Shown piece after piece: positions 1 through 64,000 of a stretch of 64,000 nt of DNA. The stretch's first letter is position 1. The number at the start of each line of letters is the position of its first letter. The stretch is from assembly GCA_965248755.1 (NCBI GenBank), contig OZ252149.1:2688001-2752000 (forward strand), written 5' to 3'. The notes below the pieces were generated by a model. That model had not been told where the DNA came from. It did not search any database and was given only the letters and a program-made list of their open reading frames with translations. The stretch is from Candidatus Latescibacterota bacterium (GTDB lineage Bacteria > Latescibacterota > CBDEFO01). Both the position numbers and the translations under genes were made by a program.

Positions 1-1
1 C

Positions 2-532
2 GAACCCGGTCATCCTGGCATCAGTCTGCATGCAGATGGACAACCTTACGGTACGAAGATCTTCGGCTACGAGGGCAGTGTACCCTTTATGGTAAGGGTG
101 CTGTACTATCTTGAGGACCTCACGCCAGAAGTATCCCCGTTTCGAGTAGTGCCCCGATCTCACCTCTGCATGCACGCCGATGCAAATCCGTACAAACGGT
201 ACGAGTCACACCCTGAGGAGGTGATGGTTCCGTTGAAAGCTGGTTCGGCGATGCTTATTAACCATCGGGTTTTTCACGGCAACTACCCCAATACCGGGGA
301 TTGGGCACGTGAGATGCTGGCAATTGCCTATCGTCCAGCGTGGGCAGGTCCGATTGAGGAGGTATCTACTTGGGATCCGGACGATCTGGCCAAGTTGCCA
401 GATGCCCTGCGTCAGTTGTATGCCGATCGCAATACTCGTCACTGGGATTTCCACGGTGGCAACAAACCTCCCAATATGGCGAGCGAAGCTCCGGGTATGA
501 ACCCCAGCCGTTGGGAAGACAAGACGGATTAG
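2..532 (+). CDS. Phytanoyl-CoA dioxygenase (PhyH)-family Fe(II)/2OG oxygenase, 5'-truncated by window edge
   Basis: Frame open from base 2 (..ISLHADGQPY.. HxD motif); VVPRSH and distal H (HRVFHG) typical of the PhyH family. Confidence 0.8.
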   Translation, partial: EPGHPGISLHADGQPYGTKIFGYEGSVPFMVRVLYYLEDLTPEVSPFRVVPRSHLCMHADANPYKRYESHPEEVMVPLKAGSAMLINHRVFHGNYPNTGDWAREMLAIAYRPAWAGPIEEVSTWDPDDLAKLPDALRQLYADRNTRHWDFHGGNKPPNMASEAPGMNPSRWEDKTD

Positions 533-567
533 CAATTGGGCTACTTCATCGTTCAGTAGGAGGAAAA

Positions 568-1230
568 ATGAGACTTATCCTGGTCGGATGCGAGTATGCA
601 GGTAAGACGACGTTAGTCAGCCAGATTAAGCAGTGGATTGAACGCACAATGGGACCCACTCGCGGTTTTCACGATCACTTTACCGTCCCGATGTCTGACG
701 TTTCAGAGAAGGAACAGGAACAATTCCTGTCGTTGTCTCCTCGACTCCAAGAGATGTTCCAACGCTACATGATTGAATATCATCTCCAGCCCGCGTTCTA
801 TAGCTACCCTGATCACCTCCTGGTCGGCTTCCACATCGAGGAAGCGGTATATGCCCCTCTCTATTACGGCTACGGTAGGGAAGGCGAGTACACCGGGCGC
901 ACGACTTATGCCAGAAACCGGGAGAAAGACATTATGGAAGCGGTGCCAGATACCGTGCTTATCTTAATTAGAGCTGAGGCTCAGGTCATCGCCAAACGGA
1001 TGAGGGAGAACGCCCACCCACGAGGGGTGGTGCAGGAGAAGGACATTCCCCACGTTCTGCAAAGGTTTGAGGAAGAGTGTCAAAGTTCGCTGATCGGCAA
1101 TCAGTTCGCTCTGGACAGCACAACAGCTACGGTGGAGGAGACGCTAAAGGAATTTGTGGCACAGATCGAGCCTTATCTAACGGACACCGACCGCCTGCGG
1201 ATTTTGACCCGTCGTACCTTGCAGAAGTAG
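568..1230 (+). CDS. P-loop nucleoside monophosphate kinase-like protein
   Basis: AGGAGG RBS before ATG 568; N-terminal Walker A GCEYAGKT; NMP-kinase-like size. Confidence 0.65.
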   Translation: MRLILVGCEYAGKTTLVSQIKQWIERTMGPTRGFHDHFTVPMSDVSEKEQEQFLSLSPRLQEMFQRYMIEYHLQPAFYSYPDHLLVGFHIEEAVYAPLYYGYGREGEYTGRTTYARNREKDIMEAVPDTVLILIRAEAQVIAKRMRENAHPRGVVQEKDIPHVLQRFEEECQSSLIGNQFALDSTTATVEETLKEFVAQIEPYLTDTDRLRILTRRTLQK

Positions 1231-1467
1231 GGATAGGATAAGGAGACATTGACCTTAACCGGATGCGAGATGTGGGCCTTGCTGCCGGGAAAGTCGGATA
1301 AGGAGGGACATACAAAGATCTCAGAGATACTGCCAGAGCAAGGGAAATGAGAATAGAGAACTATGTTGACATGTTTTCATCTTTTCTTCCTTAAGATTCT
1401 GACGCATGTATCGACACGCAAACAATATTAGCAAGTAACGTAACTTGAGAAGATTGGAGATTAAACT

Positions 1468-2229
1468 ATGGCAAATAAGAAAGTCCTGATCACCGGCATG
1501 AGTGGCCTGATCGGCGGCGTTGTACGCCAGCATTTAGAGGGTCAATATGAGATGAGCGCGCTGAACCGAAGCGATGTGCCGGGGATCGCATGCCATCGGG
1601 CAGACATCTCCGATCTGGAGGCAATTTTGCCCGCGTTTGAAGGGAAGGATACAGTCGTACACCTGGCGGCGGCGCTCTCAATGAGACATGCATCCTGGGA
1701 TGAGGTTGTTCCCCACAATGTGATTGGAACCTACAATGTCTTTGAGGCATCCCGCCGGTCAGGAGTTAAACGGATCATCTTCGCCAGCAGCGGAGCCGCC
1801 ACATCGGGGTACGAGCAGGAGATGCCGTACAGCGCACTGGCCGAGGGGCGCTACGACGAGGTGCCGGAGACCTGGGAGAAGTTGACCCATCAGTCGCTGA
1901 CACGGCCGAACGATCTCTACGGCTGCAGCAAGGTCTGGGGGGAGACTCTGGCCAGATACTTCACGGACACCTCTGATCTTTCTATCATCTGTCTGCGCCT
2001 CGGCGCAGTCAACAGCGTAGACCGCCCGTTTGAGCCCCGACACTTTTCGGTCTGGTGCAGCCAGCGCGACATCGTACAACTGGTGGAACGGTGTATCGAG
2101 GCGCCCGACAGCCTCCGGTTCGATATCTTTTACGCTGTGTCGAACAACAAGTGGAGCTACCGCGATGTGGAACACGCTCGCGAGGTGCTCGGCTTTGTGC
2201 CTCAGGATGCGGCTGAAGATCATCGTTAA
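1468..2229 (+). CDS. NAD-dependent epimerase/dehydratase (uronate dehydrogenase-like extended SDR)
   Basis: ITGMSGLIG Rossmann motif, VVHLAA, FASS, YGCSK catalytic motif. Confidence 0.85.
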   Translation: MANKKVLITGMSGLIGGVVRQHLEGQYEMSALNRSDVPGIACHRADISDLEAILPAFEGKDTVVHLAAALSMRHASWDEVVPHNVIGTYNVFEASRRSGVKRIIFASSGAATSGYEQEMPYSALAEGRYDEVPETWEKLTHQSLTRPNDLYGCSKVWGETLARYFTDTSDLSIICLRLGAVNSVDRPFEPRHFSVWCSQRDIVQLVERCIEAPDSLRFDIFYAVSNNKWSYRDVEHAREVLGFVPQDAAEDHR

Positions 2230-2488
2230 GATCCCATTGCTAAAAATCCATTGGCCCATTTTGGCAATCCTTGAACTTCGCCGAGATCTCGGCGAACAGG
2301 AGGTTGAGGGCACTGATTGGTTGCCAAGAAAGTGGGGGCATCCTCTGCGGGAACTGCTCACCGACCAGGAAAATCGGGGCATTCTGCCAGAAGACAAAGG
2401 AGCTGGGGCTGACCATCTTCGTCATCTGCGCGAGCAGCATCACCTGAAGGAATCCGTTGGTCTCCGATTGGATCACCGATTGAGTCTA

Positions 2489-2513
2489 CCCCCGATTGAA
2501 CCTATCGGGGGGG
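2489..2513. repeat. Palindromic micro-element copy (CCCCGATTGAACCTATCGGGG)
   Basis: One mismatch to the 21-bp consensus seen at 58132 and elsewhere. Confidence 0.8.
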
Positions 2514-2565
2514 ATCGAGTGCTAAATCTGACTCGACACTATTTGGACTCCAAGAAGAAAAAGAG

Positions 2566-2602
2566 AAGCACTTAGCGTGGATGTAAGCTCTTCTAAGTGC
2601 TT
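2566..2602 (-). terminator. Inverted repeat downstream of tRNA-Thr (probable terminator)
   Basis: AAGCACTTAG...CTAAGTGCTT 10-bp arms followed by a T-rich run on the minus strand. Confidence 0.45.
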
Positions 2603-2624
2603 TACTTCAGCGAAGATATAGGGA

Positions 2625-2697
2625 AGCCGGCGATCGGACTCGAACCGATGACCTGCTCATTACGAGTGAGCTGCTCTCCCAGCTGAGCTACGCCGGC
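2625..2697 (-). tRNA. tRNA-Thr (anticodon CGT), CCA not encoded
   Basis: Reverse complement GCCGGCGTAGCTCAGCTGGGAGAGCAGCTCACTCGTAATGAGCAGGTCATCGGTTCGAGTCCGATCGCCGGCT folds as a cloverleaf with TTCGA T-loop. Confidence 0.95.
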
Positions 2698-3064
2698 ATT
2701 ATCTTACCAAACAATAGGTAGTACACAGGACACCTCCTCCCCTGCACGCTCTCTACCTGTTGTGCACCTCATCCGCACTCAATGATTATGACCATAGCAA
2801 TCAATGCCCCCGTGATCACAGAGAAGATAGTGCGATTCTTCCAGTTAGGCTCAGCGGTCTCCACGATCAAGTGCAGCAGATAGTCTATTAAGCGTACAAG
2901 AATGTGGTGGCGGGCTCCAAAAGATTTCATCACATCTTTTCCCCAGAAAGCTCTTCGACCACTTCCTGTTCCCTGAAGAAAGGGCTGGCAGAAATACACG
3001 CAGTACCCACAAGACCTTTTTGGGGCCCCATCTGGCTTGAAGACTCTCCAACGATCATAGATAT

Positions 3065-3394
3065 TCAGTCATCTGTCCCTCGGTGGAGGTGACCTTTTCG
3101 CTTTTTGCCCTTGAGTTCGTCTTCTAAGTAGATTCCCCTGAATTCCTCGTCATAGACCTCGAGGATCGTATGTTCGTCACCAATTTTGGTGCACACAAGG
3201 TCGCCAGGGCCCACATCATATTCGACTCCTTCTGTTAGAATGCGGGCTCGACCGTCTATGATCAGCCAAGATTCGTTGCAGTCGTGATAGTGCAGTTCTA
3301 TATCCTGACCCTTCGTGAGCGTGAATACACCGTAGGAACTTAATGAAACCCAGTCGGGTTTAGAATCTGTATCCCCTCGTTTGACAACAGGCAT
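3065..3394 (-). CDS. Cupin domain protein
   Basis: HYHDCNE...GDEH cupin metal-binding motifs; 109 aa. Confidence 0.85.
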   Translation of the reverse strand: MPVVKRGDTDSKPDWVSLSSYGVFTLTKGQDIELHYHDCNESWLIIDGRARILTEGVEYDVGPGDLVCTKIGDEHTILEVYDEEFRGIYLEDELKGKKRKGHLHRGTDD

Positions 3395-3570
3395 TTTACC
3401 CCCTTTGCATCTTTTCCCAGAGAGTTCTCCGATAGCCCATAAACGTCAAAAAATACGTTCACTTCTATGTCTGTTGCTCATTATTAAAGTACTATATTGA
3501 GAAGACAAAATCAAGTTAAAACTTAGATGCGACCAAAACTGTTTACAAATAACAGCTATTAGCATTTTTC

Positions 3571-3599
3571 TTGACAGAGCCTATCGATTTTCTTATCAT
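3571..3599 (+). promoter_or_regulatory. Sigma70-type promoter
   Basis: TTGACA-17 bp-TATCAT. Confidence 0.55.
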
Positions 3600-3725
3600 G
3601 TCTTGATCGGGCTCAACATCTTATGCGTCATCACGAAGCATATCGTTGATCTTATTTTCCCCATGCGGCTCGCAAGGACAAAGTTTTTCAATACTTCTTG
3701 CGGAACCTCAAGAAAGGAACATCTA

Positions 3726-3953
3726 ATGGCAAAGTCCCTTTGGGATAAATTTATGGAAAGCCTTACAGAGGAAGAAAAAGATATATGGGAAAGGTGGGAG
3801 GAAGCTACACAAGAGACACCTGATGAGTTGTCGAAAGACGAGAGGCTAGCGGCAGCAAGTGGCGGGATTACGTCAGAGGATATGAAAGTGCTGGACAGAT
3901 TGAGAGAAAGATGGGAAGAGTTGATGTGGAAGGATCTCGAGGATGAAGATTAG
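3726..3953 (+). CDS. Small acidic hypothetical protein
   Basis: AAAGGA RBS before ATG 3726; helical Glu/Asp-rich 75 aa. Confidence 0.6.
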   Translation: MAKSLWDKFMESLTEEEKDIWERWEEATQETPDELSKDERLAAASGGITSEDMKVLDRLRERWEELMWKDLEDED

Positions 3954-4015
3954 TCAAGTCAAACACATTTCATGTTGCTATTTTCCAAAGAGTCGTGTGC
4001 AGAAGATAGGAGGAG

Positions 4016-5309
4016 ATGATGAACGTTATTTTCATCGCTGTAGACTCGTTACGGCAGGATCATGGCTGTAGACTCGTTACGGCAGGATCATGTAAGTTTC
4101 TACGGCTGGGACAATTGCCCTTTGGAGACACCCAACTTCGACAGGTTTGCAAGGGAGAGCATCGTCTTTTAAAACTGCTATCATGAGGCGCTTCCCTATC
4201 GCCCCTGGCAACCCTTAACCAAAGAGGACAGGACAGTTGCCACCATACTTTCAGAAGAAGGCTATCTAACCTCCCTTTTTACCGATTGCTACCATTATTT
4301 TAAACCGAACTGTAATTTCCACCGGGATTTTAGGGTGTGGAGATGGATTCGGGAGCAGGAGTATGATGCCTATCGTTCAGGACCTTTGAAAAAATTCAAG
4401 CTCCAAGATTTCATCAACGACAAATTCCCTGACCGCGCCAAAGGCGGAATGATCTGGCGTAATCTGGTGGAGACGTGTCTGATTAACATCGAACCGTTCG
4501 AGACGGCTGATGATCACTTCTGCGCTCAGTTGGTCTCTCAAGCCTCCGAGTGGCTTGAGGGTACTGAGGGAAACGACAGAGAGATATTTATGTGGGTCGA
4601 CTCTTTCGATCCGCATGAACCCTGGACGCCGCCGTCAGAATTCGATAAATATACCGACCCGGATTACAAAGGGAAACGATACATTTTGCCGCCTGGTGGT
4701 CCTTCTTCGGATTACTTCACAGAAGAGGAGATAAACTGCATACGCGGTTTATACGCAGGAGAGGTAGCCTACGTGGATCATTATATAGGCAAACTGTTAT
4801 ACAAACTCGAGGAGTTGGGCTATTTCTATAACTCCCTCATAATCCTTATTTCAGATCATGGACATCCGCTCTCAGATCACGGTAAATTCCTCAAGGGTCC
4901 AGACAGGATGTACAACGAATTGTTGAAAGTGATGTTTATGATCCGCTTTCCGAAGGCAGAGTACGGTGGACAGAGATTGGACGCACTATCTCAGTTCCAC
5001 GACATCCTCCCTACAATCCTGGATGTGATAGAGCTTAGGAATAACCTTGAGACACTTCAGGGACGGAGCCTGATGCCCCTGATAAAAGGTGAGACAAAAG
5101 AGTGAAGAGAGGCGATCGTTACGGGTTATCACGACGCGGCTGCCCGCTGTATCAGAGACAAGGTATGGAGCTATATTCGCCGCCCTGATCCCGACCCCAA
5201 CGAGTTGTACAACCTCATGTACGACCCTGGCGAAAGGGTGAATCTCATAGACGATTATCCGCAGGAGGCTGTCAAATTGGCGTCGCTATTCGGATCGGCG
5301 GCTGAATAA
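4016..5309 (+). pseudogene. Sulfatase pseudogene
   Basis: MNVIFIAVDSLRQDH start, DPHEPW, ISDHG, NELYNL motifs; 28-bp tandem duplication at 4037-4092, internal stop near 4170, active-site segment apparently deleted, frameshift near 5100. Confidence 0.85.
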
Positions 5310-5400
5310 AAAAGAGGGAATCGCTGAATTTAGAATATATAAAGGCCATCTAACAAAAAGGTCGGAGGCCTTCTTCTTTCTTACGGAAAGTGAGTTAAAG

Positions 5401-8400
5401 ATGAAACGGTTACTAATTTTCCTGAGCACGGTGTTTGTTCCGCTTTCGTTTTGGGCTGAGCTTAACGCCGGAGTAAGGATCAATGAAATTCTCTTTAAGC
5501 CTTCAGGCGGGGTACAAAAGATAGAGTTTTTCAACGAAGATCTTGTCTCTGCTAATATCGGTGGACAGTGGCTCTGCATGAATCAGAGCTATCGGTCGAC
5601 AAGTGGAACTGTCCCTCCGTTGGGATTCCTGGTTATAGACGCCCCGATAACGCTCAACTTGTCAAACCAGGATGTGGCTTACTACGTAAACAGTTCTTTT
5701 TCCAATCCGTCGTCTGTTATCGATTACGTGAAATGGGGATCGCCTTTTTTTAACAGAACGTTCGAAGCAGTGTCTGGAGACAAATGGTCGAGCCTCTCGG
5801 ATACGATTGACCCCGCAAGTGTGCCGACCGGACAGTCTATTCAGTACGTAGGACCTGATGGAAGCTTCCGTAAGTCATCATCGGACTGGATAGTCGCCGC
5901 TCCGACATTAGGCTCTGCCAATCCTAGTCCTGGCCCAGATATTAACGTCTCCCCGACGAGCATAAGTTACGGTAATGTACTGATAGGCAGCGGTTCGAAT
6001 GGTACGATTGTGATAAGTAACTTAGGCGATGATAATTTAGTCTTAGGCTCTCTGTCTTTCATAGGCACAAATGCAGGTGAGTTTTCTATTGCTGTCTCTC
6101 CCAGTTCGACTATCACTCCGGGGAACAGCACTAATACTACTGTTAGGTTCTCACCTTCGTCGAGTGGAACAAAGTCTGCCACTTTGGTCATCCCGAGCAA
6201 TGATCCTGATGAAAGTACTGTATCTGTCTCTTTAACAGGTGCGGGTCTTGCATCCGATATTGATGTCTCTCCAACGAGCATAAATTACGGTGGTGTTCAA
6301 GTAGGCAGTAGCTCGAATAGTACGATATTGATTAGGAACCTGGGCAATGCGAATTTACTCTTGGGGTCTCTGTCTTTCACAGGCACTAATGCAGGTGAGT
6401 TTTCTATTGCTGTTTCTCCCAGCTCGACTATCACTCCGGGGAGCAGCACTAATACTACTGTTAGGTTCTCACCTTCGTCGAGTGGAACAAAGTCTGCCAC
6501 TTTGGTCATCCCGAGCAATGATCCTGATGAAAGTACTGTATCTGTCTCTTTAACAGGTGCGGGTCTTGCATCCGATATTGATGTCTCTCCAACGAGCATA
6601 AATTACGGTGGTGTTCAAGTAGGCAGTAGCTCGAATAGTACGATATTGATTAGGAACCTGGGCAATGCGAATTTACTCTTGGGGTCTCTGTCTTTCACAG
6701 GCACTAATGCAGGTGAGTTTTCTATTGCTGTTTCTCCCAGCTCGACTATCACTCCGGGTAGCAGCACTAATACTACTGTGCGGTTTTCGCCTTCGTCGGT
6801 AGGTACAAAGTCAGCCACTTTGGTCATGCCGAGCAATGACCCTGATGAAAGTACTGTATCTGTCTCTTTGACAGGTGTGGGCCTTACGCCTGATATTGAC
6901 GTCTCTCCGACGAGCATAGATTACGGACTTGTTCTGGTAGGCGGGAGTGCTGACGATACGCTAAATATAAAGAATTTAGGCAATGCGAACTTAGTCTTAG
7001 GGACTCTGTCCTTTACGGGAACTGATGCAGATGAGTTTTTTATTGCTCTTTCTCCCAGTTCGACTATCACCCCCGGGAACAGCACTAATGCTGTTGTGAG
7101 GTTTTCACCTGGGTCGGTCGGTGCCAAGTCTGCCACTTTGCTCATTTCCAGCAATGACCCTGACGAAATTACTATAGCTACCCCTTTGACAGGTGTGGGT
7201 GGAGAGCTACAGAATATCGGGGTGTTAACAGACACGATAGATTTTGGGGATGTGAGCACTATCACCAGTTTTGCAGATAGGGAGTTAGTGATTTCCAATA
7301 CCGGTGATCTGCCTTTGGTGATCAATACTTTGACTATCACAGGAACTGATGCTGCGGCTTATACTCTCCTTGATACTCTGGATGGGCTTATTCTTCCTGC
7401 ACAAGTCGGGGTTGACACAGTTAGGATAAGATTCGAGCCTCCCGATGCGGGGTCTTTCACTGCGACTTTGAATATCTTCAGCAACGATCCTGATACACCG
7501 ATAAAAGGAGTCAACTTATTAGGTGTTGGAGTTGAGCCTGATATAGATGTGACTCCGTCTACTTTTGATTTCGGTCCTGTGGAGGTGGACAGCTTCAAGG
7601 TAGATACTTTGACGGTGAGCAATGTCGGGACGGATACCCTGAAGATTGACCCCTCCGGCGTCTTTACAGAGACACCCTGTTTGGATGCGTTCTTATTAGG
7701 TTCAGGAGTTATCCCTCCGGGCAGATTGACCCAGATAGTGGTACAGTTTTTCCCCGATTCTGTAGCAGTCTTTAGTGATACAGTGACAGTCATCAGCAAT
7801 GATCCTGACGGTGATTTTAGAGTTCCGCTGACTGGAACGGGCGTTGTTCCTCTGGTCGAGCTCACTCCGCCTGACACGCTTGTAATTGTAGACAGGATAG
7901 ATGATACACAGCCGACGATTAGAAATATAGTGGTCAGAAATCAGGGCGGCATCGGTTCTGTACTGGATGTGGTGTCTGTTACACTTGAGGATATAACGAG
8001 CGATCCCACCGCTACATTCTCTATAGATCCGTCTTCTGCAGCAATTCCTGCGCGATTAAGTGCGGGTTCGTCCATGAATATAACCATAGCTTTTGCGGCT
8101 GTCGATTCTGCCGATACTCTGGAGCCAAAGTTTGCAAGAGTGATAATCACAAGCGACGATCCCAAGGGCATTGACACAGTGATTGTAAAGGGAACAGCAG
8201 TGCCCGCTCCTTCTCCTAAGCCAAGGGTAGCGCCTGCTTCTTTGGATTTTGGAGGCGTTTTTGCAGGCGCATTTAAGGACGTACAGTTAGTCCTTGGAAA
8301 CGGGCCTGGCGGAGCAACGACAGACCCTCTTGCTGACACCACTTTTGTCATAATAGAGACTATTTTTAGCGGGGATCTTGACTTTTCAATTGTAGTACCT

Positions 8401-9877
8401 CCTCCATCTACTATCGCTTTCGGGGATAGTGCTACTGTAACCGTGAGGTATTCTGCTCCTGATACTCTATTTCCTGTTACAAACACAGGGACGTTGACAT
8501 TTGTAGATACAGTAAGCAACGCTTCTACAAGTATCCCTCTTCAGGGCAACACTGGCAATTCTTATTGTTACTCTTTCTGTGGATTCATTAGATTTCGGGG
8601 AGCATAAGGTCGGGACGTTTGGTCCACCTACGAGGGCTTTGGCGATAAGGAACGATGCTTCCTCCACAGCGAAAGCGAGAGTGGACAGTGTAGTTCTTTC
8701 TGACGTCATATCAGGGAGTGTAGATCAATTCAGCTTCAGTCCGAGCACGTCCTCGATAGATTCAATCGGGGATCGTCCTCACTTTATCTCCAGTGGCGAC
8801 AGTTTGGTGCTGGCAATAACGTTTAATCCTTCGAGTCCTACAGATCCGTTCGGTGTTCCTGAGGAATTCAAGGCTGTGCTTACTGTGTTTAACACAGATA
8901 CGGATAAGCCGGTCCCTTCAGTAAGTATGCAGGGAAAAGGTCTTCCGCCTTCTCCCTTCCCGGTCGGGGATGTCAGCGGAAATGGAACTGTGTCTGCGTT
9001 CGACGGGTCTATCATTCTCCGATTTATAGTGGGACTGACGAACCCGGCAGAGTGGCCCAACCTTGCTGACACCTCTATAGTTGACGCCGCCGGGGACGGA
9101 ACGATTGGTACTCTGGACGTTGTTTCTGTACTCCAGTTCGTCGTGGGGGTTCTAAGTTCGCTTCCGAATCAGCCTGTGTTACCCTCAGCGAAGGATATTG
9201 TTGGGACTCCCGAAGTTAGAACGGTGGCTATATCGGAAAAGTACCAATGGGATGATGGTATCCTGACGGTTCCCATTGTTATTGATGAGATGGCAGGTGT
9301 CCTTGGTGGGACTATGAGCTTGAAGTACGATGAGTCGAAGTTCAGATTCAAAGACGCGGAGGCGTTCGGTCATCTGTCCGACTTCATGCTGGAGAGCAGA
9401 TCTGAGGATGGCAAGGTCTTGATCGCCTTTGCGGGGACTGAGGGCGTTTTCGATGGAGGGGATATAATTAAGCTGAAGTTCGAACCGATAGCGGAAAATG
9501 ATGCAGATATATCGAGTCCTATGTCGGTTATCAAGGTGAATCTGAACGAAGGGCAAATAGCTGCACAGGGCGAAACGATTAAGATTCGGAGCATCCCCTC
9601 TGCGTACATTTTGTATCAGAACTTCCCAAATCCGTTCAACCCCCAGACAACAATCAGGTATGAGATCCCCAGGTCGGGCAATGTTAGGCTGCAGGTTTAC
9701 GATATACTCGGTCAGCCTGTCAGGACGCTTGTGGAGGTGCGGCAAAAGGCGGGAGATTACACTGTGGTTTGGGACGGTAAGAACAACGATGGAGAACGTT
9801 CCGCCAGCGGGGTCTATTTCTACCAGATAATCTCCGAAAACTTTTCTGATGTTAAGAAGATGTTGTTCATTAAGTGA
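5401..9877 (+). CDS. Large secreted multidomain protein (LTD-like N-terminus, tandem choice-of-anchor-D/ASH Ig repeats, dockerin-like, cohesin-like, FlgD/T9SS-type C-terminal domain); split by one frameshift near 8556
   Basis: Signal peptide; INEI; repeated DIDVSPTSINYG...SNDPDE units; GDVSGNGTVSAFD/DAAGDGTIGTLD; LYQNFPNPFNP...WDG...SGVYFY; ORFs 5401-8607 and 8579-9877 join as GNTG/ILIVTLSVDSLDFG. Confidence 0.8.
5938..7200 (+). repeat. Intragenic tandem repeat, 318-bp unit, about 4 copies
   Basis: GATATTGATGTCTCTCCAACGAGC at 6256 and 6574; related units start near 5938 and 6892. Confidence 0.9.
8751..8771. repeat. Palindromic micro-element copy within a CDS
   Basis: CCTCGATAGATTCAATCGGGG = reverse-orientation 21-mer with one mismatch. 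Confidence 0.75.
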
Positions 9878-9952
9878 TAAGGCGTAGGTTCATTGTCTCT
9901 ACAAACTCTCTAAGATAGGAAAAGTACATTCACAACGGTCTCTACATTTACC

Positions 9953-12565
9953 TTAAGCCACCAACGCCTCTTGATCGTCCTTCTTTTTACCTAATACGAT
10001 CTCTCCGTCAACGGCGCCTACAAGCACGGTGTCTCCCTCTTCAAACTGCCGCTCTAACAGAGCCATCGAAAGAGGATTTTCAATCGATCTTTGGATCACG
10101 CGCTTCAGAGGCCTGGCGCCGTAGACAGGATCGTACCCCCTTTCCGCCAGAAGATCCATAGTCTCATCAGCAACGTCCAAACCTATCCTGGCCCCATCCT
10201 TGAGACGTCGCGCTAAGATGTCAAGCTGGAGCTTCACAATCTCCCTTATATCCTCTTTGCTCAAAGAGTGAAAGATCATGATCTCATCCAAGCGGTTCAA
10301 GAACTCCGGCCTTAACGTGGAGCGCACAAGCTCCATCATCTCCTGATTCATCAACCCTTCGTGTTCGCCCTTAAACCTCTGAATTATATCCCCTCCTATA
10401 TTCGATGTCATAATAACAACGGTGTTCTTGAAGTCCACAGTCCTGCCCTGACCATCAGTCAGTCTCCCATCGTCCAGGACCTGGAGCAGGACGTTAAAGA
10501 CATCTTGGTGCGCCTTTTCTATCTCATCCAACAATATGAGCTGATATGGACGCCTGCGCACAGCTTCGGTCAACTGTCCGCCCTCTTCGTAGCCGACGTA
10601 CCCCGGAGGCGCACCGATCATCCTGGACACAGAGTGCTTCTCCATATATTCGGACATGTCAATCCTGACCATAGCCCCCTCATCGTCGAAGAGGAACTCG
10701 GCTAAAGCCCTTGCAAGCTCCGTCTTGCCCACTCCTGTAGGTCCCAAAAACAGGAACGAACCTATCGGCCTCTTCTGGTCTCCCAATCCGACTCTGTTCC
10801 TGCGAACAGCGTTGGACACTGCCTCGACGGATTCGTGCTGCCCGATGACCCTTTTCTGGAGTCTGCCCTCCATATGAGTCATCTTTTCGACCTCGCCCTC
10901 CAGGAGCCTGGAGAGGGGAATCCCCGTCCACTTGGCGACGACCTCGGCAACATCCTCATCGCTTACCTCCTCCCTTATTAAGGACTTATCTTCCTGAATC
11001 TTTAGAAGCTTGTTATTTTCCGCCCCTAATTGTTCTCCAAGCTCGATCTGTTCTCCGTATTTTAACCTTGCCGCCCGTTCGTAGTCGCCTCCCCTTTCCG
11101 ATTCAGCCTCCTGGATCTTGGCCTGTTCTATGCGCTCCTTGATCTGGCGTATCCTGGCCACAACCTCCTTTTCCTGCTCCCACTGGCTCTTCAGAACACT
11201 TCTCGCCTCGTTCAGATCGGCCAATTCCTTCTCGATAGGCTTCAACCTCTCCGCAGCATCCTTTTCCCTCTTTACGGCCTCGCGCTCGATCTCAAGCTGT
11301 CTCAACCTCTTTTCAATGACGTCCAACTCCTCGGGCATGCTGTCTATCTCGATCCTCAGTTCAGCCGCCGCCTCGTCGATCAGATCTATCGCCTTATCTG
11401 GCAGGAAACGATCCGTGATATACCTCTCCGAGAGGAGGGCCGCGGCCACCAGCGCCGAGTCCTGAACCCTCACACCGTGATGGATCTCGTACCTCTCCTT
11501 AAGACCCCTTAAGATAGATACCGTATCCTCAACCGAAGGCTCGCTCACCAGTACGGGCTGAAATCTCCTCTCCAGTGCGGCGTCCTTCTCCACGTTCTCG
11601 CGATATTCATCCAGCGTAGTCGCCCCGATGCACCTTAACTCCCCCCTTGCAAGGGCCGGCTTGAGCATGTTGGAGGCATCCATCGATCCCTCTGCTGCTC
11701 CCGCACCCACTATGGTGTGCAGCTCATCTATAAACAGGATGATGCTCCCACCGGCCTTCTCAACTTCCTTTAGAACGGCCTTTAACCTATCCTCAAATTC
11801 GCCCCTGAACTTTGAACCAGCGATCATAGATCCGAAGTCCAAGGCCACGACCTTCCTGTCCTTCAATGACTCAGGCACGTCCCCTGAAACGATCTTCTGA
11901 GCAAGACCCTCAGCTATAGCCGTCTTACCCACGCCGGGCTCTCCTATCAGTACAGGATTATTCTTTTTCCTCCTGCTTAGTACCTTAATCACGCGTCTTA
12001 TCTCATCCTCACGCCCTATAACGGGATCGAGTTCCCCCTGTCTTGCCAGCACAGTTAAGTCCCGGCTGTATCTTTCTAGCGCCTGGTACTTCGACTCAGG
12101 ATCGGGATCTGTCACCCTTTGACCTCCCCTTATCTTGGTCAACACATCGAATATCTTGTCTTTACTTACACCCAGCGACCTCAATATCCTTCCGCCCGGC
12201 CCATCGTAGCCCTCGTCAGCGATAGCGATTAAAAGATGCTCTGTGGATATGAACTCATCCTTTATCCTGTCCGCTTCTTTCTCCGCAGCTCTCAATACTC
12301 TATTTAAGCTCTGACTCAGATAGGCCTGTCCCGCCCCGCCGTACATCCTCGGCAGGCGGTCCAGCTCGTCCACAACCTGTGACTTTACGACTTCCGGGTC
12401 TATATTCAACTTGCTCAATATCTGCGGCGCAACACCGTCCGACTGATCCAACAGGGCATATAATAAATGTTCAGCCTCAATCTGACTTTGATTTCGATCC
12501 TCCGCATCCCTCTCTGCGGCAACGACAGCCTCCCGAGCTTTTTCTGTGAATTTATCGATGTTCAT
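9953..12565 (-). CDS. clpB: ATP-dependent chaperone ClpB
   Basis: Two AAA+ modules ([16 protein letters not shown]), long coiled-coil middle domain, MNIDKFT start with AGGAAGG RBS. Confidence 0.97.
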
Positions 12566-13274
12566 ACATGATACCTTCCTTTTCGGGATATTCGTCAATC
12601 AATACGCCTGTTTTTCTTTCAGGTTCGTGCATATTAATAGATTTTAAAGCGATTTTGGCATAGAATAAAGTTTTGGTATCAAGTCGATATCTCTAATTGA
12701 GCCTGGCTTTACCCTTTTATTTAGGAAGTCTTCAAAAATCTGTGCTGTAGCCCAAACAAGTTGTTGTTGTTCGTCTTGACCAAAAGGTGGGATTTTATTT
12801 CCGTGGATAAAATCACTTCGCAACTTATAATTATTGTAAACTGTCCAAAAAAATCTCTTCTTATCACTTTTAACTACCTTGGCACAAAAAAGAGCAAGTC
12901 GAATTCGAATTTTTGAAGCCCCTAAACCAGCAAGAGCCTCTAAAGCAGATATACAGTCAAGTAGAGAATCTAACGGCTCGCTACGCCGTGGAGCACTCCA
13001 CCACCTTTGAAAAGCAACTTGTATACGCTTTCCTGTCGGGTGAAAAGCCTTACTTATCCAGTCTTCTATCCGAGCTTTCCGATTTTTGGTTAGTGTATAC
13101 CTGGGTCGGCTTTGGATAAGGTTTTGTGAAGTTGATTCTACGGTTTATACTTCGCTCTAGTCTGTATTCCCACCGTCCTAAAATAAGATCCAACATTTGT
13201 GATACAGTCTCTAATTTATTTGCATTACATACCGCTCCCCTTGACAGAGCGACAAATATTTCGCAAATTGGGGT

Positions 13275-13604
13275 TTGAGAAGGGAGGTCAAGGTGTCGAG
13301 CCCCGAAGTGAAAGATGGTAAGCGCTGGACGGCGACCCGTAAGGGAGAGATTGTGTTGGCTCTTTTGAGAGGAGCAGATCTATCTGAGGTGTGTCGTAAG
13401 AATGGAATTAGCCAGTCGCAGGCGTATGCTTGGCGTGATAGTTTCTTAGAAGGGGGCCAGGAGAGTCTGAAGTCTCGGCGTGGTCGCAAGGATCCGAAGG
13501 AGCGAGAGGTTAGCCGGTTGGAGCGCAAGGTAGGGCAGTTGACGCTCCAGTTGGAGATACTCGAAGAGGTAGCCCGTCTAAAAAAAACGAAGCGGTTGCC
13601 TTGA
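13275..13604 (+). CDS. IS3 OrfA (HTH)
   Basis: Identical to 20249-20578. Confidence 0.9.
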   Translation: MRREVKVSSPEVKDGKRWTATRKGEIVLALLRGADLSEVCRKNGISQSQAYAWRDSFLEGGQESLKSRRGRKDPKEREVSRLERKVGQLTLQLEILEEVARLKKTKRLP

Positions 13605-13704
13605 GTGGGCGGTTTTTGGGTCGAGGCTATTCCCGCAAGGTGGTAGCTTTGGCTTTGGGTTTGCATCGTTCGACTCTGTATAGGTTTAGGGATAGAGGTG
13701 TCAG

Positions 13705-13890
13705 CCCGGATTTACCCGGCCAGGAGTAGGACAAAAATGCCTGCATCACCTCTGACGATACCCCCTTAACCCTTCCACCTAACTCCTGATTGTATTTCTC
13801 AATAAAGTAATCGACAAGGAAAAAGGGAAGGTCCTCGATATGCTCGCGTAGCGGCGGCAGGACGATAGGAACGACGTTAAGGCATAAGAA
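13705..13890 (-). pseudogene. Captured fragment of a sigma54-dependent (NtrC-family) activator gene
   Basis: Minus-strand translation LNVVPIVLPPLREHIEDLP..VDYFIEKYNQELG..VKGVS..YSWPG. Confidence 0.85.
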
Positions 13891-15516
13891 CCGACATTCC
13901 CCATATCACATTCATGAGGGATTATATTTCGATACATTCTTGTTTCTGAATTAATATTACCACTTTTACATTTTTCAACAAGTACTTTTTTCAATTAAAA
14001 TAGTATTTTCCTCTGAATTATCACTTTCTTTGTGTTTAAATCCTCCAATTAGAGACACCTCTCCATCGACTCACAAAAAAATGTGGCAGTTTAAACAGAA
14101 TAACATCGCAATCGTTCAATCCGGGATAATATTTCGGCAAATAACCTCTTGTCTATCCCAACCTCAGCCATTTGAAACGTAATATATCCGCTGTGTCTGA
14201 CAATCTTCGCTCCGATTTTGATAAATTTCACGAGGAGGCTGCGTAGTGACCAGTGTTTGATTTTCTTCGGAAGAACAAAACGTCGCAGGAAGTTGCCCAA
14301 GTTGTAAGCCAGAACAAACAGCCAGAGCCTCACCTGATTGGAGACGAAACGCTTGCATGAGAGTCGGGTCCAGTTCAGAGCATACTTGCCCTCCTTAATC
14401 CACTGCTCAGCTCTGCCACGGCCATTGTAGAAGTGTACCACGCCTTCTGGCTTGGCGCTCATGTTGGTCACGATAAATCCCACTCTTGGGAATAACTCCC
14501 CTTGGTGCCATTCAACCTTGGCGACCACTCGCCTCGATTGATCCCAACTGGCCGCTTTATATTGAAATTCATATAACGATACAATCGGTTTCCTCGGCGG
14601 TCGTCCAACTGGCCGAGTCAGCAGGTATCGTATCTTTTCATAGAGTATCTCATTTGCGGGAAGCCGAATGGCATACAAATAGCCGTTTCCCTCCAGATAA
14701 TCATAAATCTCAGGCTTTGCGAATGCAGCATCGCCTCGAAAGTATTTCCTATTCTTCTTGCTCTCGTATCTCTTGACGATCGGTTCCAGAACTTCCTTCC
14801 AACGATCAGCACTGTGAACATTACCAGAGCGAAGTAGGACTCCTTCACAATCCCCGAACTGATTGAAGCAGAACACTGGATGAAAACAGGTACATCCGAA
14901 ATGACCGTTGTAAGCTGATCCTTCCTGCTGGCCATGTACCGGACTCTCCGAACTGTCCATGTCCAGAATGATTCGTTGATGCTGTGTTTTACTCATCGCT
15001 TTTTGAACCCACTTGCCATTGATATCTGACAAGTTTCTGAGATTGTCATGCTGAGTCAGTATATCAGTTTCAAAACGTCCTATCGTGTTGGAGCTGGCAG
15101 CTTGCCTGCCTTTGTCCTTCTTTCCGGTAATCGCTCGCATGACGGGATCAACGGATAATCGCTCGGCGTCATTTACATCTTCATATCCTGCAAGACGGCT
15201 GTATATCGATTGACGCAGGAGAGTAGATATATCATGTTGGATATTACGGCCTGTGCGTTTATCGGTAAAAACCGCTGATACCGAATCAAATAATCCCAGT
15301 GCGTAATCAAGGTCACGATACGCAAGAAGTCCACCGTTTGATGTCACCTTTGCACCATGAAATTCAAGCTTTATTCCTCCATCAAAACCTACTTTCATTC
15401 TTTCACCCTCTGGATGATCAATATTTATCCGCCATTTATGAGTCTTATTTATTGTAATATAACATGTTCTGGCGACTTTGACAACCATTTTTCGGGTCTA
15501 ATATGGCGAATGGGGG
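13891..15516 (-). mobile_element. IS1380-family element copy 1
   Basis: IRs CCCCCATTCGCCATAT / CCGACATTCCCCATAT; appears identical to 23395-25020. Confidence 0.92.
14091..15488 (-). CDS. IS1380-family transposase (DDE_Tnp_1_4)
   Basis: VTSNGGLL, GYEDVND, LDMDS, RGDAAF, YNGRGRAEQWIKEGK motifs. Confidence 0.95.
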   Translation of the reverse strand: MVVKVARTCYITINKTHKWRINIDHPEGERMKVGFDGGIKLEFHGAKVTSNGGLLAYRDLDYALGLFDSVSAVFTDKRTGRNIQHDISTLLRQSIYSRLAGYEDVNDAERLSVDPVMRAITGKKDKGRQAASSNTIGRFETDILTQHDNLRNLSDINGKWVQKAMSKTQHQRIILDMDSSESPVHGQQEGSAYNGHFGCTCFHPVFCFNQFGDCEGVLLRSGNVHSADRWKEVLEPIVKRYESKKNRKYFRGDAAFAKPEIYDYLEGNGYLYAIRLPANEILYEKIRYLLTRPVGRPPRKPIVSLYEFQYKAASWDQSRRVVAKVEWHQGELFPRVGFIVTNMSAKPEGVVHFYNGRGRAEQWIKEGKYALNWTRLSCKRFVSNQVRLWLFVLAYNLGNFLRRFVLPKKIKHWSLRSLLVKFIKIGAKIVRHSGYITFQMAEVGIDKRLFAEILSRIERLRCYSV

Positions 15517-16281
15517 GTCAGTTCTTCTGTTAAAGAGCCTGTGATAGATGAGGAGCTTGCTTTTCGTATTCGAGGGATACTGGACCAAGAAGAGGCATTT
15601 GGTCACAGGCGGGTTTGGGCGCATCTTCGTTTCAAGGAAGGGGAATGTGTCAACGTTAAGAAGGTTCATAGGATAATGAAGCTTAAGGGGTGGCAGTGTA
15701 AGCTGTGGAATCGTCCCGGGAGAAAGGGGCCACAGGTTGCCCAGAAGCGTTCTGTGGTGGATAGTCCCGACAGTTTGTGGTCGAGTGACTTGACAAAGAT
15801 TTACTGTGGAAAAGATGGTTGGTGTCCTCTTATTGCGGTGGTGGACAACGGAAGCCGGGAGGTTCCTGGGTATCGTTTTAGTCGAAAAGGGAGGGCACTG
15901 GAGGCCACAGATGCCCTGGATCGGGCCGTGATCTCTCGATACACTTCCAAGGAGGCTGTCCCCCAGGGTCTCACTTTGCGCTCTGACAATGGTTCCATCT
16001 TTTTGGCTCGGGCCTATTTGGCCAGTACCGAATATTGGGGAATTCGTCAGGAATACATACCAAGTGGTAAACCCGATTGGAACGGTGTTGTAGAGCGTTT
16101 TTTCAGGACCCTCAAGCAAGAGTGTGTTTGGCTTCACAAGTTTGAATCCTTTGAACAGGCTGAGAAGATCATATCTCAGTGGATCGATAATTACAACAAG
16201 AACAGGCTTCATTCATCCCTGGGATATAAGACCCCAAAAGAGTGGAGAAAACAATTTTATCTACTACCCCAGGTTGCTTAA
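15517..16281 (+). pseudogene. IS3 OrfB 3' part (rve DDE), separated from its 5' end
   Basis: WSSDLT, RSDNGS, VERFFRTLKQE. Confidence 0.9.
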
Positions 16282-16606
16282 TTGGTGTCGCTTTCCTGGG
16301 AAGCAGTACAATTATCCCATCCTTAGCAAACTATATTAGTGTATTTACGTCGTTCTGTTTTACCAAACAACTCAAGACTCATACCAGTATCTTCCCAAGA
16401 GGCAGGAAACATATTGCCTTCTGACTCAAACTCCTTTAATTTCGACATAGGAAACGATTCCAAAGTAATACCTTGGGTAAGGTCTTGCGGCCTTGAAGGA
16501 GGCTTTAAATACCAAACCGGATAAATAATCTGATTAGACATATTGGTTGAAAGCATCTTTATGGACAACTTGGGCCAGGACACTATGCCCTGGCCCTGTT
16601 GTCATT

Positions 16607-18520
16607 CTATTCCACAACCTCAAAGTCCGCATCCACAGCGCCACCGTCGTCCTTCTTCTTGCCGGCGGGCTCTTGCCGTTGTTCCTCTTGTCCGTCGCCT
16701 TCGGGCTGGCTCTGATCAGCTGCGGTCTCCTTGTACATCTCGCCTGCCACCTGATGCCAGACCTGATTCAGCGCCTCACTGGCGGAGTTGATCTCGTTTA
16801 CGTCAGATCCCTTGAGAGCCTCCTTAACCCGACCGATAGCGGCTTCGAGCTTCGACTTCGAGTCGGGACTGATCTTGTCCTGCATCTCCTTTAGGCTCTT
16901 TTCCGTCTGATAGACCTGTTGATCGGCCTGATTTCTGGCGTCTATTTCCTCCCTGTGCCTTTTGTCCTCAGACTCGTGCCCTTTGGCATCTGTGACCATC
17001 CTTTCGACCTCAGCCTCCGAAAGCCCTGAGGACGCCTCTATCCTTATGCTCTGCTCCCTTTCCGTGGCTTTATCCTTGGCAGACACATTCAGAATACCGT
17101 TCGCATCTATGTCAAAGGTAACCTCGATCTGAGGCATGCCCCTTGGGGCGGGAGGCATGCCGTCCAGATGAAATCTGCCCAGCGTCCTGTTATCGACCGA
17201 CATCTCGCGCTCACCTTGGAGCACGTGTATCTCCACCGATGTCTGGTTGTCATCTGCTGTGCTGAATATTTGGCTCTTCTTTGTGGGTATCGTCGTATTG
17301 CGCTCGATTAGCTTTGTAGTAACGCGCCCTAACGTCTCAATGCCAAGTGAAAGAGGAATCACATCCAAAAGCAGAACGTCCGTAACGTCTCCAGTGAGCA
17401 CGCCGCCCTGAATGGCAGCCCCTAAGGCTACCACCTCATCAGGATTGACGCCCTTGTGGGGTTCCTTTGCGAAAAGCTCCTTTACAACTTGCTGTACCCT
17501 CGGCATTCTGGTCTGTCCGCCCACTAATATGACCTCATCTATATCGGAGGGCGAAATTTCGGCATCTTCGAGCGCCTGTTGGCAGGGACCCATCGTCCTT
17601 TCTACAAGATCGTCCACCAACTGTTCTAATTTAGCCCTCGTCAAACTTATGGTTAGGTGCTTAGGGCCAGTCTGGTCAGCTGTTATGAACGGCAGATTAA
17701 TGTCTGTCTGCGTTGAGCTGGAGAGCTCACATTTTGCCTTCTCCGCCGCCTCTTTGAGCCTCTGAAGCGCCATGGGGTCTTTTCTGAGGTCGATTCCCTC
17801 CTGCTTCTTAAACTCGTCAGCCAACCAGTTCATGATCTTTTCGTCAAAGTCGTCCCCACCCAGGTGTGTATCTCCGTTCGTAGCTTTGACCTCAAATACG
17901 CCGTCGCCTAATTCCAGTATAGAAATATCGAACGTCCCACCCCCAAGGTCATAGACAGCTATCTTCTCATCCTTTTTCTTATCCAGACCGTAAGCTAAAG
18001 AAGCCGCTGTCGGCTCGTTGATAATCCTTAAGACTTCCAGCCCGGCGACCTTTCCGGAGTCCGTGGTCGCCTGCCTTTGACTGTCGTTGAAATACGCTGG
18101 AACCGTGATTACTGCCTGAGTCACCTTCTCTCCGAGATAGTCCTCAGCCGTCTGCTTCATCTTCTGGAGCACCATAGCCGAAATCTCAGGAGGCGTGTAC
18201 TCTCCGCCTTCAACTTCCACAACCGCTAAATCGTTAGTCCCGCTTTCGACTTTGTAGGGGACCTCCTCTATCTCTGTACCCACTTCGTTATATCTGCGCC
18301 CCATAAAACGCTTTATGGAGTAGATAGTGTTCTTGGGGTTTGTGATAGACTGTCTTTTTGCTACCTGTCCGACAAGGCGTTCTCCCTCCTTTGTGAACGC
18401 CACCACAGAGGGCGTTGTCCTTCCGCCCTCAGAGTTGGGTATCACAACCGGATCTCCGCCCTCCATCACGGCCACACACGAATTGGTCGTCCCTAAATCG
18501 ATTCCTATTACCTTTCCCAT
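16607..18520 (-). CDS. dnaK: Chaperone DnaK (Hsp70)
   Basis: [26 protein letters not shown]-terminal DADFEVV. Confidence 0.98.
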
Positions 18521-18543
18521 TTTGCTATCCTCCTTTTAAACTG

Positions 18544-18816
18544 CTAAGCTGCGTTCTTAGACAAAGATTCATCCTTTGGGGACGATTTGGATTCTGAATT
18601 TTCCTTATCCGCCTTTTCCGCTTTCCTATAACTTTGGCTGCGATAATCAGTGCAGTAAAAACCTGACCCTTTGAACAAAAATCCCGCGCCTGCACCGATT
18701 AAGCGCTTCACCTTTTTGTCGCAAACCGGACATTCCTTAATAGGTTCTTCTGTAATACTCTGAAACCTTTCAAATCTCTTGCCACAGCTTTGACATTCAT
18801 ACTCGTAAGTCGGCAT
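18544..18816 (-). CDS. FmdB-family zinc-ribbon protein
   Basis: MPTYEYECQSC...CPVC...FKGSGFYCTDY. Confidence 0.92.
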   Translation of the reverse strand: MPTYEYECQSCGKRFERFQSITEEPIKECPVCDKKVKRLIGAGAGFLFKGSGFYCTDYRSQSYRKAEKADKENSESKSSPKDESLSKNAA

Positions 18817-18897
18817 ATTTTGAACCTCCTTTAAGAATTCAGATTTGAGAATACACACGTATAGTACGTATACATAATACTATAATACACGATACAC

Positions 18898-18912
18898 GCA
18901 TAAAACGTGCCA
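18898..18912 (-). promoter_or_regulatory. Putative sigma54 (-24/-12) promoter for fmdB-dnaK
   Basis: Minus strand TGGCAC-GTTTT-ATGC; AT-rich tract and palindrome TGTCA-N4-TGACA further upstream. Confidence 0.6.
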
Positions 18913-19244
18913 TTAGATTACAAATACCATTTACTTGCTTTATATCATTTATTTTAAGCATCTTATGTAACAGTGTAAGAAAAAGTTCTGACGTCCCCCT
19001 GCAACTTTCTATCTGCCTATACGACAGAGCCACTGTCATGATGACATATACATTACGTCAGACTATGGCATTTATGTCAAGTCTGAGGGAAGTGGTAGAC
19101 AGGAGAGACTCGACGCTTGCCCTTAAGATGGAGAAGGGTATTCATTATATATGAACTATAGGAATATTAGTTCATCAGTGAGGAAAAGATTTGACTCTGC
19201 AGAATCCCCATTTATATTTATGCATATCAAAAGGAGGATCCACC

Positions 19245-19715
19245 ATGGGATTTGTGAACATAAACACACAGAGGAAGATATTAGATTCAATTCAGTCAGT
19301 CTTGAAGCAGAAACGATGGTCATGGGGTCAATTAGCAAGTGAAGTCGGGATCGCTAAATCGTATATCAGTCAGATCAAGACAGAGACAAATCGTTTGAAC
19401 GTAGAAGTCCTTGAGAAGATAGCAAACGCACTGGAGATTCCTATGGTGTATCTCCTGCCGAAAGCTCCCCTGACCTCTGAAAACCGGAAGCTCATCCTTT
19501 CTCTTTTACAGCTTCCAGACGACATCAGTGATGAGAAACTTCTGAAGATAGCTGAGATAACCAGATTTCTCTCCACCAGGTCACTTCAGCAATTAGATGC
19601 GCTCCTTGCATTTCTCTCTCCATCGCCACACTCAGAAGGCATTTCTGCAGAGGCTGCCGGTTATGCGAAGGTTGCTGAACAACCTGGAAAATACAACAAG
19701 TCCCAGGACTCATAG
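19245..19715 (+). CDS. XRE-family HTH transcriptional regulator
   Basis: AGGAGG RBS; WSWGQLASEVGIAKSYISQIK..LEKIANALEI HTH pattern. Confidence 0.85.
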   Translation: MGFVNINTQRKILDSIQSVLKQKRWSWGQLASEVGIAKSYISQIKTETNRLNVEVLEKIANALEIPMVYLLPKAPLTSENRKLILSLLQLPDDISDEKLLKIAEITRFLSTRSLQQLDALLAFLSPSPHSEGISAEAAGYAKVAEQPGKYNKSQDS

Positions 19716-20248
19716 ACCCATAACGCCCTTATGATCCGCAGGGCTAAACGTACTGGTTCTGAAGGACCCCCGCTCTGAAATCCTCCGCATTCATCGGCAG
19801 AAGCAGTTACTCCTCCGTAATAAGTAAACTTTGATAACTCCTTTATAGTATATCTATGTATAGCCACCGCTTTCAGCCCCGCTGAACACAGACACTCCGC
19901 AGGCGGGGCTTCAAAACGCGCTCTTGGGCAAAGGGGAACAAATCGCCTTTGGAGACCCCACAGTAGAAGCGGATGGCATTCATCCACAGCTAACCAGTGT
20001 TGATATTCTCCAATTATGCTTATGAAGGAGGCTGTTAATTTTTTGCTTCTATCTACATCAGCAACTAATTCATGTACGACGAATATTATTCTTGGTCTTT
20101 CAGTACTTATGAACTATATTTATCAACGAGACAGGCTGAAATGAAGAGTTCAAACTGAGGTTCGCTACTGCAAAGATAAAAGATCTTTGAGATAAGGATA
20201 GCATACCGCTCCCCTTGACAGAGCGACAAATATTTCGCAAATTGGGGT

Positions 20249-20578
20249 TTGAGAAGGGAGGTCAAGGTGTCGAGCCCCGAAGTGAAAGATGGTAAGCGCT
20301 GGACGGCGACCCGTAAGGGAGAGATTGTGTTGGCTCTTTTGAGAGGAGCAGATCTATCTGAGGTGTGTCGTAAGAATGGAATTAGCCAGTCGCAGGCGTA
20401 TGCTTGGCGTGATAGTTTCTTAGAAGGGGGCCAGGAGAGTCTGAAGTCTCGGCGTGGTCGCAAGGATCCGAAGGAGCGAGAGGTTAGCCGGTTGGAGCGC
20501 AAGGTAGGGCAGTTGACGCTCCAGTTGGAGATACTCGAAGAGGTAGCCCGTCTAAAAAAAACGAAGCGGTTGCCTTGA
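20249..20578 (+). CDS. IS3 OrfA
   Basis: HTH_Tnp_1-like; A8 run at 20554-20561 whose -1 frame reads into OrfB (probable programmed frameshift). Confidence 0.9.
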   Translation: MRREVKVSSPEVKDGKRWTATRKGEIVLALLRGADLSEVCRKNGISQSQAYAWRDSFLEGGQESLKSRRGRKDPKEREVSRLERKVGQLTLQLEILEEVARLKKTKRLP

Positions 20579-21438
20579 GTGGGCGGTTTTTGGGTCGAGG
20601 CTATTCCCGCAAGGTGGTAGCTTTGGCTTTGGGTTTGCATCGTTCGACTCTGTATAGGTTTAGGGATAGAGGTGTCAGTTCTTCTGTTAAAGAGCCTGTG
20701 ATAGATGAGGAGCTTGCTTTTCGTATTCGAGGGATACTGGACCAAGAAGAGGCATTTGGTCACAGGCGGGTTTGGGCGCATCTTCGTTTCAAGGAAGGGG
20801 AATGTGTCAACGTTAAGAAGGTTCATAGGATAATGAAGCTTAAGGGGTGGCAGTGTAAGCTGTGGAATCGTCCCGGGAGAAAGGGGCCACAGGTTGCCCA
20901 GAAGCGTTCTGTGGTGGATAGTCCCGACAGTTTGTGGTCGAGTGACTTGACAAAGATTTACTGTGGAAAAGATGGTTGGTGTCCTCTTATTGCGGTGGTG
21001 GACAACGGAAGCCGGGAGGTTCCTGGGTATCGTTTTAGTCGAAAAGGGAGGGCACTGGAGGCCACAGATGCCCTGGATCGGGCCGTGATCTCTCGATACA
21101 CTTCCAAGGAGGCTGTCCCCCAGGGTCTCACTTTGCGCTCTGACAATGGTTCCATCTTTTTGGCTCGGGCCTATTTGGCCAGTACCGAATATTGGGGAAT
21201 TCGTCAGGAATACATACCAAGTGGTAAACCCGATTGGAACGGTGTTGTAGAGCGTTTTTTCAGGACCCTCAAGCAAGAGTGTGTTTGGCTTCACAAGTTT
21301 GAATCCTTTGAACAGGCTGAGAAGATCATATCTCAGTGGATCGATAATTACAACAAGAACAGGCTTCATTCATCCCTGGGATATAAGACCCCAAAAGAGT
21401 GGAGAAAACAATTTTATCTACTACCCCAGGTTGCTTAA
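20575..21438 (+). CDS. IS3 OrfB integrase-core transposase
   Basis: FGHRRV HTH_21-like segment plus DDE motifs. Confidence 0.95.
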   Translation: MSGRFLGRGYSRKVVALALGLHRSTLYRFRDRGVSSSVKEPVIDEELAFRIRGILDQEEAFGHRRVWAHLRFKEGECVNVKKVHRIMKLKGWQCKLWNRPGRKGPQVAQKRSVVDSPDSLWSSDLTKIYCGKDGWCPLIAVVDNGSREVPGYRFSRKGRALEATDALDRAVISRYTSKEAVPQGLTLRSDNGSIFLARAYLASTEYWGIRQEYIPSGKPDWNGVVERFFRTLKQECVWLHKFESFEQAEKIISQWIDNYNKNRLHSSLGYKTPKEWRKQFYLLPQVA

Positions 21439-23394
21439 TTGGTGTCGCTTTCCTGGGAAGCAGTACAATATTTCTTGGGCAGAAAGAATTCTTTTACCGC
21501 CCGGTGAGCACTTCGATAAAGAACAAAAGGTAGTAATAAAATGTTTTGAAACCAAAGATATTCTTGCCTGCCCGGGTAGTGGTAAAACAAAGGCTTTGAT
21601 TGCCAAGTTGTTGATTTTGTCCCGGCAAATGCCTCTTGAAAATAATAGGGGTATTTGCGTATTAACTCACACAAATGTGGCTATAAATGAAATAAAAAGC
21701 CACGCTTACTTTGCTTCTAAAAAGCTCTCTAATTACCCAAATCATTTTGGGACAATTCAAAGTTTCGTGGATAAATATCTTGCGATACCGACGTATATCA
21801 ATCAGTTCAACCGAAGACCATTATTCATAAACAACGAAATTTATCTTGATAGGATGGAAAGAACGAGAAAATATTTAGGTAGAAAAACAAATGCATTTTG
21901 CTATCAGAGCGGTCATAAAGATTTGCCTTATTCACTTAGATTTGAAGATTTTTCCCTGGATGATAATGGTATATGTAAAAGACTTAAATTAGATTCAAAT
22001 GATACAACTCAAAGAGCACACTATGATAGATTGCTAAGACTAAAAGAACGGATACTTTTGGATGGAATACTAAGCTATGATGATGCATATTATATAGCAG
22101 AAAGACACATTGAAAAGCACCCTAATTTGAAAAACGTATTTGCAAAAAGATTTGCCTATGTTTTCATAGATGAAATGCAGGATTCAAGTACAATACAGTC
22201 CGAACTGATGAATAAAATATTCAATGATAATGTTGTTATTCAAAAAATAGGTGATTTAAATCAATCAATATTTGACTATGACCCTAACTTGGAATGCGGT
22301 TGGGCAGTAATTGACGACAGAACTATGTGTATTACAGGTAGTAAAAGATTTTCTAACGCTATAGCAAGCAAGGTTGAAAAACTTTGTGTTTTCCGGCAGA
22401 CAATAACGGGAAATGGCAGGCAAAATGAAATTACTCCTGTTATCATTGTTTATGATGATTATACTATTCAGCAGGTATTAGATAAATTCGGTGAAATAAT
22501 TATCAGAAATAATCTACATCAGAATGAGAAAAGGGTATTTAAAGCAGTTGGATGGCGTGGAAAACCGCATGACACAAAAAGAACTATACCAAGTTATTGG
22601 TGTACTGCTTCCCAGGAAAGCGACACCAATTAAGCAACCTGGGGTAGTAGATAAAATTGTTTTCTCCACTCTTTTGGGGTCTTATATCCCAGGGATGAAT
22701 GAAGCCTGTTCTTGTTGTAATTATCGATCCACTGAGATATGATCTTCTCAGCCTGTTCAAAGGATTCAAACTTGTGAAGCCAAACACACTCTTGCTTGAG
22801 GGTCCTGAAAAAACGCTCTACAACACCGTTCCAATCGGGTTTACCACTTGGTATGTATTCCTGACGAATTCCCCAATATTCGGTACTGGCCAAATAGGCC
22901 CGAGCCAAAAAGATGGAACCATTGTCAGAGCGCAAAGTGAGACCCTGGGGGACAGCCTCCTTGGAAGTGTATCGAGAGATCACGGCCCGATCCAGGGCAT
23001 CTGTGGCCTCCAGTGCCCTCCCTTTTCGACTAAAACGATACCCAGGAACCTCCCGGCTTCCGTTGTCCACCACCGCAATAAGAGGACACCAACCATCTTT
23101 TCCACAGTAAATCTTTGTCAAGTCACTCGACCACAAACTGTCGGGACTATCCACCACAGAACGCTTCTGGGCAACCTGTGGCCCCTTTCTCCCGGGACGA
23201 TTCCACAGCTTACACTGCCACCCCTTAAGCTTCATTATCCTATGAACCTTCTTAACGTTGACACATTCCCCTTCCTTGAAACGAAGATGCGCCCAAACCC
23301 GCCTGTGACCAAATGCCTCTTCTTGGTCCAGTATCCCTCGAATACGAAAAGCAAGCTCCTCATCTATCACAGGCTCTTTAACAGAAGAACTGAC

Positions 23395-25020
23395 CCCCCA
23401 TTCGCCATATTAGACCCGAAAAATGGTTGTCAAAGTCGCCAGAACATGTTATATTACAATAAATAAGACTCATAAATGGCGGATAAATATTGATCATCCA
23501 GAGGGTGAAAGAATGAAAGTAGGTTTTGATGGAGGAATAAAGCTTGAATTTCATGGTGCAAAGGTGACATCAAACGGTGGACTTCTTGCGTATCGTGACC
23601 TTGATTACGCACTGGGATTATTTGATTCGGTATCAGCGGTTTTTACCGATAAACGCACAGGCCGTAATATCCAACATGATATATCTACTCTCCTGCGTCA
23701 ATCGATATACAGCCGTCTTGCAGGATATGAAGATGTAAATGACGCCGAGCGATTATCCGTTGATCCCGTCATGCGAGCGATTACCGGAAAGAAGGACAAA
23801 GGCAGGCAAGCTGCCAGCTCCAACACGATAGGACGTTTTGAAACTGATATACTGACTCAGCATGACAATCTCAGAAACTTGTCAGATATCAATGGCAAGT
23901 GGGTTCAAAAAGCGATGAGTAAAACACAGCATCAACGAATCATTCTGGACATGGACAGTTCGGAGAGTCCGGTACATGGCCAGCAGGAAGGATCAGCTTA
24001 CAACGGTCATTTCGGATGTACCTGTTTTCATCCAGTGTTCTGCTTCAATCAGTTCGGGGATTGTGAAGGAGTCCTACTTCGCTCTGGTAATGTTCACAGT
24101 GCTGATCGTTGGAAGGAAGTTCTGGAACCGATCGTCAAGAGATACGAGAGCAAGAAGAATAGGAAATACTTTCGAGGCGATGCTGCATTCGCAAAGCCTG
24201 AGATTTATGATTATCTGGAGGGAAACGGCTATTTGTATGCCATTCGGCTTCCCGCAAATGAGATACTCTATGAAAAGATACGATACCTGCTGACTCGGCC
24301 AGTTGGACGACCGCCGAGGAAACCGATTGTATCGTTATATGAATTTCAATATAAAGCGGCCAGTTGGGATCAATCGAGGCGAGTGGTCGCCAAGGTTGAA
24401 TGGCACCAAGGGGAGTTATTCCCAAGAGTGGGATTTATCGTGACCAACATGAGCGCCAAGCCAGAAGGCGTGGTACACTTCTACAATGGCCGTGGCAGAG
24501 CTGAGCAGTGGATTAAGGAGGGCAAGTATGCTCTGAACTGGACCCGACTCTCATGCAAGCGTTTCGTCTCCAATCAGGTGAGGCTCTGGCTGTTTGTTCT
24601 GGCTTACAACTTGGGCAACTTCCTGCGACGTTTTGTTCTTCCGAAGAAAATCAAACACTGGTCACTACGCAGCCTCCTCGTGAAATTTATCAAAATCGGA
24701 GCGAAGATTGTCAGACACAGCGGATATATTACGTTTCAAATGGCTGAGGTTGGGATAGACAAGAGGTTATTTGCCGAAATATTATCCCGGATTGAACGAT
24801 TGCGATGTTATTCTGTTTAAACTGCCACATTTTTTTGTGAGTCGATGGAGAGGTGTCTCTAATTGGAGGATTTAAACACAAAGAAAGTGATAATTCAGAG
24901 GAAAATACTATTTTAATTGAAAAAAGTACTTGTTGAAAAATGTAAAAGTGGTAATATTAATTCAGAAACAAGAATGTATCGAAATATAATCCCTCATGAA
25001 TGTGATATGGGGAATGTCGG
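23395..25020 (+). mobile_element. IS1380-family element copy 2
   Basis: IRL CCCCCATTCGCCATAT at 23395; IRR ...ATATGGGGAATGTCGG ending 25020. Confidence 0.92.
23423..24820 (+). CDS. IS1380-family transposase
   Basis: Protein identical to 14091-15488. Confidence 0.95.
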   Translation: MVVKVARTCYITINKTHKWRINIDHPEGERMKVGFDGGIKLEFHGAKVTSNGGLLAYRDLDYALGLFDSVSAVFTDKRTGRNIQHDISTLLRQSIYSRLAGYEDVNDAERLSVDPVMRAITGKKDKGRQAASSNTIGRFETDILTQHDNLRNLSDINGKWVQKAMSKTQHQRIILDMDSSESPVHGQQEGSAYNGHFGCTCFHPVFCFNQFGDCEGVLLRSGNVHSADRWKEVLEPIVKRYESKKNRKYFRGDAAFAKPEIYDYLEGNGYLYAIRLPANEILYEKIRYLLTRPVGRPPRKPIVSLYEFQYKAASWDQSRRVVAKVEWHQGELFPRVGFIVTNMSAKPEGVVHFYNGRGRAEQWIKEGKYALNWTRLSCKRFVSNQVRLWLFVLAYNLGNFLRRFVLPKKIKHWSLRSLLVKFIKIGAKIVRHSGYITFQMAEVGIDKRLFAEILSRIERLRCYSV

Positions 25021-25580
25021 ATAAGTACGAGAAAAAGGTCTCAGCTCAGATTTCTGCTCAACAGGAAGCATTAATGGCGGTGGCTACTGCTCGGGCCAAA
25101 GCGCAGCAGGCCGAGCAGGAAAAGCTGACTAAAGAGGCCGTAGGTAAAGCCAATGTCATTAAAGCCCAGTACGAAAAGGAGGAGGAGAAGATTCGTGCTG
25201 TGGTTGAAGCCCTGCAGGAAAAAGAGGTCGCCGAATTGCGAGCCCAACAGGAGCTTGAGGTAGCCAAGCTGCAGCGGCAGGCCGCAGAACTCCAAAAGCA
25301 GCGCGAAATCCTGCTGGGCCAGGGCGAAGCCGAACGCAAAAGGCTGATAATGAAGGCAGACGGCTCCTTAAAGATAAAGCTTGAGACTTACGAAAAGGTG
25401 ATGAAGTTTTGGGCTGATGCTTATGCAAAACGTCAGGTTCCGCAGCTGGTTATGGGTGGTTCTGGCGGTGCTAGTGGCACCGATCAATCCACTCTAAATT
25501 TCAATTCGGCCATGCAACTTTTGGTGGCAAAACAGCTTGGTCTAGACCTCAACGTGCCCAGAGGGACTGCTGGGAGGTAA
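25021..25580 (+). pseudogene. 3' fragment of a coiled-coil (SPFH/flotillin-like) protein gene
   Basis: Ala/Glu/Lys/Gln-rich coiled coil ending VPQLVMGG; begins abruptly at the IS1380 end. Confidence 0.55.
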
Positions 25581-25593
25581 GGGGTGTGAGATC

Positions 25594-25659
25594 CAGCCTC
25601 TCTTCAAGCGGGCACTGACAATCAGTAAGAAGGTCCTCGGTCTAGACCATCCTAACGTG
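25594..25659 (+). pseudogene. Kinesin-light-chain-type TPR fragment
   Basis: [22 protein letters not shown]. Confidence 0.7.
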
Positions 25660-25684
25660 AAAGTCCTTCGATATGCACTTGAGG

Positions 25685-26082
25685 ACGTCGAAGGGAAACG
25701 CAGGACGGTCTGCGTATCCTCTCAGGTCGGGTGTGCTCTGGGATGCACCTTCTGTTCGACCGCAAGGATGGGGCTGATACGGAACCTCTCTGCCGCAGAG
25801 ATTATAGATCAGCTCATATCCGTCAGGAGACATCATAAGCAGATAGACGACGGCATCACCAACGTGGTGATGATGGGTATGGGAGAGCCGCTCCTGAACT
25901 ACAAAAACGTGGTCAGGGCCATAAGGCTCATGGGTCTGGAGATGGGACTCGGGATCGGCGCTCGCAAGATAACCGTCTCCACGGCAGGATTTGTGCCCGG
26001 CATAGATCGGCTCAGAGATATCTCCGCCGCCTGCGGTCAGCTTATAACACCGGTCCCCAGGCAGGGGGCTGTCATATTTTAA
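25685..26082 (+). pseudogene. rlmN: rlmN (23S rRNA methyltransferase) fragment with internal deletion
   Basis: [30 protein letters not shown] joined almost directly to DISAACGQL. Confidence 0.9.
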
Positions 26083-26208
26083 GTGTCATATACGTGAGCA
26101 CAGAGAGATGTTAGAGCGGATAGAAGATGTGGAAAACCTGGAGATGTTTGAGGAGATGAGAAAGAAGTCCCCTCAATTTCAGGAAGCGCAACAATTTCAT
26201 GAATTAAT

Positions 26209-26234
26209 GTCATTCCCGTGGAAACGGGAATCCA
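26209..26234. repeat. REP-like palindrome GTCATTCCCGTGGAAACGGGAATCC
   Basis: Hairpin ATTCCCGT/ACGGGAAT with GTC leader. Confidence 0.6.
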
Positions 26235-26277
26235 GGGATGCCATGAAACCCTATTACTTGCTAGTTAGCAAATGCGG

Positions 26278-27629
26278 CTGAGTATCTGTTGTTAAAGGCA
26301 GTGGATGAACTGATAGCTTCGAATAAAAATATAAATTTCAAATCAATCTATAACTGGATTTTAAATTACCAACCTTTTTCAAGGGAAAGGGACTGGAAGG
26401 CATCTGCTTTAAATGTTTTATACAAAGTAACTACAGGATCAACAGGCGAGGTTCTGAATTCTGATAGGACAATTGAGATTGAGAAACTTACAGAGAAGCA
26501 GGTTGTATTGGAAATCGGAAGTGTAGGGAGTCAACAGGATAAAAGCTTTTTTGTTCAGACTTTACTTTTAAGGATCTACAGACATTTTTTAAAATTAGGA
26601 AGTTCTAAAGATTTGAGGTTCTCTATCGTTTTGGAAGAAGCACATAATCTCCTTCTAAAACATAAAATAGGTTATGAAAGTGTAACTGAATTAGTCTTAC
26701 GACAGATAAGGGAGTTGGGAGTTGGCTGTATTATAGCAGATCAGCATCCACATTTGATGACACTGCCGGCTATAGCAAACTATGCAACTATATGTATGAA
26801 TTTGAAGACTGAGGAAGATGTTAGGACAATGGCAAATGCTATGCTCTTGGATAAGGAGAGGGATTACATAGGCAGACTTCCTGTAGGATGGGGTATCATA
26901 AAGCTTCAGGATAGATTTTTGAAGCCTTTCTTGGTTAGATTTCCTGAATGTAAGATGGGAGATGGGAAGGTTCCATCTTCATTAAGTGATTTCACAGATT
27001 TCAGTCTTAAGACAGCTGGAGCTGCTGGAAATACAGGGATTTGGCATAGAGATAAACTTAGCAGGAGAGAGAAGGTATTTTTGACAGATATTTTCAAGCA
27101 TCCAGAATCCTATGTTATTGAGAGATATAAAAGGTTAGAGGTAAATCCAAGGGCTGGCAATCAGTGTTTAAAAGATTTGGAGGAGAGGGGATTCATCAAG
27201 CCTGTGTATGTAAGAGTTAAAAGAGGGAAGGTGAAGCTGTTTGACCTCACGGCCCTTGGGAGAGAGTATCTTAAAAAGCTTGGGTATAGAGCATCTAACA
27301 GAAGTGGTGGGGCAGAGCATAAGTTCTGGCAGAGGAAAGTGATGGAGCATTACATTGCAAAGGGTTATAAAGTTTATCCTGAATATTCTGTTGGGGCTGG
27401 GAAGAAGGTTGATGTTGTTGCTGTCAAGGATGGAAGGAAAATAGCGATTGAGATTGAGACCGGGAAATCTGATGCTGTCTCTAATATCGTAAAATGTGTA
27501 AAGGCTGGATTTGAACAGGTAATATCTGTTGCCGTATCCAAAAGACTTAAAGAGGATATAGAAAAAAGCTTAAAAGGGAAAATCGTGGATAAAGTAAAAG
27601 TGGTCTGTTTAAAACGGATTGATCTGTGA
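26278..27629 (+). pseudogene. 5'-truncated HerA/VirB4-like ATPase fused to wHTH and PD-(D/E)XK nuclease domain
   Basis: Walker B IVLEEAH, RQIRELGVG..ADQHP; no Walker A; C-terminal VDVVA..IAIEIETG. Confidence 0.7.
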
Positions 27630-27901
27630 TGGGATGGAACATGTCTTGCGCATTTGGATGGATAATAATGAAGGTGCAAAGTTTCGCCTGTTTTTTCCAA
27701 AACCTTGAAACTACTCTGGATCTCAGTGCATCGGACCAGTTGAAATCGAAAGAATTAAATACCTGGAATCACAACCTTTAAAACAGGAGTAAACTTCATT
27801 CTCTTTTATTACCCTTCAAGCCAGTAGCCCTCCGGTGGCTCTTTGTCTTCAAGGGTAACTTAGGGGGAACTTTTAAATAGAAGCTATACTTTCCCAATTG
27901 T

Positions 27902-29113
27902 ATGAAGCAAACAATTATAGATATCCATAACTTTGCACAAAAAGAACAGACAGCCAGAAAACATTTACTTGAAGCAGAAATATCTAATAGAAGTAAGGAA
28001 CTGATTTTAGAGTTCATAGATGACCTGGAATGCAGTGGAATGGGAAAAGCAAGAATTGTAAAGACAATTTCTATGGTGAAGAATATTGCAATGAAATTGA
28101 AAAAGGGGTTTCCATCAGCAGATGAAAATGATCTGAAGAAGTTTGTGAAGTCGATTCAAAACAATGGTTTTTATTCTGCCTGGACAAAGCAGGATTACAA
28201 CAAGGCGTTGAAGAAATTCTACAGGTGGCTCATAGGGAAAGGTTACACAAAAGTTGATGTTGAGTGGATACCAATAACGATGAAGTCAAAGGATAAGCCA
28301 AAACTCAAAAGAAGTGAGCTTCTAACAGAAGAGGAAGCGCATAAGGTTGTGGAGGAATGTGAGAATGCAAGGGACAAGGCATTGATATCCTTGATATGGG
28401 ATACTGGTGCAAGGATAGGAGAGATAGGTTCTATGACGATTGGCAGCGTACATTTTGAAGATGGTGGAACACTTGTGGATCTTAAAGGCAAGACAGGAAG
28501 CAGGACAGTTTTTGTTATTGAGAGCACACCACATCTGTTGACATGGCTCAAGCTTCACCCCTTCAAGGACGATCCAAAGACTCCCCTGTGGGTGACCATG
28601 GGACAGGATAGGATACACAAATATAAGCCGTTAAGATACCGGACATTCTACAAAATATTTGAGAGGTCTTTCAAAAAAGCTGGAATAAGGAAATCCTGGA
28701 ACCCGCATCTGTACAGACATTCTCGGGCTTTATGGTGTGTGCTGAATAACTGGAACACTATTATGGCCAACAAGTTCTTTGGCTGGGCAGACAACAGCAA
28801 TATGTATTCTTACTACGTATCTTTGGCTAATGAAGATGTGAAAGAGAAGATGATGCAGAGCTATGGGATAAGCACGAAGAAGGAAGATGAACTGGAAAAG
28901 AGAAAGCCGAAAATATGTGCCAGATGTGAGGCTTTGAATCAGCCCAAAGTGAAATTCTGCTATAGATGTGGTATGGCGATAGATCTAAAGACTGTGTTGA
29001 GCTTAGACGAGCAACGGAAGGCTTCTGATGAACTGATGAACGCACTTGTGAAAGATCCTGAAGTTCAGAGGATTCTTGTCAACAAGATCAGGGAAATGAG
29101 ACTAAGGGTGTAA
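27902..29113 (+). CDS. Tyrosine recombinase/integrase with C-terminal zinc ribbon (archaeal type)
   Basis: TGARIGE (R), KGKTG (K), PHLYRHS (HxxR), GW...YV (Y); CARC...CYRC. Confidence 0.9.
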   Translation: MKQTIIDIHNFAQKEQTARKHLLEAEISNRSKELILEFIDDLECSGMGKARIVKTISMVKNIAMKLKKGFPSADENDLKKFVKSIQNNGFYSAWTKQDYNKALKKFYRWLIGKGYTKVDVEWIPITMKSKDKPKLKRSELLTEEEAHKVVEECENARDKALISLIWDTGARIGEIGSMTIGSVHFEDGGTLVDLKGKTGSRTVFVIESTPHLLTWLKLHPFKDDPKTPLWVTMGQDRIHKYKPLRYRTFYKIFERSFKKAGIRKSWNPHLYRHSRALWCVLNNWNTIMANKFFGWADNSNMYSYYVSLANEDVKEKMMQSYGISTKKEDELEKRKPKICARCEALNQPKVKFCYRCGMAIDLKTVLSLDEQRKASDELMNALVKDPEVQRILVNKIREMRLRV

Positions 29114-29274
29114 TCTAGTATTCACATTTTCTGAGTCTTACTGTTTTTGACCTTTTGACCCTGCCGGCTTTTTGTAAAGAACCCATCGTTTCTTTGTCCC
29201 TCCCCATTTCACGCCCCAATTCATACCCAACTACGTGGAAAGTTGTTATATACTTCTGGCTCTCACCTCCTTTT

Positions 29275-29382
29275 ATGGCATCAGAAAAAGAGAAGGAGAT
29301 ATTCAGCCACCTTCCGGAGTGGATGAAGATATTAAACGATATGACCAAGGAGATTGAAGAACAAGAATCTGAAAAGTACTAA
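29275..29382 (+). CDS. Small hypothetical protein
   Basis: MASEKEKEIFSHLPEW...; TATA-like box about 23 nt upstream. Confidence 0.4.
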   Translation: MASEKEKEIFSHLPEWMKILNDMTKEIEEQESEKY

Positions 29383-29493
29383 AATGCTCTTATATCCTAA
29401 ATTTCAGGGGAATTGTAAATCGAACTTCTATGGAAAGCCTTTTGAAGCTATTGATTATCTTTCTCTTAGTTTATACAACGCAGGAGTGATAAA

Positions 29494-29682
29494 ATGACAA
29501 AAGTAATTGACCCAAACTTTGAAACCTTTGGATGGAAAACCCATGTTAGAGAAAGAAGAGGTTCGTTTAAGATTACTATAAACAATCTGATAGCTGTGGG
29601 GGCAGGACTGAAACACGGACAGCCCCTGTACTGCTATGTTGCCAAAGATAAGGATGGCAGGACCTTAATTGTAATATATCCG
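29494..29682 (+). pseudogene. Small AbrB-like hypothetical gene truncated at the transposition-unit end
   Basis: GGAGTGA RBS; GSFKITI..GLKHGQ..LIVIY then runs into IS3 sequence. Confidence 0.45.
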
Positions 29683-29782
29683 CTGACACCTCTATCCCTA
29701 AACCTATACAGAGTCGAACGATGCAAACCCAAAGCCAAAGCTACCACCTTGCGGGAATAGCCTCGACCCAAAAACCGCCCAC

Positions 29783-30112
29783 TCAAGGCAACCGCTTCGT
29801 TTTTTTTAGACGGGCTACCTCTTCGAGTATCTCCAACTGGAGCGTCAACTGCCCTACCTTGCGCTCCAACCGGCTAACCTCTCGCTCCTTCGGATCCTTG
29901 CGACCACGCCGAGACTTCAGACTCTCCTGGCCCCCTTCTAAGAAACTATCACGCCAAGCATACGCCTGCGACTGGCTAATTCCATTCTTACGACACACCT
30001 CAGATAGATCTGCTCCTCTCAAAAGAGCCAACACAATCTCTCCCTTACGGGTCGCCGTCCAGCGCTTACCATCTTTCACTTCGGGGCTCGACACCTTGAC
30101 CTCCCTTCTCAA
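29783..30112 (-). CDS. IS3 OrfA
   Basis: Identical to other copies. Confidence 0.9.
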   Translation of the reverse strand: MRREVKVSSPEVKDGKRWTATRKGEIVLALLRGADLSEVCRKNGISQSQAYAWRDSFLEGGQESLKSRRGRKDPKEREVSRLERKVGQLTLQLEILEEVARLKKTKRLP

Positions 30113-30987
30113 ACCCCAATTTGCGAAATATTTGTCGCTCTGTCAAGGGGAGCGGTATGTTGGGACGGCTACTCCAAAGAAATAAAAGTTAAAAAAACTG
30201 AATTTAGTAATCTAAAAAGTTATTTAGCTCCACAATCTGATAGTTTTATTTCATCTAATGGAGTTAATTTTTACAAGAAGAGGTTAGGGGAAGCTTTCTT
30301 AAAGTGCTTAAGAATTGCAGGAGTAACTGACGATGGAAGGGCATTCACAGAGAAAAAACTGCATAAATATATATCAGAAAAAAACTCGGATTTTTACCAG
30401 GATTTTAGGGTAAGGCTCGCCAATTGGTGTTTGAAGATACACAGGCAAGAAGAAGTTTTTGAAGAAATAAAACATTATCTAACCAATGAATTTAAGGAGT
30501 TTTTTAATTATCAGGTGAATGTTGAACTTACAATCTTTATAAATTCATCAGATTTGGAAGCGGATGATGAAGAAACCCATTCGAGCAATAACATCTACAA
30601 ATATTCTTCTGGAACAACTGATATCGACATAGAAGTTTCAACTATTCATGGTGTCAAAGGCGAAACCCATACGGCAACATGTTACCTTGAAACTTTCTTT
30701 TATGACTATGACATTAAGCGAATAATAAATTATATAAAGGGAGAGCATACTAAGCCAAAAGAAAGAGTAATTCAAAATCTAAAAATGGCTTTTGTAGGGA
30801 TGTCACGTCCATCTCGTCTCCTTTGCATTGCGGTTCATAAGGATAGTATTACCGGACAAGAAGAAGCACTGCAGAGAAGTGGTTGGGATGTTAATAAGGA
30901 ATTGTTAGCAGGTAGTAATAACTGAAACAAGAAGGCTATTTATAATCGAAGATAGGTGCGATAATCGAAGATGGGTGGTTGCCATAT

Positions 30988-31407
30988 CATACCGTTCCCC
31001 TTCACAGAACGACAGATATTCTGTAAATCGGGGTTCGCGAAGGGCAAGATGTCAGCGCCAGAGCAGAAGACGGCTAGCGCTGGACAACGGTTCGATCTTT
31101 CTTTCTAGATCCTATTTGGTAAGTACCGAATATTAGGGGTTTGTCAAGAATATGTTCCGAGCGGAAAGGCCGATTGGAACGGTGTTGTAGAGCGTTTTTT
31201 CAGGACCCTCAAGCAAGAGTGTGTTTGACTTCACAGCTTCGAATCCTTTGAGCAAGCTGAGAAGATCATATCTCAGTGGATCGATAATTACGACAAGAAC
31301 CGTCTTCATTCATCCCTGGGATACAAGACCCTGCAAGAATGGAGAAAACAATAATATCTGCTACCCCAAGTTGCTTAATCGGTGTCGCTTTCCAGGGGGG
31401 CAGTACA
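30988..31407 (+). mobile_element. Diverged, internally deleted IS3 derivative (MITE-like, about 420 bp)
   Basis: Ends CATACCGTTCCCC / GGGGCAGTACA; orfA start fused to the DNGS region of orfB. Confidence 0.85.
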
Positions 31408-31642
31408 TGTTGATTACGGCGAAGTCTACTCCATTTGTCAACCGTGCTACGTGATTTCCATCCACATCAATGACATCCCATTCCCCGTTGACCACATCCC
31501 ACTTTTCCAGTCCTCCCGATTCAAAATCGTCAGCAAAGAGCGTTTCAGCTGATGGGGTAGGCGCAAAGCCGATTGAACAGATCAAGAACAAAATTATAGT
31601 AGTTCCTGTTCCGGCTATGCTAACGTTAAGCTTTATTGACAT
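31408..31642 (-). pseudogene. Secreted protein gene truncated by the IS3 remnant
   Basis: Signal peptide plus LFADDFESG..WDVVNGEW (DUF1080/LamG-like start), cut at the IS end. Confidence 0.55.
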
Positions 31643-31901
31643 GGTCTTTTCTCTACTTTGATACGGGAGAAATCTTTTGGAAATTCTTAAGTCCCAGAGT
31701 ATCTCAGTTTCGATGATCAATATAAGTACTCGCTATATGTAAGTCAACTTTTAAAGAGTTTGCTCTTTACTTTGGAGCTTTTTTTTCATATCTTTACAGA
31801 TAAGTGGCGTCTAGAGTCCATAGTTTGGGCATGCCTTTAGAGCTCAGGTAGTAGCTTAGCAAGAGCAGATAAAGAGTTTGGAAAGGAATGGGAGGTCGAA
31901 G

Positions 31902-32702
31902 ATGAAATTAGAAGGCAAAATAGCCATAGTCACAGGCGGCGCAAGCGGGATAGGAAAGGGCATAGTTATGTGCATCGCCCAGGATGGAGCCGATGTAGCG
32001 GTGGTGGATTTAAACGCTCTTGAGGGCGAGAAGGTCGCTGCAGAAGTGGAGAACCTGGGGCGAAGGTCATTCTTTGTGAAAACGGACGTCACAAAGAAAG
32101 AAGAAGCGGCCTTAATGGTCAAAAGAGTACTCGATGAGTTCGAAACGATAGATATACTCGTAAACAGTGTGGGAGCTATGAGTAAGAGGGTGGGAATGCC
32201 CTTTACTAACAACGAAGAGGAGGACTGGGATAGCATGTTTAACATCAACCTTAAGTCTCAGTTTCTCATCTGTAAGGAAGTCGTTCCACACATGATCTCC
32301 CGAAGGAGCGGAAATATCATAAACATATCTTCAATAAGCGGCCCCCTCTCCAGTCAGACTAATCCCCCTTACAGCGTTGCAAAAGCGGGGATTATAACCT
32401 TCACCCGGATTATGGCAAAGGACCTTGCTTCCCACAACATAAACGTGAATGCGATCTGCCCCGGAATTATCTGGACGCCTTTCTGGCTGGACCTTGCTCC
32501 GTCCATAAGTAAAGCTGATCCCGAATACGCCGGCTTGGAGCCCAGAGAAGTCGTCGATAGATGGATAGAAAAGCTCGTGCCGCTTAAAAGGGAGCAGACG
32601 CCCGAAGACATTGGATACCTCGCGGCTTTCCTTGCATCCAATCAGGCGAAGAATATTACAGGACAGGCGATCAACGTCGATGGCGGAATCATAATGCATT
32701 AG
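31902..32702 (+). CDS. Short-chain dehydrogenase/reductase
   Basis: TGGASGIG, YSVAK, VNAICPG, ITGQAINVDGG. Confidence 0.95.
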   Translation: MKLEGKIAIVTGGASGIGKGIVMCIAQDGADVAVVDLNALEGEKVAAEVENLGRRSFFVKTDVTKKEEAALMVKRVLDEFETIDILVNSVGAMSKRVGMPFTNNEEEDWDSMFNINLKSQFLICKEVVPHMISRRSGNIINISSISGPLSSQTNPPYSVAKAGIITFTRIMAKDLASHNINVNAICPGIIWTPFWLDLAPSISKADPEYAGLEPREVVDRWIEKLVPLKREQTPEDIGYLAAFLASNQAKNITGQAINVDGGIIMH

Positions 32703-32723
32703 ACTTAGACTTTCTCATTTAAA

Positions 32724-33566
32724 ATGTTCCGACTATTAAACGAACTGAAGGATAAGATCTGCATTCCGGGTCCCCAGGTTGATATATCTGGATTAGAGAT
32801 AGATAACCTGAGGAAAAAATCAGTGGTGGTCCTCCCGGCGGGAGGAGAGGGCACCAGAATGCGTCAGCTTACAGAGGCGCAAGGTCTCCACAAAGTTGTT
32901 CTGAGACCCGAAGGAGGCGAAAGCCTGATCCAAAGGATCGTCGAAATGTACAGGGATGCAGGACTGACAGAATTTGTAGCTTTGATATACTATGAGGGAG
33001 AGTCTGTAGTGAACGATTTGGGCGACGGGAGTTCGCTGGGCGTAAAGATAACTTACAGCCAAGACCCCGGAGGACCTGTAGGCAGAGGAGGAGCTATCTT
33101 AAACGCTATGGAGAATGGGATATTAGCTCAGGGCAGTACACTCATTGTGCACAATCCCGATGATCAGATAGTCCGTTATTCCGGATCGTTTCCCGATGAC
33201 ATACTCAAAGGGCACCTTCAGGGTGCAAAAGAGGGAGCTGTAGCCACGGCTGTGGTTGTGCCCGAGACTCCCTACAGCTACACGGGCTTTAAGATCGAGA
33301 GCGGAAAGATAAGACAGATCGCTGCGTATCCTCCTGTGCCGATCCCTGCGCACACAGGAGTGACCGTCCTTGGACCTGAGACATTTTCATACTTTAGAGA
33401 AATATTTGATCTTTCAAAAAAGATGGACTTTGAGCCTTATCTCTTCCCTAAACTTGTGGAGGAAGACAGACTCTATTCGGTGATCATTCCCTCCCAGTGC
33501 TGGATAGCTGTCAACGATCTTAAAGGATTAAGGGCATACCTGGAAGCTGTCGAGCGTAAAGAATGA
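32724..33566 (+). CDS. Sugar-phosphate nucleotidyltransferase family protein
   Basis: LPAGGEGTRM, LGDGSSLGVKITYSQD. Confidence 0.8.
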   Translation: MFRLLNELKDKICIPGPQVDISGLEIDNLRKKSVVVLPAGGEGTRMRQLTEAQGLHKVVLRPEGGESLIQRIVEMYRDAGLTEFVALIYYEGESVVNDLGDGSSLGVKITYSQDPGGPVGRGGAILNAMENGILAQGSTLIVHNPDDQIVRYSGSFPDDILKGHLQGAKEGAVATAVVVPETPYSYTGFKIESGKIRQIAAYPPVPIPAHTGVTVLGPETFSYFREIFDLSKKMDFEPYLFPKLVEEDRLYSVIIPSQCWIAVNDLKGLRAYLEAVERKE

Positions 33567-33571
33567 GCGCA

Positions 33572-34168
33572 ATGGAGAAGTTGAAGGAGCACCGTTTGAC
33601 GCTTCGAAATGATCCTGTAGTCCTGCGTCCGATGAGTGAGGACGATTGGGACATAGTGTTTAGGCGGAACAGCGACCCTTGAGGTTCTTTATTTCTCAGA
33701 GTATGGATGTTGTCTCCGCGGATGGAAGATGTCTCCGAGTATAGCCTTGAGCACGTATAGCGGATATATCGGTCTGTATCTTGTGACGCTTTCTGCTTCA
33801 TCATCGAGTTGGACGGTGCCCCCATCGGTGAGTGCTGGCTTCAACGGATGAATATAGAGCGGATTTTAGAGGAACACCCGGATTTGTACTGCCGCCGAAT
33901 TGACCTTTTAATCGGTGAGAAAGAGTTCTGGGGACGGGGCATCGGAACGTGTGTGATTCGCCTGTTGACAGAGTTCGGGTTTGAGAGCCAAGATGCAGAT
34001 GCGATCTTTGGTTGCGATGTGGCAGATTATAATACTCGGAGCAGAAGAGCATTTCAAACGGCCGGCTTTGAAATCTATTCTATCCAGAAGCAGGATCCCA
34101 GAAGTAAGGCAAACTGTTGCTGTGATTTGGTTTTTCGGAAAGAAAAGTGTCGCCAGAATCACACTTAA
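33572..34168 (+). pseudogene. GNAT (RimJ/AAC(6')-like) acetyltransferase, frameshifted
   Basis: VLRPMSEDDW, RIDLLIGEKEFWGRGIGT, YNTRSRRAF; frameshift near 33680. Confidence 0.75.
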
Positions 34169-34282
34169 GCTCAATTTTTCTTCTTGCCCTTTGCGTTTTG
34201 GATATTCGTATAGGACAGTCGTATCAAGATCAGCAAAAACTTGGGAACTTTTGTCTCTCCAATCTGTCTTAAGGGGTGGCCA

Positions 34283-34918
34283 ATGTCGATCAAGAAAAAA
34301 TCCAACAATACCATGGAATCGAAGGTTTACAACGAGCATTCCGTCCCGGACTCGGAACTCCTATCCAGAGTTATAGACGGAGACTTAGCCGCTTTTGATG
34401 TGCTCGTAGATCGGTATAAGGCGAGGCTCTTAAACTTTGTCTTTCGGTTCATCGGAGACAAAGAAGTGGCCGAAGACATAGTCCAGGAGACCTTCTTGAG
34501 GGCCTATAGAAAACGGACACAGTACGAAGCCATAGCCAACTTCTCCACGTGGCTTTTTACCATCGCGGGTAATTTAGCCAAGACCGAATTAAGACGGCGC
34601 AAAAGGTGGAGATTACTGTCTTTAGACTGGAACGATGAGACACAGACGGGCTTCGATATAGCTGACGAGTCTTACCGCCCCGACAGGGTAATCGAATCCG
34701 AGCTCATTCAGTGGAGCATACAGAGGGCAATCGATTCCCTGCCTCTGAACTACAAACAGGTAGTCATCCTGCGCGACATTGACGGAATGTCTTATCAGGA
34801 CATAGCCAAGATCGTAGGCTGCCCTGTAGGAACCGTAAAGTCCAGGGTAAATAGAGGAAGACTCAGACTTCAGAAGAAACTCAAGGCAGAGGGTAAGGAC
34901 ATAGGGATAGACTTCTAG
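34283..34918 (+). CDS. rpoE: ECF sigma factor (RpoE-like)
   Basis: AEDIVQETF, FSTWLFTIA, GTVKSRVNRGR. Confidence 0.9.
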   Translation: MSIKKKSNNTMESKVYNEHSVPDSELLSRVIDGDLAAFDVLVDRYKARLLNFVFRFIGDKEVAEDIVQETFLRAYRKRTQYEAIANFSTWLFTIAGNLAKTELRRRKRWRLLSLDWNDETQTGFDIADESYRPDRVIESELIQWSIQRAIDSLPLNYKQVVILRDIDGMSYQDIAKIVGCPVGTVKSRVNRGRLRLQKKLKAEGKDIGIDF

Positions 34919-34945
34919 CGCGCAAAAAGGAGGAAATGTAGGAAA

Positions 34946-35530
34946 ATGGACTGCAAGTTCTTTGAGAAGAAGATGGCTGACTACCTGGAAGGAAACTTGA
35001 GCCAGGTAGAGGCCGAAGAGACACAAAGGCATCTGTCTTCGTGCCAGGCATGTTCCCAGAAGTTCAAAACTGTTAGGAACATCAGATACGCCCTCAAGAA
35101 TTTGAGGCGCATTCACCCCTCAATCGGCTTTAATTTTGCCCTTCACAATAGAATTAAGCGTGAGATAAGAAAGCGTAGACCCCCGATTGAATCTATCGGA
35201 AGGGGATTTACCGTGCGACATTTTTCATCTCACCTTGTATCCATCCGCGCTCTTGCCTTTCTGTCTGTTGCAGTTATAGCTTTAGCTATCGTCTTTTTAA
35301 CAAGAACGGACTCTGTGGTCAACAGCAACGCTATCCTTGAGACCTCCGACGCTAAAGAAATCCCGTCAGACTCTCAGATGTCCGCAGGTTCTGCTAACTA
35401 TGTTCTTAAAATAGTAGGGCCCCTGGATAAGTTAGGGCATGTCACTAAACGTGCCAAGGCCCCTGCAAGGTCGGTGGAGCCACCGCATCCACATCATCAG
35501 ACTACGACTGTGAAATACGTCACATTTTAG
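34946..35530 (+). CDS. Zinc-finger anti-sigma factor (zf-HC2) with TM helix
   Basis: HLSSCQAC motif, hydrophobic segment, directly downstream of sigma gene. Confidence 0.85.
   Translation: MDCKFFEKKMADYLEGNLSQVEAEETQRHLSSCQACSQKFKTVRNIRYALKNLRRIHPSIGFNFALHNRIKREIRKRRPPIESIGRGFTVRHFSSHLVSIRALAFLSVAVIALAIVFLTRTDSVVNSNAILETSDAKEIPSDSQMSAGSANYVLKIVGPLDKLGHVTKRAKAPARSVEPPHPHHQTTTVKYVTF
35180..35205. repeat. Palindromic micro-element copy within a CDS
   Basis: CCCCCGATTGAATCTATCGG(AA)GGGG encoding PPIESIG. Confidence 0.8.
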
Positions 35531-35563
35531 CTTCTGTGGTATCTCGTAAGAAAGACGCACGCA

Positions 35564-36686
35564 ATGACTTCCTATTGTCGTAAGAAAGCCTTACTTTTTC
35601 CCTCCGCTCCCCCAAAAGTTCCCCGATATTTCTTGAGAGTCTCTGTCCTTTTCCTTTCGATCTTCTCATTTGTGTTCTGGTTTGTGCTCTGGGCAAACTT
35701 TCCGGTCCACGCCCAGGAGAACATCCTTGCCAAATTAGAAATGGAGATCTCCTCTATGGTTGAAAAAGTAGGTCCCTCCGTAGTCAGCGTCCGCACTCAG
35801 AGAATAAGACGCGTCGATTGGCTGTCCAGACTCAGACAGGGCATCTTCAAAAGAAACAGCGTAGAATGGCAGATAGATTTGGGTACAGGCGTGGCCCTGG
35901 ACTCAACAGGGCACATCCTGACGACACAAGACGTCGTCTACGGAGCCGAAGATCGAAATTATATCTTCCTCAGGCCGCATACGGAAAGCCTATCTTGTGG
36001 GTTCGGATAAGGATTCTGACATCGCTGTCCTCAGGGTAGAAGAAACCAGATTCCAATCGGTCGAATTAGGAGACTCTGACAACCTTCGCCCCGGACAGTG
36101 GGCCATTATCATGGGAAACTCCCTGGGCGTGCGGGGGACCTCATTAGGGATAGTAAACGGACAGAATGAAAGGACAGGACTCATCTACCTGACTGCCAGG
36201 GCCTGTCCCGGAAACAGCGGAGCCCCTGTTTTTGATAGCCGAGGAAGAGTCATCGGAATAGTTGTAGCTGCTATTTCCAACGGCGATATCGAATCCGAGA
36301 ACAGATATTCCGCCACCTCCGTTCATCCCTTGAGCTTAGCCGTTCCGATCAACACCGCCAGTAAAGCAGCCCTGGAGTTGATAGGGAAAAAGCGCCCGGA
36401 AGGCTGGCTGGGCATCACAGGATCAAGCAGTCTGGATAAAGTTCAAGGGCTCGTTGTGACCTCTGTTGAGGAAGGAAGCCCCGCTTATGCAGCCGGAATA
36501 AGGAGCAAAGACGTCATGCTTGCATACAACGGACGCGAGATAGATGACATCTGGGAGCTTATGCGAAGAGTTAAACGCACTTCCCCGGGCAAGAGCGTAA
36601 AACTAAAGGTGTTAAGAGGAACGCAAGAGATGTGGATAGACGTTAAGATGGGAAGCAGGGCAAAAACAGTAGACAGCAAACAGTAG
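35564..36686 (+). CDS. HtrA/DegP-like serine protease with PDZ domain, frameshifted near 35950
   Basis: PSVVSV, GTGV, DIAVL, GNSGAP, PDZ; two overlapping ORFs. Confidence 0.8.
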
Positions 36687-37024
36687 TTAGTAGACAGGGA
36701 AAGGTAAAATTCAGTTTGATACAGACGTAATGCTGATGCTCTTCCCCTTAGGGCTCTTGTGAACTGTCCCACTAACCCCCGTAGAACTTCTGATCGGGAG
36801 GAGTTTGACGACTGATGACAACCATCCCCGCATCCCCGCCATTCTCCCGCCCTGCTCTCCAACCGGCACCGCACTTGAGATCAAAGCATGCGAGACTATC
36901 GATACCCAGCTTATAGCCGTTGTCCACTGGGGAAGTTAAAGAGTGTCGAAGATTACGCCTGAAGGGGAGGTAGTAGTAGGTAAGTGAAAATTACTTAGTG
37001 AAAGCTGAATGGAGATGATAGTGT

Positions 37025-37912
37025 ATGATGTTATTTTCTCAAAGAAAAGGTATTAAGGTCAAAAATGTCTTACAGGTTGATTCTATGGATAACGAGTTGA
37101 GAACTCGCTTGTGGAATAATTTGACAGTTTTTTACTGGGATAGGGTAAGAGAAGATACTCCTAGTATTACTGGTTATGGTAATCGTCCATGCGCGCGTCT
37201 CTCTTCTGATATTAACAAAGAAATGAATATCTTGATTAGACGATTATGGCACAACTGTCTTAAGTGGCCCATCGATGCTTTAGAGGACGATTGGTCTGAT
37301 GCTCACCAAGAAGTAAGAAAACATTTCTTTAATTGCGAATGGTACGACGTTTATGATTTTATAGAATTTATTGCCAATAATCACCTACCCTCTTCCAGCA
37401 CTCTACACTCTGAGTTTATGGACGCTTGTAATTCTGTTTTGGAACAGGAATCATCCGCATATCGTTTTGTGGGAGGGAAGATTGCAGAGATAATATCAGA
37501 AGAAGAAATCGCTGAAATAGAAGAGGCGTTACAGACCCCAATAAAAGCTGTTAATATCCACATAGAGACAGCACTGGACTTACTTGCGGACAGAAAATCC
37601 CCCGATTATAGAAATTCTATTAAAGAATCTATAAGTGCTGTCGAGGCAATTTGCAAGTTAATAGCCAAGGACCCCAAAGCGACGTTAGGGAATGCCCTAA
37701 AAGGAATAGAAAGCAAAGTAGGGCTACATCCTGCTTTCAAAAATGCGCTTGATAATCTGTATGGATATGCAAGTAATGAACAAGGAATACGTCATAGTTT
37801 ACTGGACGAACCTAATTTGGATTCTGAAGATGCGAGGTTTATGTTAGTTTCCTGTTCAGCATTTGTCAACTATCTTATATCAAAATCATCAAAAGCAGGA
37901 ATCAAGTTGTGA
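37025..37912 (+). CDS. AbiJ-NTD4-like protein with C-terminal HEPN-like domain
   Basis: FSQRKG start, WYDVYDFIE, RNSIKESISAVE, GIRH motif; low GC. Confidence 0.7.
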   Translation: MMLFSQRKGIKVKNVLQVDSMDNELRTRLWNNLTVFYWDRVREDTPSITGYGNRPCARLSSDINKEMNILIRRLWHNCLKWPIDALEDDWSDAHQEVRKHFFNCEWYDVYDFIEFIANNHLPSSSTLHSEFMDACNSVLEQESSAYRFVGGKIAEIISEEEIAEIEEALQTPIKAVNIHIETALDLLADRKSPDYRNSIKESISAVEAICKLIAKDPKATLGNALKGIESKVGLHPAFKNALDNLYGYASNEQGIRHSLLDEPNLDSEDARFMLVSCSAFVNYLISKSSKAGIKL

Positions 37913-38029
37913 GCTTGTACGGTAGAAAGGTCTTCCATTCAAACTTGTCTATGCTATCATTTACTCTCACAAAAAGGATCTCTGAAAAACCCTCGAAAAT
38001 CTGAGTTTATAGGACCTTGATTTCTTAGA

Positions 38030-40150
38030 TTACCCCTCTGCCGGCATAAAGTCTATCTGCTTTGATCTTCTGTCAGCTCTTACTACCTGAACTCTAAGTC
38101 TGTCGCCCAGGCGATACTTTTTTCCTGTGTGGCGTCCCACGAGCATATAACTGCGGTCGTCGAAGTTGTAGTAGTCGTCCTCCAATATCCTTACATGGAT
38201 CAATCCCTCTACCATAAAGTCCTCTAATTCCACATAAAGGCCATAGGGTTTAACATCCGACACGATGCCCCAGTATTCCTCTCCTAACCTCTCCTCCATA
38301 AACTCAATCTGTTTGATCTTTACAGAATCCCTTTCCGCCTCTGTGGCGTCCTGTTCCCTTTGCGAGGCTATGTGAGATATCGAGGGGAGGTGCTCTACAA
38401 GTTCCTCTCTCCTTTCATCACCTAATTTTCCAGTTTGGCAATCTTTCAGGATTCTGTGAATTATCAGGTCGGGGTATCTCCTTATGGGAGACGTAAAGTG
38501 CGAGTAGGATCTATATGCCAGTCCGAAGTGCCCGATGTTCACGTGAGAATATAGAGCCAACTTCATTGAGCGTAGGAGTAGCTTAAAGATCAGATTCGCC
38601 CCCTTCTTCCCTTCTACCCTCTTGAGGAAGCCCTGCACGTATCCGGGGGTAATTTTGTCTTTGAGCTTGAAATTATATCCCAGGGACTTCATAAAGGTTG
38701 CAAAGTCTTCCAATTTGGTCTCATCGGGACTGTCGTGGACGCGGTAGATGAACGGGAGGTTCAAACTTTCGGCGTGCTCTGCCACTACACTATTGGCCAG
38801 TAACATAAACTCCTCGATCAGTCTGTGCGAGTCGAGACGCTCTACTTTCCGAATATCGAGGGGTTTTCCGCCTTCGTCCAGGATTACCTTGGCTTCGGGA
38901 AGATCGAAATCTATAGAGCCGCGGCCTTCTCTTTTTGCGATGAGAATCTTGCTCAGACTTTGCATAGCACAAAGATGCTCTTTAAGCCCTAATGCCTTTG
39001 AGCCTGCATTGTCGTCATCTCCGACGATCGCCGCCTGTGTCTGCTGGTAGGTCAGTCTAGCGCGGCTTTTTATCACCGACTCCACTATCTGGTAGTCTTG
39101 AACGTCCCCTGCCCCGTCCAACTCCAAAAGCACGCTCATTGTCAGGCGGTCTTCATCTGGTCTCAGGCTGCATACATCGTTGGAGAGATTCTCCGGAAGC
39201 ATCGGGATAACCCTGTCCACCAAATAGACGCTTGTCCCTCGGGCAAGGGCCTCCTGGTCTAATGGACTTTTCTCTTTGACGTAGTAGCTTACATCGGCGA
39301 TGTGGACTCCCAAGAGAAAATTTCCGTTCTCTTTTATCTCCAGCGAGACCGCATCGTCGAAGTCCCTGGCGTCTTCCGGGTCTATAGTAAAGCATACTAT
39401 GTCTCTTAAGTCGGTGCGCCTTTCTATCTCTTCGGGAGGTATCTTCAGGGGTATCTTCTCAGCGTCTTCCAGCACATCGTCGGGAAAATCTATTGGGAGG
39501 CCGTGCCCTTTGATTATGGAGAGGATATCCAAGCCAGGATCTTCAGGATAGCCAAGAACTTCGCTGATTTTTCCTTCGGGATTTAAGTGCGGCGATTCCC
39601 AGTTGACGATCTTTGCGACGACCTTCTGTCCTTCCTTTGCTCCCTTTGCGTCCTGAGGGGCGATGTAGATATCCCTTGTGATCTTGGGATCGTCCGGATC
39701 GACGAATCCGAAGCTCTTGTGCCTTCTGTATGTCCCGACTAAAGATTTGAGGGCGCGCTCCAACACCCGAATGACCTTTCCTTCAGGGGCCTTTCGGCGT
39801 GCTCCACTCCTGTGCAGTTTGACGACTACCCTGTCTCTGTGGAGCGCTGTACCCATATTAATGGCATCCACGAAGATGTCGGATCCTTCCGTCTCCCGCG
39901 TTACAAATCCTGATCCGCTCTGGGTTATAGACAGCCTTCCCGTCACAAGGTTCAGATTTTCCGGCGAACCGTAGCGGCCTCCCCTCAAACGAACAAGTTC
40001 GCCTTCCCTTTCAAGTTCTCTGATCGATCTCCTGAAAGCTCCGTAGTCGGACCCCGGTATGCGCATCGCCTTGAAGAGCTCCCTCATCTTAATGGGACGA
40101 TGAGCCATATCTTTGATGTAGTTGAGTATGTCCTCTCTCAATATGCGCAT
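38030..40150 (-). CDS. rnr: Ribonuclease R
   Basis: TIDPEDARDFDDA, HFTSPIRRYPD, C-terminal S1 domain. Confidence 0.96.
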   Translation of the reverse strand: MRILREDILNYIKDMAHRPIKMRELFKAMRIPGSDYGAFRRSIRELEREGELVRLRGGRYGSPENLNLVTGRLSITQSGSGFVTRETEGSDIFVDAINMGTALHRDRVVVKLHRSGARRKAPEGKVIRVLERALKSLVGTYRRHKSFGFVDPDDPKITRDIYIAPQDAKGAKEGQKVVAKIVNWESPHLNPEGKISEVLGYPEDPGLDILSIIKGHGLPIDFPDDVLEDAEKIPLKIPPEEIERRTDLRDIVCFTIDPEDARDFDDAVSLEIKENGNFLLGVHIADVSYYVKEKSPLDQEALARGTSVYLVDRVIPMLPENLSNDVCSLRPDEDRLTMSVLLELDGAGDVQDYQIVESVIKSRARLTYQQTQAAIVGDDDNAGSKALGLKEHLCAMQSLSKILIAKREGRGSIDFDLPEAKVILDEGGKPLDIRKVERLDSHRLIEEFMLLANSVVAEHAESLNLPFIYRVHDSPDETKLEDFATFMKSLGYNFKLKDKITPGYVQGFLKRVEGKKGANLIFKLLLRSMKLALYSHVNIGHFGLAYRSYSHFTSPIRRYPDLIIHRILKDCQTGKLGDERREELVEHLPSISHIASQREQDATEAERDSVKIKQIEFMEERLGEEYWGIVSDVKPYGLYVELEDFMVEGLIHVRILEDDYYNFDDRSYMLVGRHTGKKYRLGDRLRVQVVRADRRSKQIDFMPAEG

Positions 40151-40176
40151 AGGTCATAATAGTCTGGTGAAATTAC

Positions 40177-40297
40177 GAGGTTGCTTCCGCCCGATAGATT
40201 CATTCGGGGCGCTCGCAATGACTGTTTACGTGTGTCGTTCAACTGCTTGACTTCGACCCTGGGTCATTGCGAGAGGCGTTCGCCCTGAAGCAATCTC
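40177..40297. repeat. Pair of GTCATTGCGAG...GAAGCAATCTC palindromic repeats; first contains the micro-element
   Basis: 40177-40222 and 40263-40297 in opposite orientation; same family at 58066-58168. Confidence 0.8.
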
Positions 40298-40469
40298 ACC
40301 TATCTTCTGACTCGACATATCCGACAAGTTTTGTCAAGCTACTTGGTTTAAGTCGGTTCTATAGTAAAGATGAATCCCAAGTTGGATATATGTCAAGGCA
40401 AAAGTTCCCTGATTTGATTGTTTTCTTCCTTCTGCGTCAGCACGAGTTGATAGCAAATAACAAAAAGTC

Positions 40470-40498
40470 TTGACATATAGAAGTTTTATCGTTAACTT
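40470..40498 (+). promoter_or_regulatory. Sigma70-type promoter
   Basis: TTGACA-17 bp-TAACTT. Confidence 0.5.
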
Positions 40499-40599
40499 AA
40501 GCGGCGGACAAGGTCGGAAGTCTATGGATCAAAACATACCTTCTGGATAACCCCATGGGCCATTTTCCGATATGTTCCCTCCGGATGAAAGGAAATCTA

Positions 40600-41280
40600 T
40601 TGCCAAACAAAAATGTGTTTTTAGGAGAACTGACGCGAAAAGAACTCAACGAAGCGATCTCGGGCGGTGTGATTAAGGGGGCGATTGTCCCGACAGGCGC
40701 CTGCGAACAACACCAAGATCACCTCGCCATGATCCATGACACTGTCAGCGTCACAGAAATTGCTAAGCGAGTTGCGATGAACTTTTACCCGCACGTTTTG
40801 GTCACGCCGACTGTTTCAATGTCAGTTTCAGAACATCACATGGATCGCGGGGGTGCGTTGACGATACGCCCTCAGATTCATCTGGAATATGTCCATGATG
40901 TCTGCCACAGTCTGAAACGACTCGGTGTTCCCAAGGTCTGTGTGCTCAACGGCCATGGCGGAAATATGCGAACGAGCCTGGAACCTGTTGCGCCTTTAGA
41001 GATGAAAAAGTTAGACGAACTCGGGGTCACCTACTTGACATACTGGCATGTCTGTCCGGAATCCCTTTTTGAAACGTATCTGGAATCGGATCGGGATGCG
41101 GGACACGCCGGGGAGTTTGAGACCTCCTTTGCGATGATCGCTTTCCCGCAGCGTATCCGTTCCGATCAGATCACCTACAACAGCGCGAAACTCGCAACGA
41201 TTCCCAAAGGCGGACACATCCTCAGTGCTGTCGTTGAAGGAGTCACGGCACGAGTTTCAGAGATGCTCGATGAAACGTAG
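40600..41280 (+). CDS. Creatininase/creatinine amidohydrolase family protein
   Basis: PTGACEQH, SEHH, NGHGGN, HAGEFETS. Confidence 0.92.
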   Translation: MPNKNVFLGELTRKELNEAISGGVIKGAIVPTGACEQHQDHLAMIHDTVSVTEIAKRVAMNFYPHVLVTPTVSMSVSEHHMDRGGALTIRPQIHLEYVHDVCHSLKRLGVPKVCVLNGHGGNMRTSLEPVAPLEMKKLDELGVTYLTYWHVCPESLFETYLESDRDAGHAGEFETSFAMIAFPQRIRSDQITYNSAKLATIPKGGHILSAVVEGVTARVSEMLDET

Positions 41281-41319
41281 TTAGCACGTTACGCCACTTT
41301 AAGTGCTTTGGAGATATAT

Positions 41320-42516
41320 ATGAAACCGCTGGCTCAAAATACGAGCCGGATGAAAAGGTCCGGAATAAGGGAGCTTATGGATCTTGCCTGGGCAACTCCG
41401 GGGGCCATTCATCTTGAGGTAGGCGAGCCAGATTTCCCGACGCCTGATCACATCGTAGAGGCGGCGTGCCGCGCAGCAATGGACGGCTTTACAAAATACA
41501 CGCCGAACGCGGGGATAACTCCCTTAAGGGAGGCTATCGTAAGGAAGTTTGAGAGAAAAAACAAAATAGAGGTAACTCTCGACAATATCGTCGTGACTCC
41601 CGGGGCTGTGTGTTCGATGGCTACATCGCTGCTTGCCTTGATAGATCACGAAGATGAGGTATTGATCCCCGATCCTGGATGGCCCAACTATGAGATGATG
41701 GTCTTGTCTCAAGGCGGCGTCCCCGTAGGTTATCCTCTGGATAGGCATAGGGGGTTTAAGGTCGCTCTGGACGCCTTTGAAAGTAAAATAAGCCCAAAGA
41801 CGAAGGTGATTATCTTAAATAGCCCGTCCAATCCGACCGGAGGAGTGCTGCAGGAGGAGACGCTCAAAAGCTTGATGGAGATAGCCTCAAAGTGGGACTT
41901 ATATGTGATCTCCGATGAGATATACGAAGATATAATATACGACGGAGAACACATAAGTACAGCAAGATTTGATAGCGATGGTAGAGTACTGACCGTATCT
42001 GGTGTATCTAAGAGCTACGCCATGACGGGCTGGAGAATCGGCTACGTTGCCGCTCCTTTAGATATTGCCCCAGTCATTGCCAAGATACAGGAGCCTTACG
42101 TATCGTGTCCAGTATCTGTGTCCCAGGTAGCCGCTCAGGCGGCTTTGGAAGGACCGGACGACTGTGTAAAAGATATGGTAAAAGCTTACAAGGAGAGGAG
42201 AGACGCTGTCCTGGATATCCTTCAAGTGAACGATCTCTACAGCTACACCCCAGAAGGTGCCTTCTATCTCTTAGTGGATGTCTCACGATCGGGGATCGAT
42301 TCGTATTCCTTCGCGTTGGAGCTCTTAAAGGAAAAAAAGGTAGCTGTTGCTCCGGGAGAGGCGTTCGGAATTGCGGCAAAGGACTATATAAGGATATCCT
42401 TCGGAGCTCACAAGGACAATCTGATAGAAGGTACAAACAGATTGTGCGATTTCATCTGGCAAAAATCGTTACAGAGTGAAACTAACAGAGTCTTGGAACG
42501 GAGATCGTCTTTATGA
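41320..42516 (+). CDS. PLP-dependent aminotransferase class I/II (aspartate aminotransferase-like)
   Basis: GEPDF, NSPSNPTG, SDEIY, SKSYAMTGWRIG. Confidence 0.95.
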   Translation: MKPLAQNTSRMKRSGIRELMDLAWATPGAIHLEVGEPDFPTPDHIVEAACRAAMDGFTKYTPNAGITPLREAIVRKFERKNKIEVTLDNIVVTPGAVCSMATSLLALIDHEDEVLIPDPGWPNYEMMVLSQGGVPVGYPLDRHRGFKVALDAFESKISPKTKVIILNSPSNPTGGVLQEETLKSLMEIASKWDLYVISDEIYEDIIYDGEHISTARFDSDGRVLTVSGVSKSYAMTGWRIGYVAAPLDIAPVIAKIQEPYVSCPVSVSQVAAQAALEGPDDCVKDMVKAYKERRDAVLDILQVNDLYSYTPEGAFYLLVDVSRSGIDSYSFALELLKEKKVAVAPGEAFGIAAKDYIRISFGAHKDNLIEGTNRLCDFIWQKSLQSETNRVLERRSSL

Positions 42517-43676
42517 GATTAAAGAGCGGATACTCTGCTCTATTTGTCTGTCTTTCTTTTCTTTGGGGGTGTGGGGAAAATCAGATCAAAGTTGAAATAA
42601 GGGGAACAGAAGGAAAGGTGAGGGTCCACGCTGAGGACATCGTGATAAATTTCAGCGAGTTAGTTCAGGGCGAGTATCTCTTCACAGGTGAGTACATCCT
42701 TAGTGGTGAACTAAGGAGCGGTGTCTACCCTATATCAGCGGCAGTGGGCACTTATTTGGAGGGTAAGGAGGTTAAAGTCGATGGCAAACCTATCCTGCCG
42801 TGGAGCGTGAATATCTATGCTGTCTCATTCGACGTGCCTCCGGGAATGCATGACATGGACATGAAAGGAACTATAGCATTTGCTACTAATATGGAGGGAG
42901 ACCACAATTGGGAGGTATATTCGATCAATGTGGACGGCTCAAATATGAAGAACCTGTCGCAAGATGCGGGATCGGACAGCGAACCTGTGTGGTCGCCCGA
43001 TGGAACGAAGATAGCCTTTGTAACGGATAGAAATAAGGGCATGTTAAATAAAGATATATACGTAATGGATGCTGATGGCTCGAATCAGATCCAGCTTACT
43101 ACTTATCAGGATAAGGACTACAACCCTGCCTGGTCTCCCGATGGGGAGAGAGTCGTCTTTGTGAGCGACAGGGCAAAAAAGCCGCAGATATTTATTATGA
43201 ACTCTGACGGAAGCGGCATAGAAAAGATCAACGACGGAAAGGGCTCAGCAAGGAGTCCCTCCTTTACGCCTGATGGCAAGAGGATTGTATTTCAAAGCGA
43301 CAGGAACGGTTATGACGATATATATTCTATGAACATAGACGGATCGGATATTGTGCAGTTGACAAATCATAAGGAGTACGACTGGTTCCCAGCTTGGTCT
43401 CCGGATGGATCAAAGATACTATTTTCTTCCAGCAGAAAGGGCGCACGGGAGATATACGTAATGATGAAGGACGGAAGATGGAAGACGAGGCTCACCAAGA
43501 CTGAGGATTACTACGAATGGTCCCCCGTGTGGTCGCCGGACGGCAAGGGACTTGCGTTTGCAGGCAATGCAGACGGGGATTACGAAATCTACATAATGAA
43601 CACATCAGGGGAGGGCTTGAAGAAGATCACAGATAACAGTAGTGATGAACGGTATCCCAGTTGGAGAGGCTTTTGA
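42513..43676 (+). CDS. TolB-like PD40 beta-propeller lipoprotein
   Basis: Lipobox LWGC; repeated PAWSPDG..IAF motifs. Confidence 0.88.
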   Translation: MRLKSGYSALFVCLSFLWGCGENQIKVEIRGTEGKVRVHAEDIVINFSELVQGEYLFTGEYILSGELRSGVYPISAAVGTYLEGKEVKVDGKPILPWSVNIYAVSFDVPPGMHDMDMKGTIAFATNMEGDHNWEVYSINVDGSNMKNLSQDAGSDSEPVWSPDGTKIAFVTDRNKGMLNKDIYVMDADGSNQIQLTTYQDKDYNPAWSPDGERVVFVSDRAKKPQIFIMNSDGSGIEKINDGKGSARSPSFTPDGKRIVFQSDRNGYDDIYSMNIDGSDIVQLTNHKEYDWFPAWSPDGSKILFSSSRKGAREIYVMMKDGRWKTRLTKTEDYYEWSPVWSPDGKGLAFAGNADGDYEIYIMNTSGEGLKKITDNSSDERYPSWRGF

Positions 43677-43807
43677 AAAGCCTTTGAGATTTGCTCAATT
43701 TCCAAGAAAATATCTAAATTCTTGAAACAAGAATAGTCAAAGGTAAGTCCTAATTAAATAAAGGTGTGTCTTAATCTCTTTACAACGTTAGGAAAGGAGG
43801 GAGTCGG

Positions 43808-44521
43808 ATGAAGGTAAAATACACGTGGGGGGCATGGTTAGCTGTTGGAGTCTTCCTGCTTCTGGGGTGCGCTTCGACAGGTAAGTCCAGCAAAGAGTCC
43901 CGATGGGAGACGATACCGGAGGGCAAAGGGCACCTTATCCTGGAGGCCGGAGGGATTCCCGAGCTCGATTTCAGGATTGTAGACCAAGCCACAGATGACG
44001 TGGTGGTCAAGCACGTTGGAAGGGGAAGTGGCTGGGCTCGTTCTCCGAGAACTTACGAGAAGTCCTTTCAGGAGTCCGGGCTTCAGGAATTCGTGGATCC
44101 GGGGGTATATAAGGTGGTAGTCGATACAGACTTAGATCGGGATGACCCGATCGTGATTGAAGATGTGGTTATAACGGCGGGACAGCGAAAGTATATCAGA
44201 ATTCCTGTGGGGAGATTCAGCGTAATCGTCACACAGATTTCCGGCTCCGGAGACACTCAAACGTCTCGGAAGGTCCAGATGCCCTTTACAGTTTTGGATT
44301 ACGGTTTGGACACGGTCCTTATGACAAGGGGGATGACATCCACACAGGTTAAATACTTTGTCGTTCCTGTGGGTGCTTATAGGGTCAAATTAGAACGCCG
44401 GGGACCCCGTGGTACGGACTCACAGCAGCATATCAAGGACCTGGCCATCAAATTCGGACAGGTGTGGCCTGTTCAGATCGAATTAGGAGAAACTACCGCA
44501 CAACCTGAAGAGGGACAGTAG
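43808..44521 (+). CDS. Hypothetical lipoprotein
   Basis: AGGAGG RBS; lipobox LLGC. Confidence 0.75.
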   Translation: MKVKYTWGAWLAVGVFLLLGCASTGKSSKESRWETIPEGKGHLILEAGGIPELDFRIVDQATDDVVVKHVGRGSGWARSPRTYEKSFQESGLQEFVDPGVYKVVVDTDLDRDDPIVIEDVVITAGQRKYIRIPVGRFSVIVTQISGSGDTQTSRKVQMPFTVLDYGLDTVLMTRGMTSTQVKYFVVPVGAYRVKLERRGPRGTDSQQHIKDLAIKFGQVWPVQIELGETTAQPEEGQ

Positions 44522-44560
44522 CAGCAAACCAGGGTGCTAAATTCTATTTATGGAGATGAA

Positions 44561-45145
44561 ATGAAAAGGCTTGAGGTCGTACTATTAATTGCGCTCCTTG
44601 TCTCGGTTATCTCCTCAAATTTGTACGCCGGACCGAGAGCCACTGTGGTGGACAGATTAGGAAACAGATTCGAGGTCTCCAATCTGAAGTACTACGGAAG
44701 GCAGAGCTTCGACTTCATAACAAGGGATGGAAGGAAGAGATTGAAGTTTGAGAAGATGAAAAAGATACAGTTTATGGGTGAAAGGAACGATGAGGAGCAG
44801 ACCGTGGTTATTACTCTTCCGGACGGAAAGACCATCTCCGCTACGAAGTTTGTGGGGAGTTCGGACAGATATCAAGGTGGGGGCTCAGGCGCTCGGGCAC
44901 TCGGATCTGGTATGTACCTTTCGGGTCAGACAAAGTTAGGGAAATTCGAACTGAATCTGAAGGATACTAAAGAGATCATTATCCATCACTACCAATTGGT
45001 AAGGAAATGTCCGGTGGACAACAGAATCTTCGAACAGAAAGGGTACAGATTTTGCCCATATCATGGAGAAAGGCTGGAGGAGATAGAGCAGAAAGAAGGT
45101 AAAGCAAAGTCTTCTGAGGTTGAGTCGAAGTCAGATAACAAGTGA
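44561..45145 (+). CDS. Secreted hypothetical protein with C-terminal CPxD...CPxH motif
   Basis: Signal peptide; CPVD..FCPYHG. Confidence 0.7.
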   Translation: MKRLEVVLLIALLVSVISSNLYAGPRATVVDRLGNRFEVSNLKYYGRQSFDFITRDGRKRLKFEKMKKIQFMGERNDEEQTVVITLPDGKTISATKFVGSSDRYQGGGSGARALGSGMYLSGQTKLGKFELNLKDTKEIIIHHYQLVRKCPVDNRIFEQKGYRFCPYHGERLEEIEQKEGKAKSSEVESKSDNK

Positions 45146-45165
45146 ACGCTGTGCGCAAAAAAACC

Positions 45166-45194
45166 TTGACAAATCACTCTGCTTGTTATATTTT
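45166..45194 (+). promoter_or_regulatory. Sigma70-type promoter
   Basis: TTGACA then TGTTATATTTT, preceded by an A-tract. Confidence 0.6.
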
Positions 45195-45209
45195 ATAGCG
45201 TTAAACATG

Positions 45210-45574
45210 TATCGTGCCGTAGCGAAGTGAAGTTTGGCTTGTGCCTTGATCTCCCAGAATACAGACTATACGGGGTCTGTAGGAGATGGCAAGGTCTGGG
45301 AGAGCATGGGTAAACCTGTTCCAGTTCGAATGAGAGAGTTAATATACCTGTAAGTAATTAGTTGTCGGAAAGACCATCACCCAAAAGGGCCTCCAGAAAG
45401 CCGGTGTGGGCACGTCGCGCGTTGCTGGAAACCGTCTTTCCAGTAGGTATTAAGTTACAGCAACCCGCAAATGGGCGGCGTGGTCACTTTGCTTGGCAGG
45501 TAGGAAGCCACGAAGTGGTCGGAGAACTTGCTTGGGGGAAAAACGTATCAACTTCACAGCGAGGGGTATCTACG
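45210..45574 (+). ncRNA. Candidate large structured leader or ncRNA (family not recognised)
   Basis: Multiple nested complementary segments; see findings. Confidence 0.45.
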
Positions 45575-46318
45575 ATGAAGCTTATAAGCTATCTTAAGTG
45601 GACAGTGGTTCTAGCAATGCCTTTGGGTCTCTTCGGATGCGGCTATCGTTACTATGCGGGTCCCTTGGAACCACTGGATGAGTCTCGCCAGACCTCAGGA
45701 TCTCAGGTGTTCGACGATGGAACAGTTACCTATGCTATGGACAGACTTGAAATTAGTCTGAGACCTATGACTGACGAGGAGTTGAATAGACAATTTGCGT
45801 CTGATTCTCAAAGTGGAGCCAGATCCACTAATCCCTATACATTCGGCAACTCGCAATACTGGGCTTTAAGAGAGACTCCTCAGAGGTTTACGGTAATGGA
45901 TCTCAGAGTTAAGAACTACGAGTTTGCCAAGATGCAGCTGGACCCTTCAAACATATTCATGACTACAGGAAACGGCAGGGAATACTCTTCTCTCAGCCTG
46001 CAGCAATTGGATACATACTATAGGATTTATGCTACAGGGTATAGAGGGAACGAGTTTGCCGAGTATGACCAAAGAAGGGATATCTTGGACAGAACTATGT
46101 TCCCTCCAGATCCCATCTTCAGCGGCCTGGAGGAGCAGGGATACGTGATCTTTGAGAGGCTTCACGACGACGTAAAGGATATCAAAGTCCTTATTAAGGA
46201 TATAGTTTTGCGGTTCGATTTCAGGGGAGAACCAGCGGAGACAGCGGACGTGGAGTTTTTCTTCCAAAGGGAGACAGGTAAGGTCTACAAGGACGGCAGA
46301 AAGGTTGTAAAGAATTGA
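45575..46318 (+). CDS. Hypothetical lipoprotein
   Basis: GAGGGG RBS, lipobox LFGC. Confidence 0.75.
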   Translation: MKLISYLKWTVVLAMPLGLFGCGYRYYAGPLEPLDESRQTSGSQVFDDGTVTYAMDRLEISLRPMTDEELNRQFASDSQSGARSTNPYTFGNSQYWALRETPQRFTVMDLRVKNYEFAKMQLDPSNIFMTTGNGREYSSLSLQQLDTYYRIYATGYRGNEFAEYDQRRDILDRTMFPPDPIFSGLEEQGYVIFERLHDDVKDIKVLIKDIVLRFDFRGEPAETADVEFFFQRETGKVYKDGRKVVKN

Positions 46319-46396
46319 TGAGAGGTTATTTATATGACCTGTTGAATGAATCAAGAGGGAATTTTCATCTTTAAAGGCAGAAAGGAGTGAATCCCT

Positions 46397-47338
46397 ATGT
46401 ACAGGTTGCTAAGCATTATGTTCGTGACCACATTATTTGTGGCATTTGGATATGGTCAGGTGTACGGTTTTTTAGATGCTGGGACACAGGCCAGGTCTAT
46501 GGCGATGGGAGGTAGTTTTGTGGCGGTGGCGGACGATCAGGATGCGATTTTTTTGAATCCGTCGGGTCTTGATCAGATAGAAGGGAAGGTCGCTTCGTAT
46601 ACGAATGTGAGTTTACTGTTGACAGGAGTGGAGGGAGATAATTTGGGTCAGCACATACTGACTTACGTTCATCCTCTTGGTGGTAATGTGGGTACATTGG
46701 GTTTTGGGTATCAGCGGGTGGGGAGTGACAGTTTTAATGAGAATGGATTTACGGCAAGTTGGGGGAAGGAGTTTGGCAGGGGTATTAGCCTTGGTTTGGG
46801 GTTGAGTTATTTGTGGTGGAGTGTGGGGGACATACCGCCTGATGGAGGTAGGGCGGATCCGTTGTCTGGGGAGAGCAGTGGGAATATAGGAGTAGACATA
46901 GGTGGATTATGGAGGAGTCCTTGGGATTTTAGTTTGGGGTTATTTTTGAAGGACATAAATGAACCGGATATATCCAAGGATGGGGGTAATATAGCTGGGC
47001 AATCTGATGCGGGCAAGTTGCCGTTTGACATACATTTTGGTGGTAGTTATCGTCTTGAGAGGGGTTTATTGAGTGTAGATTATGTAGTAATGGATGTAGG
47101 TGGGGAGGGAGATACCGACACGAGGTTATTTTTTGGGGGTGAGGCAGAGTTGGTAGAGGGGTTTAGTCTGCGTGCGGGAGGCAATAGGATATTTGAGGAG
47201 GGGAGCAAGGGTGGAGGAAATGTGGGGTTGGGATATGAGTTTGCCAATGGGTTAGATTTTGATTATAGTTACAATATTCCTTTAGATGCGGTGGAGACTG
47301 AAGGCAGTCACCGATTCAGCTTCGGATATAAATTCTAG
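46397..47338 (+). CDS. PorV/PorQ-like (FadL-superfamily) outer-membrane beta-barrel, copy 1
   Basis: ARSMAMGGSFVAVADD..A.F.NPSGL N-terminal motif; ends HRFSFGYKF. Confidence 0.8.
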   Translation: MYRLLSIMFVTTLFVAFGYGQVYGFLDAGTQARSMAMGGSFVAVADDQDAIFLNPSGLDQIEGKVASYTNVSLLLTGVEGDNLGQHILTYVHPLGGNVGTLGFGYQRVGSDSFNENGFTASWGKEFGRGISLGLGLSYLWWSVGDIPPDGGRADPLSGESSGNIGVDIGGLWRSPWDFSLGLFLKDINEPDISKDGGNIAGQSDAGKLPFDIHFGGSYRLERGLLSVDYVVMDVGGEGDTDTRLFFGGEAELVEGFSLRAGGNRIFEEGSKGGGNVGLGYEFANGLDFDYSYNIPLDAVETEGSHRFSFGYKF

Positions 47339-47380
47339 CTTGTGATTCAGGTAATCAGGGTCGATTAAGGAGGGAAAGAC

Positions 47381-50300
47381 ATGTCGGCGGGCATAATTAT
47401 ACTTATAGCGGCTGGGATAGCTGGATTCGGAAGCAGTTTGTTTTTGCCTGTCCCGCAGAGCCTCAGAACGCATTTCGATGCCGCTCAAGAGTTCTACGTC
47501 CTTGGAGAGTACCAGTACGCCATTAACGAGTACTCCAAGATCACCGATTTCGACAGTAAGGTTGTGGATGAGGACAAAATAGAGGTGGAGTTTCTTGGCG
47601 GGCAGGAGCTCCCCATCAAGGATGCTGCGTGGTATCAACTCGGCCAGTCGTATAAAAAGAGCGATCGGTTCGACCAGGCGACAGATGCCTTCAGGCAAGT
47701 TATTGAAAGTCCAACAGTAGCCGAGGACTTTAAAGCCACCGTGCAGTTTGAAATCGCCAACACAAGGTTCCTAAGAGGAGAATTTGCAGAAGCTGCAGAA
47801 GAGTACGACACTTATAGAGAGATATTCCCTAACTCTCATAAAGTCGGAGAGGCCTTCTTCAGGGGAGGATGGAGCCGATTTAAGATGGGGAGCTATGATG
47901 ATGCTATAGCCACATTAGAGGATATGCTTGCAGACTATGCCGATGACAAGTTCGCTCCTGATGCGCAGTTCAGGATAGGCAGTTCATACTTTGAAAAAGG
48001 GGAGTACGAAAGGGCTATTGAGATGTGCTCTAGGGTTCTGCAAAATTACCCTGAGAGTACTACGATAGCCAACGCCACTTATCTGAGAGCCAACAGTCTG
48101 GATAAGATGGAAAGGAGCGATGAAGCAATAGAGTCTTATCAAGAGGTCATAGACCTCTACGAGAGGATGTTCGATCTGCTGCGGGCTTCGTTTCGAGAGG
48201 GCAAGAACGTAGACTTCGACGAATACAACAAACTCTTTCAAACCTCCTTTCTGAGGATAGCTGAGATACAAAGAGCCAACGGAGATTTCGATAAAGCCTT
48301 AACGACATATATTCTGGCCCAGGAGAAGGTGGAGGAAAGATCCTCTATAGCTGGCATCCAGATGAGAATCGGCGATAATTACAAGGCCTGGGGCGTCCAG
48401 GATAAGACTAAATACGACGATGCATGGGAAGCTTATAACAAGGTGATAACGCTCTATGCAGGCACGGAGCTTCCCCCAAGCGCTCAGTATAACAAGGGTG
48501 AGTCCAGGTACCTTGCTGGCAAATACGAAGAAGCTCGAAACGACTATTTGAAGCTGCAGGACGATTATCCCGATACACAGACCGACCTTTTGGCCAACGC
48601 CCTGTACAGCGCAGGGTCGTCCTCAGAAAAGCTCAAGCAGAACGACAGGGCGCTGGAGTTCTACACCCAGGTCGCCGATAGATACCCCCGCTCCGAGAGC
48701 GCTCCTAATTGTCTTTTAAGGATAGGAGGTATTCTAGACTCAAAAGGTGAGGGCGATGAGGCACAGGTTGTCTATCAGAGGATCATCGACAACTACGACG
48801 ACCCCAAGGTCGCAGGAGACGCTAAGTTCTATTTGGGAGTTATCTATAAAGATAAAAAGGACAACCAAAAAGCGCTGCAGCTTTTTGGTGAGGTCCCAAG
48901 AGAGAACGGACGCACCTACATTGCCGCCCTGATGGAAGCGGCAAAGCTTTATACAGAACTGGGAAAGATCCAAGATGCTAAAAGCACAATAGCGGCTATT
49001 CTAGAGGGTGTGGCTGGAGATCCAGAATTGGAGGCTCTCGCCCACTATCAGATCGGAGTCTTAAACGCCAATGCACAGGATTACAGGAGAGCGGTAGATG
49101 AATACTCCATTGTGATAGATAACTATCCTGAGGATAAGCTGGTAAGTAGTGCATATTTTGGACGGGCTTTGGCCCAGCAGCACCTCCAGAGTTTCCAGAA
49201 GTCTCTTTCGGATTATCAGTTCGTATTAAAAAGCGATGAAAGTGAAGAGCTGAAGGTCAAGTCCCTATTTGCGATGGCAATAGTGTACACAGCTTTGGAG
49301 AGGTACGATGAAGCTGATAAGTTCTTAATTGAGGTGGTCGAAAAGGGAGATGAGGGCCTACAGAGGAACGCAAGGCTGCAAAGGGCAGCTATAGCGGAAA
49401 GAGAGGGACCCGAAAAAGCGATAGTACGATACGAAGAAATTCTGGATCAGGAGAAAGACCCTGAGGAAAGGGCAAAGATCTTGCTGCGTCTTGCAAATGC
49501 TTACCTGAAGACAAACAAAATGGAGGATGCGGTTAAGACATCTGACGCACTGATCTCTCTCTTCGAGACGAACCCGGAGGCCACATCGAGCGATCAGATA
49601 GCCTCGGCATTTTATATAAAAGGAAACGTCTACTACCAACAGGAGGATTATTTACGAGCGGCGGAGAACTTCGGAACAGTGGTAAGAGACTATCCAAATG
49701 CCGTAATAGCCTTAAACTCTCTGCTTCAGCAGGGACTTTCGTATTTCAACATGGACGTTGAGAGGATTGACGAAAGTATAGAGGCGTTTGAGAAATTCTA
49801 CCAGAAGTATCCGGACAATGAAAACGCTCCTTCTGCTCACTACTACGCAGCGTGGGGGAACTATCGAAGGGGGACGTGGCAGCAAGCGTCCGACACATTC
49901 CAGACGCTTGCGAGAAGCTATCCCCAAAGCAGATACGCTGCCGAAGCCCTTTACAGGTCGAGTGAAGCCAACTTCAATCTGCAGAAATTTGAGGAGTCGC
50001 TGGATCTCTTTCAGAGCGTCCTTGATAAATATCCTGATTCTCCTTACGTAGTTGACGCTCTGTATTCCAAGGCTTGGTCTTTTGTGCGTCTTGAACGAAC
50101 AGAGGAAGCGGTTCCGGTCTTTGAGAAGATTGTAGCTGAGCATAAGGACTCCAGATACGGTGAGAACAGCCAATTCACGCTGGGAGATTATTACTACGGA
50201 AAGGAGGACTACGAAAACGCAGCCAATGAGTACGAGAAATATATCAGCTTCTTCCCAAAAGGCGAGCTTGTTCCAAAGGCCAATTACCTTTTAGGTCATT

Positions 50301-50599
50301 TAGCTGAGATCAATGCGTACAGACTCTATCAACAGGGAGAAAAGCTGTTCGACGAGGAAAATTACGATGAGGCAATAGCGATATTCAAGCGTGTAAGAGA
50401 CGAGTTTCCTACCAGCGATACAGCGGTCAATGCTATGACTAATATGGGGGCGGCTTATCAATCCAGAGAGGATTATGGCGAAGCGGCTGAGATCTACAAG
50501 GAGCTTGTTCAGAAGTACGGGGATGATCCCAAGTACATTCCACAAACGGAATTTGCCAAGTCTCAAATAACGGCTTTGCAAGAGGCTGGAGCTATTTAA
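47381..50599 (+). CDS. Large TPR protein (BamD/CpoB-type repeats)
   Basis: Many A..Y..G....YP.S repeats over 1072 aa; N-terminal anchor or signal. Confidence 0.88.
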   Translation: MSAGIIILIAAGIAGFGSSLFLPVPQSLRTHFDAAQEFYVLGEYQYAINEYSKITDFDSKVVDEDKIEVEFLGGQELPIKDAAWYQLGQSYKKSDRFDQATDAFRQVIESPTVAEDFKATVQFEIANTRFLRGEFAEAAEEYDTYREIFPNSHKVGEAFFRGGWSRFKMGSYDDAIATLEDMLADYADDKFAPDAQFRIGSSYFEKGEYERAIEMCSRVLQNYPESTTIANATYLRANSLDKMERSDEAIESYQEVIDLYERMFDLLRASFREGKNVDFDEYNKLFQTSFLRIAEIQRANGDFDKALTTYILAQEKVEERSSIAGIQMRIGDNYKAWGVQDKTKYDDAWEAYNKVITLYAGTELPPSAQYNKGESRYLAGKYEEARNDYLKLQDDYPDTQTDLLANALYSAGSSSEKLKQNDRALEFYTQVADRYPRSESAPNCLLRIGGILDSKGEGDEAQVVYQRIIDNYDDPKVAGDAKFYLGVIYKDKKDNQKALQLFGEVPRENGRTYIAALMEAAKLYTELGKIQDAKSTIAAILEGVAGDPELEALAHYQIGVLNANAQDYRRAVDEYSIVIDNYPEDKLVSSAYFGRALAQQHLQSFQKSLSDYQFVLKSDESEELKVKSLFAMAIVYTALERYDEADKFLIEVVEKGDEGLQRNARLQRAAIAEREGPEKAIVRYEEILDQEKDPEERAKILLRLANAYLKTNKMEDAVKTSDALISLFETNPEATSSDQIASAFYIKGNVYYQQEDYLRAAENFGTVVRDYPNAVIALNSLLQQGLSYFNMDVERIDESIEAFEKFYQKYPDNENAPSAHYYAAWGNYRRGTWQQASDTFQTLARSYPQSRYAAEALYRSSEANFNLQKFEESLDLFQSVLDKYPDSPYVVDALYSKAWSFVRLERTEEAVPVFEKIVAEHKDSRYGENSQFTLGDYYYGKEDYENAANEYEKYISFFPKGELVPKANYLLGHLAEINAYRLYQQGEKLFDEENYDEAIAIFKRVRDEFPTSDTAVNAMTNMGAAYQSREDYGEAAEIYKELVQKYGDDPKYIPQTEFAKSQITALQEAGAI

Positions 50600-50629
50600 C
50601 GACGAAATCTTTAAGAGGAGGGTTTTCAA

Positions 50630-51289
50630 ATGGTCAGACTCTTCAATGAGGGCGGTCCCTTTATGTGGTTATTGCTGGCGTGGTCTATCGGCGTGTTGGG
50701 CTTTGCCCTCGAGCGCTTCTTTACCTACTGGAGAACCAGGAGTGAGGATGGCATCTCTCGGGTGACTTCAGATCTTATCGCTCAGGTGGAATCCGGAGCC
50801 GGTACAGAGGAGCTTGAGGGTGGGTGCGAAGCCCTGGGCAGGCTCGAAGGCGCCGCCTTGGGAGCAGGTTGTGATCGCTACCGTCACCTATCGACGGAAC
50901 AGAGGTCTTTGGAGGAGATGAGACAGGAGTTGAATGCGACTGTAGAGAGGGCATCGGTGAGCTATTTGGAGAGGTACCTTCCAGTGATAGCCTTTGTGGC
51001 ATCCTCATCTGTGCTTCTGGGACTGCTCGGCACGGTACGAGGGATGATCGTGGCTTTCCGCGGCATCGCCGAGAAGGGATTGGGTGAGCCGACTATCGTA
51101 GCTGCCGGAATCTCCGAGGCACTCATCACAACGGTAACGGGCCTGGTGATCGCCATTCCGGCCATCGCGATACACTCCTACTTCGCAGCGAAAGCCCAGA
51201 CGAAAGCTATCCAGTTTGAGCCCTACGGACATCTGTTCGTGGACTCTCTTCTGAGGAGATGGGCAAGCGGAAAGGCTTCCGAGGCGTAG
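50630..51289 (+). CDS. MotA/TolQ/ExbB proton channel protein
   Basis: LLGLLGTV.GMI.AF, GISEALITT.TGL.IAIPA. Confidence 0.95.
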   Translation: MVRLFNEGGPFMWLLLAWSIGVLGFALERFFTYWRTRSEDGISRVTSDLIAQVESGAGTEELEGGCEALGRLEGAALGAGCDRYRHLSTEQRSLEEMRQELNATVERASVSYLERYLPVIAFVASSSVLLGLLGTVRGMIVAFRGIAEKGLGEPTIVAAGISEALITTVTGLVIAIPAIAIHSYFAAKAQTKAIQFEPYGHLFVDSLLRRWASGKASEA

Positions 51290-51373
51290 ACAGAAAGCCA
51301 CAGAACCACGTCCCAGATGGAAGCGCGGGGGGGCTATGAGTGTGGCGCTTCCGTAGTTAAGGAGGTCAAAGAT

Positions 51374-51796
51374 ATGGCTATAAAACGGAAGGAAAGCAAG
51401 GCTGAAGAACTTAATCTGACTCCTATGTTAGATGTGATCTTTCAGCTTCTGATCTTTTTCATGGTGACAGCAGTGTTCGCTATAACTCCTGGATTGGACA
51501 TCAAACTGCCGGAGTCCGAGGAGGCCGAAGCGCCCGAAAAGGAGAACCTCTTCATAGTTATAGATGAAGAAGGTGATATGAAGCTGAACCACAAGACGGT
51601 GACTTTTGCCAATTTAAAGGAGGTACTAGGTACCAAGCGCGTACAGTTGGATGATACAACTATGCTGATCATCCAGGGGGATGAAAAGTCATTTCATGGC
51701 CAGGTGGTCAAGGTTATGGACATCGCCAGACAGGTGGGCATAATAGACCTGGTGATAGCGACCGAGCCCCAGAAGAGAATACCGGAGAAAGAGTAG
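51374..51796 (+). CDS. ExbD/TolR family protein
   Basis: NLTPMLDVIFQLLIFFMV. Confidence 0.95.
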   Translation: MAIKRKESKAEELNLTPMLDVIFQLLIFFMVTAVFAITPGLDIKLPESEEAEAPEKENLFIVIDEEGDMKLNHKTVTFANLKEVLGTKRVQLDDTTMLIIQGDEKSFHGQVVKVMDIARQVGIIDLVIATEPQKRIPEKE

Positions 51797-51848
51797 AGAA
51801 TGATTTGTAATCGTCCTTATTGTAGTTTGAAAGGGGGGTAGTGCCACA

Positions 51849-53021
51849 TTGTTTGGTAGACACAGAAAGCTTATAGTATCCTATATAATAGCTGGACTTT
51901 TGCACGTCGCGGCGTTTTATGTCTCATCGGAGTATGAGGGCATCGGTGAGGAAGAAGAGGCCTTCAGGATCAGGTTCATTGCGCCGCCTCCGATTCTGAA
52001 AAAGAGCTTCGAACTTGTCAAGAGACCGGAGATTTCAGAGGTTCAAATGCAGATGCTCCAGACCTTCGCCGAGCCTCAAGCCCCTACGGATATAGCCAGG
52101 GTCAGGGATGTGGCTGGCTTTGGGACTGATCTTTTGAGGGGTGTAGCTCCTTCGATGGCTGCCTTTGGGACGTTTTCCGGAGTCAAAGCGGAAAAATTGG
52201 AACTGGAGCAGGTGGAATTAGTCGCCCTTACCGAAATGGCTACATCAGTTCAGGAAGCGGCCAGCATTAAAGATGAGCTTTTAACGTTGGGAGGTCTGGA
52301 TACGGGAAGGTATAATGCGACCATAATTCTTCCGGATCCTACTGACAAAAGGTCCGTAACAGGATACTTCAACATGACCGTGGTTAAGTACCACCAAATG
52401 AATTTTAACACAGACAGGTTTCCTACCGCGGTGGATGAGTTAATGAGGTATATAAGAGATTACACCAAGATTAACGCTAAGGTGGAAGGAGTTACAATTC
52501 AGCTGTCAGATCGGAGATTGTTCAAAGCTCCTTTTATATATATGACGGGCTCAGACGTGGTGATGCTGCTTTCAGAGACGGAGATAAAGAACTTAGGGGA
52601 ATATCTAAGAAACGGGGGGTTCCTCTTTGCAGATGATATTGTAAAGGGTGCTAACCCTGCTGGTGGTAGAATAGGGACTCCCTTCGACCAACAGATGAAG
52701 AAGGCGCTAAAGGATGCTCTGGGCGCCGACGCTAAGTTTCAAAAGATTCCTAACGATCACCCACTTTACATTGATAACTTTTACGATTTCCCGGACGGTC
52801 CTCCGCTCGGTGGAGCGTCCAATGGGAATGTGTTCAATTTAGAGGGGATATGGCTTAGAGGGAGGTTAGCAGTAGTCTTCAGCGATCTTAATATCAGTTG
52901 GTACTGGGGAGATCCGGATGCGAACGCCAAAGAAAGGGGGCTTCAGTTCGGAGTTAATCTTATAGTCTATGCTCTGACCCAGCCCGGCGGACTGGCTAAC
53001 GTTAGCCAATTCACGCGGTAG
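51849..53021 (+). CDS. DUF4159-domain protein with TonB-like N-terminal anchor
   Basis: TM helix with His (AGLLHV), Pro-containing linker; PFIYMTG, YLRNGGFLFADD, FGVNLIVYAL. Confidence 0.75.
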   Translation: MFGRHRKLIVSYIIAGLLHVAAFYVSSEYEGIGEEEEAFRIRFIAPPPILKKSFELVKRPEISEVQMQMLQTFAEPQAPTDIARVRDVAGFGTDLLRGVAPSMAAFGTFSGVKAEKLELEQVELVALTEMATSVQEAASIKDELLTLGGLDTGRYNATIILPDPTDKRSVTGYFNMTVVKYHQMNFNTDRFPTAVDELMRYIRDYTKINAKVEGVTIQLSDRRLFKAPFIYMTGSDVVMLLSETEIKNLGEYLRNGGFLFADDIVKGANPAGGRIGTPFDQQMKKALKDALGADAKFQKIPNDHPLYIDNFYDFPDGPPLGGASNGNVFNLEGIWLRGRLAVVFSDLNISWYWGDPDANAKERGLQFGVNLIVYALTQPGGLANVSQFTR

Positions 53022-53047
53022 AAAAGAGCAGAAAGGGGTAGATTGCT

Positions 53048-54010
53048 ATGTTTAGATTTTTTGGGATAGTCATTGTGGTAGCATTATGTTTGGGGTATGG
53101 GTCTGGTCAGGTGTACGGTTTTTTAGATGCTGGGACACAGGCCAGGTCTATGGCGATGGGAGGTAGTTTTGTGGCGGTGGCAGACGATCAGGATGCGATT
53201 TTTTTGAATCCGTCGGGTCTTGATCAGATAGAAGGTAAGGTCGTTTCGTATACGAATGTGAGTTTACTTTTGACGGGGGTTGAGGGAGATGATTTGGGTC
53301 AGCACATACTGACTTACGTTCAGCCTCTTGGTGGTAGTGGGGGTACATTGGGTTTTGGGTATCAGCGGGTGGGGAGTGACAATTTTAATGAGAATGGATT
53401 TACGGCAAGTTGGGGGAAGGAGTTTGGCAGGGGTATTAGCCTTGGTTTGGGGTTGAGTTATTTGTGGTGGAGTGTTGGGGACATACCGCCTGATGAAGGT
53501 AGGGCTGATCCGTTGTCTGGGGAGAGCAGTGGTAATATGGGAGTAGATGTAGGGGGTTTATGGAGGAGTCCTTGGGATTTTAGTTTGGGGTTATTTTTGA
53601 AGGGCATAAATAAACCGGATATATCCTGGGGAGAGGGGGCAGTAACAAAGGAAGATGGCACTATAGAGGTACAGGATGGTGCAGGCAAGTTGCCGTTTGA
53701 CATACATTTTGGTGGTAGTTATCGTCTTGAGAGGGGTTTATTGAGTGTAGATTATGTAGTAATGGATGTAGGTGGGGAGGGAGATACCGACACGAGGTTA
53801 TTTTTTGGGGGTGAGGCAGAGTTGGTAGAGGGGTTTAGTCTGCGTGCGGGAGGCAATAGGATATTTGAGGAGGGGAGCAAGGGTGGAGGCAATGTGGGGT
53901 TGGGATATGAGTTTGCCAATGGGTTAGATTTTGATTATAGTTACAATATTCCTTTAGATGCGGTGGAGACTGAAGGCAGTCACCGATTCAGCTTCGGATA
54001 TAAATTCTAG
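53048..54010 (+). CDS. PorV/PorQ-like outer-membrane beta-barrel, copy 2
   Basis: Near-identical to 46397-47338. Confidence 0.8.
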   Translation: MFRFFGIVIVVALCLGYGSGQVYGFLDAGTQARSMAMGGSFVAVADDQDAIFLNPSGLDQIEGKVVSYTNVSLLLTGVEGDDLGQHILTYVQPLGGSGGTLGFGYQRVGSDNFNENGFTASWGKEFGRGISLGLGLSYLWWSVGDIPPDEGRADPLSGESSGNMGVDVGGLWRSPWDFSLGLFLKGINKPDISWGEGAVTKEDGTIEVQDGAGKLPFDIHFGGSYRLERGLLSVDYVVMDVGGEGDTDTRLFFGGEAELVEGFSLRAGGNRIFEEGSKGGGNVGLGYEFANGLDFDYSYNIPLDAVETEGSHRFSFGYKF

Positions 54011-54044
54011 TATCCTATCTAATAGGCACGGGATACAGATAGAT

Positions 54045-54078
54045 GCCCCCGGGGAATTGGAGTCCTCGGGGGTTTTTT
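54045..54078 (+). terminator. Rho-independent terminator
   Basis: GCCCCCGGGGA...TCCTCGGGGGT stem plus T run. Confidence 0.85.
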
Positions 54079-54156
54079 GCTTCCTCTCATTACTAGTTAC
54101 AGCGCCCTTTAAGTTCATTGTAAACTGTGACCGCATTTAAAGGGGAAATTTCAGCC

Positions 54157-54225
54157 TTGACAGGAGAAGAACATTGTATTATATTTAAGTAAATAATTAT
54201 TTATCCTATATAATAATTATTATAA
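54157..54225 (+). promoter_or_regulatory. arg operon promoter with tandem ARG-box-like palindromes
   Basis: TTGACA-17-TATATT; TAAATAATTATTTA and ATAATAATTATTAT palindromes upstream of argR. Confidence 0.7.
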
Positions 54226-54247
54226 ACGTAAAAGCTGGCGAGGCTAC

Positions 54248-54712
54248 ATGGGCGGCAAACACATCAGACAAAGACAGGTCATTGAACTTGTGCAGAAAGG
54301 GGAGATGAGGACGCAGGGGCAGATCGTGTCTGCGGTAAGGGAATGCGGCTGCAAGGTTAGTCAGTCCACACTTTCCAAAGATATAAAGGAGTTGGGATTA
54401 GTCAAGGTACCTACGGTAGATGGAAAATTTCGATACAGTCTACCGGAAGAGAGCACTCCTTTCCCCAAACGGCAAAAGATTTTGGAAAGAGAGATGATGG
54501 ACTCCCTTGTGGATTTCGACAATGCCAAGAATATGCTTGTTCTCAAGACCACCCCAGGAAATGCTTCAGGACTTGCGGCGGCCATAGATAAGATGGATTG
54601 GCATGAAGTTGTGGGAACACTTGCCGGCGACGATGTTATACTGATCATCTCCAAAACTGCGGATCAGACCCAGAGAATAATGGATCGAATACGTGAAATT
54701 ATCCACCGTTAG
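54248..54712 (+). CDS. argR: Arginine repressor
   Basis: SQSTLSKDIKEL, GTLAGDD. Confidence 0.95.
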   Translation: MGGKHIRQRQVIELVQKGEMRTQGQIVSAVRECGCKVSQSTLSKDIKELGLVKVPTVDGKFRYSLPEESTPFPKRQKILEREMMDSLVDFDNAKNMLVLKTTPGNASGLAAAIDKMDWHEVVGTLAGDDVILIISKTADQTQRIMDRIREIIHR

Positions 54713-54720
54713 AGGTAAAA

Positions 54721-55779
54721 ATGATTAGGTTAGGAATTGTCGGGGCGACAGGATATACAGGGGTAGAACTCTTCAAAATAACCTCCAGACACCCTGAAGC
54801 AGAAGTTGTATTTGTAGCATCTTCAGAAGAGACCTCGGGGAACTTGCTGTCGGAGGTATATCCGGGCGTAAAGGGATCCATCGAAATGGAACTTCTGTCT
54901 TTAGAAGATGCCCTCAGAAGGGATGTGGACGTAGTTTTTCTATGTCTTCCGGCGGGTAAATCTATGTCCGCTGCTCCGTCGTTCTTGGACTCTGGCGTCA
55001 AGGTAGTGGATATCGGAACTGACTTCAGGATGAGGACGCCCGAAGGACACTTGCGATGGTACGATTTCGACCATACCGCACCCCATCTGCTGCCCAAGAC
55101 GATCTGGGGACTGCCAGAGATAAATCGAGAAGCTATCCGGGGGGCCTCGTTAGTGTCGAACCCCGGCTGTTATCCGACTGCAGCACTTCTGGCTTTGGCT
55201 CCCCTTCTGGAAAGAGACCTGATCTGTACAGAGGGCATAATCATAGACTCCAAGTCCGGAATCTCCGGTGCAGGCAGGAAGCTCTCCTTAAGGACGCACT
55301 TTATCGAAGTCAACGAGAACGTAGCTCCCTACAATATCGGGCGCTCTCACAGACACACCGGAGAGATCGAGCAGGAGTTAAGCAAAATAGCAGGAAAAGA
55401 ATGCAAAGTTGTCTTCACTCCTCAGACGGTTCCTATGGACAGGGGGATCCTGTCAAATGTCTATGTGAGACTTAAAGAGGATATATCGACCCAGGATGCA
55501 ACGCAAATATATAAGGAAAGATATGCGGACGAGCCGTTCATAAGGATTGCAGAGGATTACCTGCCGCAGACCAAGTTCACGTCTTACACCAACTATTGTG
55601 ATATAACTGTCCATAAAGTTGAGGAGACCCACGTGCTGCTCATAATCTCCGCTTTGGATAACCTGATAAAGGGAGCGGCTGGACAAGCTGTGCAGAACAT
55701 GAACATAATGTTCGACACAGAAGAAACTTTAGGATTGTTTGAAAGTTCTCCACTTGCAGCATCTGAGGTCCCAGGATAG
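54721..55779 (+). CDS. argC: N-acetyl-gamma-glutamyl-phosphate reductase
   Basis: GATGYTG, NPGCYPT, DNLIKGAAGQAVQN. Confidence 0.97.
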   Translation: MIRLGIVGATGYTGVELFKITSRHPEAEVVFVASSEETSGNLLSEVYPGVKGSIEMELLSLEDALRRDVDVVFLCLPAGKSMSAAPSFLDSGVKVVDIGTDFRMRTPEGHLRWYDFDHTAPHLLPKTIWGLPEINREAIRGASLVSNPGCYPTAALLALAPLLERDLICTEGIIIDSKSGISGAGRKLSLRTHFIEVNENVAPYNIGRSHRHTGEIEQELSKIAGKECKVVFTPQTVPMDRGILSNVYVRLKEDISTQDATQIYKERYADEPFIRIAEDYLPQTKFTSYTNYCDITVHKVEETHVLLIISALDNLIKGAAGQAVQNMNIMFDTEETLGLFESSPLAASEVPG

Positions 55780-56672
55780 TGATCGAAGGACTGATAAAAA
55801 AAGCAGATGTACTTATTGAAGCACTGCCCTATATCCGGGCGTTCAGAGACAAGATCGTAGTCATCAAATATGGAGGCAGTGTTGTAACTTCCGAGGGAGA
55901 GGTGGACACTGTCCTTGAAGATGTAGTCTTTATGGAGACTGTGGGGATGAAGCCCGTAATCGTACACGGGGGCTCTAAGGCCATAAGCCGCAGGATGGTT
56001 GAAGCTGGCATTGAACCCAGGTTCGTAAACGGTCTGCGAGTGACAGACAAAGCGACAATGCAGATAGCCGAAAGGACGCTCTTTGAGGAGGTAAATAGCC
56101 AGATCGTAAACTCAATAGAGGAGATTGGAGGGCGCGCCATGGGCATATCGGCAAAAGCTGAGGGTATACTGAAAGTGAGGAAATACCTTGCGCCCCTTAA
56201 GGATAGGGATTCGGGAGAAGTCAAAATGGTGGATATCGGCTATGTGGGTTATGTGGAGTCGGTGGACCCTGAGCCTATAAAGTCCCTATGTGAGCAAGGT
56301 GTGGTCCCGGTGATCGCTCCCATAGGTTTGGGTCCGGGTGGGAAGAGTTACAACGTAAATGCTGACACTGCAGCAGGGCAGATTGCGGTTGCTTTGAAGG
56401 CTGAAAAGCTGCTCTTTTTGACAGACGTAATGGGAATTATGAGGGACTCCGACGATGACGGGTCTCTCCTTTCGACCCTGCATGCAGATGCTGTAGATGA
56501 GTTAATAGAAAAGGGCGTTATAAGCGGTGGAATGCTGCCCAAGATAGAATCGTGCCTAAAAGCGGTAAAATCGGGCACGGGCAAGACCCACATAATTGAT
56601 GGCAGAGTGGCTCACTCTCTGCTTTTGGAGATATTTACCGATAGGGGGATAGGGACACAGATTATCGGGTAG
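55779..56672 (+). CDS. argB: Acetylglutamate kinase
   Basis: EALPYI, IKYGG, VHGG, NVNAD, GGMLPK. Confidence 0.97.
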   Translation: MIEGLIKKADVLIEALPYIRAFRDKIVVIKYGGSVVTSEGEVDTVLEDVVFMETVGMKPVIVHGGSKAISRRMVEAGIEPRFVNGLRVTDKATMQIAERTLFEEVNSQIVNSIEEIGGRAMGISAKAEGILKVRKYLAPLKDRDSGEVKMVDIGYVGYVESVDPEPIKSLCEQGVVPVIAPIGLGPGGKSYNVNADTAAGQIAVALKAEKLLFLTDVMGIMRDSDDDGSLLSTLHADAVDELIEKGVISGGMLPKIESCLKAVKSGTGKTHIIDGRVAHSLLLEIFTDRGIGTQIIG

Positions 56673-56825
56673 GTGACATTGCGAAGCCTCTTTCTCCAAC
56701 AGGATAGTTTAAGATCTCTGTCCTGCTGCCAGCCACGTTATCAACGGACTTTCTAGTACAGCGCCAAACTTGGTGGGTCAGACAATCCTCTCTCAAGCAA
56801 ACTCAACTGTAAAAAGGAAAACGAT

Positions 56826-58046
56826 ATGCAGACTCTAAAGGCAGAAGAGATTGTAGAACTGGACAGCAAATACATAGTCCAGACCTACGGACGTCCGCCC
56901 TTCGTGCTGGAACGAGGAAACGGGGTCCATCTTTTTGACACCGACGGAGTTCGCTATTTGGACTTTATGAGCGGACTTTCGGTGAATGCGTTCGGGTACG
57001 GAGACTTCGATATCACAGAGGTGATAAAAGAGCAGTCGGCCAAGCTGATACACTGTTGTAATCTCTATCACAGCGTGCACGGTCCGATTCTGGCTCGTAT
57101 GCTGGTCGATAACTCCTTTGCAGATAGAGTCTTTTACTGCAATAGCGGCACTGAGTCCATAGAGGCGTCTCTCAAGTTCGCAAGGAGATGGGGTCACGAA
57201 AACTTCGATAAGCCCAAATACCGCATAATGTCCTTCGAGAACTCTTTCCACGGCAGAACCTACGGTGGATTGACCGCTACGGGGCAGTTCAGATATCACA
57301 AGGGTTTCGATCCCCTGTTGCCTGGAATTGACTTTGCCAGGCTTAACGATCTAGGCTCTGTGGAGGAGAAGGTTTCAGATGAGACGTGTGCTATCCTGAT
57401 CGAGCCTATCCTTCAAATCGAAGGAGGTTTACACAAATCCTCACAGGAGTTTATAGAGGGCCTGAGAAAAATCTGTGATGATAACGATATGTTGTTAATA
57501 TTCGACGAAGTTCAGTCCGGGCTCGCAAGGACGGGGTTGCTCTTCGGATATGAGCACTACGGGGTCGAACCCGATATTATGACCTTAGCCAAGCCCCTGG
57601 CAGGTGGACTGCCTATGGGGGCAACTCTTGTAAGAGAGAAGGTCGCCAAGCACATACATCCTGGAGATCACGCCGCCACCTTCGGAGGAAATCCACTAGT
57701 CTCTGCTGTGGCGATTCGGGTCTTTAGGAAGCTTACCTCTGAGGGCTTTTTAGACTCAGTCAGACAAAAAGGGGAATATCTGCACACGAGATTAAATAGG
57801 CTCAAGGACAAGTGGCCCCAAATGATAAAGGAGATAAGGGGAATAGGACTCATCGCCGGAGCCGTGACAGAATGTGAAGCCAAGCTCATAGCAGATGCCT
57901 TCCAGAAGAGAAATATTCTGCTCTGCACAGCTGGCCCAGATGTGGTAAGATTCCTTCCGCCTCTTGTTGTAGAAAAGGAACATATAGGCGAAGCTGTGGA
58001 TGTCTTCGATGAGATTCTGACGCAGGGCGTGGAAAAAGAACAGTAG
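56826..58046 (+). CDS. argD: Acetylornithine aminotransferase
   Basis: NSGTE, FHGRT, DEVQSG, LAKPLAGG; arg context. Confidence 0.93.
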   Translation: MQTLKAEEIVELDSKYIVQTYGRPPFVLERGNGVHLFDTDGVRYLDFMSGLSVNAFGYGDFDITEVIKEQSAKLIHCCNLYHSVHGPILARMLVDNSFADRVFYCNSGTESIEASLKFARRWGHENFDKPKYRIMSFENSFHGRTYGGLTATGQFRYHKGFDPLLPGIDFARLNDLGSVEEKVSDETCAILIEPILQIEGGLHKSSQEFIEGLRKICDDNDMLLIFDEVQSGLARTGLLFGYEHYGVEPDIMTLAKPLAGGLPMGATLVREKVAKHIHPGDHAATFGGNPLVSAVAIRVFRKLTSEGFLDSVRQKGEYLHTRLNRLKDKWPQMIKEIRGIGLIAGAVTECEAKLIADAFQKRNILLCTAGPDVVRFLPPLVVEKEHIGEAVDVFDEILTQGVEKEQ

Positions 58047-58065
58047 AGAGCAAAGAGTAGACAGG

Positions 58066-58168
58066 GAGATTGCTTCGGGGTTTCACCCCTCGCAATGACG
58101 TTGCTTGACTTTTGTCTTCAGCCATTGCGACCCCCGATTGAATCTATCGGGGGCAGCGAAGCAATCTC
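58066..58168. repeat. Pair of GTCATTGCGAG/GAAGCAATCTC repeats; second contains the micro-element (58131-58153)
   Basis: GAGATTGCTTC...CTCGCAATGAC and GCCATTGCGA[...]GAAGCAATCTC. Confidence 0.8.
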
Positions 58169-58217
58169 GCAAACAGGAAGAACTTGCATAGTGGAGAACT
58201 TTTTGAGGGGAAAAAAG

Positions 58218-59513
58218 ATGTCTGAAAAGGTAGTATTGGCCTATTCTGGAGGGCTCGATACGTCTGTATCGGTAAAGTGGTTACAGGATAAATACGATAT
58301 GGACGTGATAACTCTGACGGTTGATATGGGTCAAAAGATAGACCTGAACGCAGCAAGGGATAGGGCGTTAGCCGTGGGCGCGATCAAAGCTGTCATAGCA
58401 GATGCTAAGAAGATGTTCACAGAGTATTTTGTGTTCCCTGCGCTTCAGGCTGGAGCCATATATGAGGGAGAATATCCATTAGCGACAGCTCTCGGCAGGC
58501 CTCTAATAGCCAAGCTTCTGGTGGATGTAGCAAAAGAGGAGGGAGCCTCAGCTGTGGCTCACGGCTCCACAGGCAAGGGGAACGACCAAGTGAGATTTGA
58601 CGTATCGGTGAACACGCTCGCACCCGATCTCAGGATCATAGCTCCAGTCAGGGAGTGGAAGATGACCAGGGATGAGGAGATAAAGTACGCCAAGGAACAT
58701 AATATTGCTGTCCCTGTGACAGGCGAGAGCTCCTACAGCACTGACGAGAATCTCTGGGGGAGGAGCATCGAAGCCGGAGTTTTGGAAGACCCGTGGGTAG
58801 AGCCTCCGAAAGACGTCTATAAGTGGACCAAGGACGCCCACGAAGCTCCTGATGCTCCTATCTATATCCAGATCGCATTTGAAAGGGGTATACCTGTCTC
58901 CCTGGACGGAGAGAAGAAGAACGGTGTAGACCTAATATCCAGATTGAACCGATTAGCAGGGGAGCATGGAGTGGGAAGGATAGATCATCTGGAGAACAGA
59001 CTTGTGGGGATAAAGTCGAGAGAGATCTACGAGGCTCCTGCCGCTGTGGTTCTCCACAGGGCGCATAGGGCCTTAGAGGATATGACGCTCTCAAAGGACG
59101 CAGCACGCTTTAAAGAATTCGTTTCGAAGGAATATTCAGATTTGATCTACAACGGTCTGTGGTTCTCCGCCCTGCACCAGGACTTGAGAGCATTTGTGGT
59201 GAGCAATCAAAGATATGTGACTGGGGCTGTCAAGTTAAAGCTCTTCAAGGGAAACGTGCAGGTGGTTGGCAGAGAATCCCCGATGTCGCTCTACAGCAGG
59301 TCCCTTGCGACCTACGATACGGGGGACATTTACGATCATGACGCCGCTGTAGGCTTCATCAAGGTGCATGGTCTTTCCCAGGTCACGCAGGCTCAGATTC
59401 AACTCTTGAGTCAGCCATCACCTCCCGGGGAACTTCCATCTATCACGCCGCCTGAGATTGAGAAAGAAGCTTTCGACGCCACAGATCAGGAGAACCAGAT
59501 AGGTAGAAAGTAG
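58218..59513 (+). CDS. argG: Argininosuccinate synthase
   Basis: LAYSGGLDTS, GSTGKGNDQVRF, ENRLVGIKSRE. Confidence 0.97.
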   Translation: MSEKVVLAYSGGLDTSVSVKWLQDKYDMDVITLTVDMGQKIDLNAARDRALAVGAIKAVIADAKKMFTEYFVFPALQAGAIYEGEYPLATALGRPLIAKLLVDVAKEEGASAVAHGSTGKGNDQVRFDVSVNTLAPDLRIIAPVREWKMTRDEEIKYAKEHNIAVPVTGESSYSTDENLWGRSIEAGVLEDPWVEPPKDVYKWTKDAHEAPDAPIYIQIAFERGIPVSLDGEKKNGVDLISRLNRLAGEHGVGRIDHLENRLVGIKSREIYEAPAAVVLHRAHRALEDMTLSKDAARFKEFVSKEYSDLIYNGLWFSALHQDLRAFVVSNQRYVTGAVKLKLFKGNVQVVGRESPMSLYSRSLATYDTGDIYDHDAAVGFIKVHGLSQVTQAQIQLLSQPSPPGELPSITPPEIEKEAFDATDQENQIGRK

Positions 59514-59561
59514 CCCCCGATTCCCGATCCCCAATTGATGCTATTGGGGACTCAATCGGGG
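59514..59561. repeat. Nested micro-element copies forming a long hairpin (probable terminator between convergent genes)
   Basis: CCCCCGATT CCCGAT [CCCCAATTGATGCTATTGGGG] ACTCAATCGGGG. Confidence 0.7.
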
Positions 59562-59772
59562 ATTAGATATGGCGTAGACAGGGGCAGCGCCTCCCATCCC
59601 TCCTTGCCGTCAACTATTTGATCCCTATAATCTTGTCCAGATTTGAACGAGGAGCTTTGCCTCATCTCTTTCTACGTTGACCTCATAACTTTTTTTGACT
59701 TGTGATCCGGGCCTGCTGATAGATTGTCCGTCTGTGAGCTGCAGTCGCATGAGATTTTTGACCAAGCGCTTG

Positions 59773-60219
59773 TCAGTTATTCAGGAGTCTTTCTTTATCG
59801 AATATCATCTCCTGTCTGTTCAAGCCTATAGGAGGTCTCTTATTCGTCATCACGATAGCTTCCTCGGGACACGCCTCGATGCAGTATCCGCAGAAGATGC
59901 ACCTGAGCATATCTATTTCAAACTTTGATGGATATTTTTCTCTATCCTCCCAGGGAGCGGGCTCAGCTTCTATAGTTATACAGTGAGCGGGACACGCCGT
60001 AGCGCACATATAGCACGCCACGCACTTTTCCCTTCCTTGCTCATCCCTTGTAAGTTTATGAATGCCCCTGAAGCGTGGAGACGGTGTAAGCACCTCCTCG
60101 GGGTACTGCAGAGTGAACTTTCTACCCAGAAGATGCTTGAAGGTCAAGGTCAGACCCTTTAGTATCGTCGGAAGATATAGCCTGTCCCACAGGCTCATCG
60201 TGTAGCTCTTTCTCATCAT
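59773..60219 (-). CDS. nuoI: NADH-quinone oxidoreductase subunit I-like 2x[4Fe-4S] protein
   Basis: TLQYPE, CVACYMCATACP, RCIFCGYCIEACP. Confidence 0.9.
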   Translation of the reverse strand: MMRKSYTMSLWDRLYLPTILKGLTLTFKHLLGRKFTLQYPEEVLTPSPRFRGIHKLTRDEQGREKCVACYMCATACPAHCITIEAEPAPWEDREKYPSKFEIDMLRCIFCGYCIEACPEEAIVMTNKRPPIGLNRQEMIFDKERLLNN

Positions 60220-61825
60220 CTATCTCCTCGTCTTGATAAGGTGACATGTTGAAAGCATAAGATCTTCCAGTGTATCGCGAAGTCTTGGTTTGCCTTATCA
60301 CATTTACCTTTACCTCACCGGAATACGTCATCTCAGAGCGGATCTTCCCTGCGATCTCCGAGGCTAGGGTCCAGGTCTGTTGATCATCTATTTTCTTCGG
60401 GGTAACCAGGACTCTTATTTCACGACCGGCGTTTATGGCGTAAGCGTCTCGAACTCCGGGGAATGTACGTGCTAACGCCTCTAAATCCTTTATCCTTTTT
60501 ATGTATTTTTCGGGATCTTCCATGCGTGCTCCCGGCCTTGCCGCAGAAATAGCGTCCGCTGCAGCGATCAAAAACGCTATGGGAGAGGGGGAATCTACGC
60601 TCGCCTCTTCGTGGTGATACACTATAGCGTCCTGCACCTCTTTTGGCTCACCGTACCTCTTAGCTAGTGAGAGACCTATCTCCACGTGCGTCCCCTCCAT
60701 CTCGTGATCGACAGACTTGCCTATGTCGTGAAAGAGCCCAGCTCTTCTGGCTATGTTGCCGTCTAAACCCAACTCTGAGGCCATGACCCCTGCCAGCAGA
60801 GCCGCCTCTTTGGAGTGTTCAAGGACGCTCTGACCGTAACTCGTCCTGAATTTCAACTTCCCCAAGAGGCTCACTATCTCAGGATGAACGTCTTTAATAT
60901 TCAATTCCTCAAGTACTTTTGTGCCTTCATCAACGACTATCTTTCTCACATCTTCTGACGCACTTTTGACCACATCACCAACCCTTTTGGGATTTATCTT
61001 CCCCTCGACTACCAGCCTCTCCATAGCGATTTTTGCCGTCTCTCGCTTGATCGAATCGAACGAGGACAAAACTATTGCCTCAGGCGTGTCGTTCACGATG
61101 ACCTTGACTCCTGTGGCAGTCTCAAAGGCTCGTATGTTCCTCCCCTCTCTCCCTACGATTCTCCCCTTTATTCTATCGCTTGGCAAAGAGACTACAGATA
61201 CACTCAATTGAGTTGCTTGCTCGGAGGCGCATCGCTCTATAGCCAGCGCTATTATCTTTCTTGCCTCCCTCTCGGCTCTATCGTGGGCCCTTCCCACTAT
61301 TTCCCTCTCGACTTCCGTACCCTGAAGTTCCGCTTTGCTTTTCAACTCCTCTAAAAGTGCCCTTTTTGCCTCTTCCATGCTCAACATGGATGTCTTTTCT
61401 AACTTAAGCTCGTACTCAAACATCGCCTTAGAGAGTTGCTCGCCCTTTTCCTCTATATCCGCTTCTTTGGATTTATATTCTTCCATCTTACTTTTGAGGT
61501 CACTTTCCTTCTTGCCCAACAGAGTGGATTTCTCATCTAAGGCCCCCTCTTTTTCTATCAGCGCACTTTCGGTGCTGGTCAACTCTAATCTTTTTGCCTC
61601 GATATTCTCTTCAAGTTCGGTTCTTTCTTTGTACCACTCTTTCTTCTCCTCTAAGAACTGAGATCTCCTTTTTCTGTCCACCTCTTCGATCAACTTAGTG
61701 GCATTTCTTTGAGCAGCTCTTTCAGTTTTGTTCAGTGCCTTGGCTTTGGTCTTTGCGCACAGGATCCAACCTGCAAAGAAGAATAGAAGGGCCCCGGCGA
61801 AGGCACCTACAAGTCCCAGCAACAT
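60122..61825 (-). CDS. rny: Ribonuclease Y
   Basis: N-terminal TM, coiled coil, KGRIVGREGRNIR (KH), HDIGK (HD), ADAISAARPGAR. Confidence 0.95.
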   Translation of the reverse strand: MLLGLVGAFAGALLFFFAGWILCAKTKAKALNKTERAAQRNATKLIEEVDRKRRSQFLEEKKEWYKERTELEENIEAKRLELTSTESALIEKEGALDEKSTLLGKKESDLKSKMEEYKSKEADIEEKGEQLSKAMFEYELKLEKTSMLSMEEAKRALLEELKSKAELQGTEVEREIVGRAHDRAEREARKIIALAIERCASEQATQLSVSVVSLPSDRIKGRIVGREGRNIRAFETATGVKVIVNDTPEAIVLSSFDSIKRETAKIAMERLVVEGKINPKRVGDVVKSASEDVRKIVVDEGTKVLEELNIKDVHPEIVSLLGKLKFRTSYGQSVLEHSKEAALLAGVMASELGLDGNIARRAGLFHDIGKSVDHEMEGTHVEIGLSLAKRYGEPKEVQDAIVYHHEEASVDSPSPIAFLIAAADAISAARPGARMEDPEKYIKRIKDLEALARTFPGVRDAYAINAGREIRVLVTPKKIDDQQTWTLASEIAGKIRSEMTYSGEVKVNVIRQTKTSRYTGRSYAFNMSPYQDEEIDDEKELHDEPVGQAISSDDTKGSDLDLQASSG

Positions 61826-61991
61826 AGGAATCTCCCGCGTTTCATATTCTGTACACCCAAAAGTCTATTTTTAAAAAAGTTTCTCCCCAAAAGAGTTCCT
61901 TCGATTCTTTTTCGAGTTCATCTTCCAGCTAGTGGGTGTTCCACTTAAATGTCTTTTGGAGATAACAACTGATACCTCTAAACGAAGTACC

Positions 61992-63008
61992 TCACTCTAC
62001 GAAGTAACTTACTCTGTCTTTCTTATACTCCTTGGTGCTGAAGAGAATATCGTAATGGGTAATTCCCGTACGATTTGAGATCTCCTCAGCTGTTTGTTTA
62101 CACTGATCCACCTTCTTTGCATGGATCATAGTAAAGAGATTATACGGCCAATCGGGATATGTGCGACGCTGGTAACAGTGGCTTATCTGGGGGAAGGACA
62201 TAGCCTCCTTTACCAGCTGTTCGATCTTATCTTCAGGGGCTACCCATACTGCCATCCCATTTGCCGAAAATCCCGCCTTTCTGTGTCTCAGGATGGCGCT
62301 GAAGCGGCGCATAAATCCTCTCTCAATCAACTCTTTTGCTTTATCTATTATTCCCGTTTGAGTTGTTCCTAACCTTTTAGCCATTCCTACAAACGGAAAC
62401 TCTGCTATCTCCAGGTCCTTTTGAAGCTCTCTTATCGACTCCTTGTCCTGTTGGGTGATGGAATCGGGGCTATCCGGTTTACGAGCTTCCAGAGAATCCG
62501 GGTTGTCCTTTTCCTGAGGCTTTGAATCTCCATTATCCGTCATATCTAACTTCACACTGATCTTAAAGAGCCTCAGGTTTGTCAATATGATATACTTTTC
62601 CACACCGTCTTCCTTTGCCGCTTCCTCTACATCTCGCTCAAGGCTACCATTAGGTGGAACAGCTATCGTAAACCACAGATTATACGCGTGATTCCGCTTG
62701 TAGTTGTGGCTGACCCCGGGATGCCTGTTCAAGACCTGTGCGACATCGGCTATCTTGTTCGGATCGATCCTCATCGCCACCAAGGAACTTTTGTATCCAA
62801 GAGCCCTTGTATCAAAAATGGCGCTGATCTGGCGGACTATCCCACTATCCTTTTTGAGATCCAGGATTCGATTTATTGCCTCATCTTCAGAGATACCCAC
62901 TTTACCTCCAATGGCCTCAAACGGCCTTACTACAAGTGGGAAATCCCACTGCATAACGTTCAAAATCTTCTTGTCGATCCCATCGAGTTCTCTTACGAGC
63001 TTTGCCAC
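61992..63008 (-). CDS. Fused AhbA/AhbB (NirDL-like) siroheme decarboxylase
   Basis: Two AsnC-like halves; SHNYKRNH and SHCYQR..WPYNLFTMIH. Confidence 0.85.
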   Translation of the reverse strand: MAKLVRELDGIDKKILNVMQWDFPLVVRPFEAIGGKVGISEDEAINRILDLKKDSGIVRQISAIFDTRALGYKSSLVAMRIDPNKIADVAQVLNRHPGVSHNYKRNHAYNLWFTIAVPPNGSLERDVEEAAKEDGVEKYIILTNLRLFKISVKLDMTDNGDSKPQEKDNPDSLEARKPDSPDSITQQDKESIRELQKDLEIAEFPFVGMAKRLGTTQTGIIDKAKELIERGFMRRFSAILRHRKAGFSANGMAVWVAPEDKIEQLVKEAMSFPQISHCYQRRTYPDWPYNLFTMIHAKKVDQCKQTAEEISNRTGITHYDILFSTKEYKKDRVSYFVE

Positions 63009-63047
63009 AGTTGGATCTCCGTCCTTTCTTGCTTTTCGAGGGCGCTG

Positions 63048-64000
<953 letters not shown>

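What the first reader, a model, noticed from the sequence alone, without database searches (positions are those of the whole stretch)
13700..29687. IS1380 inserted twice at the identical base of an IS3 element, each time with different cargo
Seen: the intact IS3 (copy 2) reads GAGGT-GTCAG-TTCT. Copies 1 and 3 are both opened there with a 5-bp duplication (GTCAG at 13700-13704 and 15517-15521; CTGAC at 23390-23394 and 29683-29687), in the same relative orientation. The DNA between the IS1380 right IR and the TSD differs completely (186 bp vs 4662 bp). Known: the IS1380-family element ISEcp1 mobilises flanking DNA using surrogate right ends and makes 5-bp TSDs. Inference: simple duplication of one composite cannot give two different cargos ending at the same junction. 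This implies repeated targeting of, or cargo exchange at, one site in another IS, giving a two-tier gene-capture vehicle that the intact IS3 could move in trans.
Basis: partly seen in the sequence, partly recalled or inferred. Interest (0 to 1): 0.82.

Follow-up and report, generated by a model that had tools for sequence, protein, structure and literature searches.

The report
Two IS1380 cargo modules inside IS3
A jumping gene that habitually drags neighbouring DNA along landed twice at the same favoured spot of another, very abundant jumping gene, each time with different cargo; this is most likely a known kind of element meeting a target present in many copies, though a swap of cargo at an already occupied spot is not excluded.

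Summary
The genome holds 47 near-identical copies of this IS1380 and 71 IS3-type copies; only these two IS3s are interrupted. The IS1380 behaves like ISEcp1/ISPme1: 25 of 47 copies carry 58-5734 bp of captured 3' flank inside a 5-bp duplication. Both cargos come from other loci: the 186-bp unit is a common module (8 copies), the 4662-bp unit a one-off capture from a donor 1.4 Mb away. Both right junctions fit the surrogate-end pattern, so two transposase events hit this base. A target model built without these two sites ranks the base 3rd-5th of 2492 in the IS3, so repeated insertion at a good 71-copy target is the best reading (0.55). That model makes the double hit within 20 kb a roughly 0.1% event, so copying of the composite plus cargo exchange at the resident end stays open (0.27); 0 of 9 donor records show an exchange. 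A vehicle moved in trans is not shown: copy 3 was probably hit in place. Similar nesting and same-site/different-size units have been reported.

The parts
13228..13704 (+). IS3 copy 1, left half with orfA (13275-13604); host duplication ATTA at 13224-13227
   Evidence: identical to copy 2; HTH_Tnp_1/HTH_28
13700..13704 (+). 5-bp target duplication GTCAG, right joint of the 186-bp module
   Evidence: junction unique in genome
13705..13890 (-). 186-bp cargo: 3' flank of the founder copy at genome 755330, ending in the best-scoring surrogate right end; same unit with its own 5-bp duplication at 8 loci
13891..15516 (-). IS1380 (1626 bp, 16-bp IRs matching 13/16); transposase 14091-15398 (435 aa from the ATG at element position 119)
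   Evidence: PF13701 and NF033539 above cut-off; IRs
13921..13950 (-). outward promoter-like site TTCAGA-18-TATAAT inside the right end, facing clpB 1.3 kb away (consensus match only)
   Evidence: 13 sites found against 9.0 in shuffles, so not significant by count
15517..16310 (+). second GTCAG (15517-15521) and right half of IS3 copy 1; host duplication ATTA at 16311-16314
20202..21467 (+). intact IS3 copy 2 (orfA 20249-20578, orfB 20575-21438; target at 20674-20678); left end of a UvrD-carrying composite and a rearrangement breakpoint
   Evidence: NF033516 above cut-off for orfB
21468..22600 (+). left part of the composite's cargo (UvrD-like helicase fragment), ending in TTGG
   Evidence: PF00580; multi-copy
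22601..23394 (-). right half of IS3 copy 3, with duplication CTGAC at 23390-23394
23395..25020 (+). IS1380, identical to the copy in IS3 copy 1; transposase 23513-24820
25021..26278 (+). first 1258 bp of the 4662-bp cargo: earlier capture shared by 4 copies (3' part of an interrupted gene, rlmN fragment), ending at an IR-like surrogate end
26279..29682 (+). remaining 3404 bp of the cargo: island DNA from genome 1268640-1272043 (446-aa ORF without family hit above cut-off, tyrosine recombinase 27902-29113); donor runs on past the end without a duplication
29683..30159 (-). duplication CTGAC (29683-29687) and left half of IS3 copy 3; host duplication TTGG at 30160-30163
30164..31407 (+). right part of the UvrD composite, closing with an 86%-identical IS3-like right end

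Best explanation
Two separate transpositions of an ISEcp1-like IS1380 hit the same preferred base in two of 71 copies of an IS3. The transposase always uses the true left IR and pairs it with the true right IR or with a downstream look-alike (C-rich, A at position 6, T at 7), carrying the DNA between as cargo and duplicating 5 bp of target (shown by genome-wide anatomy). One event used the common 186-bp module; the other started from the copy at genome 1274927 and ended at a look-alike 4662 bp downstream (donors shown; order of events unknown). The shared base follows from a weak, roughly symmetric target preference multiplied by copy number (model-based inference). The closeness of the two hosts is taken as coincidence, helped by clustering of IS3 copies and by a rearrangement at copy 2 that joined two formerly distant regions (breakpoint shown; its timing relative to the insertions is not).
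For: Target model trained on the other 38 sites ranks this base 3rd (oriented) or 5th (symmetric) of 2492, above 79-87% of the leave-one-out true sites, 1st in the observed orientation, bootstrap median rank 5, 5-95% range 1-48. The 21-bp site is present in 69 of 69 intact copies. Both right ends fit the surrogate model (186: top of about 6000 candidates; 4662: 20th of 7999). The IS3 flanks do not resemble an IS1380 end (scores -3.7 and -6.6). 0 of 47 loci lie within 300 bp of another unit's end. 0 of 9 donor sites recorded in daughters changed their right end, and 0 of 7 other insertions into repeated hosts were copied with the host. Intact IS3 at copy 3's exact site at genome 1577301 and 1580059. 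In same-genus genome G001 the DNA left of copy 2 and right of 31407 lie 1.3 Mb apart. ISEcp1 units of different size at one base with one duplication are tabulated in PMC7527135 Table S1.
Against: Given the first hit, the model gives only 1.5-9% for a second hit at this base in any copy and 0.04-0.25% in one of the two copies within 20 kb. The 5-bp duplication has 2 A/T, while all 38 others have 3-5. The IS1380 does not hop locally (16 donor-daughter distances 183 kb-2.1 Mb), so nothing in this model explains the proximity. Recombination among repeats is demonstrably active here, which favours the rival. The model rests on 38 sites. In the published case all 16 same-site isolates are one sequence type and right ends are not listed, so internal rearrangement could explain the sizes.
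Confidence: 0.55

Rival explanations
1. One insertion, then copying, then cargo exchange. The first IS3::module composite was copied to a neighbouring position (gene conversion between the inverted IS3 copies, or a short hop driven by IS3 transposase in trans). A second module then inserted directly beside the resident right end, re-using GTCAG as its duplication, and recombination between the two directly repeated IS1380s removed the old cargo.
For: Explains same base, same orientation and proximity at once. Exchange between repeats is frequent here: IS1380 allele G121C is discordant with cargo lineage in 4 of 8 multi-member families and C854T occurs in 3 lineages; 2 of 69 IS3 copies are clean mosaics of two variants; three target duplications are split between distant clusters. 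IS3 copies cluster (72% have a neighbour within 20 kb against 47% uniform) and its transposase has moved larger units with 4-bp duplications (3 cases). Insertion next to a resident IR is established for IS30 and IS911 (PMC9333248).
Against: No tandem or end-adjacent IS1380 insertion among 47 loci (such tandems may resolve quickly). 0 of 9 donor records show a changed end and 0 of 7 other insertions were copied with their host; these small numbers only bound the rates at roughly 30%. IR-targeting by an IS1380-family element did not appear in the listings of nine paper searches. Needs two further steps, one unproven.
Confidence: 0.27
2. Transposase-catalysed end swap or single-end transfer: a surrogate right end from elsewhere attacks the bond between the resident right end and GTCAG (or refills an excision gap), and recombination through the IS1380 body completes the replacement after the composite had been copied.
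For: Gives an exact duplication without a tandem intermediate; allele-cargo discordance shows left and right parts of units have different histories; single-strand transfer with branch migration is described for IS30 IR-targeting.
Against: No reciprocal product identified; 0 of 9 donor records changed; plain gene conversion explains the allele pattern; the chemistry of IS1380 transposases is unknown (PMC9330008).
Confidence: 0.08
3. Dedicated targeting: the IS1380 is adapted to insert in this IS3 and uses it as a second-tier carrier.
For: Site ranks first in its orientation; IS3 ends of both composites are intact; IS3 transposase moves larger units.
Against: 45 of 47 copies lie elsewhere; 69 of 71 IS3 copies are intact; 2 hits against 0.5-1.2 expected; no composite has a twin; two metagenome scans gave 0 and 3 matches, the 3 unrelated to the IS3.
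Confidence: 0.05
4. Assembly artefact or merged strain variants.
For: Highly repetitive region; the contig has an untrimmed 7206-bp terminal overlap with 1 mismatch and 6 gaps; contamination estimate 4.76%.
Against: Both right joints are unique sequences with exact 5-bp duplications at model-conforming surrogate ends, which repeat collapse does not create; each is under 500 bp from a distinguishing flank; both hosts keep matching 4-bp duplications. Merged variants would still need two joints at one base.
Confidence: 0.05

Closest known systems
ISEcp1 (ISEc9) transposition units, IS1380 family
   Same: True left IR plus variable imperfect right end, 5-bp (sometimes 4-6) duplication, AT-rich targets, outward promoter near the right end, re-transposition from a chromosomal copy with extra flank (passages of PMC12589106, PMC12116815, PMC9330008, bioRxiv 2022.03.05.483147). 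Same base with units of different size: PMC7527135 Table S1 lists 16 isolates with duplication AATTA and 10 size values, and a 3128/3144-bp pair at another site.
   Different: Different IR sequence and host; cargo is chromosomal scrap, not resistance genes; 47 copies in one chromosome leave a readable genealogy; here the two right ends at the shared base are shown to differ, which the published table does not show. I did not align the transposase to ISEcp1's.
Transposable modules (TMos) of ISPme1 and IS1247a in Paracoccus
   Same: Single IS1380-family copy moving adjacent 3' DNA of variable length by end misrecognition; a replicative route was suggested for ISPme1 (PMC9330008 section 7.3 passages). 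IS1247 has 16/13 IRs and 5-bp repeats (PMC3281130 table passage), as here.
   Different: Those were trapped experimentally; here inferred from one genome. The primary ISPme1 paper was not held.
Mosaic element ISPmar4 (ISAs1 family) carrying an IS1247a-driven TMo (Szuplewska and Bartosik 2009)
   Different: Host is IS3 here, there are two such mosaics at one base with different cargo, and movement of the whole is not shown.
IS30 / IS911 IR-targeting and dimer dissolution
   Same: Would supply the cargo-exchange route of the main rival (PMC9333248 passages).
   Different: Different families using joined-end circles; no joined-end junction or end-adjacent insertion found for this IS1380.

Membership tests
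IS1380 family | Single DDE transposase of the IS1380 type | tested here: met
   NF033539 385.8 bits (cut-off 180), PF13701 428.9 bits over profile 5-434 of 435
IS1380 family | About 1.6-1.7 kb, short imperfect terminal IRs | tested here: met
   1626 bp; 16-bp IRs matching at 13; IS1247 is 1672 bp, 16/13
IS1380 family | 4-5 bp target duplication | tested here: met
   40 of 47 loci 5 bp, one 6 bp, one 4 bp, one imperfect, 4 unresolved
ISEcp1-type TPU / TMo | True left IR used with variable surrogate right ends, capturing 3' flank | tested here: met
   Duplication abuts the left IR in 40 of 40 resolved loci; 25 carry cargo, 18 distinct surrogate ends, A at position 6 in 17 of 18 and T at 7 in 14 of 18
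ISEcp1-type TPU / TMo | Outward promoter at the right end driving captured genes | tested here: inconclusive
   10/12 consensus match at 13950-13921; no expression data
ISEcp1-type TPU / TMo | Mobilisation of the module shown experimentally | not testable with these tools
   genomic record only
IS3 family (host) | orfA (HTH) and overlapping orfB (rve integrase), 3-5 bp duplication | tested here: met
   NF033516 208 bits for orfB (cut-off 160), HTH for orfA; 4-bp duplications at most copies
IS3 family (host) | Ends 5'-TG...CA-3' (recalled) | tested here: not met
   Right end conforms; left end begins CA in 69 of 71 listed copies, yet the element is recently active. Lowers 'typical IS3', not the family call from the proteins
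Two-tier carrier (nested module moved by host IS in trans) | Same nested composite found at more than one site with its own host duplication | tested here: not met
   each right junction occurs once; copy 3's host site also exists with an intact IS3
IR-targeting elements (IS30/IS911 type) | Insertions abutting resident ends or joined-end junctions | tested here: inconclusive
   0 among 47 loci, 0 of 9 donor records changed; tandems could be short-lived

The most novel reading that the evidence does not exclude
IS1380-family modules can replace the cargo at an occupied site: an incoming module is steered to the resident (surrogate) right end, re-uses the old target duplication and is resolved through the IS body, so a site once hit becomes a re-loadable slot. 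Nested in a 71-copy IS3 that spreads by conversion or in-trans hops, this would be a cassette-like exchange system, and same-site/different-size ISEcp1 resistance units now read as independent hot-spot events could be exchanges.
Probability: 0.27. Interest if true: 0.65.

Novelty: new member of a known kind. Interest (0 to 1): 0.33.

Why it matters
On the best reading it is an ordinary consequence of a known element type. The genome is still useful: 47 copies give a target consensus, 18 natural surrogate ends, a donor-daughter genealogy in which 11 donors still carry their IS, and a start-codon-less allele. [quoted passage not shown] Donor retention fits a copying route but also cut-and-paste with sister repair. 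If the exchange reading were true it would add a missing reaction to that family and change how shared insertion sites are used to count independent events.

Tried and rejected
Read check: contigs of runs X7, X8, X11, X1 (4 of 11 listed) laid on 12800-20150. No listed piece bridges the inner junctions (403 pieces and 50 loose ends not shown); pieces at the outer IS3 junctions overlap by only 27-28 letters, below the tool's 31; the joint skipping 13699-15517 reflects the intact IS3 copies. Loose ends match two other 186-bp loci, but X7/X8 may be the source sample. Metagenome scans for the junctions: 0 matches and 3 chance matches without IS3 homology beyond the motif. Relatives: 3 of 20 other genomes had any IS1380 match, none a full near-identical copy, so no second example. 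Idea that the IS3 flank mimics an IS1380 end: rejected. Idea that one cargo derives from the other by deletion or microhomology: rejected, no shared sequence and both ends sit exactly at the duplication. Net inversion between copies 1 and 3: rejected, both host duplications match. Local hopping of the IS1380: rejected. Four loci (genome 834366, 1274927, 3782900, 3959959) have no confirmed duplication and were left out of the target model, with the 4-bp, 6-bp and imperfect cases; G001 comparisons suggested an adjacent deletion at 3959959 and did not resolve the others. The 48th BLAST hit is the terminal overlap and was dropped. Selection for the outward promoter re-driving clpB was considered; only a consensus match supports it. 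Bartosik 2008 not held; supplements of the bioRxiv preprints could not be seen and may list ISEcp1 sites with right ends.
Full report
Observation. Self-comparison of the window and exact checks confirm every coordinate. Three IS3 copies lie at 13228-16310, 20202-21467 and 22601-30159 (reverse). Copies 1 and 3 are opened at GTCAG by an identical 1626-bp IS1380 in the same relative orientation, followed by 186 or 4662 bp of unrelated DNA. The proteins pass the curated cut-offs for IS1380 and IS3 transposases. Each host keeps its own 4-bp duplication, so there was no net inversion between them.

Genome context. The window is G000:C1:2688001-2752000. The genome holds 48 full-length hits of the IS1380, 47 loci after dropping the contig's terminal overlap, and 71 IS3-type copies, of which only these two are interrupted by it. 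Of the 47 loci, 40 have a 5-bp duplication (15 directly at the right IR, 25 after 58-5734 bp of cargo), one a 6-bp, one a 4-bp, one an imperfect one, and 4 are unresolved. In 40 of 40 resolved loci the duplication abuts the true left IR. The 18 distinct surrogate right ends are C-rich at positions 1-3 with A at 6 (17 of 18) and T at 7 (14 of 18), as in both true IRs. Shared downstream sequence links daughters to donors; 11 donors still carry their IS (read), and 16 traced donor-daughter distances are 183 kb to 2.1 Mb. This is the behaviour described for ISEcp1 transposition units and ISPme1 modules (passages).

Origin of the two cargos. The 186 bp are the 3' flank of a founder at genome 755330; the same unit has its own duplication at 8 loci and is contained in 4 more. 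The 4662 bp match the flank of the copy at 1274927, which runs on past that point without a duplication, so copy 3's unit is a one-off capture from it; its first 1258 bp are an older capture shared by 4 copies. Leave-one-out scoring puts the 186 end at the top of about 6000 candidates and the 4662 end 20th of 7999.

Why the same base. A position-weight model from the other 38 sites shows a weak, nearly symmetric preference. Although this duplication is the least AT-rich of all (2 A/T against 3-5), its flanks fit well: the base ranks 3rd or 5th of 2492 oriented positions in the IS3, first in the observed orientation, bootstrap range 1-48, and the 21-bp site is in 69 of 69 intact copies. IS3 is not enriched as a target: 0.5-1.2 hits are expected and 2 seen. 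The four hits in other repeats of three or more copies suggest about two-fold enrichment of repeated DNA; at that level a same-base pair is expected 0.03-0.05 times per genome for any repeat and 0.004-0.008 for IS3. Given the first hit, a second at this base has 1.5-9% in any copy and 0.04-0.25% in a copy within 20 kb. That is small, but the finding was selected from a very large scan for being such a coincidence, and real hot spots can be sharper than a 38-site model (inference).

Proximity. Copy 2, the UvrD fragment and the IS3-like end at 31407 form a composite that the IS3 transposase has moved with 4-bp duplications. An intact IS3 sits at copy 3's exact TTGG site in two other copies of this composite (genome 1577301, 1580059), so copy 3 most simply received its module in place. 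In the same-genus genome G001 (96-97% identical here) the DNA left of copy 2 and right of 31407 are 1.3 Mb apart, and three duplications (ATAG, TGTT, CTAA) are split among clusters at 1.64, 2.43 and 2.71 Mb. The two hosts thus became neighbours through a rearrangement, before or after the insertions; I cannot order these.

The rival. Copying of one composite, then replacement of its cargo through insertion beside the resident end and recombination through the IS body, would explain base, orientation and proximity together. The genome recombines its repeats often: allele G121C disagrees with cargo lineage in 4 of 8 families, C854T occurs in 3 lineages, 2 of 69 IS3 copies are mosaics, and IS3 copies cluster (72% against 47%). 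Insertion next to a resident IR is known for IS30 and IS911 (PMC9333248 passages). Against it: no end-adjacent insertion among 47 loci, 0 of 9 donor sites recorded in daughters changed their right end, and 0 of 7 other insertions into repeated hosts were copied with the host. These counts are small, so the rival is bounded, not excluded. My weighing (inference) is 0.55 independent, 0.27 copy plus end-adjacent exchange, 0.08 direct end swap, 0.05 dedicated targeting, 0.05 artefact.

The two-tier vehicle. Both composites have intact IS3 ends and the IS3 enzyme moves larger units, so movement in trans is plausible, but each right junction is unique, so it is not shown. The layout itself has a precedent in the title of Szuplewska and Bartosik 2009 (ISPmar4 carrying an IS1247a module; seen only in reference lists).

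Literature. Seen as passages: PMC12589106, bioRxiv 616961 (33), PMC5371602, PMC3281130, PMC12116815, PMC9330008, bioRxiv 2026.10.07.757360 (62), bioRxiv 2022.03.05.483147 (64), PMC9333248. PMC7527135 was seen as passages, section 9 and Table S1: 16 isolates of one sequence type share one base and duplication with 10 size values, which the authors read as independent events at a hot spot; right ends are not listed. Nine searches (listings only) showed no paper on cargo exchange or IR-targeting by IS1380 elements; most subscription papers and preprint supplements are outside the library.

Independent checks failed to add data: contigs of four runs did not show the inner junctions among the listed pieces, metagenome scans gave nothing relevant, and no relative holds a full near-identical IS1380. 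The phylum label Latescibacterota comes from an earlier scan note and was not checked.

Verdict. Real, and mostly explained by known biology: a new ISEcp1-like member with an unusually complete natural record, and one double hit that is probably chance on a preferred multi-copy target, with a testable alternative.

Noticed in passing
window 23513-23515 and 15396-15398 (IS1380 positions 119-121): The likely transposase start is the ATG at 119 (435 aa fits the Pfam profile end to end). Allele G121C removes it in 10 of 47 copies, including three founders whose daughters mostly carry the intact ATG.
   Followed up: partly
window 20202-20209 and all IS3 copies: The IS3's left end begins CA rather than TG in 69 of 71 listed copies although it is recently active; the copy at genome 2434658 has a TG-type left end that looks like a fusion of right and left end sequence.
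   Followed up: no
window 20202-31407: IS3 + UvrD-like gene + partial IS3-like right end forms a composite transposon with many nested and rearranged copies (genome 0.86, 1.28, 1.57-1.65, 2.43, 3.66, 4.06 Mb); it marks large rearrangement breakpoints relative to G001.
   Followed up: partly
window 12599-13227 and 16311-16606: An AT-rich gene of about 950 bp sits between dnaK and clpB, absent at that place in G001, and is interrupted by IS3 copy 1; an RxxxxH motif suggests a HEPN-like protein by eye, with no Pfam or NCBIfam hit.
   Followed up: partly
window 13921-13950: The IS1380's outward promoter-like site in copy 1 faces clpB, which the IS3 separated from dnaK; it could restore clpB transcription and have been selected. 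Untested.
   Followed up: no
genome 4018319 and 4082061 (outside window): Two clean single-crossover mosaics between the main IS3 and its 91% variant, both without target duplication.
   Followed up: yes
genome 3746991-3751933 (outside window): An IS1380 inserted (4-bp duplication) inside the cargo of another module that keeps its own 5-bp duplication.
   Followed up: yes
window 5401-9877 (repeat at 5935-7200): Large surface-type ORF with tandem Ig-like (ASH/HYDIN) domains followed by a FlgD-Ig/Por-tail ORF.
   Followed up: no
window 46431-47338 and 53082-54010: A 0.9-kb direct repeat at 93% identity.
   Followed up: no
G000 contig ends: The contig carries an untrimmed 7206-bp terminal overlap, so one IS1380 locus is present twice.
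   Followed up: yes

Follow-up and report, generated by a model that had tools for sequence, protein, structure and literature searches.

The window analysed here, a 64,000-nt stretch of a bacterial chromosome, carries at 26278–29682 a 3.4-kb block that an initial annotation, made from the sequence alone, described as apparently archaeal mobile-element DNA brought in by an inter-domain transfer mediated by an IS1380 element. The block raises two questions, i.e., whether it came from archaea, and how it came to lie within a bacterial transposition unit. It is a 3.4-kb piece of mobile DNA with an integrase gene, a promoter-like box and a likely docking site of Nanobdellota (DPANN) type. A single 4.54-Mb contig (genome G000, 98% complete and 4.8% contaminated) contains the window; it has one bacterial 16S gene, a tmRNA and 47 tRNAs, and TBP was not found in it by a search that scored four archaeal controls. 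The GC content of the block is 0.393 vs. 0.489 for the genome, lower than that of 99.8% of 1335 windows.

The IS1380 unit and its donor copy

The features of the locus are collected in Table 1. The IS1380 element and the 4662 bp behind it form a one-ended unit (23395–29682), bracketed by CTGAC within an IS3 copy; the transposase ORF (23423–24820) at the 5′ end and the duplicated 5-bp target site (TSD) around element plus passenger identify it as a transposition unit. Among the 47 full IS1380 copies in the genome, 15 are simple insertions flanked by a 5-bp duplication, and many of the others have downstream passengers in common. A surrogate end scoring at least 7 occurs at 246 of 4666 passenger positions and is common. 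Two further copies share the first 1258 bp behind the element and then diverge, which suggests that the ATPase gene was initially hit by a smaller unit. The limits of the block are real, 26278 being the divergence point of these two other units and 29682 the end of the window unit. According to the available text of PMC12589106, ISEcp1-type IS1380 units have the same 14-bp IRL, a degenerate surrogate IRR, a 5-bp duplication, variable length and nested passengers, whereas the passenger here is archaeal-type element DNA rather than a resistance gene, in an environmental host with 47 copies.

Table 1. Features of the IS1380 unit and the block within it, in window coordinates
Feature	Position	Strand	Remarks
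Distal part of IS3-family element interrupted by the unit	22601–23394	-	rve/HTH_21 Pfam; 51 exact empty-site copies in genome
Left copy of 5-bp target duplication CTGAC	23390–23394	+	
IS1380-family element, 1626 bp	23395–25020	+	PF13701, E 2e-128; 47 full genome copies
Bacterial passenger captured earlier; gene fragments, one of them radical-SAM (25657–26082)	25021–26278	+	behind 4 IS1380 copies
C-terminal ~450 aa of DUF87/HerA-like ATPase-wHTH-nuclease-like gene	26279–27629	+	N-truncated
attP-like site	27809–27858	+	inverted 12-nt arms around 13-nt core; predicted att role
Archaeal BRE/TATA-like promoter of leaderless-type integrase gene	27863–27879	+	box shared in clade, rare in host
Tyrosine integrase, 403 aa, C-terminal Zn ribbon	27902–29113	+	intact R171 E174 K197 H269 R272 W295 Y305
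Second TATA-like box, weaker	29238–29252	+	GAAAG-ttg-TTATATA
35-aa ORF with HxPxW motif	29275–29382	+	like ORFs beside related integrases
Shine-Dalgarno GGAGTGA	29483–29489	+	usable in either domain
First 63 codons of 71-aa beta-rich protein	29494–29682	+	cut by unit's end; whole in donor
Putative surrogate right end used by IS1380	29669–29682	+	7/14 like true IRR
Right CTGAC copy (29683–29687) and proximal part of IS3-family element	29683–30159	-	

An identical stretch of 6288 bp, lacking a duplication, lies at 1,274,927–1,268,640 of the genome, and the longer copy to which it belongs (1,274,927–1,266,500) is the donor of the window copy. The two 3404-bp copies of the block show 0 differences. 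In the donor the block continues for ~2.2 kb, with the whole 71-aa gene, ORFs of 147, 132 and 284 aa and a DUF488-N3a gene, up to a repeated IS end, which we take to be of the IS256 type. No TSD brackets the donor and no TSD partner was found, which we count against the explanation favoured below, and the left flank of the donor was not found in the sister species G001. Thus, the IS1380 part of the initial annotation stands as far as the unit and its copying within the chromosome are concerned, but not as a vehicle: IS1380 copied, and perhaps rescued, DNA inside the cell, with no carriage between domains.

The same annotation had named a chimeric join between two genomes as a threat to its reading. 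A chimeric assembly of archaeal and bacterial sequence, affecting the block or at least the window copy, appears very improbable. Such an error is conceivable in an IS-dense, metagenome-derived genome with the contamination given above, and in the public contigs of one sample (four runs) the right junction of the window (29682/3) is bridged in none, where contigs show presence and not absence, and the contig depth fits two block copies in only one run. However, the 5-bp duplication is exact and its site has 51 empty alleles in the genome, the join between passenger and ATPase occurs at two places and is bridged by a contig, and remnants of related DNA are present in both G000 and G001. The donor form runs through the block in 4/4 runs, with junction 26278/9 bridged by 53 nt in one run and by only 30 nt in three, and a contig from the bacterial passenger to the far end of the donor measures 5607 bp in three runs and 5177 bp in the fourth. 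While these contigs cover the donor junction only, the exact duplication argues for a genuine window copy, which may be carried by only part of the population.

The integrase and its relatives

The integrase ORF was said to be intact and to end in a Zn ribbon, and both statements proved correct: it is open over 403 codons with a C-terminal CxxC...CxxC, and all seven catalytic residues are present, these varying little or not at all across 35 sequences and being in agreement with the tyrosine recombinases of PF00589. Among the best 120 of 269 matches, those with names are mostly archaeal, together with one Omnitrophica and one Poribacteria record. The best loci in genomes are L005, on a contig of an archaeal bin in a record titled archaeon, and L006, on a Woesearchaeota contig with TFB (46% identity each), and the best metagenome locus is L019 (54%). 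The closest integrase of all, P0002 (78%), is a sequence without a host label, which is counted against the explanation favoured below. Atlas clusters of the integrase are 75–100% archaeal (used as a lead only), a single-protein scan of genome contigs returned no matches, and a search of viral contigs returned two distant integrases.

A phylogeny of the integrase, one of the checks proposed at the outset, places it among integrases on archaeal contigs. In the IQ-TREE analysis (44 rows chosen from 162, LG+G4), which is unrooted and has many leaves without a label, the window integrase and P0002 are sister to a clade with L005 and L019 (support 100/99), within a 100/100 group that includes L023; a FastTree of all 162 rows agrees with this placement. 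The distribution of the family points the same way. A profile built from the 22 closest sequences, the protein of genome G168 itself among them, detects 75 of the 401 Nanobdellota genomes (E ≤ 1e-60) vs. 3 of the 167 other genomes of the host phylum (E ≤ 1e-25). Claims that involve L006, the L023-like leaf, TFB, the TBP control or the centre of the Nanobdellota samples lean on the unpublished G168, and leaf L160 on the unpublished G567, whereas the sister clade L005/L019 and the tRNA matches described below are independent of both.

As to type, the best NCBIfam model is archaeal XerA (NF040815) at 101.5 bits, below its cut-off of 220, and the integrase is not assigned to that family. In the parts of the literature available to us, SNJ2 integrases have E replaced by G/A and H/W by A/V, pNOB8 integrases carry YxxR, and SSV integrases carry KxxR with att inside the gene (PMC5861418). 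The window integrase differs from each by its R-E-K-H-R-W-Y set (PMC5861418): the retained E174 and W295 rule out the SNJ2 type, and H269-x-x-R272, with a core upstream of the ORF, rules out the pNOB8 and SSV types. It shares with the tRNA-targeting archaeal integrases (XerA/XerC/pNOB8 and SNJ2) a SAM-like plus Phage_integrase architecture and an att site outside the gene, as far as these sources describe them (PMC8371274, PMC5861418). In contrast to the classical archaeal types in these partial accounts, it has a C-terminal Zn ribbon and an att site 5′ of the gene, and lies in a bacterial chromosome without a matching tRNA.

Promoter-like boxes and a predicted att site

The integrase gene was described as lacking a Shine-Dalgarno (SD) sequence and having a BRE/TATA-like motif about 22 nt before its ATG, exactly as observed: GGGGGAACTTTTAAATA ends 22 nt before the start codon, with no SD between. 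The box TTTAAATA is kept in the integrase clade and is rare in the host. Among 2351 host ORFs, the strict pattern TTTA[AT]ATA ends 20–27 nt before the first ATG in three, two of these being the window and donor copies of the integrase gene; at a control offset it is found before none of the 2351. In Nanobdellota loci it precedes 15 of 196 ORFs. The count used crude ORF starts and unequal length cut-offs (≥200 aa for host, ≥120 aa for Nanobdellota). The same box lies 22–25 nt upstream in 8 of 8 examined loci of the integrase's own clade and in two loci of the host phylum. Of the more distant Nanobdellota integrases, 11 had a called start, and just 2 of these have the box, several carrying an SD instead; in 19 of the 41 loci compared, no start was called by the script. 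The archaeal BRE consensus directly upstream of TATA is cRNAAN, and this position reads GGGGGAACT in the window vs. GGGGAAAAA in L019 and CGAAAGC in L130 and L131. Taken together, the gene has a TATA box in the ~22–27 nt range, conserved in archaeal orthologues, and no SD, as expected of a leaderless archaeal promoter of the TATA type.

The other two motifs noted initially carry less weight. The second box is present at the similar spacing claimed for it, ending 22 nt before the ATG of the 35-aa ORF with a gap of 3 nt between its halves; it reads GTTATATA and therefore fails the strict consensus. The SD sequence GGAGTGA is present, 4 nt before the ATG at 29494, but is no archaeal hallmark: the 16S tail of the host is GATCACCTCCTT, and GGAGGTGA precedes 18 and GGAGTGA 9 of 2351 host ORFs, i.e., the motif is ordinary here and not diagnostic of archaea.

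Could the boxes be chance AT-rich sequence before an ordinary bacterial XerC-like integrase? The block is indeed AT-rich, and a TATACT hexamer occurs at 27885–27890. Nevertheless, we consider this hardly credible, given the rarity of the box in the host, its conserved position in the clade, the integrase tree and the tRNA core described next; the best NCBIfam model, archaeal XerA, although below its cut-off, and the Atlas clusters, as a lead only, also speak against it.

Between the ATPase fragment and the promoter-like box, two arms (27809–27820 and 27847–27858, complementary at 11 of 12 positions) flank a 13-nt core, CCCTCCGGTGGCT (27828–27840), which is identical to the 3′ end of a Nanobdellota tRNA-Thr(TGT). 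In 161 Nanobdellota genomes this 13-mer has two exact matches, both at tRNA 3′ ends, and no control matches; one of these tRNAs is called as Thr-TGT, and the other is intron-bearing with a TGT anticodon read by eye. None of the 47 host tRNAs matches the core, the best agreeing at 9/12. In both L005 and L019 an intron-bearing tRNA-Thr (read by eye in L019) lies directly upstream of the integrase. The core–arm–TATA stretch of the window agrees with that of L019 at 38 of 52 nt in register, with 30 identities in the first 44 nt from the core toward the TATA box, a value reached by 0 of 100000 shuffles. Where the remainder of the tRNA would lie, the window has a 12-nt arm, inverted to the arm behind the core and preceded by the element's own ATPase gene.

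Next to the integrase there is thus a core that coincides with a tRNA 3′ end, as in archaeal tRNA-targeting systems, whose integrases favour tRNA genes according to the available part of PMC8371274; the SNJ2 core comprises 14 bp of a tRNA 3′ end vs. 13 in the window (PMC5861418, PMC8371274, both in part). Judged from sequence, the attP-like site would be an excised circle's junction that has gone unused in this host, and the integrase is probably silent cargo in the bacterium, its ORF being still intact probably because the event was recent. The arm hairpin folds no better than shuffles (z −1.3), which is counted against the explanation favoured below, and the core-plus-TATA pattern was not found in viral contigs.

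Mixed neighbours and the route into the chromosome

The ATPase lacks ~180–200 N-terminal residues, Walker A included, and a tblastn search of the genome with nine relatives did not recover its N-terminal half. Full-length relatives have 600–700 aa, carry PF01935 and show 40–44% identity; the fragment itself has only weak PadR and REase matches. Such ATPase-wHTH-nuclease fusions had been named as common in archaeal elements, but as an archaeal sign they could not be upheld: labelled relatives at 40% include both an Aenigmarchaeota and a Planctomycetota record, and the family occurs in 11 of 167 genomes of the host phylum at E ≤ 1e-8 (best 1e-74), which outscore the sampled Nanobdellota (24 of 301 at E ≤ 1e-15, best 9e-54). 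In the ATPase tree the domain labels interleave, and the window row falls among unlabelled rows rather than with archaea, which is counted against the explanation favoured below. Two Nanobdellota contigs carry both the integrase and the ATPase family. Further downstream in the donor, the 284-aa gene occurs in 3 of 167 genomes of the host phylum at 55–73% and in 0 of 281 Nanobdellota, again counted against the favoured explanation, and has no match in viral contigs. The description of the block as archaeal mobile-element DNA thus applies to the integrase module, whose archaeal origin is supported by the tree, the distribution, the promoter conservation and the tRNA-Thr att core, but not to the ATPase family of mixed domain or the downstream donor genes with bacterial relatives.

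Related DNA is also present elsewhere in the host phylum. The genome contains six short remnants of a related element (81–89% identity). In three of them the DUF488 end is fused to the ATPase linker, the arrangement expected from a circle that has lost an internal segment. Remnants of this kind are shared by G001, one of them at 96%, and G050 has fragments at 76–78%. These remnants, 76–89% identical across the three genomes, show that related DNA has a history in bacteria, which counts against the favoured explanation. The 5.7-Mb chromosome of G049 carries two elements with 147-aa and 132-aa homologues, the ATPase family and another integrase type, and G041, G043 and G002 carry the integrase family on contigs with bacterial-type genes, in fragmented bins. 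The element is therefore a mosaic, and such DNA reached the phylum several times; related element DNA reached the host lineage and its phylum separately.

These elements bear on a reading in which the family has archaeal ancestors and has since become resident in bacteria, or moves back and forth between domains, its TATA box and core being relics or serving another role, with no need of a recent cross-domain event. In favour of it are the G049 elements, one of whose integrases has a bacterial SD, the G041 and G043 integrases (76% alike), which keep CGAAAGCTTTAAATA 25 nt upstream in bacterial surroundings, the G002 contig, which joins the integrase, a 284-aa homologue, Cdc6 and a cohesin/Por-tail protein, and the remnants common to sister species. 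On the other hand, the integrases of the host phylum fall in three separate places among archaeal ones, and forcing them together is rejected (p-AU 3e-9, for a group named after the first tree, the FastTree, had been seen); the core still matches an archaeal tRNA end perfectly and lacks a target in the host; and no sigma70 promoter is found on the + strand of 27600–29700. On balance, we hold this reading to be unlikely, though to be taken seriously.

We instead favour, with reasonable though not high confidence, a broken integrative element with an archaeal-type integrase module, likely captured as an undockable excised circle and copied by one-ended IS1380 transposition. In archaea, the integrase, expressed from a leaderless TATA promoter, would integrate the circle into the tRNA-Thr 3′ end. 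An excised circle would then enter the bacterium and find no tRNA target at which to dock. An IS1380 unit landing in the ATPase gene would fix the downstream DNA in the chromosome, and a second IS1380 jump would make the window copy from the donor. Capture from a free circle by IS1380 is plausible; an earlier illegitimate integration followed by IS erosion would serve as well, and we regard the two as about equally probable. The block is good evidence that such elements likely cross from archaea to bacteria. More tentatively, and rather doubtfully at present, small integrative elements may circulate between DPANN archaea and co-occurring bacteria, undockable circles being repeatedly rescued by resident IS, with one-ended IS1380 transposition as a general landing route and the host phylum hit at least four separate times.

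In the accessible literature, the individual parts are each of known kinds, and cross-domain sharing via small elements is already reported at the protein level. The available part of one preprint (bioRxiv 10.64898/2026.05.20.726742) describes protein clusters on small circular elements common to Nanobdellota/Micrarchaeota and Omnitrophota/Patescibacteriota; it likewise links DPANN and bacteria through mobile DNA, with archaeal and bacterial leaves mixed in gene trees. That study rests on protein clusters, whereas here cis-signals (tRNA core and TATA box) in a bacterial chromosome give the direction, and the fixing step is visible. Among titles and abstract openings, from a coverage that leaves out most subscription journals, none was found on an archaeal attP–promoter–integrase module fixed by IS1380, and the available part of PMC8138268 lists no such group. 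For most transfers from archaea to bacteria, the inference comes from protein trees and long postdates the event; at this locus, the vehicle, the archaeal promoter, the unused docking site and the copying transposon are all still readable, making direction and route testable. For Nanobdellota, the locus adds a common, uncharacterised integrase family whose predicted target is 13 nt of tRNA-Thr.

Two small genes complete the block. The 71-aa protein has its best matches in Nanobdellota (42–47%), with 39–40% to G049, and its family occurs in 11 of 281 Nanobdellota genomes when searched with the 147-aa query. Its predicted fold (pLDDT 68, best Z 3.8) has no Foldseek match, and Pfam gives only weak B3/DUF1905 hints; an AbrB-like identity finds no support in the fold and Pfam searches. 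The Atlas scores for the 147-aa protein (0.8) are uninformative. Small ORFs with the HxPxW motif of the 35-aa ORF occur at five related integrase loci, L130 and L131 being bacterial and L146, L151 and L159 from Nanobdellota.

Paired IS1380 insertions and the interrupted helicase gene

The window carries two IS3 copies in mutually inverted orientation, with 6 kb between them, and in both copies an IS1380 unit is inserted at the identical base, with a CTGAC duplication in each. Despite the shared insertion point, the two units carry different cargo (see table). This IS3 target site is occupied twice, both times in the window, whereas 51 sites are empty. A UvrD-like helicase gene is split by the IS3 composite, with a 4-bp duplication at the insertion. 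The gene is multi-copy, showing seven uninterrupted joins at other places, and there are up to 15 fragments that contain the module.

Features of the window, the host genome (G000) and related loci
Feature	Location	Remark
IS3 copy with IS1380 unit	window 13227-16312	cargo 186 bp
IS3 copy with IS1380 unit	window 22601-30160	cargo 4662 bp
UvrD-like helicase gene, two parts	window 21281-22600 and 30160-30925	interrupted by IS3 composite
Gene pair, 91 aa + 139 aa	L074:276-972 = G000 1259275-1259971	
Repeated cassette of secreted proteins	G000 C1 about 989000-997000, 1260400-1266300, 2910400-2924300, 3038900-3041200	
Inverted repeat around integrase TATA box	L135:4390-4440 and L136:11200-11250	G041 and G043
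Orc1/Cdc6 region	L134:11940-12986	G002 contig C141

Surroundings of the donor copy in the host genome

On the host contig C1, an integrase gene comes after the tRNA-Arg(CCG) gene at 1235704, and together they probably form the left end of an island containing the donor, the longer copy of the element. Elsewhere on C1, the tRNA-Leu(CAA) genes at 499142 and 3780577 are near-identical to each other, which suggests an integration site. The 91-aa/139-aa gene pair, which we take to resemble an archaeal-style toxin–antitoxin module, has no match in Pfam or NCBIfam; its 139-aa protein contains CxxC motifs. The secreted-protein cassette is present at no fewer than four loci, frequently adjoining element remnants, and its members are presumably a C-terminal sorting-tail protein, a large TPR-like protein, a HEAT-like protein and a variable protein of ~180 aa.

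Related integrase loci in other genomes

In two host-phylum genomes, G041 and G043, a perfect 9-bp inverted repeat flanks the integrase TATA box and ends at the ATG, possibly serving as an autoregulatory or att arm site. In a third, G002, an Orc1/Cdc6 gene lies close to the archaeal-type integrase on a contig that also carries an RNase H fusion form of the donor's 284-aa protein. The archaeal relative at L005 (G169, a 1.4-Mb bin) lies on a contig titled Methanosarcinales, possibly a mislabel; we regard its gene content as Woesearchaeota-like.
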